Positions 1 through 64,000 of a stretch of 64,000 nt of DNA are shown here, one piece after another. The DNA is from Phycisphaerae bacterium (lineage in GTDB: Bacteria > Planctomycetota > Phycisphaerae > FEN-1346): positions 5,513 to 69,512 of the forward strand of contig DATKXP010000079.1 of NCBI GenBank assembly GCA_035529015.1. The letters are read 5' to 3'. Both the position numbers and the translations under genes were made by a program. Each line of letters starts with the position of its first letter. Position 1 is the stretch's first letter. Under the pieces are notes generated by a model. That model worked only from the letters and a program-made list of their open reading frames with translations, was not told the origin of the DNA and did not search any database.

Positions 1-714
1 ATCGCCGCCGGCCAGAGTTCGTACCCGGACCTCTCGCGCAAGATGCACCACCAGGGGTTTGACGTCGCCCGTGGCGTGACGGACCCGAAGAAGGCCCGGA
101 AGAAGATGCGGCCGAAGGACCGGCCGCTCGAGAACGATTTCCTCTCCGCCGAGGACTTCGAGCGGCTGCTGCTGGCCTGGTTCGGCCAGGTGGCCCGCGT
201 GCTGGAACCGGGCCGCTCGTTTTTCATCTGGGGCGGGTACGCGAACCTGGGCAACTACCCGCCCGCCCTGAAGGCCTCAGGGCTCTACTTCTCACAGGGC
301 ATCGTCTGGGACAAGCAGCACCCGGTCCTCACGCGCAAGGACTTCATGGGGGCGTTTGAACTGGCGTTCTATGGATGGCGAGAAGGCGCAGGGCACAAGT
401 TCTTCGGCCCGAACAACGCCACCGACCTCTGGCACGTGAAGAAGGTGAACCCGGCCGCGATGGTCCACCTGACGGAGAAACCGGTGGAGTTGGCCGTGCG
501 GGCCATCCAGTACTCGTCGCGGTCGGGCGAGAACGTGTTGGACCTCTTCGGCGGGTCGGGATCGACCCTCATCGGGTGCGAGCAGACGGGGCGGAAGGCC
601 TACCTGATGGAGATGGACGCCCTGTACTGCGACGTCATCGTCCAGCGGTTCGAGCAGTTCACGGGGCAGAAGGCCGAGCGGCAGCAGGCAGTGGCGGCGG
701 AGGGAAAAGCGTGA
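1..714 (+). CDS. DNA N6/N4-type methyltransferase, 5' end outside window
   Basis: Frame of ORF 43..714 stays open back to base 1; motifs TEKPVEL and DLFGGSGST match the N6_N4 DNA methylase family as I remember it. Confidence 0.8.
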   Translation: MAAGQSSYPDLSRKMHHQGFDVARGVTDPKKARKKMRPKDRPLENDFLSAEDFERLLLAWFGQVARVLEPGRSFFIWGGYANLGNYPPALKASGLYFSQGIVWDKQHPVLTRKDFMGAFELAFYGWREGAGHKFFGPNNATDLWHVKKVNPAAMVHLTEKPVELAVRAIQYSSRSGENVLDLFGGSGSTLIGCEQTGRKAYLMEMDALYCDVIVQRFEQFTGQKAERQQAVAAEGKA

Positions 715-1604
715 GGATTGCCCGGGTATTTCCGCGTCGCACGAGCGCCACGCCGGACGACCCGCTCGCCTTCGTGGGCGAGCCGCCGCTCTTCCTGCCG
801 GAGGTGGACGAGGTGCATGTCTCGTGCACCTTCACCTGGGACCGCCCGGAAGCGGAGCATCTGGCGAAGGCATGGGCCGCTCAAGGCTACAAGGTCCGCC
901 TCGGTGGGCCGGCCTACGGGTCGCCGGCGGAGGATTTCACACCCGGCTTGTACGTCCAACGCGGGGTGACGATCACGAGCCGGGGCTGCATTCGGCGGTG
1001 CCCGTTCTGCTTCGTGCCGACGAGGGAAGGACCCTTGCGCCTGCTGGATATCAGACCCGGCTGGGACATCCTCGACAACAACCTGCTGGCGTGTCCACGC
1101 CGCCACGTCGAGGCCGTCCTGGACATGCTCGAAGCGCAGCCGAAGGCCGCACGGTTCACGGGCGGCATCGACGCCCGGCTATGTCGGCCGTGGTTCGCGA
1201 GGCGGCTGGGCCGGATGCGGGTGCAGATTCTCTACACGGCCTATGACCAGCCCGCCCAGCGACCGCACGTCGAACGGACCATCAAGACGCTGCGCGACGC
1301 AGGTCTCACGCAGCGGCAGGTCGGCTGCTACGTCCTCGTCGGATACGAGGGCGACACGCTGGTGCAGGCCGAGGAGCGCCTGGAGTGGGTCTTCCAGACG
1401 GGCGGAATGCCGTTCGCCATGTACTTTCGACCGCCGGATGAGCGGCGGCTTCGCATTCCACCGGCGTGGCGACGGTTCGTCAGGAAGTGGACCCGCCCGG
1501 CATGCATCTTCGCGAGCCACGAGGGTGCTGCCGGTGTGAAGGCCGAGCAGTTGGAGTTCCCGAAGAGCACGCCGGTAGGAACCGGCGTGCAGGAGGATAC
1601 GTGA
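711..1604 (+). CDS. radical SAM protein, phage-associated, function unknown
   Basis: GTG 711 overlaps the methylase stop (GTGA); SRGCIRRCPFC is a CxxxCxxC radical-SAM cluster motif; the ORF-track start at 375 is a shadow inside the methylase gene. Confidence 0.7.
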   Translation: MRIARVFPRRTSATPDDPLAFVGEPPLFLPEVDEVHVSCTFTWDRPEAEHLAKAWAAQGYKVRLGGPAYGSPAEDFTPGLYVQRGVTITSRGCIRRCPFCFVPTREGPLRLLDIRPGWDILDNNLLACPRRHVEAVLDMLEAQPKAARFTGGIDARLCRPWFARRLGRMRVQILYTAYDQPAQRPHVERTIKTLRDAGLTQRQVGCYVLVGYEGDTLVQAEERLEWVFQTGGMPFAMYFRPPDERRLRIPPAWRRFVRKWTRPACIFASHEGAAGVKAEQLEFPKSTPVGTGVQEDT

Positions 1605-1612
1605 TGTGGTGC

Positions 1613-1834
1613 CTACAGGGCCGTGACCTCGAAGTCCCACACCCACACCGTGCCGTCATCGTGTTGGGCATCCTTGGGTGTCTGGCCGGCGGTCACCTCG
1701 ACGCGGTAAAGCCAGCCGTCGTCCCATGTGGCCTTCGTGATACGGGCGTCGCACTCCTCGACGAAGTGGTCGCTGCGGACATGGACGCGGGTGCCGTTCT
1801 TCAGCCGCGGTGGGCGGGTCTTCGTCGCTGCCAT
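1613..1834 (-). CDS. hypothetical small protein (73 aa)
   Basis: Strong SD (GGAAGGAGG) before the ATG; last gene of a three-gene minus-strand operon; start lies 3 nt after the upstream stop. Confidence 0.5.
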   Translation of the reverse strand: MAATKTRPPRLKNGTRVHVRSDHFVEECDARITKATWDDGWLYRVEVTAGQTPKDAQHDDGTVWVWDFEVTAL

Positions 1835-1837
1835 GGC

Positions 1838-2137
1838 TCAGGCCTCCTTCCTGGCCAGGGCGAACTTGCCGCGGCCGACCTTCTTGAACCGCGCGTCCTT
1901 GCCCTTCTTGGCCACCTCACGGATGATGGCCGAGTAGAGCGTCGCGGCGGGCGTCTTGCCCTTCGTCTGCCACAGGCCCTTGGCGAGCATCTGCTCCACC
2001 ATCTCCTTGCAGGTCATCGGCTTCTTGGCTTCGCCGAGGACCTTGACGGCCGCGTCGAGGGCGCTGGTCTTCTTGGGCTTCGCAGCGCTGCGCTTCGCGG
2101 TCGTCGCCTTCTTCCGAATTTGCTGGTTCTTCGCCAT
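1838..2137 (-). CDS. Lys-rich DNA-binding protein, HARE-HTH-like
   Basis: SD AAGGAGA 7 nt before the ATG; basic N-terminal tail (KKATTAKRSAAKPKK) followed by MTCKEMVEQM...LYSAIIREV...RFKKVGRGKFAL, resembling HARE-HTH domains. Confidence 0.55.
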   Translation of the reverse strand: MAKNQQIRKKATTAKRSAAKPKKTSALDAAVKVLGEAKKPMTCKEMVEQMLAKGLWQTKGKTPAATLYSAIIREVAKKGKDARFKKVGRGKFALARKEA

Positions 2138-2170
2138 GGTTCCGTCTCCTTTTGCTGTTGCGCCCGGGAC

Positions 2171-2512
2171 TCAGTTCCCAGGCTTGTAGGTGTGGCTGCA
2201 GGTTTGGCACTGGACCCAGGCACCGTCATCGTCCCAGACCAGGCAATCGGTGCGGTCTTCACCGCAGGCCGGGCACGCGTCTTCCGGGGCGACATGCGCT
2301 TCGTCCTCCTCCTCGGCCAGGATGGCCTCGGCATCGCGCTCGAGGTCGGCCATGACCTTCGACAACGGCATCGCGCAGGCCCGGGCGAGGCGCCGGACTC
2401 GGCGGTGCCACCAAGTCGCTTTGCCCGAGGCCACCCACCCGGCCGTCTTCCAGGCGGCCAGGGCGTGAGCGAGCCTCTCGCGTTCGGCCAGTGCGTCGTA
2501 GGTCGTGTTCAT
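2171..2512 (-). CDS. hypothetical protein with C-terminal zinc-ribbon (CPAC...CQTC)
   Basis: SD AGGAGGA 7 nt before the internal ATG (MNTTYD...), so start taken at 2512 rather than ORF-track 2575; two CxxC pairs. Confidence 0.5.
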   Translation of the reverse strand: MNTTYDALAERERLAHALAAWKTAGWVASGKATWWHRRVRRLARACAMPLSKVMADLERDAEAILAEEEDEAHVAPEDACPACGEDRTDCLVWDDDGAWVQCQTCSHTYKPGN

Positions 2513-2619
2513 CGTCGTCTCCTCCTGTATTCGCGTCCTCACACACACAGGGGCATGCTTTCGGCCGGAAAGCAAGGCGAAATCATGGATTTTCCTGCAT
2601 AATTCTTCGAGGTGCCCGG

Positions 2620-2841
2620 ATGGCCGATGACGGCCCAGAAATGGCGAAAACGCTGAACCCGGCAGCCCTGACAGTCGCCGATGCCGCCAGGATTCTCACG
2701 GCCGCCGGCGGCGGGGCCGTCACCGCGGAGATGATCCAGGCCGACTTGGACGCCGGCGCGCCCACGAACGCCGACGGGACCATCAACCTGGTGCACTACA
2801 CGGCGTGGCTCGCGAGGGAGGTGACCTCCGGTGAAGGTTGA
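2620..2841 (+). CDS. small DNA-binding protein in small-terminase position
   Basis: 73 aa directly upstream of and overlapping the large terminase; shares an L-x-PA-x-L ... L-x-x-Y-x-AWL motif with the TerL N-terminus. Confidence 0.45.
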   Translation: MADDGPEMAKTLNPAALTVADAARILTAAGGGAVTAEMIQADLDAGAPTNADGTINLVHYTAWLAREVTSGEG

Positions 2842-5095
2842 CCCGCGCAACTTGCGGCCCGCCGAACTCGTGCGGCTACTGAACTCGACGCCTCTGGGCG
2901 AGGTCCTGCGGCCACACATCCTGTACCGTCACCGTGACCGGGCCGGGTTTCACATCGGCGACGGCCGGCACGTGGACCTTATCCGTTACGCGGCCTGGCT
3001 GATCCAGGAGCGGCGGCGACCCAAGCCGGCCCGGTCGGAACCCGACTACGAGGCGATGAAGGAGTCGGCCCGGGCCCGAAACGCCCGTCTCTCGGCCATC
3101 GGCCGGGACATCGGCGAGATCCCCGAGGTCCAGCACCCGCGCCGAAAGCGCAAGGCCCAGAAAGGCTTTGAGTACTTCTGCAAGGTCTACTTCCCGCAAG
3201 TCTTCCACCTGCCCTGGTCCAAGGACCACCTGAAGGCCATGGCCAGGATCGAGGACGGTGTCATGCGGGGCGGTCTGTTCGCCTTCGCCATGCCGCGCGG
3301 AAGCGGCAAGACGAGCCTCTGTGAGACGGCCTGTATCTGGGCCATGCTCATCGGCGCCCGCGAGTTCGTGTGCCTCATCGGAAGCGACGAGGGCCACGCC
3401 GAGGACATGCTCGACTCGATCAAGACCGAACTCGACGGCAACGACCGGCTTCTGGAGGACTTCCCGGAGGCGGTCTACCCCATCCGTCGCCTCGACGGGA
3501 TCGCTAACCGATGCAGCGGGCAACTGTACCGCGGCGAGCGGACCCATATGGTCTGGACGGCCCGCGAGATCGTCCTGCCGACCATCGACGGGAGCACCGC
3601 TTCCGGAGCCATCATCCGTGTGGCAGGTCTGACGGGCCGTATCCGCGGCATGAAGTTCAAACGGCCCGGTGGACGGAGCGTCCGGCCGTCGCTCGTCGTC
3701 CTGGACGATCCGCAGACCGACGAGTCGGCGCGAAGCGCCTCGCAGTGCGCCACGCGCGAGAGCGTCCTGGCCGGGGCGGTCCTCGGCCTGGCCGGACCCA
3801 AGAAGAAGATCGCCGGCGTCATGCCCTGCACGGTCATTCGGCCCGGCGACATGGCCGATTCGATCCTCGACCGCGAGAAACACCCCCAGTGGCAGGGGGA
3901 ACGGACGAAGATGGTCTACACCTTTCCTACGAACGAGAAGCTCTGGGCCGAGTACGCCCAGATCCGGGCGGAGAGCTTTCAGAACGGCGGCGACGGGTCA
4001 GAGGCCACCGAGTTCTACCGCAAGCACCGTGGCGAGATGGACGCGGGCGCCGTGGTGGCCTGGGCCGAACGGTACAACGAGGACGAACTGTCGGCCTTGC
4101 AGCATGCGATGAACCTCCGGTTGCAGGACGAAGCGGCGTTCTTCGCCGAGTACCAGAACGAGCCGTTACCGGAGGACGAAGGTGATGAGGAGCAACTGAC
4201 GGCCGACGAGGTCGCCGCCAAGATGAACGGCTACAAGAGGTGTCTCGTGCCCGTGGGCTGTGACCACCTGACGGCGTTCATCGACGTGCAGCAGAAGGTC
4301 CTCTTCTACGTCGTGGCGGCCTGGGGAAGCGACTTTGCCGGATACGTCATCGATTACGGCGCGTACCCGGACCAGAAACGGGCGTACTTCACGCTCCGGG
4401 ATGCCCAGCGGACGCTCGCCAGGGCGAGCCCGGGCGCGGGGCTGGAAGGGTCCATCTATGCGGGCCTCGAAGCCTTGACCGGTGACCTCCTCGGCCGCGA
4501 GTGGCGGCGGGACGATGGCACGGTCATGCGGGTCGAGCGGTGCCTGGTGGACGCCAACTGGGGCCAGTCCACCGACGTCGTGTACCAGTTCTGCCGGCAA
4601 TCGGCCCACGCGGCGGTGCTGTTGCCGAGCCACGGTCGATACGTCGGGGCATCGAGCGTTCCCTTCGCCGAGTACAAGCGCAAGCCGGGCGAGCGCGTCG
4701 GCCATCATTGGCGGATTCCGAACACGCGCGGTCAACGGGCGATCCGTCACGTCCTCGTGGACACGAACTACTGGAAGTCGTTCGTCCACGCGCGGCTGCA
4801 GGCGGCGATGGGCGACAAGGGATGCCTCTCGCTCTTCGGCCGGGATTCGAAGCGCCACCGTCTCTTCGCCGAGCACATCACGGCCGAGTACTGCGTCCGG
4901 ACCGAGGCCAGGAACCGGACGGTGGACGAGTGGAAACTCCGGGCTGGCCACCCGGAGAATCACTGGCTCGACTGCCTGGTGGGCTGTGCGGTGGCCGCGT
5001 CGGTCCAGGGCGCGGTGCTGTTCGGGACGGACGCTGGCCGGCGGGAGAAGCGTAAGCGGATCAGGCTCTCTGAGCTTCAAAGGAGCACGCGGTGA
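2831..5095 (+). CDS. terL: phage terminase large subunit
   Basis: 754 aa; Walker A AMPRGSGKT, Walker B LVVLDDPQTDE; C-terminal nuclease-sized domain; followed in the phage backbone by a portal gene. Confidence 0.85.
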   Translation: MKVDPRNLRPAELVRLLNSTPLGEVLRPHILYRHRDRAGFHIGDGRHVDLIRYAAWLIQERRRPKPARSEPDYEAMKESARARNARLSAIGRDIGEIPEVQHPRRKRKAQKGFEYFCKVYFPQVFHLPWSKDHLKAMARIEDGVMRGGLFAFAMPRGSGKTSLCETACIWAMLIGAREFVCLIGSDEGHAEDMLDSIKTELDGNDRLLEDFPEAVYPIRRLDGIANRCSGQLYRGERTHMVWTAREIVLPTIDGSTASGAIIRVAGLTGRIRGMKFKRPGGRSVRPSLVVLDDPQTDESARSASQCATRESVLAGAVLGLAGPKKKIAGVMPCTVIRPGDMADSILDREKHPQWQGERTKMVYTFPTNEKLWAEYAQIRAESFQNGGDGSEATEFYRKHRGEMDAGAVVAWAERYNEDELSALQHAMNLRLQDEAAFFAEYQNEPLPEDEGDEEQLTADEVAAKMNGYKRCLVPVGCDHLTAFIDVQQKVLFYVVAAWGSDFAGYVIDYGAYPDQKRAYFTLRDAQRTLARASPGAGLEGSIYAGLEALTGDLLGREWRRDDGTVMRVERCLVDANWGQSTDVVYQFCRQSAHAAVLLPSHGRYVGASSVPFAEYKRKPGERVGHHWRIPNTRGQRAIRHVLVDTNYWKSFVHARLQAAMGDKGCLSLFGRDSKRHRLFAEHITAEYCVRTEARNRTVDEWKLRAGHPENHWLDCLVGCAVAASVQGAVLFGTDAGRREKRKRIRLSELQRSTR

Positions 5096-5265
5096 GTGAG
5101 AACGCGACAGAGGAGAAACGCGGGCTGGAATGCCGTCACTGCGGCTGCCGGCACTTCCGCGTCATCTACACCCGCCCCGCCTGGGGCGGGCGGATTATGC
5201 GGCGGCGGGAATGTCGGAACTGCGGAAAGAGAATGACGACGTGGGAGCGGCCCCTCGGCGGATGA
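5092..5265 (+). CDS. small zinc-ribbon protein (57 aa, not in ORF track)
   Basis: Read by eye: GTG 5092 overlaps the TerL stop (GTGA); VSENATEEKRGLECRHCGCRHFRVIYTRPAWGGRIMRRRECRNCGKRMTTWERPLGG with CxxC...CxxC. Confidence 0.45.
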   Translation: MSENATEEKRGLECRHCGCRHFRVIYTRPAWGGRIMRRRECRNCGKRMTTWERPLGG

Positions 5266-5524
5266 TGGGGCCGACTCCGCACGGATTGGGAACTCGGCGG
5301 TTGCCCTATGACGCCAGCCACGGCGGGTCTTATGCCGGTCAGCATGACACTCCGCCCCAAGATGGTGGCAAGGCCAAGGTCTACTTCTCGGCGCCCTCCA
5401 GGCAGATCGCACGTTGGGCGCAGGGCATTCGAGATCTCGCCTGCAACGATGACGCCCCAGCAGTGGGCGCGCTCCGAGTACCGCGTGTGACGGAATCCGC
5501 AGTCCCGTTGAGCAGAAAAAGCAG

Positions 5525-5553
5525 TTGAAACACGCTTAGAACTGTGGCATAAG
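5525..5553 (+). promoter_or_regulatory. candidate sigma70-like promoter for the cargo operon
   Basis: TTGAAA, 17 nt spacer, CATAAG, about 90 nt upstream of the gatA-like ATG; weak -10. Confidence 0.25.
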
Positions 5554-5644
5554 GGATGTCGTGCCCGGTCTGTGCGGAAGTTGGGGCGCCAGTGTGGTGT
5601 TGTGTCTGCGCTCGCGCCGGCTGGGGCCAGAGGATAGGCTCAAC

Positions 5645-7093
5645 ATGGATCTGTCAAAGAGCACAGCTCACCAGCTGAAGTCGCTCATCGCTGGCGGCGA
5701 GACAACTTGTCGTGAGGTCATGCTTTCAGTACTGGAGGAGATCGAGCGCCGAGAGTCTGACGTGCAGGCTTTCATTACCGTTCGGGATCGCGGCGAGTTA
5801 CTTGCGGAAGCGGATGAGGTCGACCGCCGACGCAGCCGCGGCGACGCGATCGGCGCGTTGGCGGGGCTGCCGATCGCCGTTAAAGACAACATCTGCACTC
5901 AAGGAATGGCAACCACATGCGCATCCCGAATGCTGGCAGACTGGGTTCCCCCGTATGACGCAACCGTGGTTCAGCGAATCCAAGCAGCCGATGGCATCAT
6001 ACTGGGGAAGACGAACCTCGACGAGTTTGCCATGGGTTCGAGCACAGAGAACTCGGCAATGAAGACCACGCGGAACCCCCACAACCACGACTACGTGCCC
6101 GGGGGGACAAGTGGGGGGTCGGCGGCCGCTGTGGCCTCTAACGAGTGCATCTTGGCCATTGGCTCAGACACCGGAGGATCCATCAGACAGCCTGCGTCGT
6201 TCTGCGGAGTCGTCGGCATGAAGCCGACCTATGGCAGAGTGTCGAGATATGGCCTCATCGCCTATGCCTCGTCGCTCGACCAGATTGGGCCGATTGCCAA
6301 GGACGTGAGAGATGCCGCCCTCCTTCTCGAGGTGATTGCAGGACACGATCCCATGGACTCGACGAGCCTGGCGGCCGGCGTTCCGGGATACGTCGCGGGC
6401 CTTGGGAGCCAACGAGGGTTCCGGTTTGGCGTTCCCGATGAGTACTTCGGGCCGGGCGTGGACAGACAGGTCCGCAGGGCCGTAGAGGGAGCCATTGACG
6501 CCCTCAAGGAAGACGGCCAGGAAGTGGTACAGATCAGCCTTCCCCACACTGAGTACTCGGTAGCCGCGTACTACATCGCCGCGTGTTCCGAGGCTAGTTC
6601 AAATCTCGCGCGTTATGACGGATGCCAATACGGCTTCCGCGCTGAGGGCATCGGCGATATGATAGGCATGGTCAGCGAGACCAGAGCAGAGGGCTTCGGC
6701 CCGGAGGTCAAACGCCGAATCATGCTCGGAACCTACGCCTTGAGCGCTGGCTACTATGATGCATACTACCTGAAGGCCGCCAGGGTGCGTAGGCTCATCG
6801 CTCAGGACTTCGAGTCCGCATTCAAGACCTGCGACGTCATACTGCACCCTGTTGCCCCAACAGCAGCCTTCAGGATCGGCGAGAAGATCGATGATCCCCT
6901 GGCCATGTACTTGGGTGATATCTTCAGCGTGACGGCCAACCTAGCTGGCCTTCCGGCCACAAGTGTCCCTTGCGGACGCACGAGCGAAGGGCTGCCCGTC
7001 GGCATACAGTTGACAGGAAAAGCCCTCGACGAGGGGACGCTGCTCGCTGCGGCTTATCATCTTGAATGCCTGCTCCGGAGTTCTGCCGCATGA
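5645..7093 (+). CDS. gatA: Glu/Asp-tRNA amidotransferase subunit A paralog (amidase signature family)
   Basis: Near-canonical GatA blocks: AVKDNICTQGMATTCASRML, GKTNLDEFAMGSSTENS, GGTSGGSAAAVA, GSDTGGSIRQPASFCGVVGMKPTYGRVSRYGL; start taken at ATG 5645 (MDLSKS). Confidence 0.85.
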   Translation: MDLSKSTAHQLKSLIAGGETTCREVMLSVLEEIERRESDVQAFITVRDRGELLAEADEVDRRRSRGDAIGALAGLPIAVKDNICTQGMATTCASRMLADWVPPYDATVVQRIQAADGIILGKTNLDEFAMGSSTENSAMKTTRNPHNHDYVPGGTSGGSAAAVASNECILAIGSDTGGSIRQPASFCGVVGMKPTYGRVSRYGLIAYASSLDQIGPIAKDVRDAALLLEVIAGHDPMDSTSLAAGVPGYVAGLGSQRGFRFGVPDEYFGPGVDRQVRRAVEGAIDALKEDGQEVVQISLPHTEYSVAAYYIAACSEASSNLARYDGCQYGFRAEGIGDMIGMVSETRAEGFGPEVKRRIMLGTYALSAGYYDAYYLKAARVRRLIAQDFESAFKTCDVILHPVAPTAAFRIGEKIDDPLAMYLGDIFSVTANLAGLPATSVPCGRTSEGLPVGIQLTGKALDEGTLLAAAYHLECLLRSSAA

Positions 7094-7626
7094 GCGGGGA
7101 TGACATGGACACGATTCCCTGGGAAACAGACGCCACCTACCCCGACTGCCTGGGGAACCATATTCGGCTTTTGCGACGCTCCTTGCCCGACGTGGAGAGT
7201 GCGAAGAGCAAAGAACTGCTCCCCTTCTTCCACGAGACGTCATCGTTCGTACTGGAGTCCTTCGTCCCTGAACGCGACAAGGAGAGGGTACGGGGGAAAC
7301 TCCTAAGGTTAGACCTCGAGCCAAGTGTCGCTCGTGCGTGCATCCTCTCACATAGGCACACAGACGAGTATCTATGGCTGATCCATGCAGTTGCGCGAAC
7401 GCTGCTTACTGTCTGGAGGCTGAACGACCTGCTTGAAGCCGTACAAGTCGAGCTAGAAGGCCGCAGATCGGTTCTCCACATGCAAATGGGGGGGGAGCAT
7501 CTGCTCTGCCTGTTCGATAACCAAGGCCGAGGCGTGGGATGGTGTGAAGAACTGGCAACGGAGGCCCGTGCGTTCAGTGAGAACACCGTATGGCCCCGCG
7601 GCAACGGCCGCGAGCGTGCTCGTTAG
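7090..7626 (+). CDS. hypothetical protein coupled to the gatA paralog
   Basis: ATG 7090 overlaps the gatA stop (ATGA); 178 aa; no motif recognised; does not resemble GatB or GatC. Confidence 0.5.
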   Translation: MSGDDMDTIPWETDATYPDCLGNHIRLLRRSLPDVESAKSKELLPFFHETSSFVLESFVPERDKERVRGKLLRLDLEPSVARACILSHRHTDEYLWLIHAVARTLLTVWRLNDLLEAVQVELEGRRSVLHMQMGGEHLLCLFDNQGRGVGWCEELATEARAFSENTVWPRGNGRERAR

Positions 7627-7726
7627 GCCCAGCACGCGAGAATACAAGAGTGGGTGAGGGGTGCCTATTCGCCCCCAAGGCGACAGAACGGCACTGGGAC
7701 AACCCACGGGATCGGGACAGAGGGCA

Positions 7727-8263
7727 ATGTCAAGAAGCTTATTAGACTATGCAATTCTGCTTGGCTCTTACGTGGGCATTCCGGTAGGGGCCCTCGTGTT
7801 TGAGATCGGGCTAAAGGCACTGATGGCTTTTGCGGCGGATTGGTCAGACCGGACGAGAGGCGAGCGCGGGCGTACGGCGTTGCTCACGGGCGGCGATTCC
7901 CCTTCGGGTTACTCGTTCTGCGTGCTGGGACTTGCCACAGGCTTGCTCATAGCGCTGAACAGAGACCGATTGGCTGATTCCTCGACCTGTCTCCGGGACT
8001 GGCCTGTGCTTAGCCTGATTGCTTCCACGGTTCTCTCTTCACTGTCTCTGGGGGTGGCGAGCGTGCTGTGTGTTCGCATTCGATCATCCGAAATGTATGA
8101 GAGAAAGGTTTTGCTAAGTAGGCTGGTGATTGCTCCGAAACCAGGCTGGGATCGCCTGAGAGGAAGGCTCGAGCGCGCGCGAGCGAGGAAGTTGCGAGCT
8201 GTTGTTGCCGCTCTTGGGGTCTTCTCGCTGTTTGTGGCTTCCGCGGTGTTCTTTGGCATCTAG
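7727..8263 (+). CDS. multi-pass membrane protein
   Basis: Four hydrophobic helices (e.g. YAILLGSYVGIPVGALVFEIGL, FCVLGLATGLLIAL, VVAALGVFSLFVASAVFF); start uncertain (7661 or 7727). Confidence 0.5.
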   Translation: MSRSLLDYAILLGSYVGIPVGALVFEIGLKALMAFAADWSDRTRGERGRTALLTGGDSPSGYSFCVLGLATGLLIALNRDRLADSSTCLRDWPVLSLIASTVLSSLSLGVASVLCVRIRSSEMYERKVLLSRLVIAPKPGWDRLRGRLERARARKLRAVVAALGVFSLFVASAVFFGI

Positions 8264-8275
8264 GGGGGGCCGACT

Positions 8276-8689
8276 GTGGAGTTGCTCTTGTTCCTATTGG
8301 CAGGCCTGATTGCCTCGTTTGCGGCGGGGCTCATCGCGGTCTACGTGGTTGAGGCTCGCGTTGCTCCCGCGTTCGCGCGGTGGCTCCTGCGCACGCCAAG
8401 CGGGAGACGGCTGCGGGTAGCCTATCTGCTCGGCTTGTTGCGCCGCTTCGGGAGGAAGCTGCGCGGGCTCCGAGGCAGAGAGACGCCTGAAAGGGCTGAC
8501 GGTCGTGCTCATACGGCGGGCGGCATGCGCACTATGATGATCATCGTCACATTGCGCCCCGCAACCGATTGCGGTAAGCGCTGTGGGGTGGTCGGCCAGC
8601 GATTCGCTTCGGCTGCCTTCCGTGAAGCAGGTTGGCGTTCGCGGGGAGACTGGGTGCTTGTCAAGCATGGGCGAGGGCCCGTATTATGA
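8276..8689 (+). CDS. possible small single-pass membrane protein
   Basis: N-terminal helix LLLFLLAGLIASFAAGLIAVYVV then Arg-rich low-complexity tail; the true stop may be effectively earlier; weak. Confidence 0.3.
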   Translation: MELLLFLLAGLIASFAAGLIAVYVVEARVAPAFARWLLRTPSGRRLRVAYLLGLLRRFGRKLRGLRGRETPERADGRAHTAGGMRTMMIIVTLRPATDCGKRCGVVGQRFASAAFREAGWRSRGDWVLVKHGRGPVL

Positions 8690-8792
8690 GGGAGCTCGGT
8701 TGCAGGCGCAGATCATCACTCCGCGTGAACGCGGGGCGCGAGGCTCCCGAGGGCCTGCACCGGAGTCTGTCAGTATCTAAAAGGGGTAACTC

Positions 8793-10469
8793 ATGAGAAC
8801 GGTAGCGTTTTACAGTTTTAAGGGAGGAACGGGCAAATCGCTCGCGGCTGCCAACATGGCCGTCTGCCTCTCGCGCCTCGGCAAGCACTGTGCGGTTGTC
8901 GATCTCGATTTTGACTGCCCGACCCTTCATCTGAAATTCGAGAATCTGTGCGACCATGCGCCAGGCGCAGGCGGGGTCGTGGACTTTGTCCGATCCCACA
9001 CCAAGGGAGACCCCTGGACAGGCTGGAACTCGGTGAAGTTGGTAAGCAGCCGGAAGGCGCAGAAGCCGCTGTCTGACTTCACCTACCCCGTGCCGCAGCG
9101 AGGCGCCGATCTTGGCACGATTCACCTTATCGCGGCCGGTGACTACATTCACCAAGAGGAATACTTGGCAAGTGTTGCCAGTCCTGTCTGGACTATGCTC
9201 TTCGCCAGTGACGTAGGGCTCGGGGTGGGGGCCTTCACCGCGAAGCAGGCCTCCCAGTGCGAGAGATTTCTGGAAAGCTTCAAGGAACAGGTGTCGGACC
9301 TCAGCCCTGAACCCGAGTATTTTCTCCTCGACCTCCGCAGCGGTTTTGGGCCACTGAGTCGGACAACCATCAGGCTCTGGGCGGATGTCGTCGCCGTTTT
9401 CCTGGCAAGCAACGTTGAGAGCGTCAGCATTCTTAGCGGGATGCTGAGAGAGATGCAGGCTTGGTTTGACGGACCACTGACTTATGAAGCGGTTGTTCCG
9501 GTGCTGACCCGTACACCCATGACCCTCGAGACCGGGCGGGGAGTCGAGGTGAAGCAGACTATTCTTTCGATGCTTTCCTTGCAAGAGGACGAACTATACT
9601 ATCTGCATTCAGACCGCGACGTGGAGATGTTCGAGCATTTGCGGCTCGGGCTGTCGCATATGCCGCACAACTGCCTCCTTTCTCACGAGTATGTCCGGCT
9701 GTTCGCTCGACTCATGCTTCCCGCGAAGGAGTATGCAGGGCAGGATGTAACGGAACAAGTGGACGAAATGGCTAGGGCGATCAAATCAAGTATCAAGCTC
9801 GGCCAGTTTGTCCAGTGGAAGGACCGTGTGTTTAGGCTCGAGACGGAGCGCGGCGCTCTTATCAACCCTAGTGACAATGCACGCAACGTTTCATTCAAGG
9901 TGGAGACCATAAAGCTCCTACTGCACAGTTTGCGGGAGGAGTTGCTGACCCCGGCGGAGGCAGAACAGGCTCAGAGCGGGCACGATGGCACGGAGTCAGG
10001 GGCGGCGCCAACCGACGAGCCCACTGGGTTCGAGCAGGCCCTGCGCGTGGCAGGAGCGGAGTGTGGCAAGAGATTCGGCTCTGTGTTGATAAACGACGTC
10101 TGGCGTCTGAAAGGGCCAGCCAAGGAGAATCATGAGGACTGGGTGAGGAAATGGTCCGACTTCGACTCGGACGTTGGTTTCGGGCGGTTCGCACCCAAGT
10201 CAGGGAGTTTGCGCGTTGAGGGAGGACGACTGACCTCCTGCAAAATCGTTCTGCGAGAGAGTTTCCTCGCGCCTGCTCACGATTCCGAGTACGGGGACCA
10301 TGCTTTGTGCAGTTTCATCAGCGGATACATCGAAGGCGTTCTATCACACATACTCGGAGGCACCTATACGGTCATCCACGAAATTCTCGGATACGAGGAC
10401 GAGCAGTCGAGAAGCGAGAGCTGCGTGTTCAAGGTTGCGAAGAAACCAACAGGCACGACGGAGACGTAG
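8793..10469 (+). CDS. ParA/MinD-like P-loop ATPase fused to a C-terminal V4R-like ligand-binding domain
   Basis: N-terminus MRTVAFYSFKGGTGKSLAAANMAVCLSRLGKHCAVVDLDFD (deviant Walker A); C-terminus HALCSFISGYIEGVLSHILGG...ESCVFKV resembles 4-vinyl-reductase (V4R) domains. Confidence 0.65.
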   Translation: MRTVAFYSFKGGTGKSLAAANMAVCLSRLGKHCAVVDLDFDCPTLHLKFENLCDHAPGAGGVVDFVRSHTKGDPWTGWNSVKLVSSRKAQKPLSDFTYPVPQRGADLGTIHLIAAGDYIHQEEYLASVASPVWTMLFASDVGLGVGAFTAKQASQCERFLESFKEQVSDLSPEPEYFLLDLRSGFGPLSRTTIRLWADVVAVFLASNVESVSILSGMLREMQAWFDGPLTYEAVVPVLTRTPMTLETGRGVEVKQTILSMLSLQEDELYYLHSDRDVEMFEHLRLGLSHMPHNCLLSHEYVRLFARLMLPAKEYAGQDVTEQVDEMARAIKSSIKLGQFVQWKDRVFRLETERGALINPSDNARNVSFKVETIKLLLHSLREELLTPAEAEQAQSGHDGTESGAAPTDEPTGFEQALRVAGAECGKRFGSVLINDVWRLKGPAKENHEDWVRKWSDFDSDVGFGRFAPKSGSLRVEGGRLTSCKIVLRESFLAPAHDSEYGDHALCSFISGYIEGVLSHILGGTYTVIHEILGYEDEQSRSESCVFKVAKKPTGTTET

Positions 10470-10514
10470 CCTCGCGCTTGTGCATGGGCCGTACGTCCGA
10501 TGGAGGGATAGGCT

Positions 10515-11588
10515 GTGGCGAGCAAGTCGCGGGTCTGCCTGATATATACAGGCGGAACGATCGGGATGCAGAGGCTGTCGGACGGCACGCTCACCCCCCC
10601 TGACGACCCCAGAGATTTCCTTCGCGTCGCGCCCGAACTGCCCAAGATCACGGAATTCGACTTCGTACCTCTGATGAACAAGGACAGCACGAATGTGCAC
10701 CCCGGGGATTGGACCGAGATGGCGAAGGCCGTCTATGAGCGGCGCCTGGCCGGGTACGATGGCTTTGTCATCGCGCACGGCACGGACACGATGCATTTCT
10801 CGGCGTCGGCCCTGGCGTTCGCCCTCGGCCCGAACCTCGACTTCCCCGTCGTCTTCACGGGGGCCCAGACGATCCCCGAGGTCAGCCACGGGGACGCCCG
10901 GGTCAACCTCCTGCGGGCCTGCAAGGTCGCCACGACGGACCTCGCGGAGGTGGTGATCTCCTTCGGCGACTACATCTTCCGCGGCTGCCGTGCCCAGAAG
11001 AAGGACGAGCGACGGTTCGACGCGTTCGAGTCGCCCGCCTTCTTCCCCCTCGGTTATATCACGGAGGAGATCGTCATCCAGCCCCTGGCGAAGCGCCGCC
11101 ATCGCCAGGACAACATCGAGTTGAGGGCGGACTTCGTGCAGGGCGTGCTCCAGGTCTCGCTGATCCCCGGCTTGGAACCGGAGCTTCTCGTGCCGTCCCT
11201 GGAATCGCCTTTATGCAAGGGCGTCATGCTCCAGTCCTTTGGGGCGGGGAACGTCCCCCACGAAAAACCGTACGCCTTCACAGAGTTTGTCCGTCAGGCC
11301 AGAGCCTTGAACAAGCCGGTAACCATCGCGAGTCAGTTCCCGGCTAATGCCACGCTCCACACGGCATACGAGCCAGGCCGCGCAGCCGTGCAGGCGGGGG
11401 CCATCCCCACGGGGAATATGACCAGTTCCTGCGCTGCTGCCAAGTTCCGGTGGGTGTTGGCTCAGGTAGAGCGTGAGATCCGCGAGGGCGCTGTTAGCGA
11501 ATCCCAAAGACTTGATCGGGTTGCCAAGATGATGCAGACCGTGTACGTAGGAGAAATGGACGTCCCGACTGAACGGATCCGACCGTAA
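10515..11588 (+). CDS. type I L-asparaginase / GatD-like amidohydrolase
   Basis: VCLIYTGGTIGM catalytic Thr motif, AHGTDTM second Thr motif, FTGAQ; 357 aa. Confidence 0.8.
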   Translation: MASKSRVCLIYTGGTIGMQRLSDGTLTPPDDPRDFLRVAPELPKITEFDFVPLMNKDSTNVHPGDWTEMAKAVYERRLAGYDGFVIAHGTDTMHFSASALAFALGPNLDFPVVFTGAQTIPEVSHGDARVNLLRACKVATTDLAEVVISFGDYIFRGCRAQKKDERRFDAFESPAFFPLGYITEEIVIQPLAKRRHRQDNIELRADFVQGVLQVSLIPGLEPELLVPSLESPLCKGVMLQSFGAGNVPHEKPYAFTEFVRQARALNKPVTIASQFPANATLHTAYEPGRAAVQAGAIPTGNMTSSCAAAKFRWVLAQVEREIREGAVSESQRLDRVAKMMQTVYVGEMDVPTERIRP

Positions 11589-11607
11589 TCTCAAAGGAGA
11601 GGCGGCA

Positions 11608-13119
11608 ATGGGAAATCTCAAGCCAGAGAACGCCGTGGCTAGAGTCTATATCCTGTACACCGGCGGCACTATCGGGATGGTACCTGAGGACCCGGACAAC
11701 CCAGCCAGCCCGCTCGTTCCGGCGAATGAGGACGAACTCAAGATGTACGTGCCGGGCTTGGGGGAGAAGGAGGGCATTCACTGGGAAATCGGGCGACTGG
11801 TGGACGAGAAGGGCGACGACGTTCCGCCCCTCGATTCGTCCGACGTTAACTCGGAGCATTGGATTTACATGGCAACGTCCATCGAGAAAGTCTACGACGA
11901 GTTTGACGGCTTCGTCATTCTCCACGGCACTGACACCATGGCGTACACGGCTTCAGGCCTTTCCTTCCTCCTAGCCAACCTGGCAAAACCGGTTGTCATT
12001 ACCGGTTCACAGCTGCCGATCTGCCAGACGCGGACCGACGCCGTTCAGAACTTCGTGAATGCCCTTTACATCGCCGGCTACAAAGCCACAGGCTTCCCTC
12101 TCGTGCCGGAAGTCACGATCTGTTTCGGCGACGTCCTGCTTCGGGGGAACCGCACGCGCAAGGTGAGCACCGCCTCATGGCAGGGCTTCGACACGCCCAA
12201 CTTCCCAAAACTGGGTACCATCGGCGAGCACATCCGGATCAACACCAACCTTGTCCGTCCACCAGCCGACAATGAGAAGGCCCCGTTTTTCGCTCACAAG
12301 ACCCTAGTTTCCGACGTAATGGACATGGGCCTGTTCCCGGGCCTTAGGGCCACTCAATTGGAAAGGCTCCTCGGCATGGAGGGCCTGAAGGGCATTGTCC
12401 TCAGGACCTTCGGTGCGGGAAATGCACCGAGTTACGACGATTTCCTCGATGTGATCGGGAAGGCCATCAGGGGCGAAGGTCAGGGGGGGAGACTTATCCT
12501 CAACGTCACGCAGTGCGTCGAGGGCATGGTTGAGATGGGCCTCTATGCAGCCAGCAGCGGCCTGCTTGAGCGTGGAGTCATCAGCGGCTTGGACATGACG
12601 CCCGAGGCAGCGTTGGCGAAGCTGATGTGGATACTTGCCACGGAGTCGGATCCTGAAGAGATCCAGAAGCAGCTCCAGATAAACCAACGCGGGGAACAGA
12701 GCCAAAACCTGTTTGACGTTCGGTATGGCGGGGCCGGCAAGAAGTCCGAACCGCAGGCAATCGTCAAGGTCTCCGCCCGGCCTTCGGGCCAGTTTGACAA
12801 GACCGCTCTCCACCGCGCCGTCCTGCGCATTTCGGGCGTGGGTTTCGCAGACACGGCAGAGGGCGAAGATGTAGGGCTGCGCGTGTTCATCAACCTGCCC
12901 GGAGCAACTGCCGACACGCCCACAGCCGACCCGCACTTCGCGGCGGCTTTCGAGGAGAAGTACAAGGGGCCGAAGGGCACGAGGTTTCTGCGAGAGGTGA
13001 CAGCTGCCGTCAACAGGGTGGTCGAGTCCGGACGGCCGATCAACATCACACTTGTGCCGATGGGAGGAAAGAAGATCTGGTACGATGGCCTGTACCTGGC
13101 GCTATTCTGCAAGGCGTGA
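11608..13119 (+). CDS. asparaginase/GatD-like amidohydrolase with ~140 aa unknown C-terminal extension
   Basis: ILYTGGTIGM, LHGTDTMAYT, ITGSQLP motifs; 503 aa; C-terminal domain unrecognised. Confidence 0.75.
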   Translation: MGNLKPENAVARVYILYTGGTIGMVPEDPDNPASPLVPANEDELKMYVPGLGEKEGIHWEIGRLVDEKGDDVPPLDSSDVNSEHWIYMATSIEKVYDEFDGFVILHGTDTMAYTASGLSFLLANLAKPVVITGSQLPICQTRTDAVQNFVNALYIAGYKATGFPLVPEVTICFGDVLLRGNRTRKVSTASWQGFDTPNFPKLGTIGEHIRINTNLVRPPADNEKAPFFAHKTLVSDVMDMGLFPGLRATQLERLLGMEGLKGIVLRTFGAGNAPSYDDFLDVIGKAIRGEGQGGRLILNVTQCVEGMVEMGLYAASSGLLERGVISGLDMTPEAALAKLMWILATESDPEEIQKQLQINQRGEQSQNLFDVRYGGAGKKSEPQAIVKVSARPSGQFDKTALHRAVLRISGVGFADTAEGEDVGLRVFINLPGATADTPTADPHFAAAFEEKYKGPKGTRFLREVTAAVNRVVESGRPINITLVPMGGKKIWYDGLYLALFCKA

Positions 13120-13156
13120 ACCCGGCCCTGGCCCTCGGCTCAATAAGGCTTCTTCG

Positions 13157-13181
13157 GCGGCAGTTTCTGGCCGCGTTTCTT
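13157..13181 (+). terminator. weak hairpin plus T-rich tract after the second asparaginase gene
   Basis: GCGGC (13157-13161) pairs with GCCGC (13170-13174), 8-nt loop, then GTTTCTT; only a 5 bp stem. Confidence 0.25.
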
Positions 13182-13799
13182 GACAGATTTCCCTACACCT
13201 CGATCGGCCTTGGCCCGACAGTCCAGAGGCATGGCGGTCCCGGAAACGGGGCCCAGTCCGGGATCCAGGGAGCGTATACGCAAGATGGGGGAGAGAATGA
13301 CGTGCGAAGCGAGGGGTTCGTCACTGCCTGTTGGCCTCCGTGAGGAGGGACCCCATGCCGGGCCGCCCATTTGCGGTGCCAGCGTCTAGATGCGGAAGAA
13401 TCTGTGTCGAGTTGCAGTTTCCCGTCCCATTTCGCACTTCTCGTGTCGGTACAGGGCAGATGATGCAACCACTTTCGCCAACGTGTGATGTGGCGCGGCT
13501 TGAGGCGGAACTCAGCCTCGTGCCGCACGTGGACCGGGAGGAGGCCGTGCAGGAGGTGTGGCTCGCCCACCTGTCCGGGCGAAGACCCTATAAGCAGGTT
13601 TGCCATCCGCCCCCGTCTGGCTGGGCCAATCAGCAATCCGGGCCGCCCGTCGCTCTTTGGCCCAAAGCCGATGCCATAAAGCCCTAATTCCTTGGCGCCC
13701 ACTTGACAGGCTGTTACAATTCAACAGCAATCCCTGGTCCACCTGCGTTTGTGCAAAGGCGGGGATCGGCGACGCGCCGAAAGAGTGGAGGATGGCGGC

Positions 13800-14537
13800 A
13801 TGTACGGAGCGAGAATCGATGTTCCTGTAAGGGAGTTCGCGCACATCTTTTTGCGATGTCCTGATGTGGCCTTGAGAGACATTGAGGATATTGTGCTCAC
13901 AATCCGTCGCTTAGACCACGCCGTTGAGGCTGGTGATTGGGCAGCGACGCCTTGCTTGTGGAGACGACTCCGCTTTCTGACGGCACCTCTTGAGGAGAGC
14001 TGGCGCTCGGTCAGCGCGGCGGAAGTGGAGGAGTTGCAGATCTACGAACGGCATGAGAAGGACCTTCGGCAAGGCAAAGGTGTCATAGAGGGGCGCCTTA
14101 GTCGCATTCTTTACTTAAAGTCCGCCGACATTAACATCTATCGTCGGAGCTTGGCCTGCCGTGCAGGCCAGAAGCTTTGCCCTGACGTCTACAAAGCGCT
14201 CCGCGCGACGGATACGTTCCGGGAACTGTGTGATGATGTTGCAGACGTTGAGGAAGACTTGGTCAGGCCGAACTTCAACTTCCTTGTTCTCGCGCAGCGA
14301 TTGAGCGTGGATCCGGTAAGCGTGGTATGCGCAGAGTTCGACGCCTTGCTCGGCGTAGCTCTGGCTACACTGCGAAGACTGTGCGCTGGTGGGGCTCTGG
14401 ATGCTGAGTCTTGTGCCGTGCTGGAGGCGGCGATGGCTGATGAGGAAGAAAGGTTCAGGGCATTGATCCCTGAGAAGCTCGGCTGGCTGGCCCTTGCCGG
14501 TGGCGGGAGGACGGTGGCCTCGGTGGGGGCAGCGTAA
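13800..14537 (+). CDS. hypothetical all-helical protein
   Basis: SD GGAGGA 7 nt before ATG 13800; acidic LCDDVADVEEDL segment; no firm family assignment. Confidence 0.5.
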   Translation: MYGARIDVPVREFAHIFLRCPDVALRDIEDIVLTIRRLDHAVEAGDWAATPCLWRRLRFLTAPLEESWRSVSAAEVEELQIYERHEKDLRQGKGVIEGRLSRILYLKSADINIYRRSLACRAGQKLCPDVYKALRATDTFRELCDDVADVEEDLVRPNFNFLVLAQRLSVDPVSVVCAEFDALLGVALATLRRLCAGGALDAESCAVLEAAMADEEERFRALIPEKLGWLALAGGGRTVASVGAA

Positions 14538-14541
14538 CAGT

Positions 14542-15450
14542 ATGGACCGGCAGCGTTTGCTTTCGAGAAGGGCTGTGCTGTTTCCGACAGATACGTCTTT
14601 CGAAGGACGTAGCCGACTTGCAGTTGCTGTCAGGTCGCGCGGTTGCGCACATGCGCGCTCGTTTGGACCGTGCATTTACTGTGCTTGCCTAAACGATCCT
14701 CTTTGTTGCCAGAGTCCGGACGTTGCGATAAGGGACTTCGCCGCGACGATTCAGGAGTACGCTGGAGAGCAGATAGATGTAGTAAGTCTGCTGTGTCCAG
14801 GTTCCTTTCTCGACGAGCAGGACCTGCCGCGGCACACCGCCGAAGAGATGGTGCGGAGCGCGATCGACTCTTTGCGTGTCGAGACGGTCACGGTGGAAAG
14901 CCGACCGACGTTTGTGTCGGACGCGTCTGTGGAGTGGCTCCGGGGGGCCGCCGCTGGTGCACAGGTCGAGATCGCGATCGGTTTCGATACTGTCTCGGAT
15001 TCGGTCCGTAACGGCGTTATCGGCAAGAAGATCTCAAGGTACGAGCTGCGTCGAGCAGTCCAGTGTGCGAAGAGGCGCGGCACTAGACCTGTGCCCTTCG
15101 TAGTTGCTCAACCGCCCGGCGTGACACGGGCTCAGGCAGTGGCCGAAGCCGTGAGCACCGTGATCTTCCTTCGGGACTTGGGGGTTACCGAGTGCTGGAT
15201 GGAGCCGGTTCTTGTGGTTGCAGGCAGTAGGCTACAGGAGCTCTGGGAGGCTGGGGAATACCGATTGCCGGAACCCAGTATTGTCGACGAGATCGAGGCA
15301 GCGTGCTCTGAGGTGATGGGGGTCCGTCGGGGTGGTGACATCGCGTCACCGAGGGTTGTTGCGCCGAGTGCCGTTGCAGAGAGGAGGACCCAACAGCATT
15401 GCCAGAGGACGGTGGCTGGTTGTTTCTGTGGTGTCAGCAAGAGCAAGTAG
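14542..15450 (+). CDS. putative radical SAM protein with non-canonical Cx8Cx2C spacing
   Basis: RGCAHARSFGPCIYCAC near the N-terminus; overall size and pattern recall the TIGR01210/RaSEA-type branch, from memory only. Confidence 0.5.
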   Translation: MDRQRLLSRRAVLFPTDTSFEGRSRLAVAVRSRGCAHARSFGPCIYCACLNDPLCCQSPDVAIRDFAATIQEYAGEQIDVVSLLCPGSFLDEQDLPRHTAEEMVRSAIDSLRVETVTVESRPTFVSDASVEWLRGAAAGAQVEIAIGFDTVSDSVRNGVIGKKISRYELRRAVQCAKRRGTRPVPFVVAQPPGVTRAQAVAEAVSTVIFLRDLGVTECWMEPVLVVAGSRLQELWEAGEYRLPEPSIVDEIEAACSEVMGVRRGGDIASPRVVAPSAVAERRTQQHCQRTVAGCFCGVSKSK

Positions 15451-15505
15451 TCTGAGCGCGGTGTTCTGAAGCTACAACTGAGTACGGGATCCGGAGCGTA
15501 CCGAC

Positions 15506-16798
15506 ATGCATATCTGCTTTGTCTCGCCTCGCCCCTCTTCGTCGGACGGCATCTTTGGCGTTGAGCCACTCCGTATACCTCCCTTGGGTCTCCTTATTCT
15601 TGCGTCCCTTACTCCGGACACGGTTAAGGTCGACGTATTCGATGAGCATCTGGAGGAGCTTCCAGATCTCAGCACTTATGACCTGGTAGGTATGACGTGT
15701 TCCACTGCTGCATCGACGAGGGCTTACGAGATTGCCGATCACTGCAAGAACCTTGGGGTTCGGGTAGCTCTCGGAGGATGCCATCCCTCCTTGCTTCCCG
15801 AAGAGGCACTTGGGCATGCGGACTTCGTCTTCGTGGGGCCGGCCGAGAGAACGTGGCCGCAGTTCATCTCAGAGTTCGCCGCAGATTCTGCTAGACGACT
15901 GTATAGCGACACAAAGCTTGGTAGGCTTTTGAATCTGCCCTTACCGGATTTCTCCAAGGTCGCAAGACTCGCGCCGCGATATGGCACTATGAATGTAGCG
16001 CTCTCAAGCCTGGGCTGCAGTCACCGGTGTGCTTTCTGTACCGTCTACGCCTCCTCTGGGATAGGCTTCAGGCCGAGACCGATTGAGGATGTTGTTCGAG
16101 ACCTTAAGCCCATGAGCGGGCAGTTTGTGTGGTTTGTTGATGACAACCTCTATTGCAATCGGGAGTATGCGCTAAGGCTCTTCCGGGCTATCGAGCCCCT
16201 CCAGCTCACATGGCTGAACCAAGCGAGTATTTCAATCGGCCATGATCTGGACACGCTTGTAGCCGCGAAAAGGAGCGGCTGCATCTCTCTGCTGATAGGA
16301 CTGGAGTCACTTTCGGCGCGGTCCCTGAGAGCAAGCCGCAAGACCTGCAATGTGCCGGACGAATACAGATCCTGTGTTGATGCCATACGGGGGGAGGGAA
16401 TAGGTGTTGAGGCGGCTTTCATATTTGGGTTTGACGAAGAGGACGAGGGTGTCTTCGAAACGACGCTAGGGTTCTGCTACGATGCCGACGTTGAGCTGGC
16501 ACACTTCTCTATACTCACTCCTTTTCCGGGAACGAGCTTCTACGCGCGATGCCTTCGCGAAGAAAGACTTCTCAAACAAGAGTGGCGCTACTTTGATGGG
16601 TTTCACGTGGTGTTCAAGCCTGCTCTCATGTCCGCGGAGAGGCTTTTGCGAGGCTTCCGTGAGGCGTACCAGGAGTTCTATCGGCCGGAGGCAATAGCCC
16701 GTCGCCGCCGCCGCGCGGTCCAGCCGGCGTGGTATTTCTCGGCCATAAACAGGGACTACGGTGTGCTAGGCAGGAGTGCGGATTCAGGTGGAGGGTGA
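15506..16798 (+). CDS. B12-binding-domain radical SAM protein
   Basis: N-terminal Rossmann-like MHICFVSP...LLILASL...YDLVGMTC then LGCSHRCAFC (CxxxCxxC); 430 aa. Confidence 0.75.
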   Translation: MHICFVSPRPSSSDGIFGVEPLRIPPLGLLILASLTPDTVKVDVFDEHLEELPDLSTYDLVGMTCSTAASTRAYEIADHCKNLGVRVALGGCHPSLLPEEALGHADFVFVGPAERTWPQFISEFAADSARRLYSDTKLGRLLNLPLPDFSKVARLAPRYGTMNVALSSLGCSHRCAFCTVYASSGIGFRPRPIEDVVRDLKPMSGQFVWFVDDNLYCNREYALRLFRAIEPLQLTWLNQASISIGHDLDTLVAAKRSGCISLLIGLESLSARSLRASRKTCNVPDEYRSCVDAIRGEGIGVEAAFIFGFDEEDEGVFETTLGFCYDADVELAHFSILTPFPGTSFYARCLREERLLKQEWRYFDGFHVVFKPALMSAERLLRGFREAYQEFYRPEAIARRRRRAVQPAWYFSAINRDYGVLGRSADSGGG

Positions 16799-16803
16799 TC
16801 GAC

Positions 16804-17496
16804 ATGTGTGAGGCGGCAGGTGCGGAAGCACAGCCACTCCAAGACTACCGCGAGGAAGTGGAGACTCATTTCTTGGCCTGCACGGCGTTCGTTTTCTTGG
16901 TGAGCGCCGGTCACGGTCTGTCCCAGGTAGTGACGGGGTGGTTTGCCGAGAGCCCCTGGCTCCTCGGCTATGCCGCGTGGGTCGCTGCGTCGTTCATACT
17001 CTTCGGCTGTCATTGTAAGAAGTCCCGAGGGCCACACGGGGAATGGCTAAAGGCTCAGCAGGAGAAGCCTTGGCTCGTCATCTTGGTCGACCTGTTCATG
17101 ACGGGTGCGTTTGTGTTCTTGGCGGGGGGATGCAGAAGCGGCATGATGTTCCTTTTCTGCTGGTGCTTTCTCTTCGATACTGTCCTGCTTCTCCCCGTCC
17201 ACGGTGATAAGCCTCGCACGGTGCTGGCGATGGTTCTGTACGGTAGCCTGGCGCTCTTGGTTCTTGTGGCAGCGACGGTTCCGTATGAGGTCTGGAGCTT
17301 ACATCCCATGAATGTTGGGATGACGCCAGCAGAAGCCAGATTGAAACTGGGCGACAATGCTTGGCTGGTATGGCTCCAGTACGCGCTGGTGCTGTTGCTC
17401 ATTGTCGGGCTGTGCTACGCTTGCCTAGGGCTTAGACGTATTGCCCGGAGGCACCTGGCTGTTGCTGGCTTGGGAGGTGGCGCAGCGCGGAAATAG
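16804..17496 (+). CDS. multi-pass membrane protein
   Basis: Five to six hydrophobic helices; Cys/Phe-rich (MMFLFCWCFLFDTVLLL); start taken at ATG 16804. Confidence 0.55.
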   Translation: MCEAAGAEAQPLQDYREEVETHFLACTAFVFLVSAGHGLSQVVTGWFAESPWLLGYAAWVAASFILFGCHCKKSRGPHGEWLKAQQEKPWLVILVDLFMTGAFVFLAGGCRSGMMFLFCWCFLFDTVLLLPVHGDKPRTVLAMVLYGSLALLVLVAATVPYEVWSLHPMNVGMTPAEARLKLGDNAWLVWLQYALVLLLIVGLCYACLGLRRIARRHLAVAGLGGGAARK

Positions 17497-17507
17497 GTGC
17501 GGATGCC

Positions 17508-18851
17508 ATGTGGTATGTTATCGCCTACCTCGTAGCTGTCCTCGTGATTGGCGTGGCCGCAGCGCGGCGCCAGTCTGCCGAGGGCTTCATGATGGCGGAC
17601 CGCCAATTGGGTGCGTTTGCGGTAGGGAGTTCAGTCTCGGCGGGCTTCTTTGATGCCTTTGTGCTGGCGGTGTACGCTGGTTACGTCTATCAATACGGCT
17701 TGTCAGCGCTGTGGCTCTTTGTCGGTGTCGCGGTCGGACTGGGTGTCTTTGCGCTGATGGCCAGGCCTATAAAGGAAGCTTCCGATGCCGGGCGCTTCCA
17801 CACGATGGCCGACTACTTCTTCGCGCGGTTCCCACGCGACGCGAAGCCGGGTTATGCCGTCGCCGGTTTGCTGGTGGTCTTCTTTCTTGCCCTACTCCTT
17901 GTGCAGTTCATATTTGGCAGCCAAGTGCTCGCCTTTCTCACAGGTTGGAGCTACACGTCGTGCGTGCTGATCGTGGGGATTGTCGTGATGCTGTACATGG
18001 TTATCGGGGGGTTCCGGGCAAGCGTTCGCACGGACGTGTTTCAGTGGTTGCTGATCGTGCTGCTCGCGAGCATCGTGGCTCTTGTGGTGCGGAGAGATCT
18101 CGCACCATCCTGGGCTGCGGCGCGTCCCTTGGGCATCGGCATCGGTAAGAGTGCTGCCTTCCTTGTGATTGGGACGCTGAATACGATCGTGGCAGCGGAT
18201 CTCTGGCAGCGCGCTTATGCTGCGAAGTCCGTTCAGAGTCTGCGACGGGGACTGTTTCTTGCTGCTCTCATGCTCCCTCTCGCCGGCGCAGTGATTGGCA
18301 TCATAGCCCTGGCTACACGGCAGCAGTTTCCGGGCTTGGATGATCCTACTCAGGCTCTCCTGTATGGATTCGGACGGGCCTTGGGAGAAGGGTGGCGCGG
18401 TCTGGGGTTTGTCGTTTTGTTTGCCGCGATCATGTCCAGTGCAGACACGATGCTCTTCGTGATTGGCTCTAGCGTTGTCAAGGACTTCGCGGAAAGAAGA
18501 CGCCGCTGGACGGATGCAAGGAGGGTACGCCTTGTGCGCTACGCTTTGGGCGTAGCCGGTTTGCTGGGGGTGATTGTGGCCATTGCCGTACAGGACATAC
18601 TCACTATCGCTCTCAGCATAGCAGGGCTAGGTATTGGCCTGTCGCCGGCTGTTGTAGCCGTTCGGTTTTTCGATCCGCGAAGCATCTCCGTGTTCGTCAG
18701 CATCATGCTGGGTGCGGCCGCAGTTGGCGCTCTTCTTTTGAGTGGATACGTGATGCCCGAGACCTCCCTCGTATCACTGCCGGTAGCCCTGGTTGCGCTG
18801 CTCATAACTGAACTTCTCGCACGCATACGAGGGCGCGGGAAGAGTGATTGA
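17508..18851 (+). CDS. sodium:solute symporter (SSS) family transporter
   Basis: 447 aa, about 12 TM; N-terminal FMMADRQLG and MVIGGFRASVRTDVFQW blocks typical of the SSF family. Confidence 0.75.
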   Translation: MWYVIAYLVAVLVIGVAAARRQSAEGFMMADRQLGAFAVGSSVSAGFFDAFVLAVYAGYVYQYGLSALWLFVGVAVGLGVFALMARPIKEASDAGRFHTMADYFFARFPRDAKPGYAVAGLLVVFFLALLLVQFIFGSQVLAFLTGWSYTSCVLIVGIVVMLYMVIGGFRASVRTDVFQWLLIVLLASIVALVVRRDLAPSWAAARPLGIGIGKSAAFLVIGTLNTIVAADLWQRAYAAKSVQSLRRGLFLAALMLPLAGAVIGIIALATRQQFPGLDDPTQALLYGFGRALGEGWRGLGFVVLFAAIMSSADTMLFVIGSSVVKDFAERRRRWTDARRVRLVRYALGVAGLLGVIVAIAVQDILTIALSIAGLGIGLSPAVVAVRFFDPRSISVFVSIMLGAAAVGALLLSGYVMPETSLVSLPVALVALLITELLARIRGRGKSD

Positions 18852-19270
18852 CGACTGGAATCTGCTATCGTTTTCTGAGCGGTCGCTATTGGCGGCGATT
18901 CGGCTGCGGCCGGTGACCTGCTGAGTTCAGTGGGAACGCGTCACGCTAGACTTGGGACCTCAGTCGAGGGCATGCCGACGAGCAGGAAATCTCCCCAGGA
19001 GGTGGCGAGCGGTACGAGGAGCACGGGGCGAGACCCTCGTGTGGAAGGCCCGGCGGATGCGCGTTGCAGCAGGAAGTGCCACCGCAAGGGGCTGGATTGC
19101 ATCGCATAACGTACCATCAGGGCACGGACCGGGCGCCCCCCTGTGGGAAGCTCATATCTGGTCGCCCGTTCCCTTAGCTGGAATGCCCCCAAGGTCCACA
19201 TCCGTAACCATTTCACCTCACCACCCGAAAGTCTCTTCCGACCGCCCTGTGCCAACCGTATCATAGGATA

Positions 19271-19393
19271 GACAACCAGACCAGGCGACGATCCGGAGGC
19301 TGATCCCCACCGGGTTGCCACCGAAAGAATCAAGGCCGTTCGGGGCCGAACACCCGAGCGGCCTTCTCTTTTGGTTCGCCCGGCCTGGTTGTC
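19271..19393. repeat. long imperfect inverted repeat enclosing a terminator hairpin
   Basis: GACAACCAGACCAGGCG (19271-19287) pairs 15/17 with CGCCCGGCCTGGTTGTC (19377-19393); checked base by base. Confidence 0.55.
19332..19374 (+). terminator. intrinsic-terminator-like hairpin
   Basis: AAGGCCGTTCGGG (19332-19344) pairs with CCCGAGCGGCCTT (19353-19365): 13 bp with one G-U, 8-nt loop, followed by CTCTTTTGG. Confidence 0.55.
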
Positions 19394-19409
19394 GGACGGG
19401 AGGTAAGAG

Positions 19410-19601
19410 GTGGCCGACGACCTGGAACAGACGATTCGCGAGAACGCCCAGGGCCCTGCCGAGGCCACGGGCGATTCGGGTTCGATGCGCCAGCACGACC
19501 TGAAGGACCAGGTCGAGGCCGACCGTTACCTCGCCTCCAAGGACGCGGTGCGGAAGGGCCGGGGCTTTCGTCTGACGAAGCTCGTACCGCCGGGAGCATA
19601 G
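19410..19601 (+). CDS. small protein preceding the portal gene (gpW-position)
   Basis: SD GGGAGGTAAGAGG upstream; 63 aa; stop 3 nt before the portal start. Confidence 0.45.
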   Translation: MADDLEQTIRENAQGPAEATGDSGSMRQHDLKDQVEADRYLASKDAVRKGRGFRLTKLVPPGA

Positions 19602-19603
19602 GC

Positions 19604-21064
19604 TTGTTCAACTGGCTCAAGAGAATCCGTTCTTCATCGAAGCCCGCTCGTGTGAGCGACCGGCAGGGCCTCCTCTTCCGTTTCCTGCGCGGCCGCTACG
19701 ATGCGGCCACCACGACCGACGAGAACCGCCGCCACTGGGCCAGCGCCGACGGCCTCTCGGCCGACGTCGCCAACAGCCCGCAGATTCGGCGGACGCTGCG
19801 GAACCGTTCCCGCTACGAGGTCGCCAACAACTCCTACGCCCGCGGCATCGTCCTGACGCTCGCGAACGACCTGGTGGGCACCGGACCGCGCCTCCAGATG
19901 CTGACGGACGACCCGGAAGCCAATCGCCGGATCGAACGCGAGTTCGCCGAGTGGTCGAGGGCCGTGGGTCTCGCCGAAAAACTCCGGACGATGCGGATGG
20001 CCCGGGCCGAGGACGGCGAGGCGTTCGCCATGCTCGTCTCGAACGACGCACTCCCGTCCTCCGTGAAACTCGACCTGCGCCTCATCGAGGCGGACCAGGT
20101 CGCCACGCCGGACCTGAAGCCCGACGCGAAGGGCGCCGTGGACGGCATCGTGTTCGACCGGTTCGGCAATCCGCGCGAGTACCACGTCCTCAAGGCCCAT
20201 CCAGGCAGCAAACAGGCCGCGCTCGGCATGAAATACGACCGGGTCCCTGCCGAATCGATGATTCACTGGTTCCGTGCCGACCGGCCGGGCCAGTCGCGCG
20301 GTATCCCGGACATCATGCCGGCGCTGCCTCTGTTTGCCCAACTGCGCCGGTTCACCCTCGCCGTCATCGCATCCGCCGAGACGGCTGCCGAGTTCGCCGG
20401 CGTCCTCTACACCGACGCGCCGCCGAACGGCGAGGCCGACCCCATCGAGCCGATGGACGCCATCGAACTCGAACAGCGGATGCTCATGACGATGCCGGGC
20501 GGGTGGAAGATGGCCCAGGTCCACGCCGAACAGCCAGCGACGACCTACGCGGAGTTCAAGAACCAGATCCTGAACGAGATCGCCCGGTGCCTGAACATGC
20601 CGTTCAACGTCGCGGCGGGCAACTCCTCGGGCTACAACTACGCTTCGGGTCGCCTCGACCACCAGACGTACTTCAAGTCGGTCCGCGTGGAACAGGCCCA
20701 TCTCGGCGCGGTCGCCCTGGACCGCATCTTCGGGGCATGGATGCAGGAAGCGACCCGCGTGTTGAGTCTCCCGCTGCTCCTCTTGCGCAAGCGAGGCGCG
20801 TACCCGCACCAGTGGTTCTGGGACGGCTACGAGCACGTGGACCCGGCGAAGGAAGCGAGGGCCCAGACGACCCGCCTTGCGAACCACACGACCACGCTGG
20901 CGATTGAGTACGCGAAGGCGGGCCTGGACTGGGAGGAGCAGCTCCGGCAACGGGCCAAGGAGAAGGAACTGATGCGGGAACTGGGCCTGACGGAACCCGA
21001 GGCCCTGCCTGTGGCAGAAAAGGACGACGAGGATGAGCCGGAAACGAACCGTGAAGCTGCCTGA
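19604..21064 (+). CDS. phage portal protein, lambda family
   Basis: N-terminal DENRRHWASADGLSADVANSPQIRRTLRNRSRYEVANNSYARGI and GYNYASGRLDHQTYF resemble lambda-type portals; 486 aa. Confidence 0.85.
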   Translation: MFNWLKRIRSSSKPARVSDRQGLLFRFLRGRYDAATTTDENRRHWASADGLSADVANSPQIRRTLRNRSRYEVANNSYARGIVLTLANDLVGTGPRLQMLTDDPEANRRIEREFAEWSRAVGLAEKLRTMRMARAEDGEAFAMLVSNDALPSSVKLDLRLIEADQVATPDLKPDAKGAVDGIVFDRFGNPREYHVLKAHPGSKQAALGMKYDRVPAESMIHWFRADRPGQSRGIPDIMPALPLFAQLRRFTLAVIASAETAAEFAGVLYTDAPPNGEADPIEPMDAIELEQRMLMTMPGGWKMAQVHAEQPATTYAEFKNQILNEIARCLNMPFNVAAGNSSGYNYASGRLDHQTYFKSVRVEQAHLGAVALDRIFGAWMQEATRVLSLPLLLLRKRGAYPHQWFWDGYEHVDPAKEARAQTTRLANHTTTLAIEYAKAGLDWEEQLRQRAKEKELMRELGLTEPEALPVAEKDDEDEPETNREAA

Positions 21065-23153
21065 GTCGGTCCCGACGACCTTCGAGATCTGCGGCGAGGC
21101 GGGTGCTCTGGCCATCGAGGCCGCCGCCGAAGAAGGTCAGCAACTGCGGCGGTTCACGATGACGGCCTACACCGGCGGCGAGATGGTCCTGGCTGGGTGG
21201 CCCTACCCGGTGGTCGTGGACCTGAAGGGCCTGAAGATCCCGAAACAGTCGCGGCCGATTCTCAAGGACCACAACCGCAGCCTGATCGTGGGTCACACGG
21301 ACCGGATCACGAAGACCGACACCACGCTCGAGGTCACCGGTGTCATCTCCGGCGCCGGCCGCGTGGCACAGGAGGTGGTCCAGTCGAGCGAGAACGGCTT
21401 TCCCTGGCAGGCGTCGGTCGGCGCCCGGGCCGAGAAGGTCGTGTTCGTGCCGGAGGGTAAGACGGCCCGCGCAAACGGCCGCGAGTTCTCCGGGCCGGTC
21501 TACGTCGCCCGGCGTGCGACGCTCGGCGAGATGAGTTTCGTGGCATTGGGAGCGGACGAGGACACGAGTGCGAAGGTGGCCGCCCAGGCGGCCCGACAGA
21601 ACACGGAGGTGTTTGCGATGAACTTCGAAGAGTGGGTGGAAGCACAGGGCTTCACGCTGGCGGACCTGTCGGAGAAACAGGCCGAGAACCTCAAAGGCAC
21701 GTACGAGGCCATCGAGGCGAGTCAGGCCGGCGGCGAAGGTGACGATGGCGGCGAGGAGCCGCCTCCGGCCGACCCGGACGGGTCCGACGAACCGCAGGTC
21801 ACGCAAGCCGCGCCAAGCGCGGTGGACGCGAAAGCGGCCGTCGAGAACCTGCGGGCGGAACTGGCCACTGAGACGAAGCGCGTGGCCACGATCCGCAAGA
21901 CCTGCGCCGGCAGGCATCCGGAGATCGAGGCGAAGGCCATCGAGGAAGGCTGGGACGAGACGAAGACCGAGTTGGAGGTCCTTCGGGCCTCGCGTCCCAA
22001 GGCCCCGGCGGCCCACGTACCGGAGGCCGGTGTCAACGGCACCGTCCTCGAGGCCGCCTGTCTCCTGACGGCCGGTCTCCAGAAACCCGAGGACCACTGT
22101 GACGAGCAGGCGCTCGACGCGGCCGCCAAGCGGTTCCGCGGCGGCATCGGCCTCCAGGAACTGTTGCTGGAGGCGGCGTGGGCCAATGGGTACACCGGCC
22201 GCAACTTCCGAGCGACCCGCGAGGTCCTTCGGTTCGCCTTCGGCCAGAACCTGGCGGCCGCCTTCTCGACCATCGACATCGGCGGCATCCTGTCGAACGT
22301 CGCCAACAAGTTCCTCCTGGACGGGTTCTTCAGCGTCGAGCGCGTGTGGCGCAACATCTGCGCCGTCCGCAACGTCTCGGACTTCAAGACCGTCACCTCC
22401 TACCGCCTGATCGGCAAGGACCAGTACGAGCCGGTCGCGCCAGGCGGGGAACTCAAGCACGGCACGCTGGGAGAGGAACAGTACGCGAACAAGGCCGATA
22501 CCTACGGCCTGCTCCTGTCGGTCGACCGGCGTGACATCATCAACGACGACCTCGGCGCCATCACCACCGTGCCCCGGAAACTCGGCCGTGGGTCGGGCCT
22601 GAAGATCAACGACGTGTTCTGGACGATCTTCCTCGCCAACTCGGGGTTCTTCAAGACGGCCAACAAGAACTACCTGACGGGGACCGACACGGTCCTGTCG
22701 ATTGACGGCCTGACGAAGGCGGAGGTGGCGTTCCTCGACCAGGTGGACTCGGACGGCAAGCCCATCGGCATCATGCCGCAGATCGTCCTGGTGCCGACGG
22801 CCCTGTCGGCCATGGGCACGCAGCTCTACAAGTCGCTGGAACTGCGTGACACGACGGCCTCGACCAAGTACCCGGTCGCCAACCCCCACCAGGGCAAGTT
22901 CCGGGTGGAGGTCAGCCGGTACCTGGCGAACACCCATTACACCGGCGCGAGCGACAAGGCGTGGTACCTGCTGGCCGACGCGAACGACCTGCCGGTGATC
23001 GAGGTCGCGTTCCTCAACGGTCAGGAGTCGCCGACCATCGAGACGGCCGAGGCGGACTTCAACGTCCTGGGTGTCCAGATGCGGGGCTACCATGATTTCG
23101 GGGTCGCTCTGCAGGATCCGAAGGGCGGGGTGAAAAACAAGGGCGAGGCGTAG
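21033..23153 (+). CDS. prohead protease - scaffold - major capsid fusion protein
   Basis: N-terminus ILKDHNRSLIVGHTD resembles the HK97-type (S78) protease; acidic/coiled linker; C-terminal ~400 aa capsid-sized domain; sits after the portal. Confidence 0.7.
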   Translation: MSRKRTVKLPESVPTTFEICGEAGALAIEAAAEEGQQLRRFTMTAYTGGEMVLAGWPYPVVVDLKGLKIPKQSRPILKDHNRSLIVGHTDRITKTDTTLEVTGVISGAGRVAQEVVQSSENGFPWQASVGARAEKVVFVPEGKTARANGREFSGPVYVARRATLGEMSFVALGADEDTSAKVAAQAARQNTEVFAMNFEEWVEAQGFTLADLSEKQAENLKGTYEAIEASQAGGEGDDGGEEPPPADPDGSDEPQVTQAAPSAVDAKAAVENLRAELATETKRVATIRKTCAGRHPEIEAKAIEEGWDETKTELEVLRASRPKAPAAHVPEAGVNGTVLEAACLLTAGLQKPEDHCDEQALDAAAKRFRGGIGLQELLLEAAWANGYTGRNFRATREVLRFAFGQNLAAAFSTIDIGGILSNVANKFLLDGFFSVERVWRNICAVRNVSDFKTVTSYRLIGKDQYEPVAPGGELKHGTLGEEQYANKADTYGLLLSVDRRDIINDDLGAITTVPRKLGRGSGLKINDVFWTIFLANSGFFKTANKNYLTGTDTVLSIDGLTKAEVAFLDQVDSDGKPIGIMPQIVLVPTALSAMGTQLYKSLELRDTTASTKYPVANPHQGKFRVEVSRYLANTHYTGASDKAWYLLADANDLPVIEVAFLNGQESPTIETAEADFNVLGVQMRGYHDFGVALQDPKGGVKNKGEA

Positions 23154-23448
23154 GCTGATGGTCCTGAGGGCAAGGTACAAGGAAGGCGACCCCCCGGTGA
23201 CAGGCCCGGGGAGCCGTGACCGTGATACCCACGGTCCCATGCCATGCCTTGCCGCGCGCGCCACATCTCTCTGCCCGTTTCTGACGCCTGTCCGTCAGCG
23301 ATCCCAAGGGATCGAGGGAAGGGCTGTGGTTATCCCCGCATGGGGTTTTCCCGGAAGGGTCAATATGGCCTTCAAAAGACACCTCCTTCCGGCCGCTGAA
23401 GTGCGGCTAACCGCATTGTACACGCTTTGAGGGCGAAAGGAAACGAAC

Positions 23449-23784
23449 ATGGCAACTTTCGTGCATGACGGTGCGGCCGTCGATTACACGCCCGGTTCGG
23501 ACGTGGCGGCCGGCGACGTGGTGGTCCAGGGCGACCTGGTGGGCGTGGCCAAGCAGCCCATCGCGGCCGACGCGCTCGGCGCGCTCGCCGTCGCGGGCGT
23601 CTTCGACTTCCCGAAGACGGCCGGCGTCGGAGAGGCCATCGGCGCGGGCGCCAAGGTGTACTGGGACGTCGGTGACAGCGTGGCCAAGACGGACGACGAG
23701 TCGGGCGCCAACAAGCTGATCGGCAAGACGGTCGCGGCAGCCGGCGACGACGACGCGACGGTCCGCGTGCGCCTCAGCCAGTAA
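23449..23784 (+). CDS. DUF2190-like head decoration/cement protein
   Basis: 111 aa Gly/Ala/Val-rich beta protein (DYTPGSDVAAGDVVVQGDLVGVA...GAKVYWD) directly after the capsid gene. Confidence 0.6.
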   Translation: MATFVHDGAAVDYTPGSDVAAGDVVVQGDLVGVAKQPIAADALGALAVAGVFDFPKTAGVGEAIGAGAKVYWDVGDSVAKTDDESGANKLIGKTVAAAGDDDATVRVRLSQ

Positions 23785-23796
23785 GGGACCGCCGCC

Positions 23797-24183
23797 GTGG
23801 CCGACCTGCTGGAACAAGGGGCCGCCTGGCTCGATGAGCAGCGTGCCAAACACGCTTCGCAGGCGGTGACGTACGAGCGTGGCGAGGACTCGGTCGAGGT
23901 CCAGGCGACGGTCGGCCGCAAGTCCTACCAGGTGGAGGGCGGTTACGGCGCGCTGGTGTGGGCTGACTCGACGGACTTCATCGTGTCGGCAGCCGAACTG
24001 GTCCTGGGTGGCGAGGCGGTTCTGTCGGAACGGGGCGACCAGATTCGTGTGACGGATGGCCAGGCCGTCCACGTGTACGAGGTGATGTCGCCCGGAGGCG
24101 AGATGAGCCATTACGAGCCGTCGGACCCGTACCGGAAGGCGTGGCGCATTCACACGAAGCACGTGGATACGGAGGTGGTGTGA
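23797..24183 (+). CDS. head-tail joining / head closure protein candidate
   Basis: 128 aa, position and size; GTG start. Confidence 0.45.
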   Translation: MADLLEQGAAWLDEQRAKHASQAVTYERGEDSVEVQATVGRKSYQVEGGYGALVWADSTDFIVSAAELVLGGEAVLSERGDQIRVTDGQAVHVYEVMSPGGEMSHYEPSDPYRKAWRIHTKHVDTEVV

Positions 24184-24347
24184 TCCAAGAGCCAAGCGAC
24201 CATGACCTCCTGATTCGGATCGATGAGCGGTTGCAGAAGGTGGAGAGCTGCCTCGTGAACCATCTTCAGCACCACTGGGCCGTGACGATCACCGCGCTGG
24301 CTGCCGCCGTCGGCGCTATCGCGGCTGCCATCCTCGCCCTGCTGTAA
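24180..24347 (+). CDS. small C-terminally anchored membrane protein
   Basis: GTG 24180 overlaps the upstream stop (GTGA); C-terminal helix WAVTITALAAAVGAIAAAILALL. Confidence 0.4.
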   Translation: MIQEPSDHDLLIRIDERLQKVESCLVNHLQHHWAVTITALAAAVGAIAAAILALL

Positions 24348-24358
24348 GGAGACCTGAC

Positions 24359-24787
24359 ATGGCCGTCATCATCGACATCGCCGACGCGGTGGTGACCGAA
24401 CTGAACGCCGCCACGCTGAGCCTGCCGCTGACGGCCGAGCGCCATTACCGGCCCATCTTCGACCTGAAGGACATGAAGACGCTCCACGTGACGGTCGTGC
24501 CGAAAGGCGTCGAGGTAACGCCGGCGGGTCGGAGCAACAACCACTACGACTACCAGGTCGACGTGGCGGTCCAGAAGAAGTTCAGCAAGGGCGATGCGGC
24601 TGAACTCGACCCGCTCGTGACGCTCGTCGAAGAGATCGCCGACTTCTTCCGCCTCCGGCGCCTCACGGCGTACCCGACCGCCGTCTGGCGAAGGACCGAA
24701 CACCCGACCGTCTACGCACCCGAGCACATGGATGAACTGCGGCAGTTCACGAGCGTCCTAACGTTCACGTTCCGTATTGTGAGGTAA
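24359..24787 (+). CDS. neck / tail-completion protein candidate
   Basis: 142 aa in neck position; no motif. Confidence 0.45.
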   Translation: MAVIIDIADAVVTELNAATLSLPLTAERHYRPIFDLKDMKTLHVTVVPKGVEVTPAGRSNNHYDYQVDVAVQKKFSKGDAAELDPLVTLVEEIADFFRLRRLTAYPTAVWRRTEHPTVYAPEHMDELRQFTSVLTFTFRIVR

Positions 24788-24789
24788 CC

Positions 24790-25047
24790 ATGGCTAACAA
24801 CGTCCTGATGCGAAAGATCGAGGTGACGGCGAGTTACCAGCCGCTCGCCTCCGAGCCGACCGTCGTCGCCGTGACAATCTCTTCGCCCCCGACGAATACG
24901 GGGACGGTGTATTTCAAAGGCGACGACGGCTCCGACGTGCCCTGGGTGCCGGGCGAGTGGCACGACTTCGAGCGTGTGGACCTTTCAGAGATCGAGGTCA
25001 AAGGCGCGCCGGGCAACACCGTCACGCTGGTGGGAGGGACCTGGTAG
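24790..25047 (+). CDS. hypothetical phage protein (85 aa)
   Basis: Tight spacing in the operon; coding-like composition. Confidence 0.45.
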   Translation: MANNVLMRKIEVTASYQPLASEPTVVAVTISSPPTNTGTVYFKGDDGSDVPWVPGEWHDFERVDLSEIEVKGAPGNTVTLVGGTW

Positions 25048-25496
25048 TGGGGTACCGGGTGGTCAACTCGGCGCTGATCGCCGACGGCACGGTCGAGACG
25101 GTCGACCTCACCGACTGCGCTGTGACCTGCGCGAAGATCGCCAACGGCGCGGTCGCCGAGGCCAAGATTGCCGGCGGCGCCGTGACCGGTGCGAAGATCG
25201 CCTGTGGGTCGATCTGCTCGGGGCACATCTGTGGCGACAACGCGTTCACGTTCCCGCAGACGGTGGCGGTGCTGGGCGGACTCGAGGTATCGGCCGAGAC
25301 CCAGATCCAGAGCGACCTGGTCGTCGGCTACGACTTCTCCACAGGCGCCGGGTACTTCGACTACGGTCTCTTGGCCCCCTTTGGCGGCTCGGAGCTCGAG
25401 ACGGGCGGTTCGATTCGCTGGTGCACGTACGATGCCAGATTGCAGGTCTACTGCGGTGGATGCTGGTACAGCCTCCAATTCGAGAGCGGGTGCTGA
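25047..25496 (+). CDS. fibre-like protein with 11-aa repeats
   Basis: GTG 25047 overlaps the upstream TAG; three tandem A-V-x-x-A-K-I-A-x-G units (AVTCAKIANG AVAEAKIAGG AVTGAKIACG); Cys-rich C-terminus. Confidence 0.5.
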   Translation: MGYRVVNSALIADGTVETVDLTDCAVTCAKIANGAVAEAKIAGGAVTGAKIACGSICSGHICGDNAFTFPQTVAVLGGLEVSAETQIQSDLVVGYDFSTGAGYFDYGLLAPFGGSELETGGSIRWCTYDARLQVYCGGCWYSLQFESGC

Positions 25497-25509
25497 GGCC
25501 GGCCCGGAC

Positions 25510-26034
25510 GTGGACGGCCTGGCCATTCGCCCCGAGGCGACGCGGGCCATCGTGCTCACGTGGCCGGACCACGCTTTGACGTGGGAAGGGGCCGCGTGGC
25601 TATACCACCTGCTGCCGCCTGAGAACATCATCGGCTTCTGCGGCCGGAACCTGGTGGTGGCCCGGAATGCGGTGGTCAAAGAGCTGTGCCTGAAGGCACC
25701 GCCCGAGATCACGAACTTCATCCTGATGGACCGCGACATGCGGCCGGGGCAGGCGGCGCTGCCCATGCTTCAGGCCGAGGGCGACGTGGTGGGATGCACG
25801 TACCCGATCTCGCACATGGCCGGCTGGGCGGACCCGGCGATGATCCACCTGGGCATGGTGCGGGTCAGGCGGAAGGTGTTCGAGGCACTGGAGCCGCCGT
25901 GGTTCCTGTTCGGTTACGCCGAGGACGGGGCGGGCCTCGGCCTGTGTGAGTGCGGGTATTTCCGGGACAAGGTCGTGGAGGCAGGTTTCACGGTCGTCCG
26001 CGCCGGCTGGTGTGACCACGATCGGAAACGGTAG
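25510..26034 (+). CDS. possible glycosyltransferase-like protein
   Basis: Start guessed at GTG 25510; ILMDRDM (DxD-like) and Rossmann-like pattern; weak. Confidence 0.35.
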   Translation: MDGLAIRPEATRAIVLTWPDHALTWEGAAWLYHLLPPENIIGFCGRNLVVARNAVVKELCLKAPPEITNFILMDRDMRPGQAALPMLQAEGDVVGCTYPISHMAGWADPAMIHLGMVRVRRKVFEALEPPWFLFGYAEDGAGLGLCECGYFRDKVVEAGFTVVRAGWCDHDRKR

Positions 26035-26043
26035 GAGAAGGCC

Positions 26044-26268
26044 ATGGGCCGCAGGAACGAGACGCGCGAGGTCGTGGATACCGCGAAGGGCAAGCGCCTC
26101 AAGGTTGTTCACACACGGACGGACGAGCGGCTGATGGACGAGGCGCAGGTCCAGGCCGCCATCGAGAACATCGACAACCGCATCGCGCGGATGGAGGCGG
26201 AGTTGGTGGACCTGAGGGCTGCACGGGACGACCTGGCGGCCAAGAAGCCACAACTGAAGGAAGCGTGA
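26044..26268 (+). CDS. small coiled-coil protein
   Basis: 74 aa, heptad-like IENIDNRIARMEAELVDLRAARDDLAAKK. Confidence 0.45.
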   Translation: MGRRNETREVVDTAKGKRLKVVHTRTDERLMDEAQVQAAIENIDNRIARMEAELVDLRAARDDLAAKKPQLKEA

Positions 26269-26660
26269 TGGTCGGCATGACGGTGAGAACGCGAAGCGAC
26301 GTGCCGAAGGTGCTGCGCAAGGTGCGGCGGGCGACCATCGAGAGCCTGGGTCACGCCGGCGCTGCTATCCGTCTTACGGCGCGACGCAGTATCCGGCGTT
26401 CGCCTCGGCCGTCGGCGCCCGGCAAGCCGCCGCACACACGGCGCGGGCAACTTCGCGGAGCGATCCTGTATGCCGTCGAACGGGCCCAAGATCGTGTGAT
26501 CATCGGGCCGGACTATGCGGGCATCGGCCTCTCGGCCACGGCCCACGAGTTCGGCGGCAGGTACCGGCGCGGCCGGTACCCGAAACGGCCCTTCATGGGC
26601 CCGGCGCTTGAGAAACTGCGACCCAGGCTCCCGAGGCTGTGGGCCGGGTCGGTGAGGTGA
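26265..26660 (+). CDS. HK97 gp10-like neck/tail attachment protein
   Basis: ATGA overlap with the upstream gene; PGKPPHTRRGQLRGAI resembles the P-x-D/H-T-G-x-L-R motif of the gp10 family. Confidence 0.5.
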   Translation: MMVGMTVRTRSDVPKVLRKVRRATIESLGHAGAAIRLTARRSIRRSPRPSAPGKPPHTRRGQLRGAILYAVERAQDRVIIGPDYAGIGLSATAHEFGGRYRRGRYPKRPFMGPALEKLRPRLPRLWAGSVR

Positions 26661-26670
26661 GGAGCAAACC

Positions 26671-27111
26671 ATGGGATTCAAACTCGGAATGGAAGCGCGG
26701 CTGTACCAGAACACGGGCACCTACGAAACGCCGACGTGGACCGAGATCGACAACGTCAAGGACGTGACGCTGAACCTGGAGACGGGTGAGGCGGACGTCA
26801 CCACGCGCGCGAACAACGGTTGGCGTGCCACCGCGGCCACGCTGAAGGACGGGTCGGTCGAGTTCGAGATGGTCTGGGACACGGCCGACGCGGGGTTCAC
26901 GGCCATCCAGGAGGCGTACTTCGACAACACCTCCCTCGAGTTCGCCGTCATGGACGGTGACATCGCCACGAGCGGCACTCAAGGGCTCCGGGCGACGATG
27001 GCCGTCACGAACTTCTCTCGGAACGAACCGCTGGAGGAGGCCATCACCGTCAGCGTCACCATCAAGCCGACCTACGCCGACAACGCGCCCGAGTGGATGG
27101 AGGTGCCGTAG
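26671..27111 (+). CDS. major tail (tube) protein
   Basis: 146 aa; pattern EARLYQNTGTYETPTWTEIDNVKDVTLNLETGEADVTTR resembles TP901-1/GTA-type tail tube proteins. Confidence 0.7.
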   Translation: MGFKLGMEARLYQNTGTYETPTWTEIDNVKDVTLNLETGEADVTTRANNGWRATAATLKDGSVEFEMVWDTADAGFTAIQEAYFDNTSLEFAVMDGDIATSGTQGLRATMAVTNFSRNEPLEEAITVSVTIKPTYADNAPEWMEVP

Positions 27112-27114
27112 ACC

Positions 27115-27600
27115 ATGAAGACGTTCGACGACAACGCCGGGCGGACCTGGACCGTCGCTGTGACCATCAACGCCGTCAAGCGCGTCAAGGGCCTGCTGGA
27201 CGTGGACCTCACGGACCTGATGGACGGTGACCCTCCGCTGCTGACGCGCCTGGACACCGACATCGTGCTCCTGTGTGACGTGATCTTCGCCCTCGTCAAG
27301 CCCCAGGCGGACGAGCAGGGCGTGACGGACGAGGCGTTCGCCGAGGCCCTGGGCGGTGACGCGATCATCGCGGCGCACGATGCGCTGTTGGAGGAACTCG
27401 CGGATTTTTTCCGGAGCCTTCGCCGGACGGACGTCACGAAGGCGGTGGAGAAACAGATCGCCATGGTCCGGGCAGCGGTCCAGGCAGCCGAGGCGAGGAT
27501 CGAGGCAGTGGACGTGGATCGGGAGATCGAGGAGGCCTTTCGGTCTGGCGACTTATCTGGCAACTCGCCGGGCTCGTCGGAACCGACCCCGGACCGTTGA
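27115..27600 (+). CDS. tail assembly chaperone (G-like)
   Basis: Position between the tube and tape-measure genes; acidic 161 aa. Confidence 0.55.
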   Translation: MKTFDDNAGRTWTVAVTINAVKRVKGLLDVDLTDLMDGDPPLLTRLDTDIVLLCDVIFALVKPQADEQGVTDEAFAEALGGDAIIAAHDALLEELADFFRSLRRTDVTKAVEKQIAMVRAAVQAAEARIEAVDVDREIEEAFRSGDLSGNSPGSSEPTPDR

Positions 27601-27839
27601 CGCTCCGGGAACTCGTGTGGATGGCCGAGGCCCGGTGCCGGGAGGCGTGGAATCACACGAGCGCGGTGATGGCGCTGCTGGCAAACATCCACCGGGATCC
27701 CAAGAGAGGGAAGGCTTTCAAGCCGTCGGACTTCAATCCGTACGAGGTGAAGCGCGGCCAGGGCGTTCCGCTTCGGGCGGGGAACATTGGTCTGCTGAAA
27801 CAGGTCTTTGTCAGGCGCGGGAAGGGAGGAGACGTATGA
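27597..27839 (+). CDS. tail chaperone T-like ORF in the -1 frame
   Basis: Overlaps the G-like stop; the -1 frame is open for more than 70 nt upstream of that stop. Confidence 0.45.
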   Translation: MTLRELVWMAEARCREAWNHTSAVMALLANIHRDPKRGKAFKPSDFNPYEVKRGQGVPLRAGNIGLLKQVFVRRGKGGDV

Positions 27840-28189
27840 GACGACTGGCGATGTTGGGAGTGGTGTGGTGGATCGTGCTCATCCCGACCGGGGCCCTGGG
27901 GTGTCAGGCGATCCAGGTGCCGACCGAACGGCAGGCCCTTCGGGCAAGCGCGGACGTGTACGCGACGACCGTGATGTTGCTTGCCGAATACCGTCGCGCC
28001 GGCTTCATCGACGATGAGGCGGCCGAGCGGATCAACACGGCCATGCGACTTGCACGGGCAGCGCTGAACGAGTGGTACGCGGCCGTCAAGGAGAACCGGC
28101 CTGTGAGCGAGGCCGTCTCGAACTTCAACCGTCAGCTCCAGGTCCTTCTGGATGAGAAGTTGGCCGCAGACAGGAGGCGGGTGAAATGA
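27836..28189 (+). CDS. lipoprotein
   Basis: ATGA overlap; signal peptide MRRLAMLGVVWWIVLIPTGALG followed by Cys (lipobox-like ALGC). Confidence 0.55.
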   Translation: MRRLAMLGVVWWIVLIPTGALGCQAIQVPTERQALRASADVYATTVMLLAEYRRAGFIDDEAAERINTAMRLARAALNEWYAAVKENRPVSEAVSNFNRQLQVLLDEKLAADRRRVK

Positions 28190-28383
28190 CTGACCTCACG
28201 AACATTCTGATCCTGATCCACCTGATCACCGAAGCCACGGGGCTCGTGGCGCGGGCCATCGAGGCCGGCAGGGACGTGACGGACGAGGAACTCGCGGCCG
28301 TCTTCGCCCGGTGTGACCGGGCTGACGCCGCGTGGGATAAGGCGAACGCCGAAGGAACAGACAAGGGGCAGACCGATGGCTGA
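28186..28383 (+). CDS. small hypothetical protein
   Basis: ATGA overlap; hydrophobic N-terminus ILILIHLI. Confidence 0.4.
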   Translation: MTDLTNILILIHLITEATGLVARAIEAGRDVTDEELAAVFARCDRADAAWDKANAEGTDKGQTDG

Positions 28384-28564
28384 CGAGAAGAACGTCGTCG
28401 TCCAGTGGCTCGAAGGGAAGAAGACCTACGCCGTGGCGGTCACGATCCTGGTGTGCGGTGTCCTCCAGCTGTACGGCGTCGAGATCCCGGAGTTCGTGTG
28501 GGCTGCGCTGGTTGCGTTCGGCCTCGGCTTTCTCCGTGCGGGAGTCGCCAAGGGCCAGGGGTAA
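28376..28564 (+). CDS. small two-TM protein (holin-like topology)
   Basis: 62 aa; helices YAVAVTILVCGVLQLYG and FVWAALVAFGLGFL. Confidence 0.45.
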   Translation: MADEKNVVVQWLEGKKTYAVAVTILVCGVLQLYGVEIPEFVWAALVAFGLGFLRAGVAKGQG

Positions 28565-28567
28565 CCG

Positions 28568-30913
28568 ATGGTCTCGTCACGCGGTATCCGAGCGGGCGCG
28601 GCTTACGTCGAACTGTACGCCCACGATTCGAAGCTCGTCCGCGGCCTGAAGCGGGCCTCCAGGCGCCTCAAGGCGTTCGGCGCGAACGTCCGCAACATCG
28701 GTGCGCGCCTCGTCAAGGCGAGCGCCGTCATGGCTACACCGCTCGTGGCCGGCGCCAAGGTCTACGCCGACTTCGAGCAGCAGATGGCCAACGTTGCCAC
28801 GATGCTCGACAAGCCTGCTGACCACATGGACGCCTTCAAGAAGGGCATCCGGTCGATGGCGGTGGAGTTCGGCGAATCGACCGAGGCGCTGGCCGGTGGA
28901 CTGTACGACATCCTGTCGGCCAGCATTCCCGCCGAGAAGGCCCTGGAGGTCCTGGCCGTTGCTTCCAGGGCAGCGAAGGCAGGGCTCACGGACACGAAGA
29001 CGGCAGCCGACGCCATCACGACGGTCCTGAACTCGTACGGCCTCGCGGCGGAGCACGCGGGTGCTGTCTCCGACCTCCTCTTCTCCGTGGTCAAGCGCGG
29101 CAAGACGACCTTCGCCGAACTCGCCCCGCAGATCGGTATGGTCGCATCCACCGCCGCCAGCGCGGGTGTGGGCCTCGATGAACTGGGCGCGGCCCTGGCC
29201 ACCCTCACGCGCCACGGTGTGAAGACCGAGAACGCCGTCACGGCCGTTAACCAGATCGTCATGTCGTTCCTGAAGCCCTCGAAAGAGGCGGCTGACGTGG
29301 CCAGGCAACTGGGCTTTGAGATGTCGTCCGCGACGCTCCACACCGAAGGCCTCGCCGGGGTCTTCGAGAAGATCAGTCGCCTCTCGCCCGACGCCATCGC
29401 CAAACTGTTCCCGAACGCCCGGGCGCTGCGGGGCGTCATCCCGGCGCTCAAGAACATGGAAGGCTTTCTGGCGGACATCGGCGCCATGAGGACCGGAGCC
29501 GGGGCGACCGAGACCGCCTACAAGAAGATGGCCGCCACGCTCGCACACGCCTTCGCCCAGGTCAAACAGGCGGGGCTCGTGGCGCTGTCGGTGGTAGGCG
29601 AATCGCTTGCCGAGCCGCTCTCGAAGGCGGCTGCCACCATCAAGCGGTACGCTGCGTTCGTCACCGACCTCATCGCCCGGAACAAGGGCCTCGTGGTCGC
29701 TGCCGCGAAGGTCGTTGCCATCATCGGCCTGGTGGGCGGTGCGCTCGTGGTCGTGGGTGCGGCAGGTTCGGCCCTGGCGACGGTCTTTGGCGGCATCGCA
29801 GCCATCGTCACAGGTGTGGGGACGGCTATCGGCGTACTTGGCACCGTTCTGGCTGCCCTCGTCTCACCCATCGGTCTTGTGATCGCGGCCGTGGCCGCCC
29901 TCGGCGCATACATCTTGTATGCGACCGGAGCGGCGGGGAAGGCCCTGAAATGGCTCGGGGAGAAGTTCGGTCAACTGAGGGAGTTTGCCGGCGAGGCGTA
30001 CCGCGGCATCGCTGACGCCCTGGCTGCCGGCGACATCGGCCTCGCGGCTCGGATCCTGTGGCTGACGCTGAAGGTCGCCTGGCAGAAAGGCGTCGGCTGG
30101 CTCCTCCGCGTCTGGCTGCAGTTCAAGCATGGGTTCCTCTCGGTCGCCTACGCCGCGTTCTACGGGACGTTGGCGCTCGCGCGGACCGTCTGGCACGGCA
30201 TCCAGATCGCGGCCGTCGAGGCGGCCGCATTCATGCTCAAGGCCTGGGACCGGTACGTCTTCGCCGTGGCCCGGGCGATGCTGTGGCTCCAGTCACGATT
30301 GACGAAGATCTGGAACGTCCTCAAAGGGAAGTTCGACGAGACGTTCGACCCTCAGGCCGCCAATCGTGCCGTCCAGCAACAGTACGAGTACGGGAGTCAG
30401 TACCTCAAGGAGGAAGGTGCGCGTCGCCAGAAGACGCTCGAGGGGGCCCGTCAGCGGGTCCGTGAGCACGAGCAGGAGCAGTACGAGGCCGGGATGGCCG
30501 AGATCAGCCGGGCCCACCAGGCGAAGAAGCGGGCCATGGAAGAGGAGGCTCGGACTCGGACGGCCGCGGCCCAGGCCGAACTGGATCAGGCCCGCCAGGA
30601 GTGGCGCGCTGCCATCGCCGAGGCACGCAGGAAACGCGAGGCCCGTGAGGCCGCCGACGAGGGCCCCGGCAAACTCAAGGGACCTGCGAGCCTCGTAGGC
30701 AAGGTCCAGGACAGCCTGGCCGGTCTGGGTGACACGCTGAAGAAGACGGCCGAGCGCACCATCAGCGTCACCGGCACGTTCAGTGCCATGGCGGTGGCCG
30801 GACTCGGTGCCGGCAGCGTGGCCGAACGGACCGCCAAGGCGACCGAGGAGACCGCCCAGAACACCAAGAAACTCGTCACGGAAACCCGCGTCGGCGGGCT
30901 GACCTTCAGCTAG
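28568..30913 (+). CDS. tail tape measure protein
   Basis: 781 aa; helical; core block AFKKGIRSMAVEFGESTEALAGGLYDILSASIP; central TM-like Gly/Ala/Val tract. Confidence 0.85.
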   Translation: MVSSRGIRAGAAYVELYAHDSKLVRGLKRASRRLKAFGANVRNIGARLVKASAVMATPLVAGAKVYADFEQQMANVATMLDKPADHMDAFKKGIRSMAVEFGESTEALAGGLYDILSASIPAEKALEVLAVASRAAKAGLTDTKTAADAITTVLNSYGLAAEHAGAVSDLLFSVVKRGKTTFAELAPQIGMVASTAASAGVGLDELGAALATLTRHGVKTENAVTAVNQIVMSFLKPSKEAADVARQLGFEMSSATLHTEGLAGVFEKISRLSPDAIAKLFPNARALRGVIPALKNMEGFLADIGAMRTGAGATETAYKKMAATLAHAFAQVKQAGLVALSVVGESLAEPLSKAAATIKRYAAFVTDLIARNKGLVVAAAKVVAIIGLVGGALVVVGAAGSALATVFGGIAAIVTGVGTAIGVLGTVLAALVSPIGLVIAAVAALGAYILYATGAAGKALKWLGEKFGQLREFAGEAYRGIADALAAGDIGLAARILWLTLKVAWQKGVGWLLRVWLQFKHGFLSVAYAAFYGTLALARTVWHGIQIAAVEAAAFMLKAWDRYVFAVARAMLWLQSRLTKIWNVLKGKFDETFDPQAANRAVQQQYEYGSQYLKEEGARRQKTLEGARQRVREHEQEQYEAGMAEISRAHQAKKRAMEEEARTRTAAAQAELDQARQEWRAAIAEARRKREAREAADEGPGKLKGPASLVGKVQDSLAGLGDTLKKTAERTISVTGTFSAMAVAGLGAGSVAERTAKATEETAQNTKKLVTETRVGGLTFS

Positions 30914-30925
30914 CACAGGACGGCC

Positions 30926-31750
30926 ATGGCCATCACCGTTACCGAAAAGCCCGACAGCCGCCCGTCCTCGGACGGCCAGGACGCCTCAGCCGAACTCCTC
31001 TACACCGTCCGCGGGACGGCCGACGATGCTGCAGCGAAGGCGGCGCTGGCGTCCGAGGCTCCCACGACGCACGGTGACCTCGTCCGGCAGACCTGGGGCG
31101 TCGAACCGGTCCACGTCGATACCGGGAGTCCCGACGACTGTATCTGGGACGGCACGGTCCGATACGGCCGTGTGAACAACACGCCGCCGGAGACCGGCGA
31201 GTCCGTGTTCAACTTCGACACGGGCGGCGGGACGCAGCATATCACCCAGAGCCTCCAGACCGCGGGCAGTTACGCGCCGCCGGGCAAGACGGCCCCGAAC
31301 TTCAAGGGCGCGATCGGCGTCACACACGACTCGGTCGAGGGCGTGGATATCACCGTCCCGATCTACCAGTTCTCCGAGACGCATTACCTGGCCGACTCGG
31401 TCGTGACGCCCGCCTACAAGGCGACGCTCTTCAACCTGACCGGCAAGGTTAACTCGGGCGCGTTCAAGGGCTTTGAGGCGGGCGAGGTCCTGTTCCTCGG
31501 TGCGTCCGGGTCGAAGCGTGGCGAAACGGACTGGGAGATCACGTTCCGTTTTGCGGCCAGCCCGAACCGGACGGGCCTGACGGTCGGCGACATCACCGGC
31601 ATCTCGAAGAAGGGGTGGGAGTACATGTGGGTCCGCTACGCCGACGCTGAGGATGACGACGCGAAGGAGCTCGTCAAGCGGCCCACGTCCGTGCACGTGG
31701 AGAAGGTGTACGAGGAAGGGGACTTTGTGGGCTTGGGGATTGGCTCATGA
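30926..31750 (+). CDS. distal tail protein candidate
   Basis: Position after the tape measure; 274 aa beta-rich. Confidence 0.5.
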   Translation: MAITVTEKPDSRPSSDGQDASAELLYTVRGTADDAAAKAALASEAPTTHGDLVRQTWGVEPVHVDTGSPDDCIWDGTVRYGRVNNTPPETGESVFNFDTGGGTQHITQSLQTAGSYAPPGKTAPNFKGAIGVTHDSVEGVDITVPIYQFSETHYLADSVVTPAYKATLFNLTGKVNSGAFKGFEAGEVLFLGASGSKRGETDWEITFRFAASPNRTGLTVGDITGISKKGWEYMWVRYADAEDDDAKELVKRPTSVHVEKVYEEGDFVGLGIGS

Positions 31751-31776
31751 GACAGGAGAATCGCAGGTGCTGCGGC

Positions 31777-32511
31777 TCAGCAGTTGACGTACTGGATCGG
31801 GTTCCGGCTCCGCTCGCTGAAGTATCCGTCGACGGAGCGCCCGAGGTACTTCCTTCGGACAGGATCCAGTGCAACTGTTCCGACGAACTCCCACCGGCCT
31901 TTCATCGGATGGCCCTGATGGTGCCACGCGTTGAAGGTGGAACCGGACCGCAACCACTGCGATATGGCGTAGACCTCGCGGACGATGTCCCGGTACACGG
32001 CAAGGGCATATCGGGCTTTCTCTCTTCTGGTTCCGACGACCCACACGCCGCGGGTGGCGTCGTAGAGTTCGGCTTCCGAGATCCCATAATGGTACATACG
32101 GCTGATCCGGATGAGCATCACGGGTTCGGTGATCCGGGCCGGCTTCCGCTGGTAGAGCGAGAGCACCTGGTCGAGGGACATGCGGCCCTGGCGGGAACTG
32201 TGATGTCCGTGAACACGGTTAGACAGCCGGTCGAGGCCGACGAGGTCAATCGCCGCCATCTCAACAGCCAGTGCCGCCTTCTCGTCCTTCAGGCCGTGGA
32301 TGAGGACCTCTACGCGAGGTTCCAGCCCGCGCTTGCGGAGCCCCCGAATCTTGGCGCCGTGAGGGGTTTTGCCTCGCCCGTCTACGTGACAGAGCAAGCG
32401 GTTGCCTTTCCCCTTGCCGACGTAGAACACCTCGTCGGTCTCGGGGTCGACGTACAGGTAGACGTAGTAGCCCAGTTCGCGAGTGACGCACGAAGGGAGC
32501 CTCTTGATCAT
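31777..32511 (-). CDS. GIY-YIG domain nuclease
   Basis: GYYVYLYVDPETDEVFYVGKGKGNR...E motif set; the only minus-strand gene inside the tail module. Confidence 0.7.
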   Translation of the reverse strand: MIKRLPSCVTRELGYYVYLYVDPETDEVFYVGKGKGNRLLCHVDGRGKTPHGAKIRGLRKRGLEPRVEVLIHGLKDEKAALAVEMAAIDLVGLDRLSNRVHGHHSSRQGRMSLDQVLSLYQRKPARITEPVMLIRISRMYHYGISEAELYDATRGVWVVGTRREKARYALAVYRDIVREVYAISQWLRSGSTFNAWHHQGHPMKGRWEFVGTVALDPVRRKYLGRSVDGYFSERSRNPIQYVNC

Positions 32512-32624
32512 GGCTCCTCCCTCCTCCTTGCCGCACGGATGCTCAGCGTCTTCAGCACGGACACTCCCAGCGTTAAAGGCTTGTTGAACATGCGTAGTAT
32601 AGCGAGTGCTGGGGGGGATGGCGA

Positions 32625-33563
32625 GTGAGCCTGCAGAAAGTCAAGTCCGGCGACCCACTGGAGATCCCGGCACGCACCCACAACGCCTTCATCGACGCCG
32701 CCCGTGACCACCTGGCCCGGCAGCAGAACGTGGCAGGTGCGCCCGTTGCGGAACTCCGTCCTGGCGGCATCGTGCCGGTGAAGAACGCAAGCGGCGCGGA
32801 TCGCGAGCGGTTCGATATCCTGGGCATCGATGCGCCGATCTTCACGCCCACCGACAACGAGGACGGTTTCAAGAACCAAGTCGCCCTCAAAGGCGTCCTG
32901 CCCACCGAAGCCGACCACGCGGGCAGGTTCGCTATCCTCCTTGAGCCGCTGAAGGCGGGCGCCATCGGCCTCGCGTGCGTCCAGGGCGTCTGTCCTGTGA
33001 AGGTCAGCGTCGAGGACGAGGACCACCCCTGCGCCGACGTGAACGACGGCCAGGCCGGAAGTCTCAAGAGCGGCGTGAGCGGGGCTGCCTTCATCCTCTG
33101 GAAGGAGTCCGGCACGGGCGAGAAATGGGCCGTGGTCAAACTCGGCGTGCCCCCCGACTCGCTCGGCAGCCTGTTTGCCGTGCTGGTCACGAAAGACGGC
33201 GGGGTGGCCGGAGACGCCGCGACCGACTGCACGTTCACCTACACGGTCAAGGACCTTCTCGGCGCGGAACTCGCCACGGCCCTTTCGCCCCTGCGGCCGC
33301 GCTTTGCGCACACCGAGTACGTCGAGCCGGGCGCGGATTCGCCGGGCACCGCCTGGTACGACGCCCAGGGGGACCTGCAACTCCTCGAGGCGGTCGAGGA
33401 GGTGCCGAAGACCGACCTCGTCGCGGTTCTCACCAGCCTGCGCTATGACACCACCGCGCACGAGTTCCAGTACAAGAAGACCAGCGTGCGGGTCATCGAG
33501 ACCGAAGATGAGGACGCCGCATGGACCGCCATCACGGACCTGACGGAATGCGACGACACGTGA
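32625..33563 (+). CDS. tail/baseplate protein candidate
   Basis: 312 aa; position only. Confidence 0.45.
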   Translation: MSLQKVKSGDPLEIPARTHNAFIDAARDHLARQQNVAGAPVAELRPGGIVPVKNASGADRERFDILGIDAPIFTPTDNEDGFKNQVALKGVLPTEADHAGRFAILLEPLKAGAIGLACVQGVCPVKVSVEDEDHPCADVNDGQAGSLKSGVSGAAFILWKESGTGEKWAVVKLGVPPDSLGSLFAVLVTKDGGVAGDAATDCTFTYTVKDLLGAELATALSPLRPRFAHTEYVEPGADSPGTAWYDAQGDLQLLEAVEEVPKTDLVAVLTSLRYDTTAHEFQYKKTSVRVIETEDEDAAWTAITDLTECDDT

Positions 33564-33579
33564 TTCAGGGGCGCTCGCC

Positions 33580-34143
33580 GTGGCCTACTCAGACAAGCCG
33601 ATGTACAGCAAGAAGACCGGCAAGCCCATCTACCGCAAGAGCAACGACAGGCTGATCTACGGCGACCCGGACGACTGTGACTGCTGCGGGGGAATTGGCG
33701 GATGCTGCGGCTCCGACAACCCTCCCGGCCACCCCCAGAACGATGCCGTCATTACCATCGTTGGGGAGTGCGGCACGGACGAGTGGGGCGAGCCGTCCGA
33801 GTTCTGCTCCGACTGGTGTCACGAGGGGGCCGGGGCGTACGGGTGGTATGGCTGCTGGTTCCAGCAGGGGCCTCCAACCGATGGTCTCGTGTGGTACTGG
33901 TATTTCGTCCCCGAGGAGGGGCACGAGTGGCGGCTGCAAATCAATTACGACTTGGACCTGGACATCTGGCAGGCGACCCTGTGGGGACACAACGACCAGA
34001 GCGTCACCTACCAGGGCGACATCCCGCCGCTCGCGTGTGACCACACGACTCACAAGCTCAGCGGCTCGTTTTCGCTGCCGGGCCTGGCCATTGCGCCTTA
34101 TTGCGGGTGCGTAGGATGCACGGCGAACGTGACGATTGGCTGA
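33580..34143 (+). CDS. Cys/Trp-rich hypothetical tail-end protein
   Basis: DDCDCCGGIGGCCG and CGCVGC clusters; many W/Y residues. Confidence 0.45.
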   Translation: MAYSDKPMYSKKTGKPIYRKSNDRLIYGDPDDCDCCGGIGGCCGSDNPPGHPQNDAVITIVGECGTDEWGEPSEFCSDWCHEGAGAYGWYGCWFQQGPPTDGLVWYWYFVPEEGHEWRLQINYDLDLDIWQATLWGHNDQSVTYQGDIPPLACDHTTHKLSGSFSLPGLAIAPYCGCVGCTANVTIG

Positions 34144-34661
34144 GACCCGAGTTCTGCGAGTCCGCGCACTGCCACGTCGGTGCGCATTGCTGCGTCTGCC
34201 GCGACAAGGAGGGCGGTCGCCGGTGGCGACGGCTCATCGCCCAGCGGTTCGAAGTGGACGGCGTTGACTGGCCCTGTCCGCACGGGAACCCGTGGGGGTA
34301 TCAGCCGCCGGAGCGAACGCGCCGGTCCGTCCTGCCGTATGTCGCCGCCAGCCACGGCACCCTGGCAGGGCGAGCCCCTGGCAGGGCTGCGCCCGCCGTG
34401 GCCCGCTGCCGTGGCTCGACCGCGAGCCGTACCCGTGCCAGGGAGCGTCGAGCGATCTGCGATGCGTGTGAGGTGCCAGCCCTGGAGTGCGAGGTCCGGT
34501 ACAAGCGCGAACTTCAGGCGGCCAGCGGCAGAACCTGCTGGTTCAACCGATTCGTTCGCCGGGCTTCATCGTGCTGTCCCGCTGACCCGCCGAAGTGGTC
34601 GGCAGTGAACGAGCCGCGCCTGCCGGGAAGCATCATGCCGAAAGCGGCGGCATCCGTGTGA
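34116..34661 (+). CDS. Cys-rich hypothetical protein
   Basis: CESAHCHVGAHCCVC, CDACEVPALEC; Arg-rich middle part lowers confidence. Confidence 0.3.
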   Translation: MHGERDDWLRPEFCESAHCHVGAHCCVCRDKEGGRRWRRLIAQRFEVDGVDWPCPHGNPWGYQPPERTRRSVLPYVAASHGTLAGRAPGRAAPAVARCRGSTASRTRARERRAICDACEVPALECEVRYKRELQAASGRTCWFNRFVRRASSCCPADPPKWSAVNEPRLPGSIMPKAAASV

Positions 34662-34698
34662 TGGCTAAGCCCGCCTCTGCTCGTCCCTACTATCCGTG

Positions 34699-34860
34699 AT
34701 GAGAGAGACCAGCGGCCTCGAGCAGATCGTCATCTGGCAGGACGGCGACAAGAACCTCCACGTGCGGGTCAAGAAGAACGGCATCTGGTTGCCGGACGGG
34801 ACCGAACTGGACATGACGTTCAACGATTCCGGTCACGTCACGGACGGGTGGTGGGATTGA
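34699..34860 (+). CDS. mini-ORF 1 (53 aa, not in track)
   Basis: Read by eye: MRETSGLEQIVIWQDGDKNLHVRVKKNGIWLPDGTELDMTFNDSGHVTDGWWD. Confidence 0.25.
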   Translation: MRETSGLEQIVIWQDGDKNLHVRVKKNGIWLPDGTELDMTFNDSGHVTDGWWD

Positions 34861-34865
34861 GGTTG

Positions 34866-34973
34866 GTGCAGCACGGCTACACCAAGAACGGCCAGTTCTA
34901 CGGCTGGTACAGCACCATCGAGGTCGAGATCGACAAAAAAGGCCACGTAACGGGTGCTTGGCAGAGCAGCTGA
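34866..34973 (+). CDS. mini-ORF 2 (35 aa, not in track)
   Basis: VQHGYTKNGQFYGWYSTIEVEIDKKGHVTGAWQSS; shares the GHVTxxW end motif with mini-ORF 1. Confidence 0.2.
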   Translation: MQHGYTKNGQFYGWYSTIEVEIDKKGHVTGAWQSS

Positions 34974-35292
34974 CGGTGCCTGTGTGTGCCACTTCTCAGC
35001 CGCCCCCACTGTCAGACCCCGCGCGCCGCCGCGCTTCCGCTGGCGCTCCCCCACCGGCAACTTCCCGTGGACCGCCACCGCTCACGCACGTGCTCATGGT
35101 TCGGTAAGGCACGTGCAAACAGGAAGGCCGGGTACACCGTTGGGAGGATTCCTGAGCAGCCAGCACCCGGCGTCTGCGGATCCTATGCCCAAGGTGCGCA
35201 ACATCGTGTTGCGCGATGGGTCGGACTTGACGCCGTGCAACGGATGTGGTACCTTAGGCTTGACTAGGGTAGACGATGAGGGGCTTGGCGGA

Positions 35293-35529
35293 ATGCCTAC
35301 CGAAGTCAACGGCACAGAGTATTTCTCAACCACAGAGGTTGCGGAGCGCGCCTGCGTGTCGAGGCAGACAATATGGCGCTGGCGAAAGAGCGGCGTGATC
35401 CCTCCTGGGCGTAGGTACCGGAACGGTCAGGTGCTTTTTACGGAGGAAGAGGCGGATGCCATCGAGGCGCACGCAAACAGGCTCGAACCTCTTGACAGTG
35501 GATTCCAGACGCACCCCACGCTATTCTGA
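35293..35529 (+). CDS. MerR/excisionase-type HTH protein
   Basis: YFSTTEVAERACVSRQTIWRWRKSGVIPP; SD GAGGGG before ATG 35293 (alternative start 35185). Confidence 0.6.
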   Translation: MPTEVNGTEYFSTTEVAERACVSRQTIWRWRKSGVIPPGRRYRNGQVLFTEEEADAIEAHANRLEPLDSGFQTHPTLF

Positions 35530-35565
35530 CAGAGCCCTTGTTTGACACAGGAAGGCAGAATCTCT

Positions 35566-36741
35566 GTGCATGAAGTATATTTGGACAACAACTCGACAAC
35601 GAAGCTGCTTCCGGAGGTCTGCGAAGCTGTCATTGCGGCCGCGCAAGGGGACGCGTCCAACCCGTCGAGCTCGCAGCCATCTGGCGATAGAGCTCGAGCG
35701 GTTTTGCGAGACTCGCGTGCCGCGCTTGCGGAGCTCATTGGCTGTGATCCTGGCAGTCTCTACTTCACGAGCGGAGGCACCGAAGCGAACAGTTGGGTCC
35801 TGCAGGCGCTGGCGCGCAGGGAGGTAGCCACGGCCAACAGGATCCTGACGTCTCCCATCGAACATGCGTCGATCTTGCGGACGTGCGACGCCTTGGCAGA
35901 TATTGGGGTGACCGTCGACCTGCTACCAGCTGATGTCTGCGGTCGGGTAAACGTTGTTGATCTGGCAGCGTCCCTGCAGCGGCCAACCACGCTGGTAAGT
36001 ATTCAATGGGCCAACAATGAGACCGGCGTCGTTCAGCCTATCCAGGCCATTGCCGAGGAATGTCGGCGAAGAGGTGTGCTTTTCCACACCGATGCCGCTC
36101 AGGCTGTCGGGAAGCTACCCATTGACCTCCACGAGCTTCCTGCCGATTTTCTCACCCTAACCGCCCACAAGTGGCATGGACCGGCAGGTGTGGGTGCCCT
36201 CTACGTTCGCTCCCCTCGTCGGTTCGGGCCACTCTTCTTCGGTGGTGGACAGGAAGCTGGGCTTAGGCCTGGCACGGAGAACATCCTTGGCATCGCCGGG
36301 ATGGGCTGCGCAGCTCGATTGCGTTCTGCACGACTCGCCGAGGTTTCTGCCGCGATGCAACGACTCCGAGACGAGTTCGAACAACAGTTGCTGCAGCGCA
36401 TTCCCAGCGCAGTGATCAATGGCGGGGGGGCAGATCGCATCTGCAATACGTCGAACGTGCTCTTTGCAGGAATCGACGGCGAAGCGATGGTGGCGCAGCT
36501 GGGGCTTGAGGGGATCTCCTGCTCTCAGGGCTCCGCTTGTGAATCGATGCGGCCCGAGCCCTCGCGCGTCCTCAGGGCGATGGGGCTAAGTGAGGAGGAC
36601 GCCTATGCTAGCATCAGGTTTAGCTTCTCGGAGCTGAATAGCAACCTCGACGTCGATGTCGCGGTGGAGACTATTGGCCGTGTCCATGAGCTTATTGCGG
36701 CGCGTTCGCGCTCGCTAGCCCGCCAAAGGAGTGAGGTGTAA
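35566..36741 (+). CDS. sspA: cysteine desulfurase (SspA/DndA-like)
   Basis: PLP-lysine block LTLTAHKWHGPAGVGALYV, catalytic loop SCSQGSACES; GTG 35566 preceded by AGGAAGG (ORF-track TTG 35542 possible). Confidence 0.8.
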   Translation: MHEVYLDNNSTTKLLPEVCEAVIAAAQGDASNPSSSQPSGDRARAVLRDSRAALAELIGCDPGSLYFTSGGTEANSWVLQALARREVATANRILTSPIEHASILRTCDALADIGVTVDLLPADVCGRVNVVDLAASLQRPTTLVSIQWANNETGVVQPIQAIAEECRRRGVLFHTDAAQAVGKLPIDLHELPADFLTLTAHKWHGPAGVGALYVRSPRRFGPLFFGGGQEAGLRPGTENILGIAGMGCAARLRSARLAEVSAAMQRLRDEFEQQLLQRIPSAVINGGGADRICNTSNVLFAGIDGEAMVAQLGLEGISCSQGSACESMRPEPSRVLRAMGLSEEDAYASIRFSFSELNSNLDVDVAVETIGRVHELIAARSRSLARQRSEV

Positions 36742-36743
36742 CG

Positions 36744-37649
36744 GTGCGTTTTTCGGGGCACGAGACATTTCCGGTCCGAGATGGGTGGCTACATAAAGGC
36801 TTAGCATTGTTGTTGGGGGCCCCTGAGGAGTTCCACTCGAAGCATGCGGCAGACTACTTGGGGGTTGGGAAAAACATGGCCCGGTCAATCAAGCATTGGC
36901 TCCAAGCCACGAAACTTGCCATGCCCGATCCCTCTCGCCGGGGACATCTCAATGTTACCGACTTCGGCCACTGCGTCGCAGAGCAGGATATCTACTTCGC
37001 CGAGCCCGGCACATGGTGGTTCCTGCATATTAACCTCCTCGGCGAGCCGGTGTACGCTGATACTTGGTTCTGGTTCTTCAATTCTTTTGGTCTGCAGCGA
37101 TTCGAGCGGGCCACTGTAGTCGAGAATCTACGTCGCTTTCTGCAAGCCCAGGCTAGGCGGATGCCGAGCCATACGACGCTCCAAAGAGACGTGGCTTGCC
37201 TTCTGGCGAGCTACGCTCGGTCCATTCCAGGTGAGAGGCTGGACCCCGAGGAATCTCGCGACTGCCCCTTCCAGGAATTGGACCTGATGAGCCACTTCCA
37301 GACATCTGGCTACTACCAAGCCCATCAAGGCCCTAGGAGTATTGAGCCGGAGGTCTTGGGCTACTGCTTGTCGGCTGCCTTTGCGGATGGCCAAGAAGGC
37401 GGTGCGCGGAGGGATGTCCGTGTGTCAGAGGCTGCGCGGGTGGCTGGCGGGCCTGGGAAGGCCTTTGCTTTGAGCCCGGAGGGAGTGCTCGATTCGGCAC
37501 TTCAGGCTGAGGAACACAGCAGCGGTGAAATTGAAGTCGCAGGCCACGCGGGTGAACGCGTGATCCGCTTCATGCCTCGCACTCCGGTGCAGTGGGCCCA
37601 GCGCTACTACGACCGGGCACACCATATGGGGGAACAGCATGCCGCATAG
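36744..37649 (+). CDS. sspB: DUF4007-type protein (SspB-like)
   Basis: Opening RFSGHETFPVRDGWLHKG is the DUF4007 signature as I recall it; sits between the desulfurase and the large ATPase. Confidence 0.7.
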   Translation: MRFSGHETFPVRDGWLHKGLALLLGAPEEFHSKHAADYLGVGKNMARSIKHWLQATKLAMPDPSRRGHLNVTDFGHCVAEQDIYFAEPGTWWFLHINLLGEPVYADTWFWFFNSFGLQRFERATVVENLRRFLQAQARRMPSHTTLQRDVACLLASYARSIPGERLDPEESRDCPFQELDLMSHFQTSGYYQAHQGPRSIEPEVLGYCLSAAFADGQEGGARRDVRVSEAARVAGGPGKAFALSPEGVLDSALQAEEHSSGEIEVAGHAGERVIRFMPRTPVQWAQRYYDRAHHMGEQHAA

Positions 37650-40600
37650 AGCGGGTCGGCGCGCAGGCGGTGATGGGGGCCTTTCGGCAGAGCGGGTCCT
37701 GCGTTCGATTAACCTCTGCTACGATGCAAGTGCTCCAGAGAGAATCTCGCACTTCCGCCCCACAAGCAAGAGCGTGGCTCTGGTGCGTAGCCTCCTTGCC
37801 CAAGCCGAGGAGCGCGCCTTTCTCATCGTCGCTCCGTATGGCTCGGGAAAGTCGATAACGCTTGCATATCTGCTGCAGCTCATAGAGAACCGCGCGTCTG
37901 CACAGGCTACGCTCAAGGCTATTGAAGGGCGGCTTGCGGGCGTGTCGCCTGAGTTGCACCGTTTTGCTCGACGTAGGCGTCGACAGGGGAGAAAGGGCCT
38001 TGTTGTGGCCCTCCATGGCTACTGCAGCGACTTGCCAATGCGTCTCAAGGAAGCAGTCCTAGAGGCCATGGGGAGAATGAAACTGGGGCGCCAAGCGAGG
38101 ACCATTGGGGCACTGCCTTCCGGTTCTATCGAACAGGCTGTCAACCTCCTCGCCGTTCTCCAACAGAAGTGTCGAGCAAGTGGCTTGGATAGAATCAGCA
38201 TTATGTGGGACGAGGCAGGTCGGCACATTGAGGCCTTGGTGAGCCACGGTCGTGCCTCTGAACTGGCAGACATTCAGCTACTTGCCGAGTTTGCCTCCAG
38301 ATCGAGTGATCTGCCAATCACCTTGGGCCTCGCACTTCACCAGGCCCTCTTTCACTATGCGGGGCAGATGCCGCAGTCAGTGCGCACCGAGTGGATGAAG
38401 ATCTCGGGCCGCTTCCAGGAAACCCAGTACATCGACGATAGCCGAGAGGTATACCGCTTGGTGTCCGAGGTTGTGGCAGCCAACAGAGGCAAGGTGGGGC
38501 GGCCGCCAAGGAAGCGATTCCTGGATATAGCCCGACGGTGCCGCGACGATCTCGGCCTCTTCCCTGGCGTGGCGCTGACGCAACTGGCCGAAATGCTCGG
38601 GCGAGCGTATCCGTTGGAACCCATAGCCTTCTACCTCCTGCCCAGGGTATCCGCCCGTGTCGCCCAGTACGAAAGAACCCTTTTTACATTCCTTTACTCG
38701 GTGGACATGACTCGACCCATCTCCGCGGCCGACTTGTATGACTACTTCTCTTCGGCCATGAGGGCTGACACTACTGTTGGGGGAACGTACAAGCAGTGGC
38801 TGGAGACGCAGAGCGCCCTTCTGAAGGTCCACGACGACCCCAAGCAAGCCCAGGTGTTGAAGACCGCCTGTCTGCTGGGTCTGGGGACGAGCGGAGAACG
38901 AGCTAGAGCTGGGCGGGAGATGGTGACGGTGGCTTTGGCTGGTCTTGACGACAAGGCGCCGTGGAACGACACCATTGATGCGCTTATTGAAAGAAATTTG
39001 CTTCTCCATCGCAAGCATAATGATGAGCTTTCGGTGTGGCACGGCACAGATTTCGACCTTCGCGGGAAACTCGAGGAGGAGAAGAGCCGGCATGCTGGCA
39101 GCTTCGCCCTCGTAGAGTTCCTCACACGCGAGGCACCCCCCAAGACATGGAAGCCGCTGCAGCATAACAGTAGATGCGGCGTCTGTCGGTACTGGGAAGG
39201 TGAGTACGTTTCCCCAGAGGCCTTTGCCTCTCTTGCACGTGGCGAGCGGGAAGCTTCGATCCCGGTGGGGTGTGACAGCAAGATCCTCTATCTTCTAGCG
39301 GAGGACCACGAGCAACTCAAGCTTGCCGGCAATCTAGCGAAACGTTGGCGCGCAGATCCACGGTTGCTTGTGGTGGTGCCTGCCAGACCTCTACGGGCAC
39401 GCGATGCAGCCCTAGAGGTCTTCTGCCTCTCCGAGATGGTCCACAATGGCGACCTCGTTGGCAGCGATCCGCTCGTAGCGCCCCAACTTCAGCAGATGAT
39501 GGACGACGCACGGTCGCACCTCCACAGAATGCTTGACGGGATGCTCATTCCCGGGAGGGATGGTCCGGCGTGGTTCTGGCAGGGAGAGGAGATGGCTGCA
39601 GGAACTGTAGGCGAACTGCGCCGAACTCTATCGGATATCGCTGACCAGGTGTTCCCCTTGACACCAGTGATCCGGAACGAATTGGTCGTCAGGCGGAAAC
39701 CCTCGGGGACAGTTGTCAATTCGAGGAAGAAGCTCTTGCTCGGGATCCTCGATAGACATGGCCAAGAGAACCTTGGGATAAGGGGGCACTTCCCGGACTA
39801 CTCCATGTTTCGCACTGTGCTTGTCCATACCGGACTCTATCGAGAGGGCGAGGGTCGATGGGGCTATGTCGCGCCCTCCTGCAAAGGACTGGAGCGCGGC
39901 ATCGCAGCGGTATGGCAGAAGCTCCAGACCTTCTTTGGCGAGCCCAGCGAGAAGCCGAAAAGACCTGCTGACTTACTCAGGGAACTGCGCGAACCACCTT
40001 ATGGCGTCAGAGAGGGCCTGCTGCCTATTCTGTTTGCGGCTGGTTTCAAGGCGTTCTCGCGGGTCGTATCGCTGACCAAGGACGGCCGGTACGTCACGGA
40101 CGTCATGCCTGACGACATCGAGGATCTATGTCGCCATCCGGACTCCTACGCTCTCTCGGTCCTAGCCTTGGGCGAGGACGAACTCCGCTACCTACGCAGG
40201 CTGCACAGCTGCTTTAGCCCGGTGTCCGACGTCATCGTGGCAGAGAATGACCTGATCCGCCTCTGCTACGACGCGATTCAGGGATGGAAGTTCCAGCTGC
40301 CGTCGTCCGCCTTGGCCACGAAGAGCTTGTCAGGCCAAGCGATGCAGTTCCAGCAGGCGCTGCGAGAGGACGAGGATCCGGTCAAGCTGTTGCTTCAGGA
40401 TCTTCCTGCAATTGCCGGGGTTCAGGTTGAGAAGGTTGATGAGGTCCTCGATGCCATCCGCGAAATGAGGCGCGGGATGGAAGGCGTAGCCAAGACTTTC
40501 GTGGACAAGGCGTCAGCCTCCATACGCAAAGCGTTAACCCATGGTTCTTCCGAAGGCGCAGGTGACCTTCGCGAACTCGCGTCCCGTTGGTCGGCTAGCA

Positions 40601-40995
40601 TTCCCGAAGCAGTTCTGGCCGGAGCTGTTCCTGCCGTTGCCAAGGGCCTTCTCAGTCGAATGCAGAGCGAGTACGATATCGATGAGCTCTTGGTCGAGTC
40701 GCTGTCTTTGCTGATCGTTGGGCGTCCGATAAGTCGCTGGGACGATGGCACTGCAGTAACCTTTGACAGCCGCCTCCGCGACATGGTACACAGGATCGAA
40801 GAGGCCGCACTTGACACCAAGGTGAATGGAGAAGACCGCCGTCACTGGGAGGGCATGAGTGATGTGATTCGTCAGCGCCTGGACTATCTCCTGAGGCAAT
40901 TGGTCAGGTTGGCCGGTGAAGACGAGGCAAGAAGAGCTGTGGACGAGGTGCTGAGACGGCATCTGAGTGAGAAACCGCATGGCAGCGCTAGTTGA
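37639..40995 (+). CDS. sspC: large P-loop ATPase (SspC-like)
   Basis: 1118 aa; Walker A APYGSGKS; overlaps both neighbours; call rests on synteny. Confidence 0.65.
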   Translation: MPHRAGRRAGGDGGLSAERVLRSINLCYDASAPERISHFRPTSKSVALVRSLLAQAEERAFLIVAPYGSGKSITLAYLLQLIENRASAQATLKAIEGRLAGVSPELHRFARRRRRQGRKGLVVALHGYCSDLPMRLKEAVLEAMGRMKLGRQARTIGALPSGSIEQAVNLLAVLQQKCRASGLDRISIMWDEAGRHIEALVSHGRASELADIQLLAEFASRSSDLPITLGLALHQALFHYAGQMPQSVRTEWMKISGRFQETQYIDDSREVYRLVSEVVAANRGKVGRPPRKRFLDIARRCRDDLGLFPGVALTQLAEMLGRAYPLEPIAFYLLPRVSARVAQYERTLFTFLYSVDMTRPISAADLYDYFSSAMRADTTVGGTYKQWLETQSALLKVHDDPKQAQVLKTACLLGLGTSGERARAGREMVTVALAGLDDKAPWNDTIDALIERNLLLHRKHNDELSVWHGTDFDLRGKLEEEKSRHAGSFALVEFLTREAPPKTWKPLQHNSRCGVCRYWEGEYVSPEAFASLARGEREASIPVGCDSKILYLLAEDHEQLKLAGNLAKRWRADPRLLVVVPARPLRARDAALEVFCLSEMVHNGDLVGSDPLVAPQLQQMMDDARSHLHRMLDGMLIPGRDGPAWFWQGEEMAAGTVGELRRTLSDIADQVFPLTPVIRNELVVRRKPSGTVVNSRKKLLLGILDRHGQENLGIRGHFPDYSMFRTVLVHTGLYREGEGRWGYVAPSCKGLERGIAAVWQKLQTFFGEPSEKPKRPADLLRELREPPYGVREGLLPILFAAGFKAFSRVVSLTKDGRYVTDVMPDDIEDLCRHPDSYALSVLALGEDELRYLRRLHSCFSPVSDVIVAENDLIRLCYDAIQGWKFQLPSSALATKSLSGQAMQFQQALREDEDPVKLLLQDLPAIAGVQVEKVDEVLDAIREMRRGMEGVAKTFVDKASASIRKALTHGSSEGAGDLRELASRWSASIPEAVLAGAVPAVAKGLLSRMQSEYDIDELLVESLSLLIVGRPISRWDDGTAVTFDSRLRDMVHRIEEAALDTKVNGEDRRHWEGMSDVIRQRLDYLLRQLVRLAGEDEARRAVDEVLRRHLSEKPHGSAS

Positions 40996-41791
40996 AGCGA
41001 TTGCAACCATAGAGAAGCAGCCTGAGGTGCGGCACATCGTCAGCATTTCGGGCGGGAAAGACTCCGCGGCCTTGGCGGTCTATCTCCGCCAAGCCTATCC
41101 CAAGATCCCGGTGGAGTATGTTTTCTGTGATACGGGATGCGAGCTTCCGGAGACCTATGACTACCTTGAGCGGCTGCAGGGATTGCTGGGGAAGAGTATC
41201 GTTCGGGTGAACGCCTTCGACGTACTCCGCGTTCCCGAGAAGCCCGGCCGCAACCCGTTTGACCTGTGGCTCAGTATGTACGGAGGCTTTCTGCCGAATC
41301 CCAGAAGTCGCTGGTGTACACGAGCACTCAAGATCGAGCCATTCGAGGAGTCCATTGGCAACGACACCGCGTTCAGCTACATCGGCATTCGCGGCGATGA
41401 GGACCGCCAAGGGTATCGCCCGAAGAAGCCTCCGAAATTCTCACAGCGTCCCAACATCATCCCGGTGTACCCGTTCAAAGACGACGCCATTTGCCTTGAG
41501 GACGTGAAATGTATCCTCGAGGAATCCGGTCTAGGCCTGCCAGAATACTACCGCTGGCGGTCGCGCTCTGGCTGCTACTTCTGCTTCTACCAGCAGATTG
41601 GTGAATGGCAAGGCCTGCTCGAGAACCATCCGGATCTCTTCGAGAGGGCGAGGCAATACGAGACCAAGAAGAACGGCCGGGACTTCACCTGGGTCGACGG
41701 AAGGACGCTCGGGGATATTGAGCGGTTGGGGGAACGCTACCCCGTGCCCACGATGGACGAAGTTGAGGGCTGCGCCATCTGTCACCTCTAG
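40967..41791 (+). CDS. sspD: PAPS-reductase/ATP-pyrophosphatase family protein (SspD-like)
   Basis: PP-loop SISGGKDSAA; 274 aa; C-terminal Cys pair CAIC. Confidence 0.8.
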   Translation: MRNRMAALVEAIATIEKQPEVRHIVSISGGKDSAALAVYLRQAYPKIPVEYVFCDTGCELPETYDYLERLQGLLGKSIVRVNAFDVLRVPEKPGRNPFDLWLSMYGGFLPNPRSRWCTRALKIEPFEESIGNDTAFSYIGIRGDEDRQGYRPKKPPKFSQRPNIIPVYPFKDDAICLEDVKCILEESGLGLPEYYRWRSRSGCYFCFYQQIGEWQGLLENHPDLFERARQYETKKNGRDFTWVDGRTLGDIERLGERYPVPTMDEVEGCAICHL

Positions 41792-41824
41792 CCCCGCTGG
41801 GCTAGTTACATCCGAGGCACCCAC

Positions 41825-42253
41825 GTGAAACTCTATGTTGCATCCCATTCCCTGGAAAAGGCACAGGAGATGCGGGATCTGCTCCTGCAGCGCGGCCACG
41901 AAGTGACGTCACGCTGGATCACAGAGGACAGCAAGTTCCACCTTCCTGGGGACGCATACACGCCAGATGAGCGTGAGAAGATAGCCGTAATGGACGAGGC
42001 GGATGTCAGACTTGCCGGTGATGGAGTGGTTGTCTTGAGCGAGGAGTCGGGGCGGTGTGTGCCCGGGGGCAAGCACGTTGAGGCAGGCATAGCACTGGGC
42101 CTCGGCAGGCCAGTATACGTTGTGGGCCATAGGGAGAACATCTTCCACTGGCACCCCCGGGTTCGAGTCTTTGGCGATGCGCACCAGCTCCTTGGCTACT
42201 TGGCGCGCCTTGAGGAGTGTTCGGCTGCCCCTCCCGAGGGGACACAAGCATAG
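41825..42253 (+). CDS. nucleoside 2-deoxyribosyltransferase-like protein
   Basis: 142 aa; KLYVASH...DEADVRLAGDGVVVL...GGKHVEAGIALGLGRPVYVVG matches the NDT/Rcl-like fold pattern with a conserved Glu. Confidence 0.55.
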   Translation: MKLYVASHSLEKAQEMRDLLLQRGHEVTSRWITEDSKFHLPGDAYTPDEREKIAVMDEADVRLAGDGVVVLSEESGRCVPGGKHVEAGIALGLGRPVYVVGHRENIFHWHPRVRVFGDAHQLLGYLARLEECSAAPPEGTQA

Positions 42254-42863
42254 GGCGCGCGTCTGCCCCTGGGGCCGGAGGGTCTGATCCTGAACCGTCT
42301 CCTCCTGCCCACAGAACACTGGTCCAGATTACAGCCAGGACAAAACCTAGAGCAGCTATCGCTTCAACAGCCCATATCCAGTACTTGACTTTGGTAGCCT
42401 TGTGGCCGGTTTTTAGGTCGACCGTTTCCAAGGCTTTCCGATCAGGCTCGATCCGAGCTAAGCCGAGCTGCTGGTCCTTTGCCTTCCCTGGCCGGGTGTA
42501 CCGAAATGAATCGGGGAAGACCCACTGCCTCTCCATCTCATCAAGTACTGCCGATGCACGCTCGACAAACGCGAGCATGCGCACATCGAAGGCAATGAAC
42601 GCGATGGACACTATGAAGCCGAAGCTCCCCGCGAAGACGGCGATGGGATGGAGCCCTTCCCTGATCGCCAATACGATGGCATTAGCAAGGATGCCCACTG
42701 CAAGAAGAAAATAGTTAAAGAACAGCATGCGCTGCCGCGAAGCGGATTCGAAGTACTTCCAGGCGTAGTCAAGACGTGACTTCAGCAACTCGGCGTGGTC
42801 TTGCCTGTCTTTACTCACGATCGGCGCCTCGATACGGCCGCAGGGCGTATTCAGTGCCCCCAC
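42006..42863 (-). CDS. three-TM membrane protein (SLATT-like topology), 3' tail overlaps the convergent NDT-like gene
   Basis: Helices MLFFNYFLLAVGILANAIVLAI, IAVFAGSFGFIVSIAFIAF, YWIWAVEAIAALGFVLAVIW; the last ~85 codons are low-complexity and overlap 41825..42253. Confidence 0.5.
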   Translation of the reverse strand: MGALNTPCGRIEAPIVSKDRQDHAELLKSRLDYAWKYFESASRQRMLFFNYFLLAVGILANAIVLAIREGLHPIAVFAGSFGFIVSIAFIAFDVRMLAFVERASAVLDEMERQWVFPDSFRYTRPGKAKDQQLGLARIEPDRKALETVDLKTGHKATKVKYWIWAVEAIAALGFVLAVIWTSVLWAGGDGSGSDPPAPGADARPMLVSPREGQPNTPQGAPSSQGAGAHRQRLEPGGASGRCSPYGPQRILACRGPVLCLPQRACPRAHTAPTPRSRQPLHHRQV

Positions 42864-43038
42864 CTAGACGGGCAATGGCTTCCTAAGAGGGTACATCCTC
42901 AGCGAACGCGGCACAAGTGTCCGTTTTCGAAGGCATGTGTTTCGCCGCAAGTTACGGGCGCGGTTGTGCCCTCGGGTGGCGATCCGCAGAAGTCCCACGG
43001 GACAAGCTCATGCTGCCGCGCCGGCGGCTGTTAGGTAC

Positions 43039-43068
43039 TTGCACGCGAGGATGCTGTCGCGGTATGAT
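43039..43068 (+). promoter_or_regulatory. candidate sigma70-like promoter for the helicase/GHKL/PLD operon
   Basis: TTGCAC, 18 nt spacer, TATGAT, 77 nt upstream of GTG 43145. Confidence 0.4.
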
Positions 43069-43144
43069 GCCGCATGTTTGACGCCCATCTTCAGGTTGCA
43101 CGGTGCACGATGGTGGTTGGCCGTCTAGTTGGGGGGGAGTCGTC

Positions 43145-44761
43145 GTGACGAAGCTTCTTGAGACGCTTACGCGCTTGGGTACTGGCCTGCTTGCCCAGTT
43201 CTTGGGCGAAAGCACGGTTAGTCTTCTGGAGCTTCTCGGCCTGAAGCAACTACAGCCTCATCGCTTGGCAGAGCTGGTCCTGAGGCAGGTGGGCCCTGAA
43301 GACCTTCTGTTGGTCAAGAGCCGCAGGGACGAGATTACGGACGCGCTGAGTCGCGAGGATGCGGACAGACTCGCCCGGCTTCTGGGCCTATCGTCAACAG
43401 ATGATCCCTGGCATTCGGTGAGAAGCCTACCCGTCTCGCCGAACAGCCCCGCCTGCGAAGTCCTATTCGCCTTCTTCGGTTGTCGCTTACCCAAGGAGCG
43501 TGAAGGGTCAGATAAGCCCTCGAGTTTGCGGATCGATCCCGGCTACAGTCTGTTCCAACATCAGGTGAAGGCATGTCGCGAGACAGCGTCATTCCTCGAG
43601 GAAGCATCGCAGCCACGAGTCATGCTTCACATGCCGACGGGGGCGGGTAAAACCAGGACGGCGATGAATGTGATCGCCACTTTCTTGCGAGACCGATTCA
43701 GCAGTGACGATGTAGTTGTCTGGGTCGCACACAGTGAGGAGCTCTGCGAACAAGCAGCTGAGGAGTTCGAGAAGGCCTGGTCCTTTCTCGGAAACCGCCC
43801 CGTCGCAGTACAACGTGCCTTTGGCCGGTACCGGACCCCCCTTGATAAAATGAGCGGGGGGATCTTGATCGCGGGGCTGCAACTCCTGTACAGAAGGAGC
43901 CTTTCGGAACAAGGCGTGTTCCTGAAGCTCGCACGCCGTACCCCTCTAGTGGTGATGGATGAGGCCCACCAGGCGATCGCGCCGGCATACCAGCAAGTTC
44001 TCAATCTTCTCGCTGGGGACCCGCGGACAGCCATATTAGGCTTGTCTGCCACCCCTGGTCGTAGCCTGCTTGATGCGCATCAGGATATGGAGCTAGCGCA
44101 GTTCTTTAAGAGGCACAAGGTCACCCTGAGGGTGGAAGGCTATGACAGCCCCGTCCAATACCTGCAAGAGAATGGCTACCTTGCCAAAGTAGACTATGAC
44201 TACGTTCCGTACGCTCCAGGGCCCGATTTCGCCCTCACCCGAGACGAAGTCACCCGGCTTCAGACTGAACTCGACCTACCCGACTCCGTCATTGCCCGAC
44301 TCGGGGCAGACCACAAGCGCAACTTCCTTATCGTGACCAGGCTGATTGAGGAGGCCAAGCAAGGCGGGAAGATCTTGGTCTTCGCCTGCTCAGTGGAGCA
44401 TGCTCATTTGCTCGCCAGCATATTGTCTGCGAAGGGATTACGTGCAGCAGCTGTCTCGACCAGGACCTCGCCGGCCAGAAGGCGGCAGTTCATCGCGCAG
44501 TACAAAGAAGAAGGTGGCATCCAGATTCTCTGCAACTACGGAGTCCTTACTATGGGTTTTGACGCCCCCAAGACAAGTTGTGCTCTGATCGCTAGGCCAA
44601 CACAGTCTGTTGTCCTCTACAGCCAGATGGTTGGGCGCGCTGCAAGGGGCCCCAAGGTGGGAGGCAATGTTACGTGCAGGGTCATCACCGTTGTGGACCG
44701 CCTTCCGGGCTTTCGGAGTGTCGCGGAAGCATTCGAGTACTTTGAGGAGATCTGGGAATGA
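43145..44761 (+). CDS. DEAD/DEAH (ResIII-type) SF2 helicase
   Basis: MLHMPTGAGKT (motif I), VVMDEAHQ (motif II), LSATPGR (motif III), QMVGRAAR (motif VI); GTG 43145 after GGGGGGA (ORF-track start 43103). Confidence 0.8.
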   Translation: MTKLLETLTRLGTGLLAQFLGESTVSLLELLGLKQLQPHRLAELVLRQVGPEDLLLVKSRRDEITDALSREDADRLARLLGLSSTDDPWHSVRSLPVSPNSPACEVLFAFFGCRLPKEREGSDKPSSLRIDPGYSLFQHQVKACRETASFLEEASQPRVMLHMPTGAGKTRTAMNVIATFLRDRFSSDDVVVWVAHSEELCEQAAEEFEKAWSFLGNRPVAVQRAFGRYRTPLDKMSGGILIAGLQLLYRRSLSEQGVFLKLARRTPLVVMDEAHQAIAPAYQQVLNLLAGDPRTAILGLSATPGRSLLDAHQDMELAQFFKRHKVTLRVEGYDSPVQYLQENGYLAKVDYDYVPYAPGPDFALTRDEVTRLQTELDLPDSVIARLGADHKRNFLIVTRLIEEAKQGGKILVFACSVEHAHLLASILSAKGLRAAAVSTRTSPARRRQFIAQYKEEGGIQILCNYGVLTMGFDAPKTSCALIARPTQSVVLYSQMVGRAARGPKVGGNVTCRVITVVDRLPGFRSVAEAFEYFEEIWE

Positions 44762-46554
44762 CCACTCACGCGAAGCAAGAGCAGTATGAGATTCTCCCTC
44801 CGCATCTCGCTGTTAAGGCGATGCGTGACTCAGGCTACCGGGACACGGCACACGCCTTGGCAGAGCTTGTGGACAACAGTGTTCAGGCCGGCCAGGAAAT
44901 CGACAGCCGTACGGAGGTCGAGGTGCTCTGCATTGACAAGGTCGAGCTGGTGGGAGAGCGGCGCCGTCAGCGCATATGCGAGATCGGCGTGTACGACAAC
45001 GCTTGTGGGATGGATGCCGAAACGCTTCGCATTGCCCTGCAGTTTGGGAATGGCAAGCACCTTGAACCGGCCGAGCAGAAGGGCATTGGCAAGTTTGGGA
45101 TGGGGCTCCCCAACGCCTCGATTTCGCAGTGTCGCCGTGTCGACGTGTGGTCCTGGCAAAACGGTGCCTGCGTGCACACCTGCATTGATGTGGACGAGAT
45201 ACTCAGCGGGAAGCTCCGTAGCGTGCCGGAGCCCAAGTCATCCGGGATTCCCAAGAAGTGGCGTGGGCTCTTCCGGGCCGATGTAGAGGAACATGGGACT
45301 CTCGTGGTATGGTCAAAGATCGACCGCGTGCGATGGAAGACTAGCACAGCCTTCCTCCGGCACGCGGAATTCCTGCTTGGGCGCATGTATCGGTACTTCC
45401 TCGACCACAAAAGGATCACCATACGGCTGTGCTCGTTTGAGGAAACGGGTGGCGACCACAGCACTAGGATCGACCGTGATGTGTTGCCAAACGACCCGAT
45501 GTACCTGATGAAAGGCACTTCGGCGCCCGCCCCGTTCGACGAGGAGCCGGCATTCGATCTCTTTACCGAATACCCCTTGGCTGTGGCCGCAGACGGAAAC
45601 GAATACGAGGTCCGGCTGCGGTTCTCAGTGACGACCAAGAAAGCTCGCCACTGCGGCGGGAGTGCCCCGATCGGCAAGCATGCGGCTAAGAACCTGGGGG
45701 TCTCTCTAGTCAGAGCCGACCGTGAACTGGAAATGAACAACACCTTTGACCTGCGCTACGACCCTCGAGAGAGGTGGTGGGGTGTGGAAGTCCTCTTCGG
45801 TCCGGAGCTCGATGCCGTCTTCGGCGTGACCAATACCAAACAGGCCGCGACTGCGTTCAGGCAATGTGAGCTGGATGAGGACGCGGCGGCTGAAGACTTG
45901 ACGCCGGGCGAATACGAGGAACAGCTTAGGGAATCCAACGATCCACGACTCGCGGTTTACAAGATATCGCACGAAATCACGAAGAACCTCGGGACAATCC
46001 GTGAGCAGATCCAGCGCATGCGCGAGGGTACGCGGAAGCCAGAGGATGTAGCTCCGCCTCCGGGCTCAGCCGAGGACATTGCCACAAAGGCCACGAAGCG
46101 GCGGCGCGAGGAGCTTGGAAAAGAAGGGAAAAGCGACGAGGATGAGGGGCGTCCAGAAGATGAGCGAGAAAAGGAACTTGCGGGCGAACTGATTGCCGAG
46201 GGCGTGGAAGAGAAGGAAGCCAAGGAGATTGCGGTTCAGTATGTTCGTAAGCAAATCAAATACCTCTTCCAGGAAGCGCCGATTCCGGGCGCTGCGATCT
46301 TTGACATTCGTGCCAAGGCCGGCACGATCATCATCCTTATAAACACACGTCATCCTGCCAGCGAACACCTTTTTGCGCTACTAAAGGAGGACGATGATGG
46401 GAGCACGCCGGCCTTGGAGGCGCTGAAGCTGTTGCTGACGGCTTGGGCACGACTTGAGGACGAGGCGGGCGAGATGCGTACGCAGGAGTTGGAGGACATT
46501 CGGTCCGATTGGGGGCGGATTGCGAGAGACTTCCTCCAGGCAGCCGAGGACTAG
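44758..46554 (+). CDS. GHKL (HATPase_c_3 / MORC-like) ATPase
   Basis: ATGA overlap with the helicase; N-box ALAELVDNSVQAG, DNACGMD, GIGKFGMG boxes; acidic coiled region near the C-terminus. Confidence 0.7.
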   Translation: MTTHAKQEQYEILPPHLAVKAMRDSGYRDTAHALAELVDNSVQAGQEIDSRTEVEVLCIDKVELVGERRRQRICEIGVYDNACGMDAETLRIALQFGNGKHLEPAEQKGIGKFGMGLPNASISQCRRVDVWSWQNGACVHTCIDVDEILSGKLRSVPEPKSSGIPKKWRGLFRADVEEHGTLVVWSKIDRVRWKTSTAFLRHAEFLLGRMYRYFLDHKRITIRLCSFEETGGDHSTRIDRDVLPNDPMYLMKGTSAPAPFDEEPAFDLFTEYPLAVAADGNEYEVRLRFSVTTKKARHCGGSAPIGKHAAKNLGVSLVRADRELEMNNTFDLRYDPRERWWGVEVLFGPELDAVFGVTNTKQAATAFRQCELDEDAAAEDLTPGEYEEQLRESNDPRLAVYKISHEITKNLGTIREQIQRMREGTRKPEDVAPPPGSAEDIATKATKRRREELGKEGKSDEDEGRPEDEREKELAGELIAEGVEEKEAKEIAVQYVRKQIKYLFQEAPIPGAAIFDIRAKAGTIIILINTRHPASEHLFALLKEDDDGSTPALEALKLLLTAWARLEDEAGEMRTQELEDIRSDWGRIARDFLQAAED

Positions 46555-46557
46555 CAC

Positions 46558-47526
46558 GTGGCGGATGCCCCGATGGCCTACTTAGTGTGGCAGCCGATAG
46601 GGCTTTTCCTGGAGGAGGTGCTGGGTGGAAAGGACGCGCCTCTCTTGTTCATTGTGCCCTTCATACAGCGAAGGGCGATTGCGCGCATGCTGGACGCGTG
46701 CAGGGACACGGATCAGCTCAAGGTCGTGACTCGATGGCGGGCCGGCGACATTCTGTCGGGAGTCTCGGACCTCGGTGTTTACGACGAGTTGCGGGAGCGC
46801 CGTATACCCCTGTATGTGAATGACCGCATTCACCTGAAATTGCTCGTGTTGAACTCAAACGAATGCTTTGCCGGAAGTGCCAACCTGACTGACGCAGGCC
46901 TCGGCTACGCTCAACACCAGAACATCGAGCTCGGCTGTCGCTCTTTGTTGGAGTCGAGGGACTGGGGGCATGTGTTCAGGATAGTGGAGGAGAGCGCACT
47001 CGTTGACGACACTGTGTTTGAACAAGCCAAGCGTTTCGTTGCAGAGAATGAAACTCAGCCGGAGGAGACCCTTGCCACAAAGCCCTTCACGCACCCACAA
47101 AAGGAGTTCTCCCTTAACGCCTTACCGGCAACGGCGGACCCTTTGCGACTGGAGCAGTTCTTCTGCTCCACGTCACAATCCCATGACGACCCGGAGACGG
47201 AGCGACGAGCGCTCCACGACTTGGTGGTGTTTGACATAGCTGAAGACACTCCTTCGGATAGTTTCCGCGCAGTCCTGGGCGAACGCTTCCGGGCGAAGCC
47301 ATTTGTTCGCGCCTTCGTGGGCTACCTGGAAAGCAAGTGCAGGCTTCGGTTCGGCGAAGCCAATGCGTGGATACATTCGCACTGCTCCGACGTGCCTCTC
47401 CCATACCGTTGGCAGATCAAGGAGAACACGCATATTCTCTACGACTGGCTCGCGTTCTTCTACGACGAGATCAAATGGCGGGTACCTGGGCGCCGATCGC
47501 AGGTGATCTTCTGGGAGCCGGCTTAG
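46558..47526 (+). CDS. PLD-family (single HKD) nuclease-like protein
   Basis: HLKLLVLNSNECFAGSANLT = HxK...GSxN HKD-type motif. Confidence 0.65.
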   Translation: MADAPMAYLVWQPIGLFLEEVLGGKDAPLLFIVPFIQRRAIARMLDACRDTDQLKVVTRWRAGDILSGVSDLGVYDELRERRIPLYVNDRIHLKLLVLNSNECFAGSANLTDAGLGYAQHQNIELGCRSLLESRDWGHVFRIVEESALVDDTVFEQAKRFVAENETQPEETLATKPFTHPQKEFSLNALPATADPLRLEQFFCSTSQSHDDPETERRALHDLVVFDIAEDTPSDSFRAVLGERFRAKPFVRAFVGYLESKCRLRFGEANAWIHSHCSDVPLPYRWQIKENTHILYDWLAFFYDEIKWRVPGRRSQVIFWEPA

Positions 47527-47686
47527 GCCCACGTCGGAGTTGCCCCATGACCCAGACAGCAAGCAAGTCGCGCGCCATATGGCCTCACAACGGTGAGCAC
47601 CCCGATGGCGCCAAACTCGTCGAGTTGACTAACTTCGAAGGCCTGGCCCGCTGAATATCACAGCATGTTGCTGCCGCACCGCGTCT

Positions 47687-47715
47687 CTTGCGGTTCTTGG
47701 TCCACGTGGTTACCA
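47687..47715 (+). promoter_or_regulatory. candidate promoter with palindromic operator for the ArsR-type gene
   Basis: TTGCGG, 17 nt spacer, TACCAT; the spacer contains the perfect palindrome CCACGTGG (47701-47708); 28 nt upstream of the ATG. Confidence 0.3.
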
Positions 47716-47743
47716 TCAGGCGGGCACGCGAAAGAACCTCAAC

Positions 47744-48034
47744 ATGGCAAAGGGAAGCAGATCTGCATTTCGCGACCAGGCCCAGGGTTTTGGGCTGCTC
47801 TCGGATCCGACACGTCTGGGCATCCTCTCGCTCCTCGCGAAGGGCCCGAAGAACGTCACGGCATTGTGCAAGGCCCTCGGCCTGAAGCAGCCCACGGTTA
47901 GCCACCATCTCGGGCTACTCCGGATGGGCCGGCTTGTCATCAATACTCGTCAGGGCAAGTCCGTGGTGTACTCGACGGACAAGGCGAACCTGAAGGCGCT
48001 GGCGTCGGCGCTGGCGAAGCTGATGCCGAAGTAG
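47744..48034 (+). CDS. ArsR/SmtB-family transcriptional regulator
   Basis: LSDPTRLGILSLLAKGPKNVTALCKALGLKQPTVSHHLGLLRMGRLV is a textbook ArsR winged-HTH. Confidence 0.75.
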   Translation: MAKGSRSAFRDQAQGFGLLSDPTRLGILSLLAKGPKNVTALCKALGLKQPTVSHHLGLLRMGRLVINTRQGKSVVYSTDKANLKALASALAKLMPK

Positions 48035-48181
48035 GCTGGCTTATGGGGGCATTGGCCTGTCCTCGTCTCCCCGGTGCGGCCCATTCTCAGCGCCATCCTG
48101 TGGGTCGTCTTGGCGCGGCGGCTATGCCCTGATACGATAGCATCGCCATCAATGGCATTACTGGCTTCGAGGAGGCACACG

Positions 48182-48495
48182 ATGGGCAAGATGGAGCAGA
48201 CGCTCAAGTCCGAGATCACACGACTTGCCAAGAAGCAGGTGCGGGCGACCTGGCCACGCTCGTTGGCGTGTCGAGCAGTGCGGTTGGGTCCTGGGAGTAC
48301 GGGAAGGCCAAGCCCGAAGGCCACAACCGAGAGGCGTTGGTGGCGCTGCGAAAACTGGGCAAGCGCGAGGTGCGAGGAATCTTGGCCGCAAAGGCAGTGG
48401 AATCGCCGACGGAAGCCAAAGGCAGGGCTAGAAGCCGGGAAAAACGACGCGAGGCTTGGCGAATTGGGCGTCTCACATTATGCCACCACCATTAA
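48182..48495 (+). pseudogene. frameshifted XRE-type HTH gene
   Basis: MGKMEQTLKSEITRLAKKQVRA in one frame; from ~48245 the HTH (DLATLVGVSSSAVGSWEYGKAKPEGHNREALVALRKL) continues in another frame with no own start. Confidence 0.4.
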
Positions 48496-48618
48496 GTAAG
48501 ACGGGTGCCCTTGGGGACCGAGCGTTGCCCAGAGCTTCCAGACGGACCTCAAGCAGATTCTGGATGGCCTTGGGCTGGCTGATCGCGTGCGGTTTGAACC
48601 GACAGGAGGGATGAACCC

Positions 48619-49746
48619 GTGATTCGGTTCCTGCACACGAGCGACTGGCAGTTGGGAATGACCCGCCACTTTTTTGCGGAGGGTGCGCAGGAACGCTACA
48701 GCCAGTCGCGGTTCGATGCCGTTCGCACCATGGGCCGCATCGCCAGGGATGAGCAATGCCAGTTCATGCTGGTGTGCGGCGACGCCTTTGAGTCGAACCA
48801 GGTGGACCGGAAGACCGTTGCCCGCGCTCTGGAGGCGCTCAAGGATGTGCCCGTTCCGGTGTTCATCCTTCCGGGTAACCATGACCCTTTGAACGCGGCT
48901 TCCGTATATCGTTCGAGCACCTTCATTGAGCGGAAGCCCCCGCAGGTGCAGGTGATTGAGACCGCCGCACCCATCAAGGTCGCAGAGGGCGTGGAACTGG
49001 TGGGTGCGCCGTGGATGTCGAAGCGACCGGTCACCAATCCCATTGAGGATGCGATCAACGCCCTTGCGCCTGCGAACGGGGTTGCCCGCATTTGCATGGG
49101 TCACGGTGCAGTCGATACGCTTACGCCAGACCGAGAGTCCGCCGGGATCATTTTAGTCGCCGTGCTCGAACGAGCCCTTGGCGAAGGGAAGACTGACTTC
49201 GTGGCGCTTGGCGACCGGCATTCTCTGACCAAGGTCGGCGGCGACCGTATCTGGTATTCGGGGACGCCCGAGGCCACGGATTTTCGGGAGACACAGTCCG
49301 GGTATGCTCTCATCGTGGAGATCGGTGACGGCAGTGTGAACACCAAGGGTATCCAGGTCGGCCAGTGGCGGTTCCTCGAGCGCGAACGGGTTGATCTCAA
49401 CACCGCCGATGATGTGGAAGCGTTATGGAAGTCACTGGAGGGAATTGAGAACAAGGACCGCACAGTCGTTCGGTTGAACCTCGTTGGCTCGCTTTCCCTG
49501 GCCTTGAGCGGCGCGCTTCAGAATCACCTCCTCGCCGCGAAGGACGTTTTCGGTGCCTTCGATGTTCGGGACGACGCACTTCTCGTGCTGCCGGACGATA
49601 CGGATTTTGCCAACCTTGGATTCTCGGGCTTTGCCGACGGAACCGTGCAACGGCTCCGAAGCAAGATTGCGGATGGTGGAGATGAAGGTACGGTGGCCCG
49701 CGAAGCCTTGATGCTTCTGCTTCGGCTGGCAAGGGGGGCGGCATGA
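48619..49746 (+). CDS. SbcD/Mre11-like metallophosphoesterase nuclease
   Basis: FLHTSDWQLG, CGDAFES, LPGNHD, MGHG phosphoesterase motifs in order. Confidence 0.75.
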   Translation: MIRFLHTSDWQLGMTRHFFAEGAQERYSQSRFDAVRTMGRIARDEQCQFMLVCGDAFESNQVDRKTVARALEALKDVPVPVFILPGNHDPLNAASVYRSSTFIERKPPQVQVIETAAPIKVAEGVELVGAPWMSKRPVTNPIEDAINALAPANGVARICMGHGAVDTLTPDRESAGIILVAVLERALGEGKTDFVALGDRHSLTKVGGDRIWYSGTPEATDFRETQSGYALIVEIGDGSVNTKGIQVGQWRFLERERVDLNTADDVEALWKSLEGIENKDRTVVRLNLVGSLSLALSGALQNHLLAAKDVFGAFDVRDDALLVLPDDTDFANLGFSGFADGTVQRLRSKIADGGDEGTVAREALMLLLRLARGAA

Positions 49747-52376
49747 AATTCACTCGCCTTCGAGTCGTAAACTACAGGGGCATAGCTGCCGCCGAAGTGA
49801 AGTTCGGTCCCGCTGGCATTACGCTCGTGCAGGGCCCGAATGAAGCCGGGAAAACCAGTCTTGGCGAGGCCATAGGGCTTCTCTTCGAGTACTTGGATTC
49901 AAGCAAGCATCGGAATATCGAAGCCATCAAGCCGGTCCATCGGGACGAAGGGCCGGAGATCGAGCTGCAAGCGGAAAGCGGGCCTTACGCCTTCACCTAT
50001 CTCAAGCGATTCCTCAAAAGACCGGAAACCAAACTCACTATTACCAAACCCAAGCCCGAAAACCACACGGGACGCGAAGCACACGAACGCGCCGAGGCCA
50101 TCCTCCGCGAAACTCTCGACATTGACCTCTGGAAGGCGCTGACCATTCAACAAGGCGACGCCATTCACCAGCCTGTCCTAACGAAACAGACATCGCTTTC
50201 GGCCGCGCTCGATAAAGCGGCTGGCGGTCGCCCCGCCGATCCTCGGGAAGAAGGCCTGTTCGACAAGGTACAGGATGAATACCTCCGGTACTACACCGAA
50301 CGTGGAGCGGAGCGAAAGGAACTTGCGGAGTCCCGCAAGGCACTGTCAGACACCGAAGCGGAAGTTGCCCGTATCGAGCAGGCAATCCGCGACCTTGACC
50401 AGGACATCGACCGTGCGGCCGCTCTTCAGGGGGAACTGGGCCAACTGAGGAAGCAGGAAGACGAGCTGACGAAGGCAGTGACTGCTCACGCAGCTTCACT
50501 TGAGGAAATAGGCACTTTGGAAAATGCTCTTTCGGCGGCTCGCCTGAAGTTGGAGTCGGCGCAGAAATCCGAGCAGGTCGCCCGCCGAGACAAGGACGCA
50601 CGCCAAGGACTCATTGATGCGGTTGGCAAAGCTGCCAAGGCGCATGGGGACATTGAGGAATCCGGCGTCATGTCGCTCTCGGCGCTGGATCAGGCCGAGG
50701 TCAAGCTCAAGGAAGCGCAGAAGGCTTTCGATGAGAGCGACCAGAAGAGAAAGGCGGCTGATACCCTTGCCGCTCTCGGGCGTGCTGATTTTGACTACTA
50801 CAACAACAAACTGCATCTCGAACAACTCCGGGAACGCAAGGAACGCATTGACCAAGCCAGGAAGAACGCTGCCCAAGCGGAGGAGGTGCTGGTCCGAAAC
50901 AAGGTGGACTCGCGCGCATTGAAGTTAATCGAGGACGCCGAACGTGGGTTGCTGACCGCCAACGCGCAGTTGCAGATCGGTGCACCGAGCGTGCTCCTTC
51001 GCGGCCTGGCCGATTGCCGAATATCCGTTGACGATGCCGAGGTCAAGCTTGGCAAGGGGGAGGTTCGGACGATCTCAGTCGCGGACAGATCCCGTCTGAC
51101 CATACCCGGCGCGTTGGACGTAGAGATCACGGCGGGGGCTGGTGCCGAAGGGCTGTCCAGAAAGGTCGAACAGGCGCGTCGAGTTCTGGATGATGCCTGC
51201 GCCAGAGCGGGCGTTTCCAGCCCCGATGAGGCGAGAAAGGCGTATGAAGAGCGCCGCGAAGCAACCCGGCATGTGGAATTCATAACGCAGGTGGAGAAGG
51301 ATAATCTGCGCGATCTGACCTATGAGGAACTGGACAAGAAACTGCTTGGCCTTCAGACAGCGATGCCCGGCTATCTTGCCAAGCGTGTGGTCGAACCCGC
51401 CATTTGTCCTGACCTGGATTCGGCGAAGAAAGAGCGGGCAAGTGCTGAGGCGTTACAGCAGGAAAGGGGTGGTCAGTGGGAATCGGCTCGCGAGTCACTT
51501 GATGCCGGCCGAAGCGTGCGGGATGGCTTGAACACCAAGCACCAGGAATTGCGGGTCCAACTCGACCTGTTGTCCCAAGACCTCAACCACGCACGCGAAA
51601 ACCTCGAACGGGCGAGAAAGAGCGTTCCCGACGATGCTCTGGAGACAGCTCTGGTGAACGCGGTCCAGACCGTGGCTTCCGAGGATGCCAGCGTTCGTGC
51701 CGCCGAGACCTCACTCAAGGCGAAGAACCCCGACCGGGTGAGGGTATTGGCCGAGACGGCCAAAGGCTCCTTGCGAACGACGCAGAATCGACGGAATGCA
51801 GCTCAAACCGAACTCACCGAGGTACAGACGCGGCTCAAAATCCACGGCGAGGAAGGGCTTCACGAGAAGCTACACGTGGCTCAGACCGGCCTTGAGCGTC
51901 TTGTGGCAGACAACACATCCCTGTTTCGGCGGGCGTCTTCAGCCAAATGTCTCTTCGAGACCATACGAGAAGAGCGAGACAAGGCGCGGCGGGCGTATGT
52001 GGCCCCGCTCAAGGAGAAGATTGAACAGATGGGCCGTTTAGTCTTCGATGACTCCTTCCAAGTGGACATCAGCGAGGAATTACGGATTGCCAGTCGGACG
52101 CTGAAGGGCATCACCGTGCCGTTTGACTCGTTGAGCGGTGGCACAAGGGAACAGCTTTCGCTGATCTTCCGTTCCGCTTGCTCGATGATCGTCGCCAAGG
52201 ATGGTGGAACGCCGCTCATCCTGGATGATGCGTTGGGCTATACGGACCCGGATCGGTTGCGTCTCATGGGGGCCGTGCTGGCAAAGGCCGCCAAGGACTG
52301 CCAGATCGTGATCTTCACGTGTGTGCCCGACCGCTATGGTAACATTGGCGAGGCAACCGTCGTTTCATTGCGATGA
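49743..52376 (+). CDS. SbcC/Rad50-like (YhaN-type) AAA ATPase
   Basis: ATGA overlap with the nuclease; Walker A GPNEAGKTS; ~600 aa coiled coil; signature SLSGGTREQ and Walker B LILDDALGYTD. Confidence 0.75.
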   Translation: MKFTRLRVVNYRGIAAAEVKFGPAGITLVQGPNEAGKTSLGEAIGLLFEYLDSSKHRNIEAIKPVHRDEGPEIELQAESGPYAFTYLKRFLKRPETKLTITKPKPENHTGREAHERAEAILRETLDIDLWKALTIQQGDAIHQPVLTKQTSLSAALDKAAGGRPADPREEGLFDKVQDEYLRYYTERGAERKELAESRKALSDTEAEVARIEQAIRDLDQDIDRAAALQGELGQLRKQEDELTKAVTAHAASLEEIGTLENALSAARLKLESAQKSEQVARRDKDARQGLIDAVGKAAKAHGDIEESGVMSLSALDQAEVKLKEAQKAFDESDQKRKAADTLAALGRADFDYYNNKLHLEQLRERKERIDQARKNAAQAEEVLVRNKVDSRALKLIEDAERGLLTANAQLQIGAPSVLLRGLADCRISVDDAEVKLGKGEVRTISVADRSRLTIPGALDVEITAGAGAEGLSRKVEQARRVLDDACARAGVSSPDEARKAYEERREATRHVEFITQVEKDNLRDLTYEELDKKLLGLQTAMPGYLAKRVVEPAICPDLDSAKKERASAEALQQERGGQWESARESLDAGRSVRDGLNTKHQELRVQLDLLSQDLNHARENLERARKSVPDDALETALVNAVQTVASEDASVRAAETSLKAKNPDRVRVLAETAKGSLRTTQNRRNAAQTELTEVQTRLKIHGEEGLHEKLHVAQTGLERLVADNTSLFRRASSAKCLFETIREERDKARRAYVAPLKEKIEQMGRLVFDDSFQVDISEELRIASRTLKGITVPFDSLSGGTREQLSLIFRSACSMIVAKDGGTPLILDDALGYTDPDRLRLMGAVLAKAAKDCQIVIFTCVPDRYGNIGEATVVSLR

Positions 52377-52384
52377 GCCGATGT

Positions 52385-52631
52385 TCACGTAGATGCCAGC
52401 TCGGCAACAGCTTTGAGTTGCTGGTGCGCGTCATCGAACAGCGTGATGGGCCGCAGGAGGCGTTCGGAAATGGCAGGACGCTCCACCGTGGCGGGCATGG
52501 CCAGTACGGCGCTCCTGAATTTCCGGCACGAGGCGGAGAAGCATCATGATCTGCGTGACGCGGGCGCGCGTGAGGCCTTGAGGTGACAGACGCCTTGTGC
52601 CAAGCACACGGCACCCCACCTGCCGAACCAC
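52385..52631 (-). pseudogene. frameshifted remnant of a small ParB/KorB-like HTH gene
   Basis: GLTRARVTQIMMLLRLVPEIQE in one frame; after one extra C the natural continuation (R)VLAMPATVERPAISERLLRPITLFDDAHQQLKAVAELAST lies in the +1 frame. Confidence 0.35.
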
Positions 52632-52656
52632 CCCACATCAGGCACAAATGGCGGCC

Positions 52657-52685
52657 TTTCCCCCGTGTTCGGCAACGAGTATAAT
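52657..52685 (+). promoter_or_regulatory. candidate promoter for the 52768-54946 gene pair
   Basis: Perfect -10 TATAAT at 52680-52685; poor -35 (TTTCCC); 83 nt upstream of the ATG. Confidence 0.3.
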
Positions 52686-52767
52686 GCCTGCCATTACTGG
52701 TGTCTGCGCCGATTTCCTGTCGGCTGGGGGCCGGAGGGAACGGCAGGTGATACAGGGAGAACAAACG

Positions 52768-53940
52768 ATGGCTCGTCAGTACTCGCCCAAGACGTTCCTA
52801 CGGCAAACACCGAACGTGATTCTGAAGCAGTACTTCACGCAAAAGAATCTGCTCGGCGAGATTGACTTCGACACCTTGGGAGAAACGGAGGTAGAGCCCA
52901 TCTTCGCGGCACTCGAGCAACTACCGCCCGAGGGCCAGGCTACCATCGAAAGGGACTTTTGCGCGATCAACGAGTTGGCTGCGGCGGCTGGCACACAAGC
53001 GATCCTGGAGGAGGCGACGACGTTCTGGAAGAGGGGTTGGGCCGATCAGTTTGAGGCCATGAAGAACCATTATGAACGAGCCTTCTGGACGTTCCTAAAC
53101 GAGCCGCGCATCTTTGGAGTGGCCGGAGACATTGCATTCATGGACCGGATCGGTTCCTGGCGACATCGGTTTGTCGGGGCAAACTTGACGCCCGGCGTCG
53201 GGCCCTCAGACCTGAAGGCCTTGGGGGACGGAGTGTCTAGCCTTTATGTCAAAGAGGGCCGGGGGCGGCACTGCAAAGTGGACAACTACCTGCGACAGAA
53301 CCTGGAACGGCACTGCTACTTTGCCTACCCCGAAGACTACGCGACCACCGACATGGAGTTTGACGAGGAGGGGCAGTTCCAGCATCGCCCACGCAAACCC
53401 GCATTCGAGAACATCTTCGTGTATCGTCCGGCAGAAGGTCTGCTCGAGGTCCATGCCTACGGGAAGAAAGAGCATATCGAGGCCTTGATGGAGGTCTTTT
53501 GTCAGGCAATACTCGGGATGGAGAAACTGCCGGACGAGAGCAAGAAACGGGTCTACGATCTGTCGGACCTCAGGAGCCGTGGCGTCTCATTCGTGACCGA
53601 TCCGGCGGACGGCGTCGAGTCCGTGACCGTCCGTCGACTCCGAATGGACCTTCCCGGAAGCACCAGGCGTCGCATCATCCTGGAGGCAAACGCCTCTCCC
53701 CGCTCTCCACAGGCCATCTACGACCTGATGGATCAGGCCCTGAACAAGGAAAACATTCCCTTGGGTGAGGTCACACTCTCCCAAGCCAAGCTACGGTTTA
53801 CCTTCGCCTCCCGCGACGGCCGGAAAGGTAAGACGTTGACGTTTGAGATCTCCATCCCGGATGGATGCACTCTAAAGGATGATCCGCAGGACCAGGTGGC
53901 AAAGAAGTACCTGCGCAAGTGGGGCCTAATCCGTGAATGA
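52768..53940 (+). CDS. hypothetical protein (390 aa)
   Basis: SD GGGAGA 8 nt before ATG 52768; coding-like composition; no motif recognised. Confidence 0.55.
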   Translation: MARQYSPKTFLRQTPNVILKQYFTQKNLLGEIDFDTLGETEVEPIFAALEQLPPEGQATIERDFCAINELAAAAGTQAILEEATTFWKRGWADQFEAMKNHYERAFWTFLNEPRIFGVAGDIAFMDRIGSWRHRFVGANLTPGVGPSDLKALGDGVSSLYVKEGRGRHCKVDNYLRQNLERHCYFAYPEDYATTDMEFDEEGQFQHRPRKPAFENIFVYRPAEGLLEVHAYGKKEHIEALMEVFCQAILGMEKLPDESKKRVYDLSDLRSRGVSFVTDPADGVESVTVRRLRMDLPGSTRRRIILEANASPRSPQAIYDLMDQALNKENIPLGEVTLSQAKLRFTFASRDGRKGKTLTFEISIPDGCTLKDDPQDQVAKKYLRKWGLIRE

Positions 53941-54946
53941 CCTTCTTCACGTTATCCTGACGCGCGCCGACGTGCCGGAGGCGTCGGTTTTCTCGGCCGA
54001 TGAGGTTGTCCGCTGGCCGCCAGGCGCTCTGGACCTTCTCCTTCGGTCAGGTCTCCTGCGGGAAACTGCCCCCGCAAATGGTCTTGTCTGTGACCAGTGC
54101 GAGGAGGCCTGTTGGATTGAGCCGGATATCCGCGAGGATCCCCAAACTGGCAAGAAGATAGGCGTGTTCTTCTGCACCCGGCGCGAAGACATTGGCCGAT
54201 TCACCGTGGATCTTGAGAGGCTCAGGCAATGGGAGGTCAGCCTACCCGGCTTGGCTGAGGCAGTGGGCAATACGTTATCGCGTGCTCGTCCAGCAGAACC
54301 GATTCTTGACGACAGGTTGTACCTGCTGGGAACGTTCTCGCTAGGGGGCGAGTCGCGAGACTTCTTCCTACTGCGTGGTCTGGCTTGGCCGGATGCTCCT
54401 GCCGTGTTCAAGAATGCCCCCCGGCTGCAAAGTGCTCGGTCGACGGCGGTGCTCGTTCCTGCCATTCTGCCCCCAAGAGGAGGCTGGAGGCCGCCTGCGG
54501 CCCGCGTCGTGCCGCTCATCGAGGTTGCCGCGCTCGATAAGACGGGTCTCCGCCTGGACCTTGAGGAGCTGTCTCTTGAACTGGCGGGAAAGAAGTCAAG
54601 ACGCACGGGCGAGGCCACAAGGAAAGCGAAGATTGCGGCGGAGAAGGGCCTCTTGGCCGCCGTCCTTTTCAAACACCATGGACTTGAAATGGAAACTTTC
54701 AACTGGCAGCCCGCAACACAGAAAGAACTGAAAAAAGATACCGGCTGGAGCCAGTCCAAGGTCAGCCGGACCATGGCAAAGCTTTTCGGGCCAAAACCGA
54801 TGAAGAAGTACCGCAATCTTTGCAGCCGACAGGGCCTTAAGGGTTTCCTCAAGCGATTGGATGATGAAAGCCTCGTCACAGAAGTCCCTTACTACAGCAC
54901 CTCGCATCCGACCGAACTCGAAGAACGTCGGTTTCTCAACGACTGA
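53933..54946 (+). CDS. hypothetical protein with CxxC motif and C-terminal HTH-like segment
   Basis: 8-nt overlap with the upstream gene; CDQCEEAC; LKKDTGWSQSKVSRTMAKLF looks like an HTH. Confidence 0.5.
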   Translation: MNDLLHVILTRADVPEASVFSADEVVRWPPGALDLLLRSGLLRETAPANGLVCDQCEEACWIEPDIREDPQTGKKIGVFFCTRREDIGRFTVDLERLRQWEVSLPGLAEAVGNTLSRARPAEPILDDRLYLLGTFSLGGESRDFFLLRGLAWPDAPAVFKNAPRLQSARSTAVLVPAILPPRGGWRPPAARVVPLIEVAALDKTGLRLDLEELSLELAGKKSRRTGEATRKAKIAAEKGLLAAVLFKHHGLEMETFNWQPATQKELKKDTGWSQSKVSRTMAKLFGPKPMKKYRNLCSRQGLKGFLKRLDDESLVTEVPYYSTSHPTELEERRFLND

Positions 54947-55125
54947 TCCCGTATGCAGTTTTGCGCTCCCGTTTGCATAATGCATAAAAATCTCGGCCCT
55001 CCTAAGATGTTGTAGCACAAACACTTAGCCACGCCGCAGGACTTCTGTCCCTCATTGGCTGCATAATTCCTACGCTTACATCGGGACGCGATAAGAGGCC
55101 TTTCTGAGCACATGGAGGACTTGCG

Positions 55126-55377
55126 ATGGAGCCTCTAACCGAAGCAGGGCACCCCATGAACGGTGCTGGCCGGTCTCCAGTACCTGCCGCGCTGCTAAAC
55201 GTGCACCAAGTCGCCGAATTGCTCGGTTGTTCGGTGCGGCACGTCTATCGGTTGGCCGAGACAGGCAGAATGCCCAAGCCCGCCAAACTCGGCGCGCTGG
55301 TGCGATGGCCCCAAAGGGCGATTGAATCGTGGATTGCAGACGGTTGTCCATCGTGCTGCACAGGAGGTGAACGATGA
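55126..55377 (+). CDS. AlpA/excisionase-family HTH protein
   Basis: LLNVHQVAELLGCSVRHVYRLAETGRMPKPAKLGALVRWPQRAIESWI. Confidence 0.6.
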   Translation: MEPLTEAGHPMNGAGRSPVPAALLNVHQVAELLGCSVRHVYRLAETGRMPKPAKLGALVRWPQRAIESWIADGCPSCCTGGER

Positions 55378-55595
55378 GCGTCGAGAGTACTCCGGCTTCC
55401 TGCCAACTGCTGACCGTCAAACAACTCGCGACGATGCTCGAGATTCACGAGCGGACATGCTGGCGTTTGTCAGCGCTGGCGGAAGCGGGACTTTCTGATT
55501 TCCCGAAGCCACTGCGCATCGGGCCCAAAACCGTTCGCTGGCGGCTCTCGGACGTGCAGGCGTACTTGGCGGCTCTGGCCGGGGTTACTGGATGA
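55374..55595 (+). CDS. second AlpA-family HTH protein
   Basis: LLTVKQLATMLEIHERTCWRL...PKPLRIGPKTVRWRLSDVQAYL; ATGA overlap. Confidence 0.6.
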   Translation: MSVESTPASCQLLTVKQLATMLEIHERTCWRLSALAEAGLSDFPKPLRIGPKTVRWRLSDVQAYLAALAGVTG

Positions 55596-56452
55596 TGACT
55601 GGTGCCTGGATACGAGTCTCGAGGAACCGGCGCTGCCCAGTCTGTGACCATGCGGATTGGTGCCTGATTTCCGAGGACGGCAGCGCCGCGATTTGCCCGC
55701 GCGTCGAATCGGCCGAGCGCGTGGGTGAGGCAGGATGGCTCCATCGACTCAGAGATTCGACGGCTTGGGAAGCGCGTTCTCGGCACATCGTGCTGGAACC
55801 GCGGCCGGCGTTCGCGGAGATATCAAGACTGGCGGCACGGTATCACGAAGTTGCAGCGAGAGGTGGCTGGTTGGACAATCTGTCGGAAGAACTTGGCCTC
55901 TCCGTTGAATCACTACGGCAGTTTCGCGTTGGCTGGTGCAGCCAAGAGCGATGCTCCACATGGCCCATGTACGACGGCAGTGGCCGAATCGTGGGGATCA
56001 ACCGCCGGTTCAGAGACGGGTCGAAGAAGGTCGTGTTCGGACATCGAGCCGGGCTCTACCTTGCCGACGACATGCCGGTGGCCCTATCCAGCCTCCCGCT
56101 GCTGGTCTGCGAGGGCGGAACGGACGCTGCTGCTGGTCGCGACATGGGCCTTGTGAGCGTGGGTCGGTTTTCCTGCACACATGGCGCGAGATTGCTGGCG
56201 GATCTGGTGAGGCGGCGTCGGCCGGACCTGTTGGTGATCGTTGCCGATGCCGACGGCCCCGGTCGTCGTGGCGCGGAGTCACTGGCCTCAGCGCTTCTGC
56301 CCTATGTCGCCCACCTCAAGATAATCCAACCCCCTGCCGCGCACAAGGATCTCAGGACATGGAAACGGACCGGCGCCAGCAGTGACGATGTGCGCCGATT
56401 GATTGAGTCTGCCCCGCCCAGACGACTGGCCGTCAAAGTGAGACAGATGTGA
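55592..56452 (+). CDS. zinc-finger/Toprim primase-like protein
   Basis: CPVCDHADWC...CPR zinc motif; Toprim LLVCEGGTDAAA and VADADGPG. Confidence 0.7.
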   Translation: MMTGAWIRVSRNRRCPVCDHADWCLISEDGSAAICPRVESAERVGEAGWLHRLRDSTAWEARSRHIVLEPRPAFAEISRLAARYHEVAARGGWLDNLSEELGLSVESLRQFRVGWCSQERCSTWPMYDGSGRIVGINRRFRDGSKKVVFGHRAGLYLADDMPVALSSLPLLVCEGGTDAAAGRDMGLVSVGRFSCTHGARLLADLVRRRRPDLLVIVADADGPGRRGAESLASALLPYVAHLKIIQPPAAHKDLRTWKRTGASSDDVRRLIESAPPRRLAVKVRQM

Positions 56453-58323
56453 CGCAAACATCTCCTATCACGCCACCCAGCGCAAACGGCGAACTTGTGA
56501 TCGAACCTCGATTCACTGGTCGGACGTACGTGGCCGTGCTGCGTGTCCTGGTACGCGGAGAATCGGCTCTCGTGAGCAAGATCGACCTGGCCAAGGATGG
56601 CGCGCGGGACACCTTCGTTAAGACACTCGTCCAACGCCTTCCAGGAGTGGACTCAACTGAGGTGGAATCCCAACTCCTGAGGTTGTGTGACGACCGCGCG
56701 GCCTGGCTGCAGAGCGCGGATGAGGCCGCGGCCGAGAAGGGCACTGACCCCACGATTGCCGACCTGCTCGTCGAGATCGCCTTCGACGAAGCCGAGCTAT
56801 GTCACGACAAGGATCAGAACGCCTACGCGACCATCCAGGTGGCCGACCACTGCGAAACCTGGCCGGTCAGGTCGAGGGGGTTCCGGCTCTGGCTGCGTCG
56901 GCGCCTGCGGGAAGAACAGGATCGGTCGGCACACTCCGAGGCTGTGAGCACCGCCATCGAGGAAATCGAAGCCAAGGCACTGTTCGATGAACCAGAAGTC
57001 GAGGTGTACGTCCGCATTGCCGAGCACGACGGCGCAATCTGGCTGGACTTGGCCGACGAGGCGTGGCGGACGGTACGGATCACAGCCTCCGGCTGGCAAC
57101 TCGTTGAGGATAAGCCACCAGTTCGGTTTATCCGGTCGCGCGGGATGCTTCCTCTGCCCGCGCCCGAGCATGGCGGAAAGGTCGATGACCTGCGCCAGTT
57201 CCTGAACGTCAAGGACGACTCGGATTTCGTGTTGATCGTGTCGTGGTTGCTGGCCTGCCTGCGGTCCCGCGGTCCGTTTCCGGTCCTCAACGTCAACGGC
57301 GTGCAGGGGTCAGCCAAGACCACCGTGGAGCGTTTTCTGAGGGGACTCATCGATCCGAACTCGGCCCCGCTGCGCAGCGAACCGAGAGAGCCGCGCGATC
57401 TTGTGATCTCGGCCGCGAACTCCTGGATCATCGGGTACGATAACCTTTCAAGGATATCGCCGTGGCTTAGCGACGCGCTCTGCCGCCTGTCCACTGGCGG
57501 CGGTTTCGCCACTCGCCAACTCTACACCGACCGCGAAGAGGTGATATTCGAGTCCCAGCGGCCCGTCCTGTTCAACGGCATCACAGAACTGGCGACGAGG
57601 CCCGATCTGCTCGACCGGTGCCTGCTGATCACGCTGACCGCAATTCCCGAACACCACCGGAAGGACGAGAAGGCGCTGTGGAAGTCCTTCAACGCGGAAC
57701 GCCCTCGGATTCTCGGGGCCCTGCTGCGCGCCGTCGCCGCCGGCCTTGCCCACGAGCACACGGTAAAGCCGGGCCACCTGCCACGTATGGCGGACTTTGC
57801 GCTGTGGATGTGCGCCTGCGAGCCGGGCCTCGACTGGCCCTCGGGTACGTTCATGAACGCCTACACCGCCAACCGAGCTTCCGCGAACGACGCAGCGATT
57901 GAAGCATCCGTCGTGGGGACGGCAATCCAAGCCTTCATGACAGATCGCGAGTCCTGGCAAGGTACGGCGGCAGACCTGCTGGGCGACCTTGAGGAGGCCG
58001 TGGACGACAGGACACGACACGGCAAAGCCTGGCCTAAATCACCCCGCAAACTGTCCGGCGATCTGCGCCGGGTAGCACCGAATCTCCGTGCAACGGGCAT
58101 CGACGTCGATTTCAAGAAATCCGGCAAGAGGTTGGTCTTCCTTGGGCGCAGGACCGACGGCGCGGACGGTATGGGCGAGACACAGACCACATACGGACCA
58201 GGCGATAAAGGCTTGTTTGACAAGGACTTACAGAACGCCCCGGACGGTATGGACGGTATGGACGGTGTTTTGCACCCGTTTTCGGAAGACGGAATTGACG
58301 AATCGGACGAGGTGGAGCTGTGA
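56449..58323 (+). CDS. P-loop replicative helicase-like protein (P4 alpha / D5 / VirE-type)
   Basis: Walker A NGVQGSAKTT, Walker B-like WIIGYDNL; 624 aa; coupled to the primase. Confidence 0.65.
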   Translation: MTQTSPITPPSANGELVIEPRFTGRTYVAVLRVLVRGESALVSKIDLAKDGARDTFVKTLVQRLPGVDSTEVESQLLRLCDDRAAWLQSADEAAAEKGTDPTIADLLVEIAFDEAELCHDKDQNAYATIQVADHCETWPVRSRGFRLWLRRRLREEQDRSAHSEAVSTAIEEIEAKALFDEPEVEVYVRIAEHDGAIWLDLADEAWRTVRITASGWQLVEDKPPVRFIRSRGMLPLPAPEHGGKVDDLRQFLNVKDDSDFVLIVSWLLACLRSRGPFPVLNVNGVQGSAKTTVERFLRGLIDPNSAPLRSEPREPRDLVISAANSWIIGYDNLSRISPWLSDALCRLSTGGGFATRQLYTDREEVIFESQRPVLFNGITELATRPDLLDRCLLITLTAIPEHHRKDEKALWKSFNAERPRILGALLRAVAAGLAHEHTVKPGHLPRMADFALWMCACEPGLDWPSGTFMNAYTANRASANDAAIEASVVGTAIQAFMTDRESWQGTAADLLGDLEEAVDDRTRHGKAWPKSPRKLSGDLRRVAPNLRATGIDVDFKKSGKRLVFLGRRTDGADGMGETQTTYGPGDKGLFDKDLQNAPDGMDGMDGVLHPFSEDGIDESDEVEL

Positions 58324-58664
58324 ACACGGCTGCCGCACTTCTGGCTGAACTCGACGGGCTTGGCATATCCGCCAGGGTCAAGAACGGCAACCTGCGTCTG
58401 CGACCGAAAGGCAAGGTCACGCCTGAGATCATGGCGCGGCTGCGACCACACAAGGTCGAAATCGTCCGGGCTCTCCGGCTCAAGCGGCTGGCCGCACTGA
58501 ATGACGACCAGCGCGATGCATGGCAGGAGCGCGTAGCGATCTGCACCATCGACGGCGGCCTGAGCGAGGAGGAGGCCGAGAGCATCGCCTGGGCTGAAAT
58601 AGACGGTCAACCGGTGTCAGAAAGCCGCAAAAGACAACTTGAACCGGGTAGCCGACAGAGGTAA
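58320..58664 (+). CDS. small protein with TubC-N-like docking motif
   Basis: [47 protein letters not shown]; GTGA overlap. Confidence 0.45.
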
Positions 58665-58708
58665 GGGTCAAAGGTAAGGGTACGAGAGGCAAAGGCAGAC
58701 AGAAGGAG

Positions 58709-60220
58709 TTGATCATGGCGAGCATTTACCGACGCACGAAAGGCGGCCGTTACTGCATCACATACCAGGTGCGACCTGGCGTGCGGAAGACGGTCAGAGG
58801 GTGCAAGGACCGCGCGGCCACCGAGGCCCTGGCGCGCAAACTCGAAGCCGACGCGATGCTCCGGCGTGAGGGCGTGATCGACACCAAGGCCGACCAATAT
58901 GCGAAAGCCGAAGTCAAGCCGTTGATGGTTAAGGACGCCGAAGGTAACGTCACCGGCGGTCACCTCGCGCAGTTCTATGCATCGCTGCTCGCCAAGGGGA
59001 CAACCAAGAAACACGCGCAGCTGGTACGCACACGGGCGGCGACGGTCATCGACCTGTGCAATGCCCGGCGCCTGAGTGGGCTGACGCCGTCGGTGGTCCA
59101 GACGGCCATCGGGTTGCTTCGGGATAACGAGGGCCTTTCGCTTCAGACGTGCAACCACTACCTGCGGGCCATCAAGCAGTTCTCACGGTGGCTGTGGCGC
59201 GATGGACGTACACGCGACGACGCTCTCGTCCACCTTGCCGGTTACAACGTCAAACTCGACCGGCGACACGACCGGCGGGCCTTGACCGACGAGGAACTCG
59301 CGCGGCTGATTCAGGCCGCGGAGCGTGGCCCTAAGGTGCGAGGCATGTTTGGTCCAAACCGAGCCATGCTCTACCAGCTGGCGGTGGGTACAGGCTTCAG
59401 GGCGGGCGAACTTGCGAGCCTTACACCCGAGTCGTTCGACCTCGATGCCGAGCCCCCGACGGTGACCATCGAGGCGGCCTACTCGAAGCATCGCCGGCAA
59501 GACGAGCAGCCGATTCGCCGCGACCTTGCTGACCTTCTGAAGCCATGGCTCAAAGGCAGAAAACGCGGCCAGCTCGTGTTCAAGATGCCGGACAAGCCGG
59601 TGAAACTCATTCAGGCCGACCTCAGAGCGGCGCGGGAGGCGTGGCTGAACGAAGCCGCGTCGGAGAAGGAACGCAAGGCCCGCGACAAAACGTCATTCCT
59701 CAAGTACCGCGACCGGGCGAACTGCGTCGCGGATTTCCATGCCTTGCGGCACACGTACATCAGCCGCCTGATCCAGAGCGGCGTGAACGTCAAGGTAGCA
59801 CAAGAGCTTGCCCGCCACTCAACGCCAACGCTGACGCTCGGCCGGTACGCCCACATTGGCCTGGTGGATGAGACCAGAGCGCTCGACGCCCTGCCCTCCA
59901 TCGAGATGCCGGACCCGAAGCGCGAAGCCGTGAGGGCGACCGGCACGGACGATGCCGTCGCGGACCCTAAGGGGCGGCGTCCCGCGCGCAGCGCATTTGC
60001 AGCGCGCAGGTTGCCCGGGACGCCAAAACTCGCCATCACTTGCCAAGACGGGGAGTTAGGTAACGCGAGTGGCGGGAGGAGCGTAAGCCGCGCACGTGTC
60101 GCCACTTACCAAGACTTGCCATTACCTGACAGTGGTGCGCCCGGGGTGACTCGAACACCCGACCTGCGGTTTAGGAAACCGCCGCTCTATCCTGCTGAGC
60201 TACGGGCGCAAGGGTTTTGA
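58709..60220 (+). CDS. int: tyrosine recombinase/integrase (ORF runs through the tRNA gene to a host-side stop)
   Basis: Box [22 protein letters not shown] (HxxR), [16 protein letters not shown] (catalytic Tyr); the last ~115 codons after the catalytic Tyr are low-complexity and antisense to tRNA-Arg. Confidence 0.85.
60133..60209 (-). tRNA. tRNA-Arg: tRNA-Arg (anticodon CCU), CCA encoded
   Basis: Hand-folded cloverleaf: acceptor GCGCCCG/CGGGCGC, D stem GCTC/GAGC, anticodon stem GCGGT/ACCGC with loop TTCCTAA, T arm GGGTG-TTCGAGT-CACCC, discriminator A, CCA. Confidence 0.9.
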
Positions 60221-60238
60221 TGGAAAACACTTACAGAG

Positions 60239-60526
60239 TTACGACCCGACGGTGCCGACAACCGTAACGAGGACCGCCTGAGCCGCCGGAAACTTGTATC
60301 CTGACACTCCCCCTCGGTCAAGCGTATTCGTAAGCCCTTCCTTCCAGGGGATTTGCGTCGCACGGGCGAACAGCGCGAGAGCACAACGCACGCAGGGGCG
60401 GAAACGGGCCTCGTCGAGCCACGGGTAGACCTGTTCCTCCACGGCAGCCTGGCAGGCCTTGTGGGGTTCCATGACGCCCAACGCTCCGTCCTGGTTCGTG
60501 TCGGCGTGCTTTGGTGAGGCCGGCAT
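60239..60526 (-). CDS. hypothetical small protein downstream of the RND pump
   Basis: Starts 17 nt after the pump stop on the same strand; no motif. Confidence 0.3.
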   Translation of the reverse strand: MPASPKHADTNQDGALGVMEPHKACQAAVEEQVYPWLDEARFRPCVRCALALFARATQIPWKEGLTNTLDRGGVSGYKFPAAQAVLVTVVGTVGS

Positions 60527-60542
60527 CGCCCCTGACCGGGCC

Positions 60543-63500
60543 TCAGACGGTCTTCTGCGGCCGGCGGGGGCCCCCGTAGAGGCTCGTGAACGCTCGCCGT
60601 ACGTCGTCGGCCATCACGTACAGCGACGGGACGATCACCAGGGTGATGACCGTGGCAAAGAGGATGCCGAACCCCAGCGACAGCGCCATGGGGATGAGAA
60701 ACCGCGCCTGGCGAGACGTCTCGAAGATTATCGGTGCCAGCCCGCCGAACGTCGTGACGGTGGTCAGCAGGATCGGCCGGAACCGCTGGATCCCCGCCGA
60801 GTGAATGGCGTCCTGGTGGGGCAGGCCGTCGTCGCGGCGCCGCCGGTTGGCGAAGTCGATCAGGATCAGCGAATCGTTCACCACCACCCCCGACAGCGCC
60901 ACGATCCCGAACATGCTGGGAATGCACAGGTCGTAGCCCATCAGCAGGTGCCCGAAGACGGCGCCGACGACGCCAAACGGGATGCTGACCATGATGATCG
61001 CCGGCTGGATGTAACTGCGGAACGGGATCGCCAGCATCGCATAGATCGCCAGCATGGCCAGGATGAACGTCACCTTCAGACTCCCCATGCTTTCGCTGAT
61101 GTCGGCCTGATGGCCCTCGAAACTGTAACGGAGCCCGCGGTGCGTCTCGAGCAGGCCGGGCAGCACGTCGGCCTCCAGGTCGTCGAGCACCTCGCCGGCC
61201 TTGCTCCGGGGGATGATGTCGGCCGATACCTGGACGACGCGGCGGCCGTTGCGGCGATCGATCGTCGTGTACGCCCGTCCCCGGCGAACGCCCGCCACCT
61301 CGCGCAGCGGCACGAACGGCCCGGCCGGTGTTCTGACCATCAGGTCGGTGACGGTTTGTTCGGTCGATCGGTCCTGCTCCGGCCGCCGGACGCGGATCTT
61401 GATCTCGTTGCGGCCGCGCTGCTGACGCAGCACCTCGGCGCCGTAGAACGCGTGGCGCACCTGGTCGGCGACACCGCGGGCCGTCAGGCCGAGGCTCTTG
61501 CCCTCGGGTTTGACGACGAAGTCCAGTTGCGGTTTGCCCGGTTGGAACCCGTCGTCGATATCGCGGACGCGCGGGTACGTGCCGAGGACGTCGGCCAGTT
61601 CTGTGCTGGCCTGTTCGAGGACGGCGATGTCGCGGTGGCTGAGTTCGACGGTGACGGGTCGTCCGCGGCTGCCGGGCCCGCCGGCGTCGGAGGCGAACTT
61701 CAGGTACTCGATGCCGGCGACCTCGCCCACCACCTCGCGCCACCGGTTCGTGAACGCCTCGGTGCTCATGGTCCGGTCGCGGACCTCGGGGTCGGCGAGT
61801 TCGACGCGCATCCGTCCGCTGTGGCTCCCGGAGATGCCCACGTCGCTGAGGATGGCCTCCACCAGTTCCGGGTGCCCGCATTCGGCGATGACCCGCTCCG
61901 CCCCTTTCAGCAGGCGCTGCATGACGGCTTCGGTCTGTTCAACCGGCGCCCCATACGGCAGCAGGACCTCGGCCTCCGAGCGGTCCGACTCGACCACGGG
62001 ATACAGCGCGAACCCCAGGCGGCCGCTCCACGCATAGGCCAGGGTGGCCCCCAGGAGGCTGAGTGCGACCGCGATGGTCAGATACCGGTGCCGAAGCGTG
62101 AACTCCAGAAACGGCCCGTATCGGACCGCGACCCATCGCCGGAACCCGTGGCTGAACGCCTGCTGCCTCTGATGCAGCCAACGCGCCAGCCCGCGGCGGC
62201 GCCGTTCCCGATGGTGGCCCAGATGGGCCGGCAGCACGAACAGACACTCCGCCAGCGAGATCAGGAACACGATGCACACGACGACCGGGATCATCTTGAA
62301 GATCTTGCCCGTGGTGCCCGGAACGAAGTAAATCGGGAGGAAGGCCACCATGTTTGTCAGGATGCTGAACGTGACCGGCATGGCCACCTCGCGCGCACCC
62401 CGGACGGCCGCCTTCAGGAAAGGCACCCCCTCCTGGTGGTAGTGATACACGTTCTCACCCACCACGATGGCGTCGTCCACCACGATCCCCAGGGCGATGA
62501 TGTACGCAAAGAGCGAGATCATGTTGATCGTCACACCGACCCCGGACAGGAACAGGAACGACCCGAGAAACGAGATCGGAATCCCCATCATCACCCAGAA
62601 CGCCAGCCGCGCCTCCAGGAACAGACCCAACATCAACAGCACCAGGAGCAGCCCCAGGCCGCCGTTCTTGAGCAGCAGTTCGACGCGTTGCCGGTAGATG
62701 TCGGAGCGGTCGCGCCGGATGTCGGCCTGGATGCCCGGCGGCAGCATGGACCGGATCTCGTCGAGTTGACCTCGGACGGCATCGGAGACCTCCACCGGCG
62801 TCTGCTCGCCCACCCGGTACACCTCGATCTCGACGGCGGGCTGCCCGTTGAAGCGGGCGTAGCGGTCCGTTTCCTCGAAACCGTCGTCGATCGTGGCGAT
62901 GTCGCGGAGCCGGACGACGCCGCCGTCGGCCGTCGTGATGACCGGCAGGTCGGCGAACTCGCGGCCGTAGTCCCGGCGTTCCTTGACGCGGACGAGCACC
63001 TCTCCGGCCTTCGTCTTGAGCCCGCCGCCGGGCAGTTCGACCGAGGCGTTGCGCAGTCGGCCGGCCACCTCGCCCAGGGTCAGCCCGTAGCGCCGCAGGT
63101 TCTCCTGCGAGATCTCGATGCTGATTTCCAGCGGTGGCACGCCCGCCAGTTCCACCTGCGTAATCGCCGGGTCCTGGACGAGATGGTCCCTCACCTGTTC
63201 GCCCAGTTCGTGCAGCACGGTGTCCGGGGCATCGCCGTACAGGGCCACCGACAACACCTCGTGCTTGTGCGAGGCGACGCTGACCTGGGGCTCCTCGGCG
63301 TCTTCGGGGAAAGAGCGGATGCGGTCCACCTCGCTCTTGATGTCCTGGGCCAGTCGCTGCACGTCGGCGCCCAGCAGAAGTTCCACGGTGACGCTGCCCC
63401 CGCCCTCGCGTGCAACCGACCTGACCTCGTCCACACCGTCAAGACCGCGGACCGCCTCCTCGATTGCCAGGACGATCCCCTTCTCGACTTCCTCCGGGCT

Positions 63501-63692
63501 GGCCCCCGGGTACGAGACGGCCACCATCACGGCGTCGAGTTGGACGTCCGGGAAGACCTCCTGTTTGATGTTCCGGAGCGACAGATACCCGCCGACCAGG
63601 CACACCAGCATGATGAGGTTGGCCGCGACGGTGTGCCCGGCCATCCATCCGATGGGGCCGCGCTTCTCTCGGGCGTTCAGTCCGTCGGTCAT
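60543..63692 (-). CDS. RND efflux transporter permease (AcrB/HAE1-like)
   Basis: 1049 aa, 12-TM two-lobe architecture; block ALGIVVDDAIVVGENV typical of RND pumps. Confidence 0.9.
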   Translation of the reverse strand: MTDGLNAREKRGPIGWMAGHTVAANLIMLVCLVGGYLSLRNIKQEVFPDVQLDAVMVAVSYPGASPEEVEKGIVLAIEEAVRGLDGVDEVRSVAREGGGSVTVELLLGADVQRLAQDIKSEVDRIRSFPEDAEEPQVSVASHKHEVLSVALYGDAPDTVLHELGEQVRDHLVQDPAITQVELAGVPPLEISIEISQENLRRYGLTLGEVAGRLRNASVELPGGGLKTKAGEVLVRVKERRDYGREFADLPVITTADGGVVRLRDIATIDDGFEETDRYARFNGQPAVEIEVYRVGEQTPVEVSDAVRGQLDEIRSMLPPGIQADIRRDRSDIYRQRVELLLKNGGLGLLLVLLMLGLFLEARLAFWVMMGIPISFLGSFLFLSGVGVTINMISLFAYIIALGIVVDDAIVVGENVYHYHQEGVPFLKAAVRGAREVAMPVTFSILTNMVAFLPIYFVPGTTGKIFKMIPVVVCIVFLISLAECLFVLPAHLGHHRERRRRGLARWLHQRQQAFSHGFRRWVAVRYGPFLEFTLRHRYLTIAVALSLLGATLAYAWSGRLGFALYPVVESDRSEAEVLLPYGAPVEQTEAVMQRLLKGAERVIAECGHPELVEAILSDVGISGSHSGRMRVELADPEVRDRTMSTEAFTNRWREVVGEVAGIEYLKFASDAGGPGSRGRPVTVELSHRDIAVLEQASTELADVLGTYPRVRDIDDGFQPGKPQLDFVVKPEGKSLGLTARGVADQVRHAFYGAEVLRQQRGRNEIKIRVRRPEQDRSTEQTVTDLMVRTPAGPFVPLREVAGVRRGRAYTTIDRRNGRRVVQVSADIIPRSKAGEVLDDLEADVLPGLLETHRGLRYSFEGHQADISESMGSLKVTFILAMLAIYAMLAIPFRSYIQPAIIMVSIPFGVVGAVFGHLLMGYDLCIPSMFGIVALSGVVVNDSLILIDFANRRRRDDGLPHQDAIHSAGIQRFRPILLTTVTTFGGLAPIIFETSRQARFLIPMALSLGFGILFATVITLVIVPSLYVMADDVRRAFTSLYGGPRRPQKTV

Positions 63693-64000
63693 GGCCGGCG
63701 CTCCGCTGCGTCGTCGCCCGCCGGTCGCTCGGCGGGAGCCCGGCCCGGCGGCTCGCCGGCTTCCACCGCCGTCCGCAGCGCCATGCCCTGGACCGGGGAC
63801 GCCAGGTTGCTCGTAATCAGCCGGTCGCCGTCGGCCAGGCCCTCGCTGACGTAAACGTGATCGTTGCCGCTCCAGGCGATCGTCACGTCGCGGATGTCCA
63901 GGGTCCGGTCTGCGGTCATGACCCAGACGCGTCGCCCGTCGCGCAGCGCGGTCCGCGAAACCCGCACCACGCCGTCAAGTGCCTGCCCGTCAATCTGGAC
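63689..64000 (-). CDS. RND periplasmic adaptor (MFP), 5' end outside window
   Basis: Frame open to the window edge; 4-nt overlap with the pump start; C-terminal beta-barrel-like sequence then Pro/Ala tail. Confidence 0.65.
   Translation of the reverse strand, partial: VQIDGQALDGVVRVSRTALRDGRRVWVMTADRTLDIRDVTIAWSGNDHVYVSEGLADGDRLITSNLASPVQGMALRTAVEAGEPPGRAPAERPAGDDAAERRP

Follow-up and report, generated by a model that had tools for sequence, protein, structure and literature searches.

A helicase, MORC-like GHKL ATPase and PLD nuclease triad as a probable restriction partner of SspABCD

Three adjacent genes downstream of sspABCD in a Phycisphaerae bacterium (contig DATKXP010000079.1; the window, the whole stretch of DNA analysed, is 64,000 nucleotides long) encode an SF2 helicase, a MORC-like GHKL ATPase and a PLD nuclease. 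Judged from sequence comparison, this triad is probably (probability about 0.72) an ATP-driven restriction effector that works with the phosphorothioate (PT) marking by SspABCD and would add a third class to the described Ssp partners, SspE and SspFGH. Across many bacterial phyla the triad is almost never found without the ssp marking genes, and it is therefore very probably a hitherto undescribed weapon that tells self from viral DNA by the sulphur mark. As an Ssp-coupled restriction module, it is most likely undescribed so far; the literature check covered open-access papers and bioRxiv and found no description of the triad.

The genes of the modification module are canonical, as confirmed by PADLOC, and lie on the plus strand upstream of the triad. 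They encode the cysteine desulfurase SspA (35542–36741; Pfam Aminotran_5, 2.7e-65; PADLOC SspA, 1.4e-121), the DUF4007 DNA-binding protein SspB (36744–37649; Pfam DUF4007, 1.4e-62; PADLOC SspB, 1.4e-104), the large BrxC-like ATPase SspC (37639–40995; PADLOC SspC, 6.1e-168, full length) and the PAPS-reductase-like sulphur transferase SspD (40967–41791; Pfam PAPS_reduct, 3.1e-10; PADLOC SspD, 2.3e-92). A prophage-like element at tRNA-Arg carries the whole ssp/triad island as cargo, together with an SbcCD-like pair.

The triad, also on the plus strand, begins 1353 bp past the end of sspD, in agreement with the distance of about 1.3 kb given in the preliminary description. The helicase gene (43145–44761; 538 aa) starts at a GTG preceded by GGGGGAG; its mechanical ORF begins upstream, at 43103, and the protein was likewise called at 538 aa, independently, on four metagenome contigs that carry this locus. 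Its stop codon overlaps the ATG of the GHKL ATPase gene (44758–46554; 598 aa) in an ATGA, and the stop codon of the latter is separated by 3 nt from the GTG of the PLD nuclease gene (46558–47526; 322 aa), for which one gene caller chose an alternative ATG at 46573 (317 aa). The proposed coupling of the three genes is thus borne out. The ‘plausible promoter’ suggested ahead of them was not recovered: a consensus scan of 42.86–43.15 kb returned no sigma-70-like site and no excess over shuffled sequences, and by eye only a weak TTGCAC-18-TATGAT (43039–43068, 8/12 matches) precedes the helicase gene. The gap between sspD and the helicase gene contains a called gene for 142 aa (41825–42253) and a possible membrane ORF on the minus strand; these genes are unrelated to ssp or the triad, which is thus set apart from sspD in this genome.

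All three proteins have intact catalytic motifs, and the family assignments made from the sequence alone hold. The helicase is of the SF2 ResIII type (Pfam ResIII, 5.9e-23; Helicase_C, 3.2e-12). Its ResIII and Helicase_C core occupies residues ~136–538, with Walker A PTGAGKT, DEAH, SAT and the GR of motif VI; residues 1–135 form a helical, uncharacterised N-terminal region with no Pfam match. The closest solved relatives are RadD (6jde, 1e-20) and SauUSI (7clg, 3e-14).

The ATPase is MORC-like, with a match to Pfam HATPase_c_3 (9.1e-18) and a predicted fold of the MORC/SMCHD1 type (AlphaFold pLDDT 86.6); the top Foldseek matches were SMCHD1 (6mw7, 3.6e-12), MORC4 (7k7t), MORC2/3 and MutL. A Bergerat ATPase domain (residues ~12–200) is followed by an S5-type transducer (~200–420) with an invariant K361 within FGVTNxKQ; beyond a charged linker lies a conserved C-terminal domain (~495–598) with the motif AWARLEDE...DWGRIARDF. 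The ExxxN (E36, N40), DxxxG (D80, G84) and GxxGxG (G111–G116) motifs are invariant in 71 homologues, and residues 314–324, GVSLVRADREL, nearly fit the MORC S5 motif GhXhhpXXRhl.

The nuclease has one HKD motif per chain and a predicted fold similar to Nuc and SauUSI (AlphaFold pLDDT 93.9; top Foldseek matches Nuc 1byr, SauUSI 7clg at rank 2, Zucchini and NucT), while its match to Pfam PLDc_2 (3.5e-5) is under the Pfam cut-off. H92, K94, S107 and N109 of the Nuc-like N-terminal catalytic domain (residues 1–147) are invariant across 56 homologues. The C-terminal domain (148–322) is conserved and uncharacterised; it has no Pfam match, and its sole PDB match, a designed protein, is not meaningful. 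No PT-binding domain is recognisable in the triad, the three accessory domains of which have no informative sequence match in Pfam or PDB.

A comparison with known partner genes identified none of them as the triad. In searches where the PADLOC models of SspE, SspF, SspG and SspH did detect other proteins, the triad proteins matched none of these four, nor those of DndF-H and PbeB-D; identity with SspE, SspFGH, DndFGH or PbeABCD was ruled out, the only match being a partial one to PbeA (2e-23), confined to the helicase lobe. No curated NCBIfam threshold was reached, and PADLOC similarity was at the domain level only. This argues for a distinct module on the theme of a MORC/paraMORC ATPase, an SF2 helicase and a nuclease.

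PbeA, in which an HKD nuclease and an SF2 helicase are fused, belongs to the restriction side of DndCDEA-PbeABCD (PMC6459918, PMC10853773). It resembles the triad as a restriction-side partner of a PT system built from the same PLD/HKD nuclease and ResIII/Helicase_C motor domains. However, PbeA is one fused chain, whereas the PLD and helicase of the triad are separate, with the PLD gene last; in place of the CxC ABC ATPase PbeC, the triad has a MORC-like GHKL protein as its partner ATPase; it has no genes for PbeB or the DndE-like PbeD; and PbeABCD accompanies DndCDE, whereas the triad accompanies Ssp (DUF4007/SspC). SspE and SspFGH share with the triad a position beside sspBCD, the same genomic role, a patchy distribution and the ability to combine in one locus (PMC8092258). 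Neither SspE (DUF262 and a nuclease), nor SspF (a Walker-A protein), nor SspH (some 1,800 aa, FtsK-like at its C-terminus) is homologous to the triad proteins.

Operons combining a MORC/paraMORC ATPase, an SF2 helicase and a nuclease were predicted to be restriction-modification systems by Iyer, Abhiman and Aravind in 2008 (PMC2292703). Like the triad, they encode a GHKL and S5 ATPase, an SF2 helicase of the Rad25/ResIII type and a nuclease (HKD, restriction-endonuclease fold or HNH), and are sporadic and spread by lateral transfer; MORC and SMCHD1 were also the best structural matches here. They are, however, tied to DNA methylases or Vsr, and PT, DUF4007 and PAPS reductase are unlinked to them in that work. 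SauUSI and CglI/NgoAVII likewise carry out ATP-dependent restriction by a PLD nuclease powered by an SF2 helicase-like motor, and both the helicase and the PLD protein have SauUSI among their best PDB matches. In CglI (PMC5861437), the R (PLD and DNA-binding domain) and H (motor) subunits are separate, the former resembling the separate PLD of the triad with its extra C-terminal domain. SauUSI differs in consisting of one chain, which includes an SRA-like reader, and in attacking modified DNA; CglI differs in its DEAD-Z1 motor and B3-like domain, and both differ in having neither a GHKL subunit nor a PT system. Matches to MzaB, the MutL-like GHKL defence ATPase of MZA (63 bits vs a cut-off of 850), and to DrmC, the PLD nuclease of the modification-based system DISARM (25 bits vs 133), are limited to the ATPase or HKD cores, and the partner genes differ.

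Evidence for a connection with Ssp comes from the linkage of the genes. Relatives of the GHKL ATPase are encoded in 566 GTDB species genomes (species representatives), and the best 80 of these 566 loci were examined. In 77 of the 80, the gene immediately before that for the GHKL protein encodes the helicase. Fifty loci have 9 kb or more of sequence on each side; in 46 of these (92%) at least two of sspB, sspC and sspD lie within 10 kb, and in 37 all three do; the ssp-linked loci are spread over about ten phyla. In two of the four exceptions (L026 and L027), SspF/SspG genes directly follow the triad. The ssp genes are also present on 12/12 plasmids with a GHKL protein of at least 38% identity, compared with 70 SspD-positive plasmids in a total of 72,556, and all three IMG/VR viral contigs carry sspABCD and the triad. 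Co-occurrence, suggested earlier as a check, is therefore near-obligate and not at background. For comparison, dndCD lies close to 42% of PbeAC pairs (PMC6459918). In three loci (L001, L003 and L092), the order is sspA-B-C-D-helicase-GHKL-PLD, and the helicase gene follows sspD after about 100 bp. Plasmid A of Trichormus variabilis ATCC 29413 has sspB-C-D-...-helicase-GHKL-PLD-cysteine desulfurase on one strand, and Treponema pTS1 has sspD-B-C-A-helicase-GHKL-PLD, the GHKL protein there being just 30% identical, yet ssp-linked. Correlations between GHKL and Ssp protein identities are weak by rank (Spearman 0.14–0.42).

In view of this linkage, it is unlikely that the three genes form a self-sufficient restriction module (paraMORC-type or type-IV-like) that ignores PT and lies near ssp only because both reside in the same defence islands and mobile elements. 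Such a module would fit the MORC/paraMORC operons found with methylases or alone (PMC2292703), the resemblance of the helicase to PADLOC type IV enzyme models (3e-15), the plasmids of Roseivivax and Nocardiopsis, on which more distant GHKL proteins (~26% identity) are encoded and no ssp genes were found, and, in the window, the genes inserted after sspD and the location of the island in a prophage-like element. However, the linkage in genomes, plasmids and viral contigs far exceeds island sharing, ssp is constant among the best 80 of 566 loci while the remaining neighbours vary, a methyltransferase is not conserved with the triad, and cyanobacterial and spirochaete operons embed the triad between sspD and sspA.

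Restriction by the triad as the partner of Ssp, a role supported by this comparative genomics, can be pictured as follows. The SF2 helicase would translocate along DNA like the motors of type I/III enzymes, SauUSI, CglI and PbeA, and the MORC-like GHKL protein may dimerise upon ATP binding, clamp or compact DNA and couple the motor to the nuclease. With one HKD motif per chain, the PLD protein would need to dimerise, as Nuc does, in order to form an active site, and the dimer would cut DNA without the Ssp-type PT marks of the host. Host PT written by SspABCD would either block or license the complex, so that the chromosome is spared. Complex formation, translocation, cleavage and PT dependence are all predictions.

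The helicase and GHKL genes are a fixed core and the nuclease is swapped: the third gene encodes a PLD protein in 40 loci, a PD-(D/E)xK/Cap4-like nuclease in 18, an HNH nuclease in five and another protein in two, which fits an effector role. The module also occurs alongside SspFGH in 12 proteobacterial loci and in Agrobacterium, and alongside SspE in Hymenobacter. The earlier proposal that it acts in place of SspE thus stands for the window, where no large ORF tested matched SspE or SspFGH, but not generally. According to published data, 84% of sspBCD loci lack both sspE and sspFGH, and further partners were predicted (PMC8092258). The systems are often stacked, and in such loci PT-dependent restriction could be the work of SspFGH or SspE, the triad having another function; since SspE and SspFGH also co-occur and act additively (PMC8092258), stacking is no argument against an effector role.

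One such function would be in modification, where the helicase and GHKL protein open or remodel DNA for SspBCD to insert single-strand PT, or set PT density, and the nuclease nicks or repairs. The position inside ssp operons and the stacking with bona fide restriction partners are compatible with this, and DNA opening is plausibly needed since SspB has been described as a nickase and Ssp PT is single-stranded (PMC12914056, PMC8092258). This role is nevertheless improbable: in E. coli, IscS and SspBCD suffice for PT (PMC8092258), the module is absent from most ssp loci (about 12 of the 70 SspD-positive plasmids have it), and a third gene that alternates between three unrelated nuclease folds is what one expects of an effector, not of a biosynthetic step. 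A back-up suicide (abortive-infection) effector that degrades host and phage DNA alike, without discrimination, when Ssp is inhibited or overwhelmed is less probable still: a role of this kind was put forward by Aravind and co-workers for some Dnd-flanking nucleases (PMC10853773), and swappable non-specific nucleases (Nuc-like PLD, Cap4-like, HNH) and the stacking would suit it, but in that study the back-ups are nucleases that stand alone at the edges of systems, whereas SF2 helicase-coupled nucleases are treated as true restriction enzymes, and the triad nuclease is translationally coupled to two ATPases.

The three genes downstream of sspD, occupying window positions 43145–47526, probably encode a defence effector coupled to the Ssp phosphorothioate (PT) system; on the evidence of sequence, a probability of about 0.7 is assigned to this reading. 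The Ssp modification module consists of adjacent or overlapping plus-strand genes at 35542–41791 for a cysteine desulfurase (sspA, 35542–36741), a DUF4007 protein (sspB, 36744–37649), the large SspC ATPase (sspC, 37639–40995) and a PAPS-reductase-like protein (sspD, 40967–41791). PADLOC recognises the module with E-values from 1e-92 to 6e-168, and sspA, sspB and sspD are also assigned by Pfam. After a gap of 1353 bp the triad follows on the same strand. The helicase gene (538 aa) runs from a GTG at 43145, preceded by GGGGGAG, to 44761, within a mechanical ORF that opens at 43103; the same length of 538 aa is found in independent gene calls on four metagenome contigs with an identical locus. 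The ATG of the GHKL ATPase gene (598 aa; 44758–46554) overlaps the helicase stop codon as ATGA, and the PLD gene (322 aa; 46558–47526, alternative ATG at 46573) starts 3 nt past the GHKL stop. The coordinates and the translational coupling proposed in the preliminary description are thus correct. The plausible promoter that it placed ahead of the triad was not borne out: a sigma-70 consensus scan upstream of 43145 was empty and gave no excess over shuffled sequences, and by eye only a weak TTGCAC-18-TATGAT is seen at 43039–43068.

The 1.35 kb that separates the helicase gene from sspD is a local insertion in the window. In the closest relatives (loci L001, L003 and L092) the seven genes run as a single operon without interruption, sspD and the helicase gene being about 100 bp apart. 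The spacer contains a plus-strand gene for a 142-aa protein (41825–42253) with a weak nucleoside 2-deoxyribosyltransferase-like match (E = 0.001) and a possible minus-strand ORF (42006–42863) with a sub-threshold match to an 8xMP membrane protein. As they converge with an overlap of about 250 bp, at most one of these extents can be right; both ORFs are absent from L001 and L092. The seven genes are flanked by a MerR/HTH_17 (excisionase-like) gene just before sspA (34954–35529) and a gene for a 96-aa ArsR/Csa3-like winged helix–turn–helix protein just past the PLD gene (47744–48034; PADLOC Csa3, 3e-15). HTH genes also precede the module in Mesorhizobium and Hymenobacter plasmids.

The domains, folds and motifs of the three proteins agree with their initial description as an SF2 ResIII-type helicase, a MORC-like HATPase and a single-HKD PLD protein; PGAP names them "DEAD/DEAH box helicase", "ATP-binding protein" and "phospholipase D family protein". 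The helicase matches Pfam ResIII (5.9e-23) and Helicase_C (3.2e-12), with Walker A (PTGAGKT), DEAH, SAT and motif VI present and conserved. Among solved structures it is nearest to RadD (1e-20) and to the SF2 motor of SauUSI, a PLD restriction enzyme (3e-14). It is related to RadD but is not a member of that family, scoring 117 bits with the NCBIfam model against a cut-off of 720. The GHKL protein matches HATPase_c_3 (9.1e-18; 65 bits against a cut-off of 25) and possesses the Bergerat ATP-binding fold; in motifs I–IV, residues E36, N40, D80, G84, G111–G116 and G180 are invariant in 71 homologues. Its predicted structure (pLDDT 86.6) is MORC-like overall and includes an S5-fold transducer; the best Foldseek matches in the PDB are SMCHD1, MORC4, MORC2/3 and MutL over about 400 aligned columns, and K361 is invariant in the motif FGVTNxKQ of the 71 homologues. 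The MORC-specific S5 motif GhXhhpXXRhl was defined by Iyer et al. (2008; PMC2292703). GVSLVRADREL (residues 314–324) comes close to it, agreeing at 10 of 11 positions and having E where the motif calls for a hydrophobic residue; G314, S316, R319, R322 and E323 are invariant. A charged linker leads to a conserved C-terminal domain (approximately residues 495–598).

The PLD protein has only a sub-threshold Pfam match (3.5e-5). Its model (pLDDT 93.9) resembles Nuc, the SauUSI nuclease domain, Zucchini and NucT, with a TM-score of 0.72 to Nuc (1byr), normalised to the target. Each chain carries one HKD motif, H92-L-K94-LLVL-N99...GSAN(109)LT, in which H92, K94, S107 and N109 are invariant and the D position of HxK(x)4D(x)6GSxN is N. 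These comparisons place the protein in the nuclease branch of the PLD superfamily (Nuc/BfiI/SauUSI type), the single motif implying a dimeric active site. All three proteins look catalytically competent. Pfam and PDB profile searches gave no match for helicase residues 1–135 and no informative match for the GHKL C-terminus or the conserved 175-residue C-terminal domain of the PLD protein; the one match obtained for these regions, to a designed protein, is spurious.

Comparison of the triad with SspF/G/H, DndF/G/H and PbeA–D profiles, a check proposed at the outset, places it in none of these systems and hence marks it as a distinct module. SspE combines an N-terminal DUF262 domain, a PT-stimulated NTPase, with a C-terminal nuclease, whereas the triad lacks DUF262; neither the triad nor the other large window ORFs tested match PADLOC SspE or Pfam DUF262. 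The same SspE models do detect a Hymenobacter DUF262 protein (5e-53). The triad likewise gives no match to the SspF, SspG and SspH models, which yield E-values of 0 to 1e-247 on genes of the proteobacterial-type locus L013 and of L026. It is unlike SspF, a Walker A protein, and SspH, whose chain of about 1,800 aa ends in an FtsK-like region; the 64-kb window has no gene for a protein as large as SspH. PADLOC finds no Dnd restriction match, and NCBIfam dnd_restrict_1 reaches 41 bits against a cut-off of 600. Membership of MZA and DISARM was rejected with the curated equivalogs MzaB (63 bits against 850) and DrmC (25.5 bits against 133). PbeABCD was rejected on the split architecture of the triad and on the lack of adjacent PbeB, PbeC, PbeD and dndCDE. 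In PbeA, PLD, ResIII and Helicase_C form one polypeptide, whereas in the triad the PLD protein (322 aa) is separate from a helicase (538 aa) that lacks this domain; the PADLOC PbeA model aligns to the helicase only over positions 243–439 of 672. The partners of PbeA are the CxC ABC ATPase PbeC, the small PbeB and the DndE-like PbeD, in contrast to the GHKL ATPase of the triad. PbeC gives only a partial match (7e-5), to an unrelated SMC-like gene at 49743–52376.

By analogy, the triad would work most like the PbeA-type and SauUSI/CglI-type enzymes; in SauUSI and CglI an SF2 motor drives a PLD nuclease. PbeA joins an HKD nuclease to an SF2 helicase in a PT system, according to PMC6459918 and PMC10853773. 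The gene content also follows a theme recorded by Iyer et al. (2008; PMC2292703), where operons of MORC or paraMORC with an SF2 helicase and a nuclease are predicted to be restriction-modification systems; that paper does not link such operons to PT, DUF4007 or PAPS reductase. A full-text search of open-access papers and bioRxiv found no coupling of Ssp, DUF4007 or PAPS reductase with GHKL/MORC and helicase, and targeted reading of PMC8092258, PMC10853773, PMC12839542, PMC12914056, PMC2292703, PMC6459918, PMC3632139 and PMC8569181 gave no account of the triad with Ssp. Current defence annotation (PADLOC v2 and NCBIfam 20) misses the triad.

The GHKL family comprises 3,334 proteins at E < 1e-5, the top 120 being 54–75% identical along their full length. 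A GTDB scan with one genome per species gave 566 loci with a GHKL relative, the best 80 of which were fetched with 10-kb flanks. These 80 span, among others, Planctomycetota, Alpha-, Beta- and Gammaproteobacteria, Cyanobacteriota, Chloroflexota, Acidobacteriota, Armatimonadota, Elusimicrobiota and Latescibacterota. According to tblastn with the window proteins, the helicase gene immediately precedes the GHKL gene in 77 of them. Where at least 9 kb was available on both sides (50 of the best 80 loci), at least two of SspB, SspC and SspD are encoded within 10 kb in 46 (92%), and all three in 37. Two of the four exceptions, L026 and L027, carry SspF and SspG immediately past the triad, and their sspBCD genes are probably just beyond the flank, as in a fully resolved Agrobacterium plasmid; the other two, both cyanobacterial, have an adjacent sspA. 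Among 72,556 plasmid records, 12 encode a full-length GHKL relative of at least 38% identity and all 12 carry ssp genes; an SspD homologue occurs on only 70 plasmids of this collection. All three IMG/VR contigs with a full-length GHKL relative also carry the helicase, PLD and sspABCD genes.

PMC12914056 puts sspBCD in about 3% of representative genomes, so background co-localisation would be orders of magnitude below that observed; the co-occurrence that the preliminary description proposed to measure is therefore well above background, which supports its reading of the triad. The link holds at 30% GHKL identity, in the single operon sspD-sspB-sspC-sspA-helicase-GHKL-PLD of Treponema saccharophilum pTS1, and is lost at about 26% (Roseivivax, Nocardiopsis), so that a clade tied to Ssp can be delimited within the broader radiation of GHKL proteins. 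A paraMORC restriction module acting autonomously, its link to ssp being no more than a shared island, would fit the operon theme of Iyer et al., but is improbable beside linkage of this extent. Covariation of GHKL and Ssp identities was discarded as evidence of co-evolution: Pearson coefficients of 0.72–0.84 fall to Spearman values of only 0.14–0.42, a few close relatives driving the former. A blastn search with the Pseudomonas gene found no E. coli example of the module.

The gene that follows the GHKL gene is exchangeable. In the best 80 of the 566 loci it encodes a PLD protein, as in the window, in 40; a protein of about 360 aa with an N-terminal PD-(D/E)xK/Cap4-like nuclease (PADLOC "Effector endonuclease", 8e-15; weak Pfam Cap4_nuclease match) in 18; a 148-aa HNH endonuclease (Pfam HNH, 9e-15) in five loci of Nostocales; and a 317-aa protein with no recognised fold in two planctomycete loci. 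In the remaining 15 it is absent or lost at a contig end. A fixed ATPase core combined with swapped nucleases that differ in fold is characteristic of defence effectors rather than of accessories to biosynthesis. A role in assisting PT installation is as improbable as the autonomous module. The two planctomycete loci are L004 (11841–12794) and L005 (11833–12777), where a protein of about 315 aa without a recognisable fold stands in for the nuclease. Its C-terminus resembles the GHKL C-terminal domain with its AWARLE...DWGR motif, which hints that this type of domain is a docking or oligomerisation module.

The arrangement of the genes varies between lineages. Many proteobacteria have the order sspF-sspG-sspH-helicase-GHKL-nuclease, followed by sspD-C-B on the opposite strand (as in L013); SspFGH adjoins 12 of the 18 loci of this type. 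A Hymenobacter plasmid encodes SspE (the DUF262 protein; PADLOC, 5e-53) beside sspBCD and the triad. The module is thus either the only candidate partner of sspABCD, as in the window, or stacked with known ones. The suggestion that the triad acts in place of SspE holds for the window, where no tested ORF matches SspE or SspFGH, but not generally, since elsewhere the module stacks with either. A back-up suicide nuclease is the least probable alternative, marginally below the autonomous module and the PT-installation helper.

On plasmid A of Trichormus variabilis ATCC 29413 the triad is flanked by sspBCD on one side and the cysteine desulfurase gene on the other, and is accompanied by a DndB-domain protein (768 aa; Pfam DndB, 1.8e-7; no PADLOC SspE match); a 'DNA phosphorothioation-associated putative methyltransferase' gene is divergent from sspB. 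In several loci, mostly cyanobacterial, a gene for a DndB-domain or DUF262-like protein separates sspD from the helicase gene (L081, 7869–10175; L009, L037, L067 and L069, approximately 6100–7300). In many Nostocales loci (including L040, L060, L065, L068 and L073) the helicase ORF is about 310–410 aa, with tblastn coverage of 55–67%, and in several of these sspA directly follows the GHKL gene, without a nuclease gene. Split or decayed helicases, or degeneration of the module, may explain this pattern.

In terms of gene content, the locus is best regarded as a PT-based restriction-modification system whose effector module is undescribed. The data show the anatomy, conservation and linkage of the genes and the exchange of the effector; the mechanism is drawn from knowledge of the families. 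MORC ATPases are ATP-dependent DNA clamps. The triad would form an ATP-dependent restriction complex that distinguishes self from non-self by Ssp phosphorothioation: the SF2 protein would translocate on DNA, the MORC-like GHKL dimer would clamp it and couple ATP state to nuclease activation, and the single-HKD PLD protein would dimerise and cut DNA lacking host PT. One of the three accessory domains would probably sense PT or dock subunits. PT may block or license the complex; such details are much less sure than the assignment as a defence effector.

With rather better than even odds, the GHKL protein, SF2 motor and exchangeable nuclease constitute an undescribed, widespread effector (about 0.3% of species genomes, about 10–17% of ssp loci) that reads a backbone sulphur mark; it would be the third Ssp restriction class and the first link between a MORC-type ATPase and PT epigenetics. 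Further Ssp partners were explicitly anticipated in PMC8092258, and the domain theme is known, so the module is not categorically new. The same paper gives about 84% of sspBCD clusters as lacking a known restriction partner; the module (12 of 70 SspD-positive plasmids, about 566 species genomes) would explain a sizeable share of them. The seven-gene cassette is concrete, testable, cleanly delimited and widespread, and its natural variants (PLD, PD-(D/E)xK or HNH, with SspFGH or SspE in addition) are ready-made controls for PT sensing and for cooperation of stacked effectors. The eukaryotic relatives MORC and SMCHD1 silence chromatin in response to epigenetic marks. A tie between prokaryotic MORC ATPases and a defined epigenetic mark would make the bacterial MORC mechanism experimentally approachable.

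The island of ssp genes and triad is cargo of a prophage-like integrative element, as indicated by a gpA-type terminase large subunit (2831–5095), a phage capsid protein (21033–23153), a tape-measure-like protein (28568–30913) and then a tyrosine integrase (58709–60220) abutting tRNA-Arg(CCT) (60133–60209). A minus-strand AcrB pump gene (60543–63692) marks the chromosome beyond. No tRNA-Arg att repeat of at least 14 nt lies inside the window. The same seven-gene system occurs on the three IMG/VR viral contigs. The terminase and capsid genes are separated by a second low-GC block (5561–18851; 0.58–0.61 against 0.66). Its products are an amidase, a ParA-like ATPase, two asparaginases, two radical-SAM proteins and a sodium:solute symporter, unusual cargo amid phage structural genes.

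Beyond the triad lie genes for an SbcD/Mre11-like phosphoesterase (48619–49746) and, overlapping it by 4 nt, an 877-aa SMC/Rad50-like ATPase (49743–52376), followed by two genes without a convincing family (52597–53940 and 53933–54946), the second with a weak sub-threshold winged-HTH match (DUF7343). These genes (48619–54946) are possibly a separate unnamed defence system, their PADLOC matches being weak (LmuB, 3e-11). The SbcD-like/SMC-like pair was rejected as a conserved part of the module, as it is missing, by tblastn, from essentially all of the 80 loci. The ssp–triad locus of Mesorhizobium pOM4 has an analogous set of AAA ATPase, DNA-repair exonuclease and WYL genes alongside.
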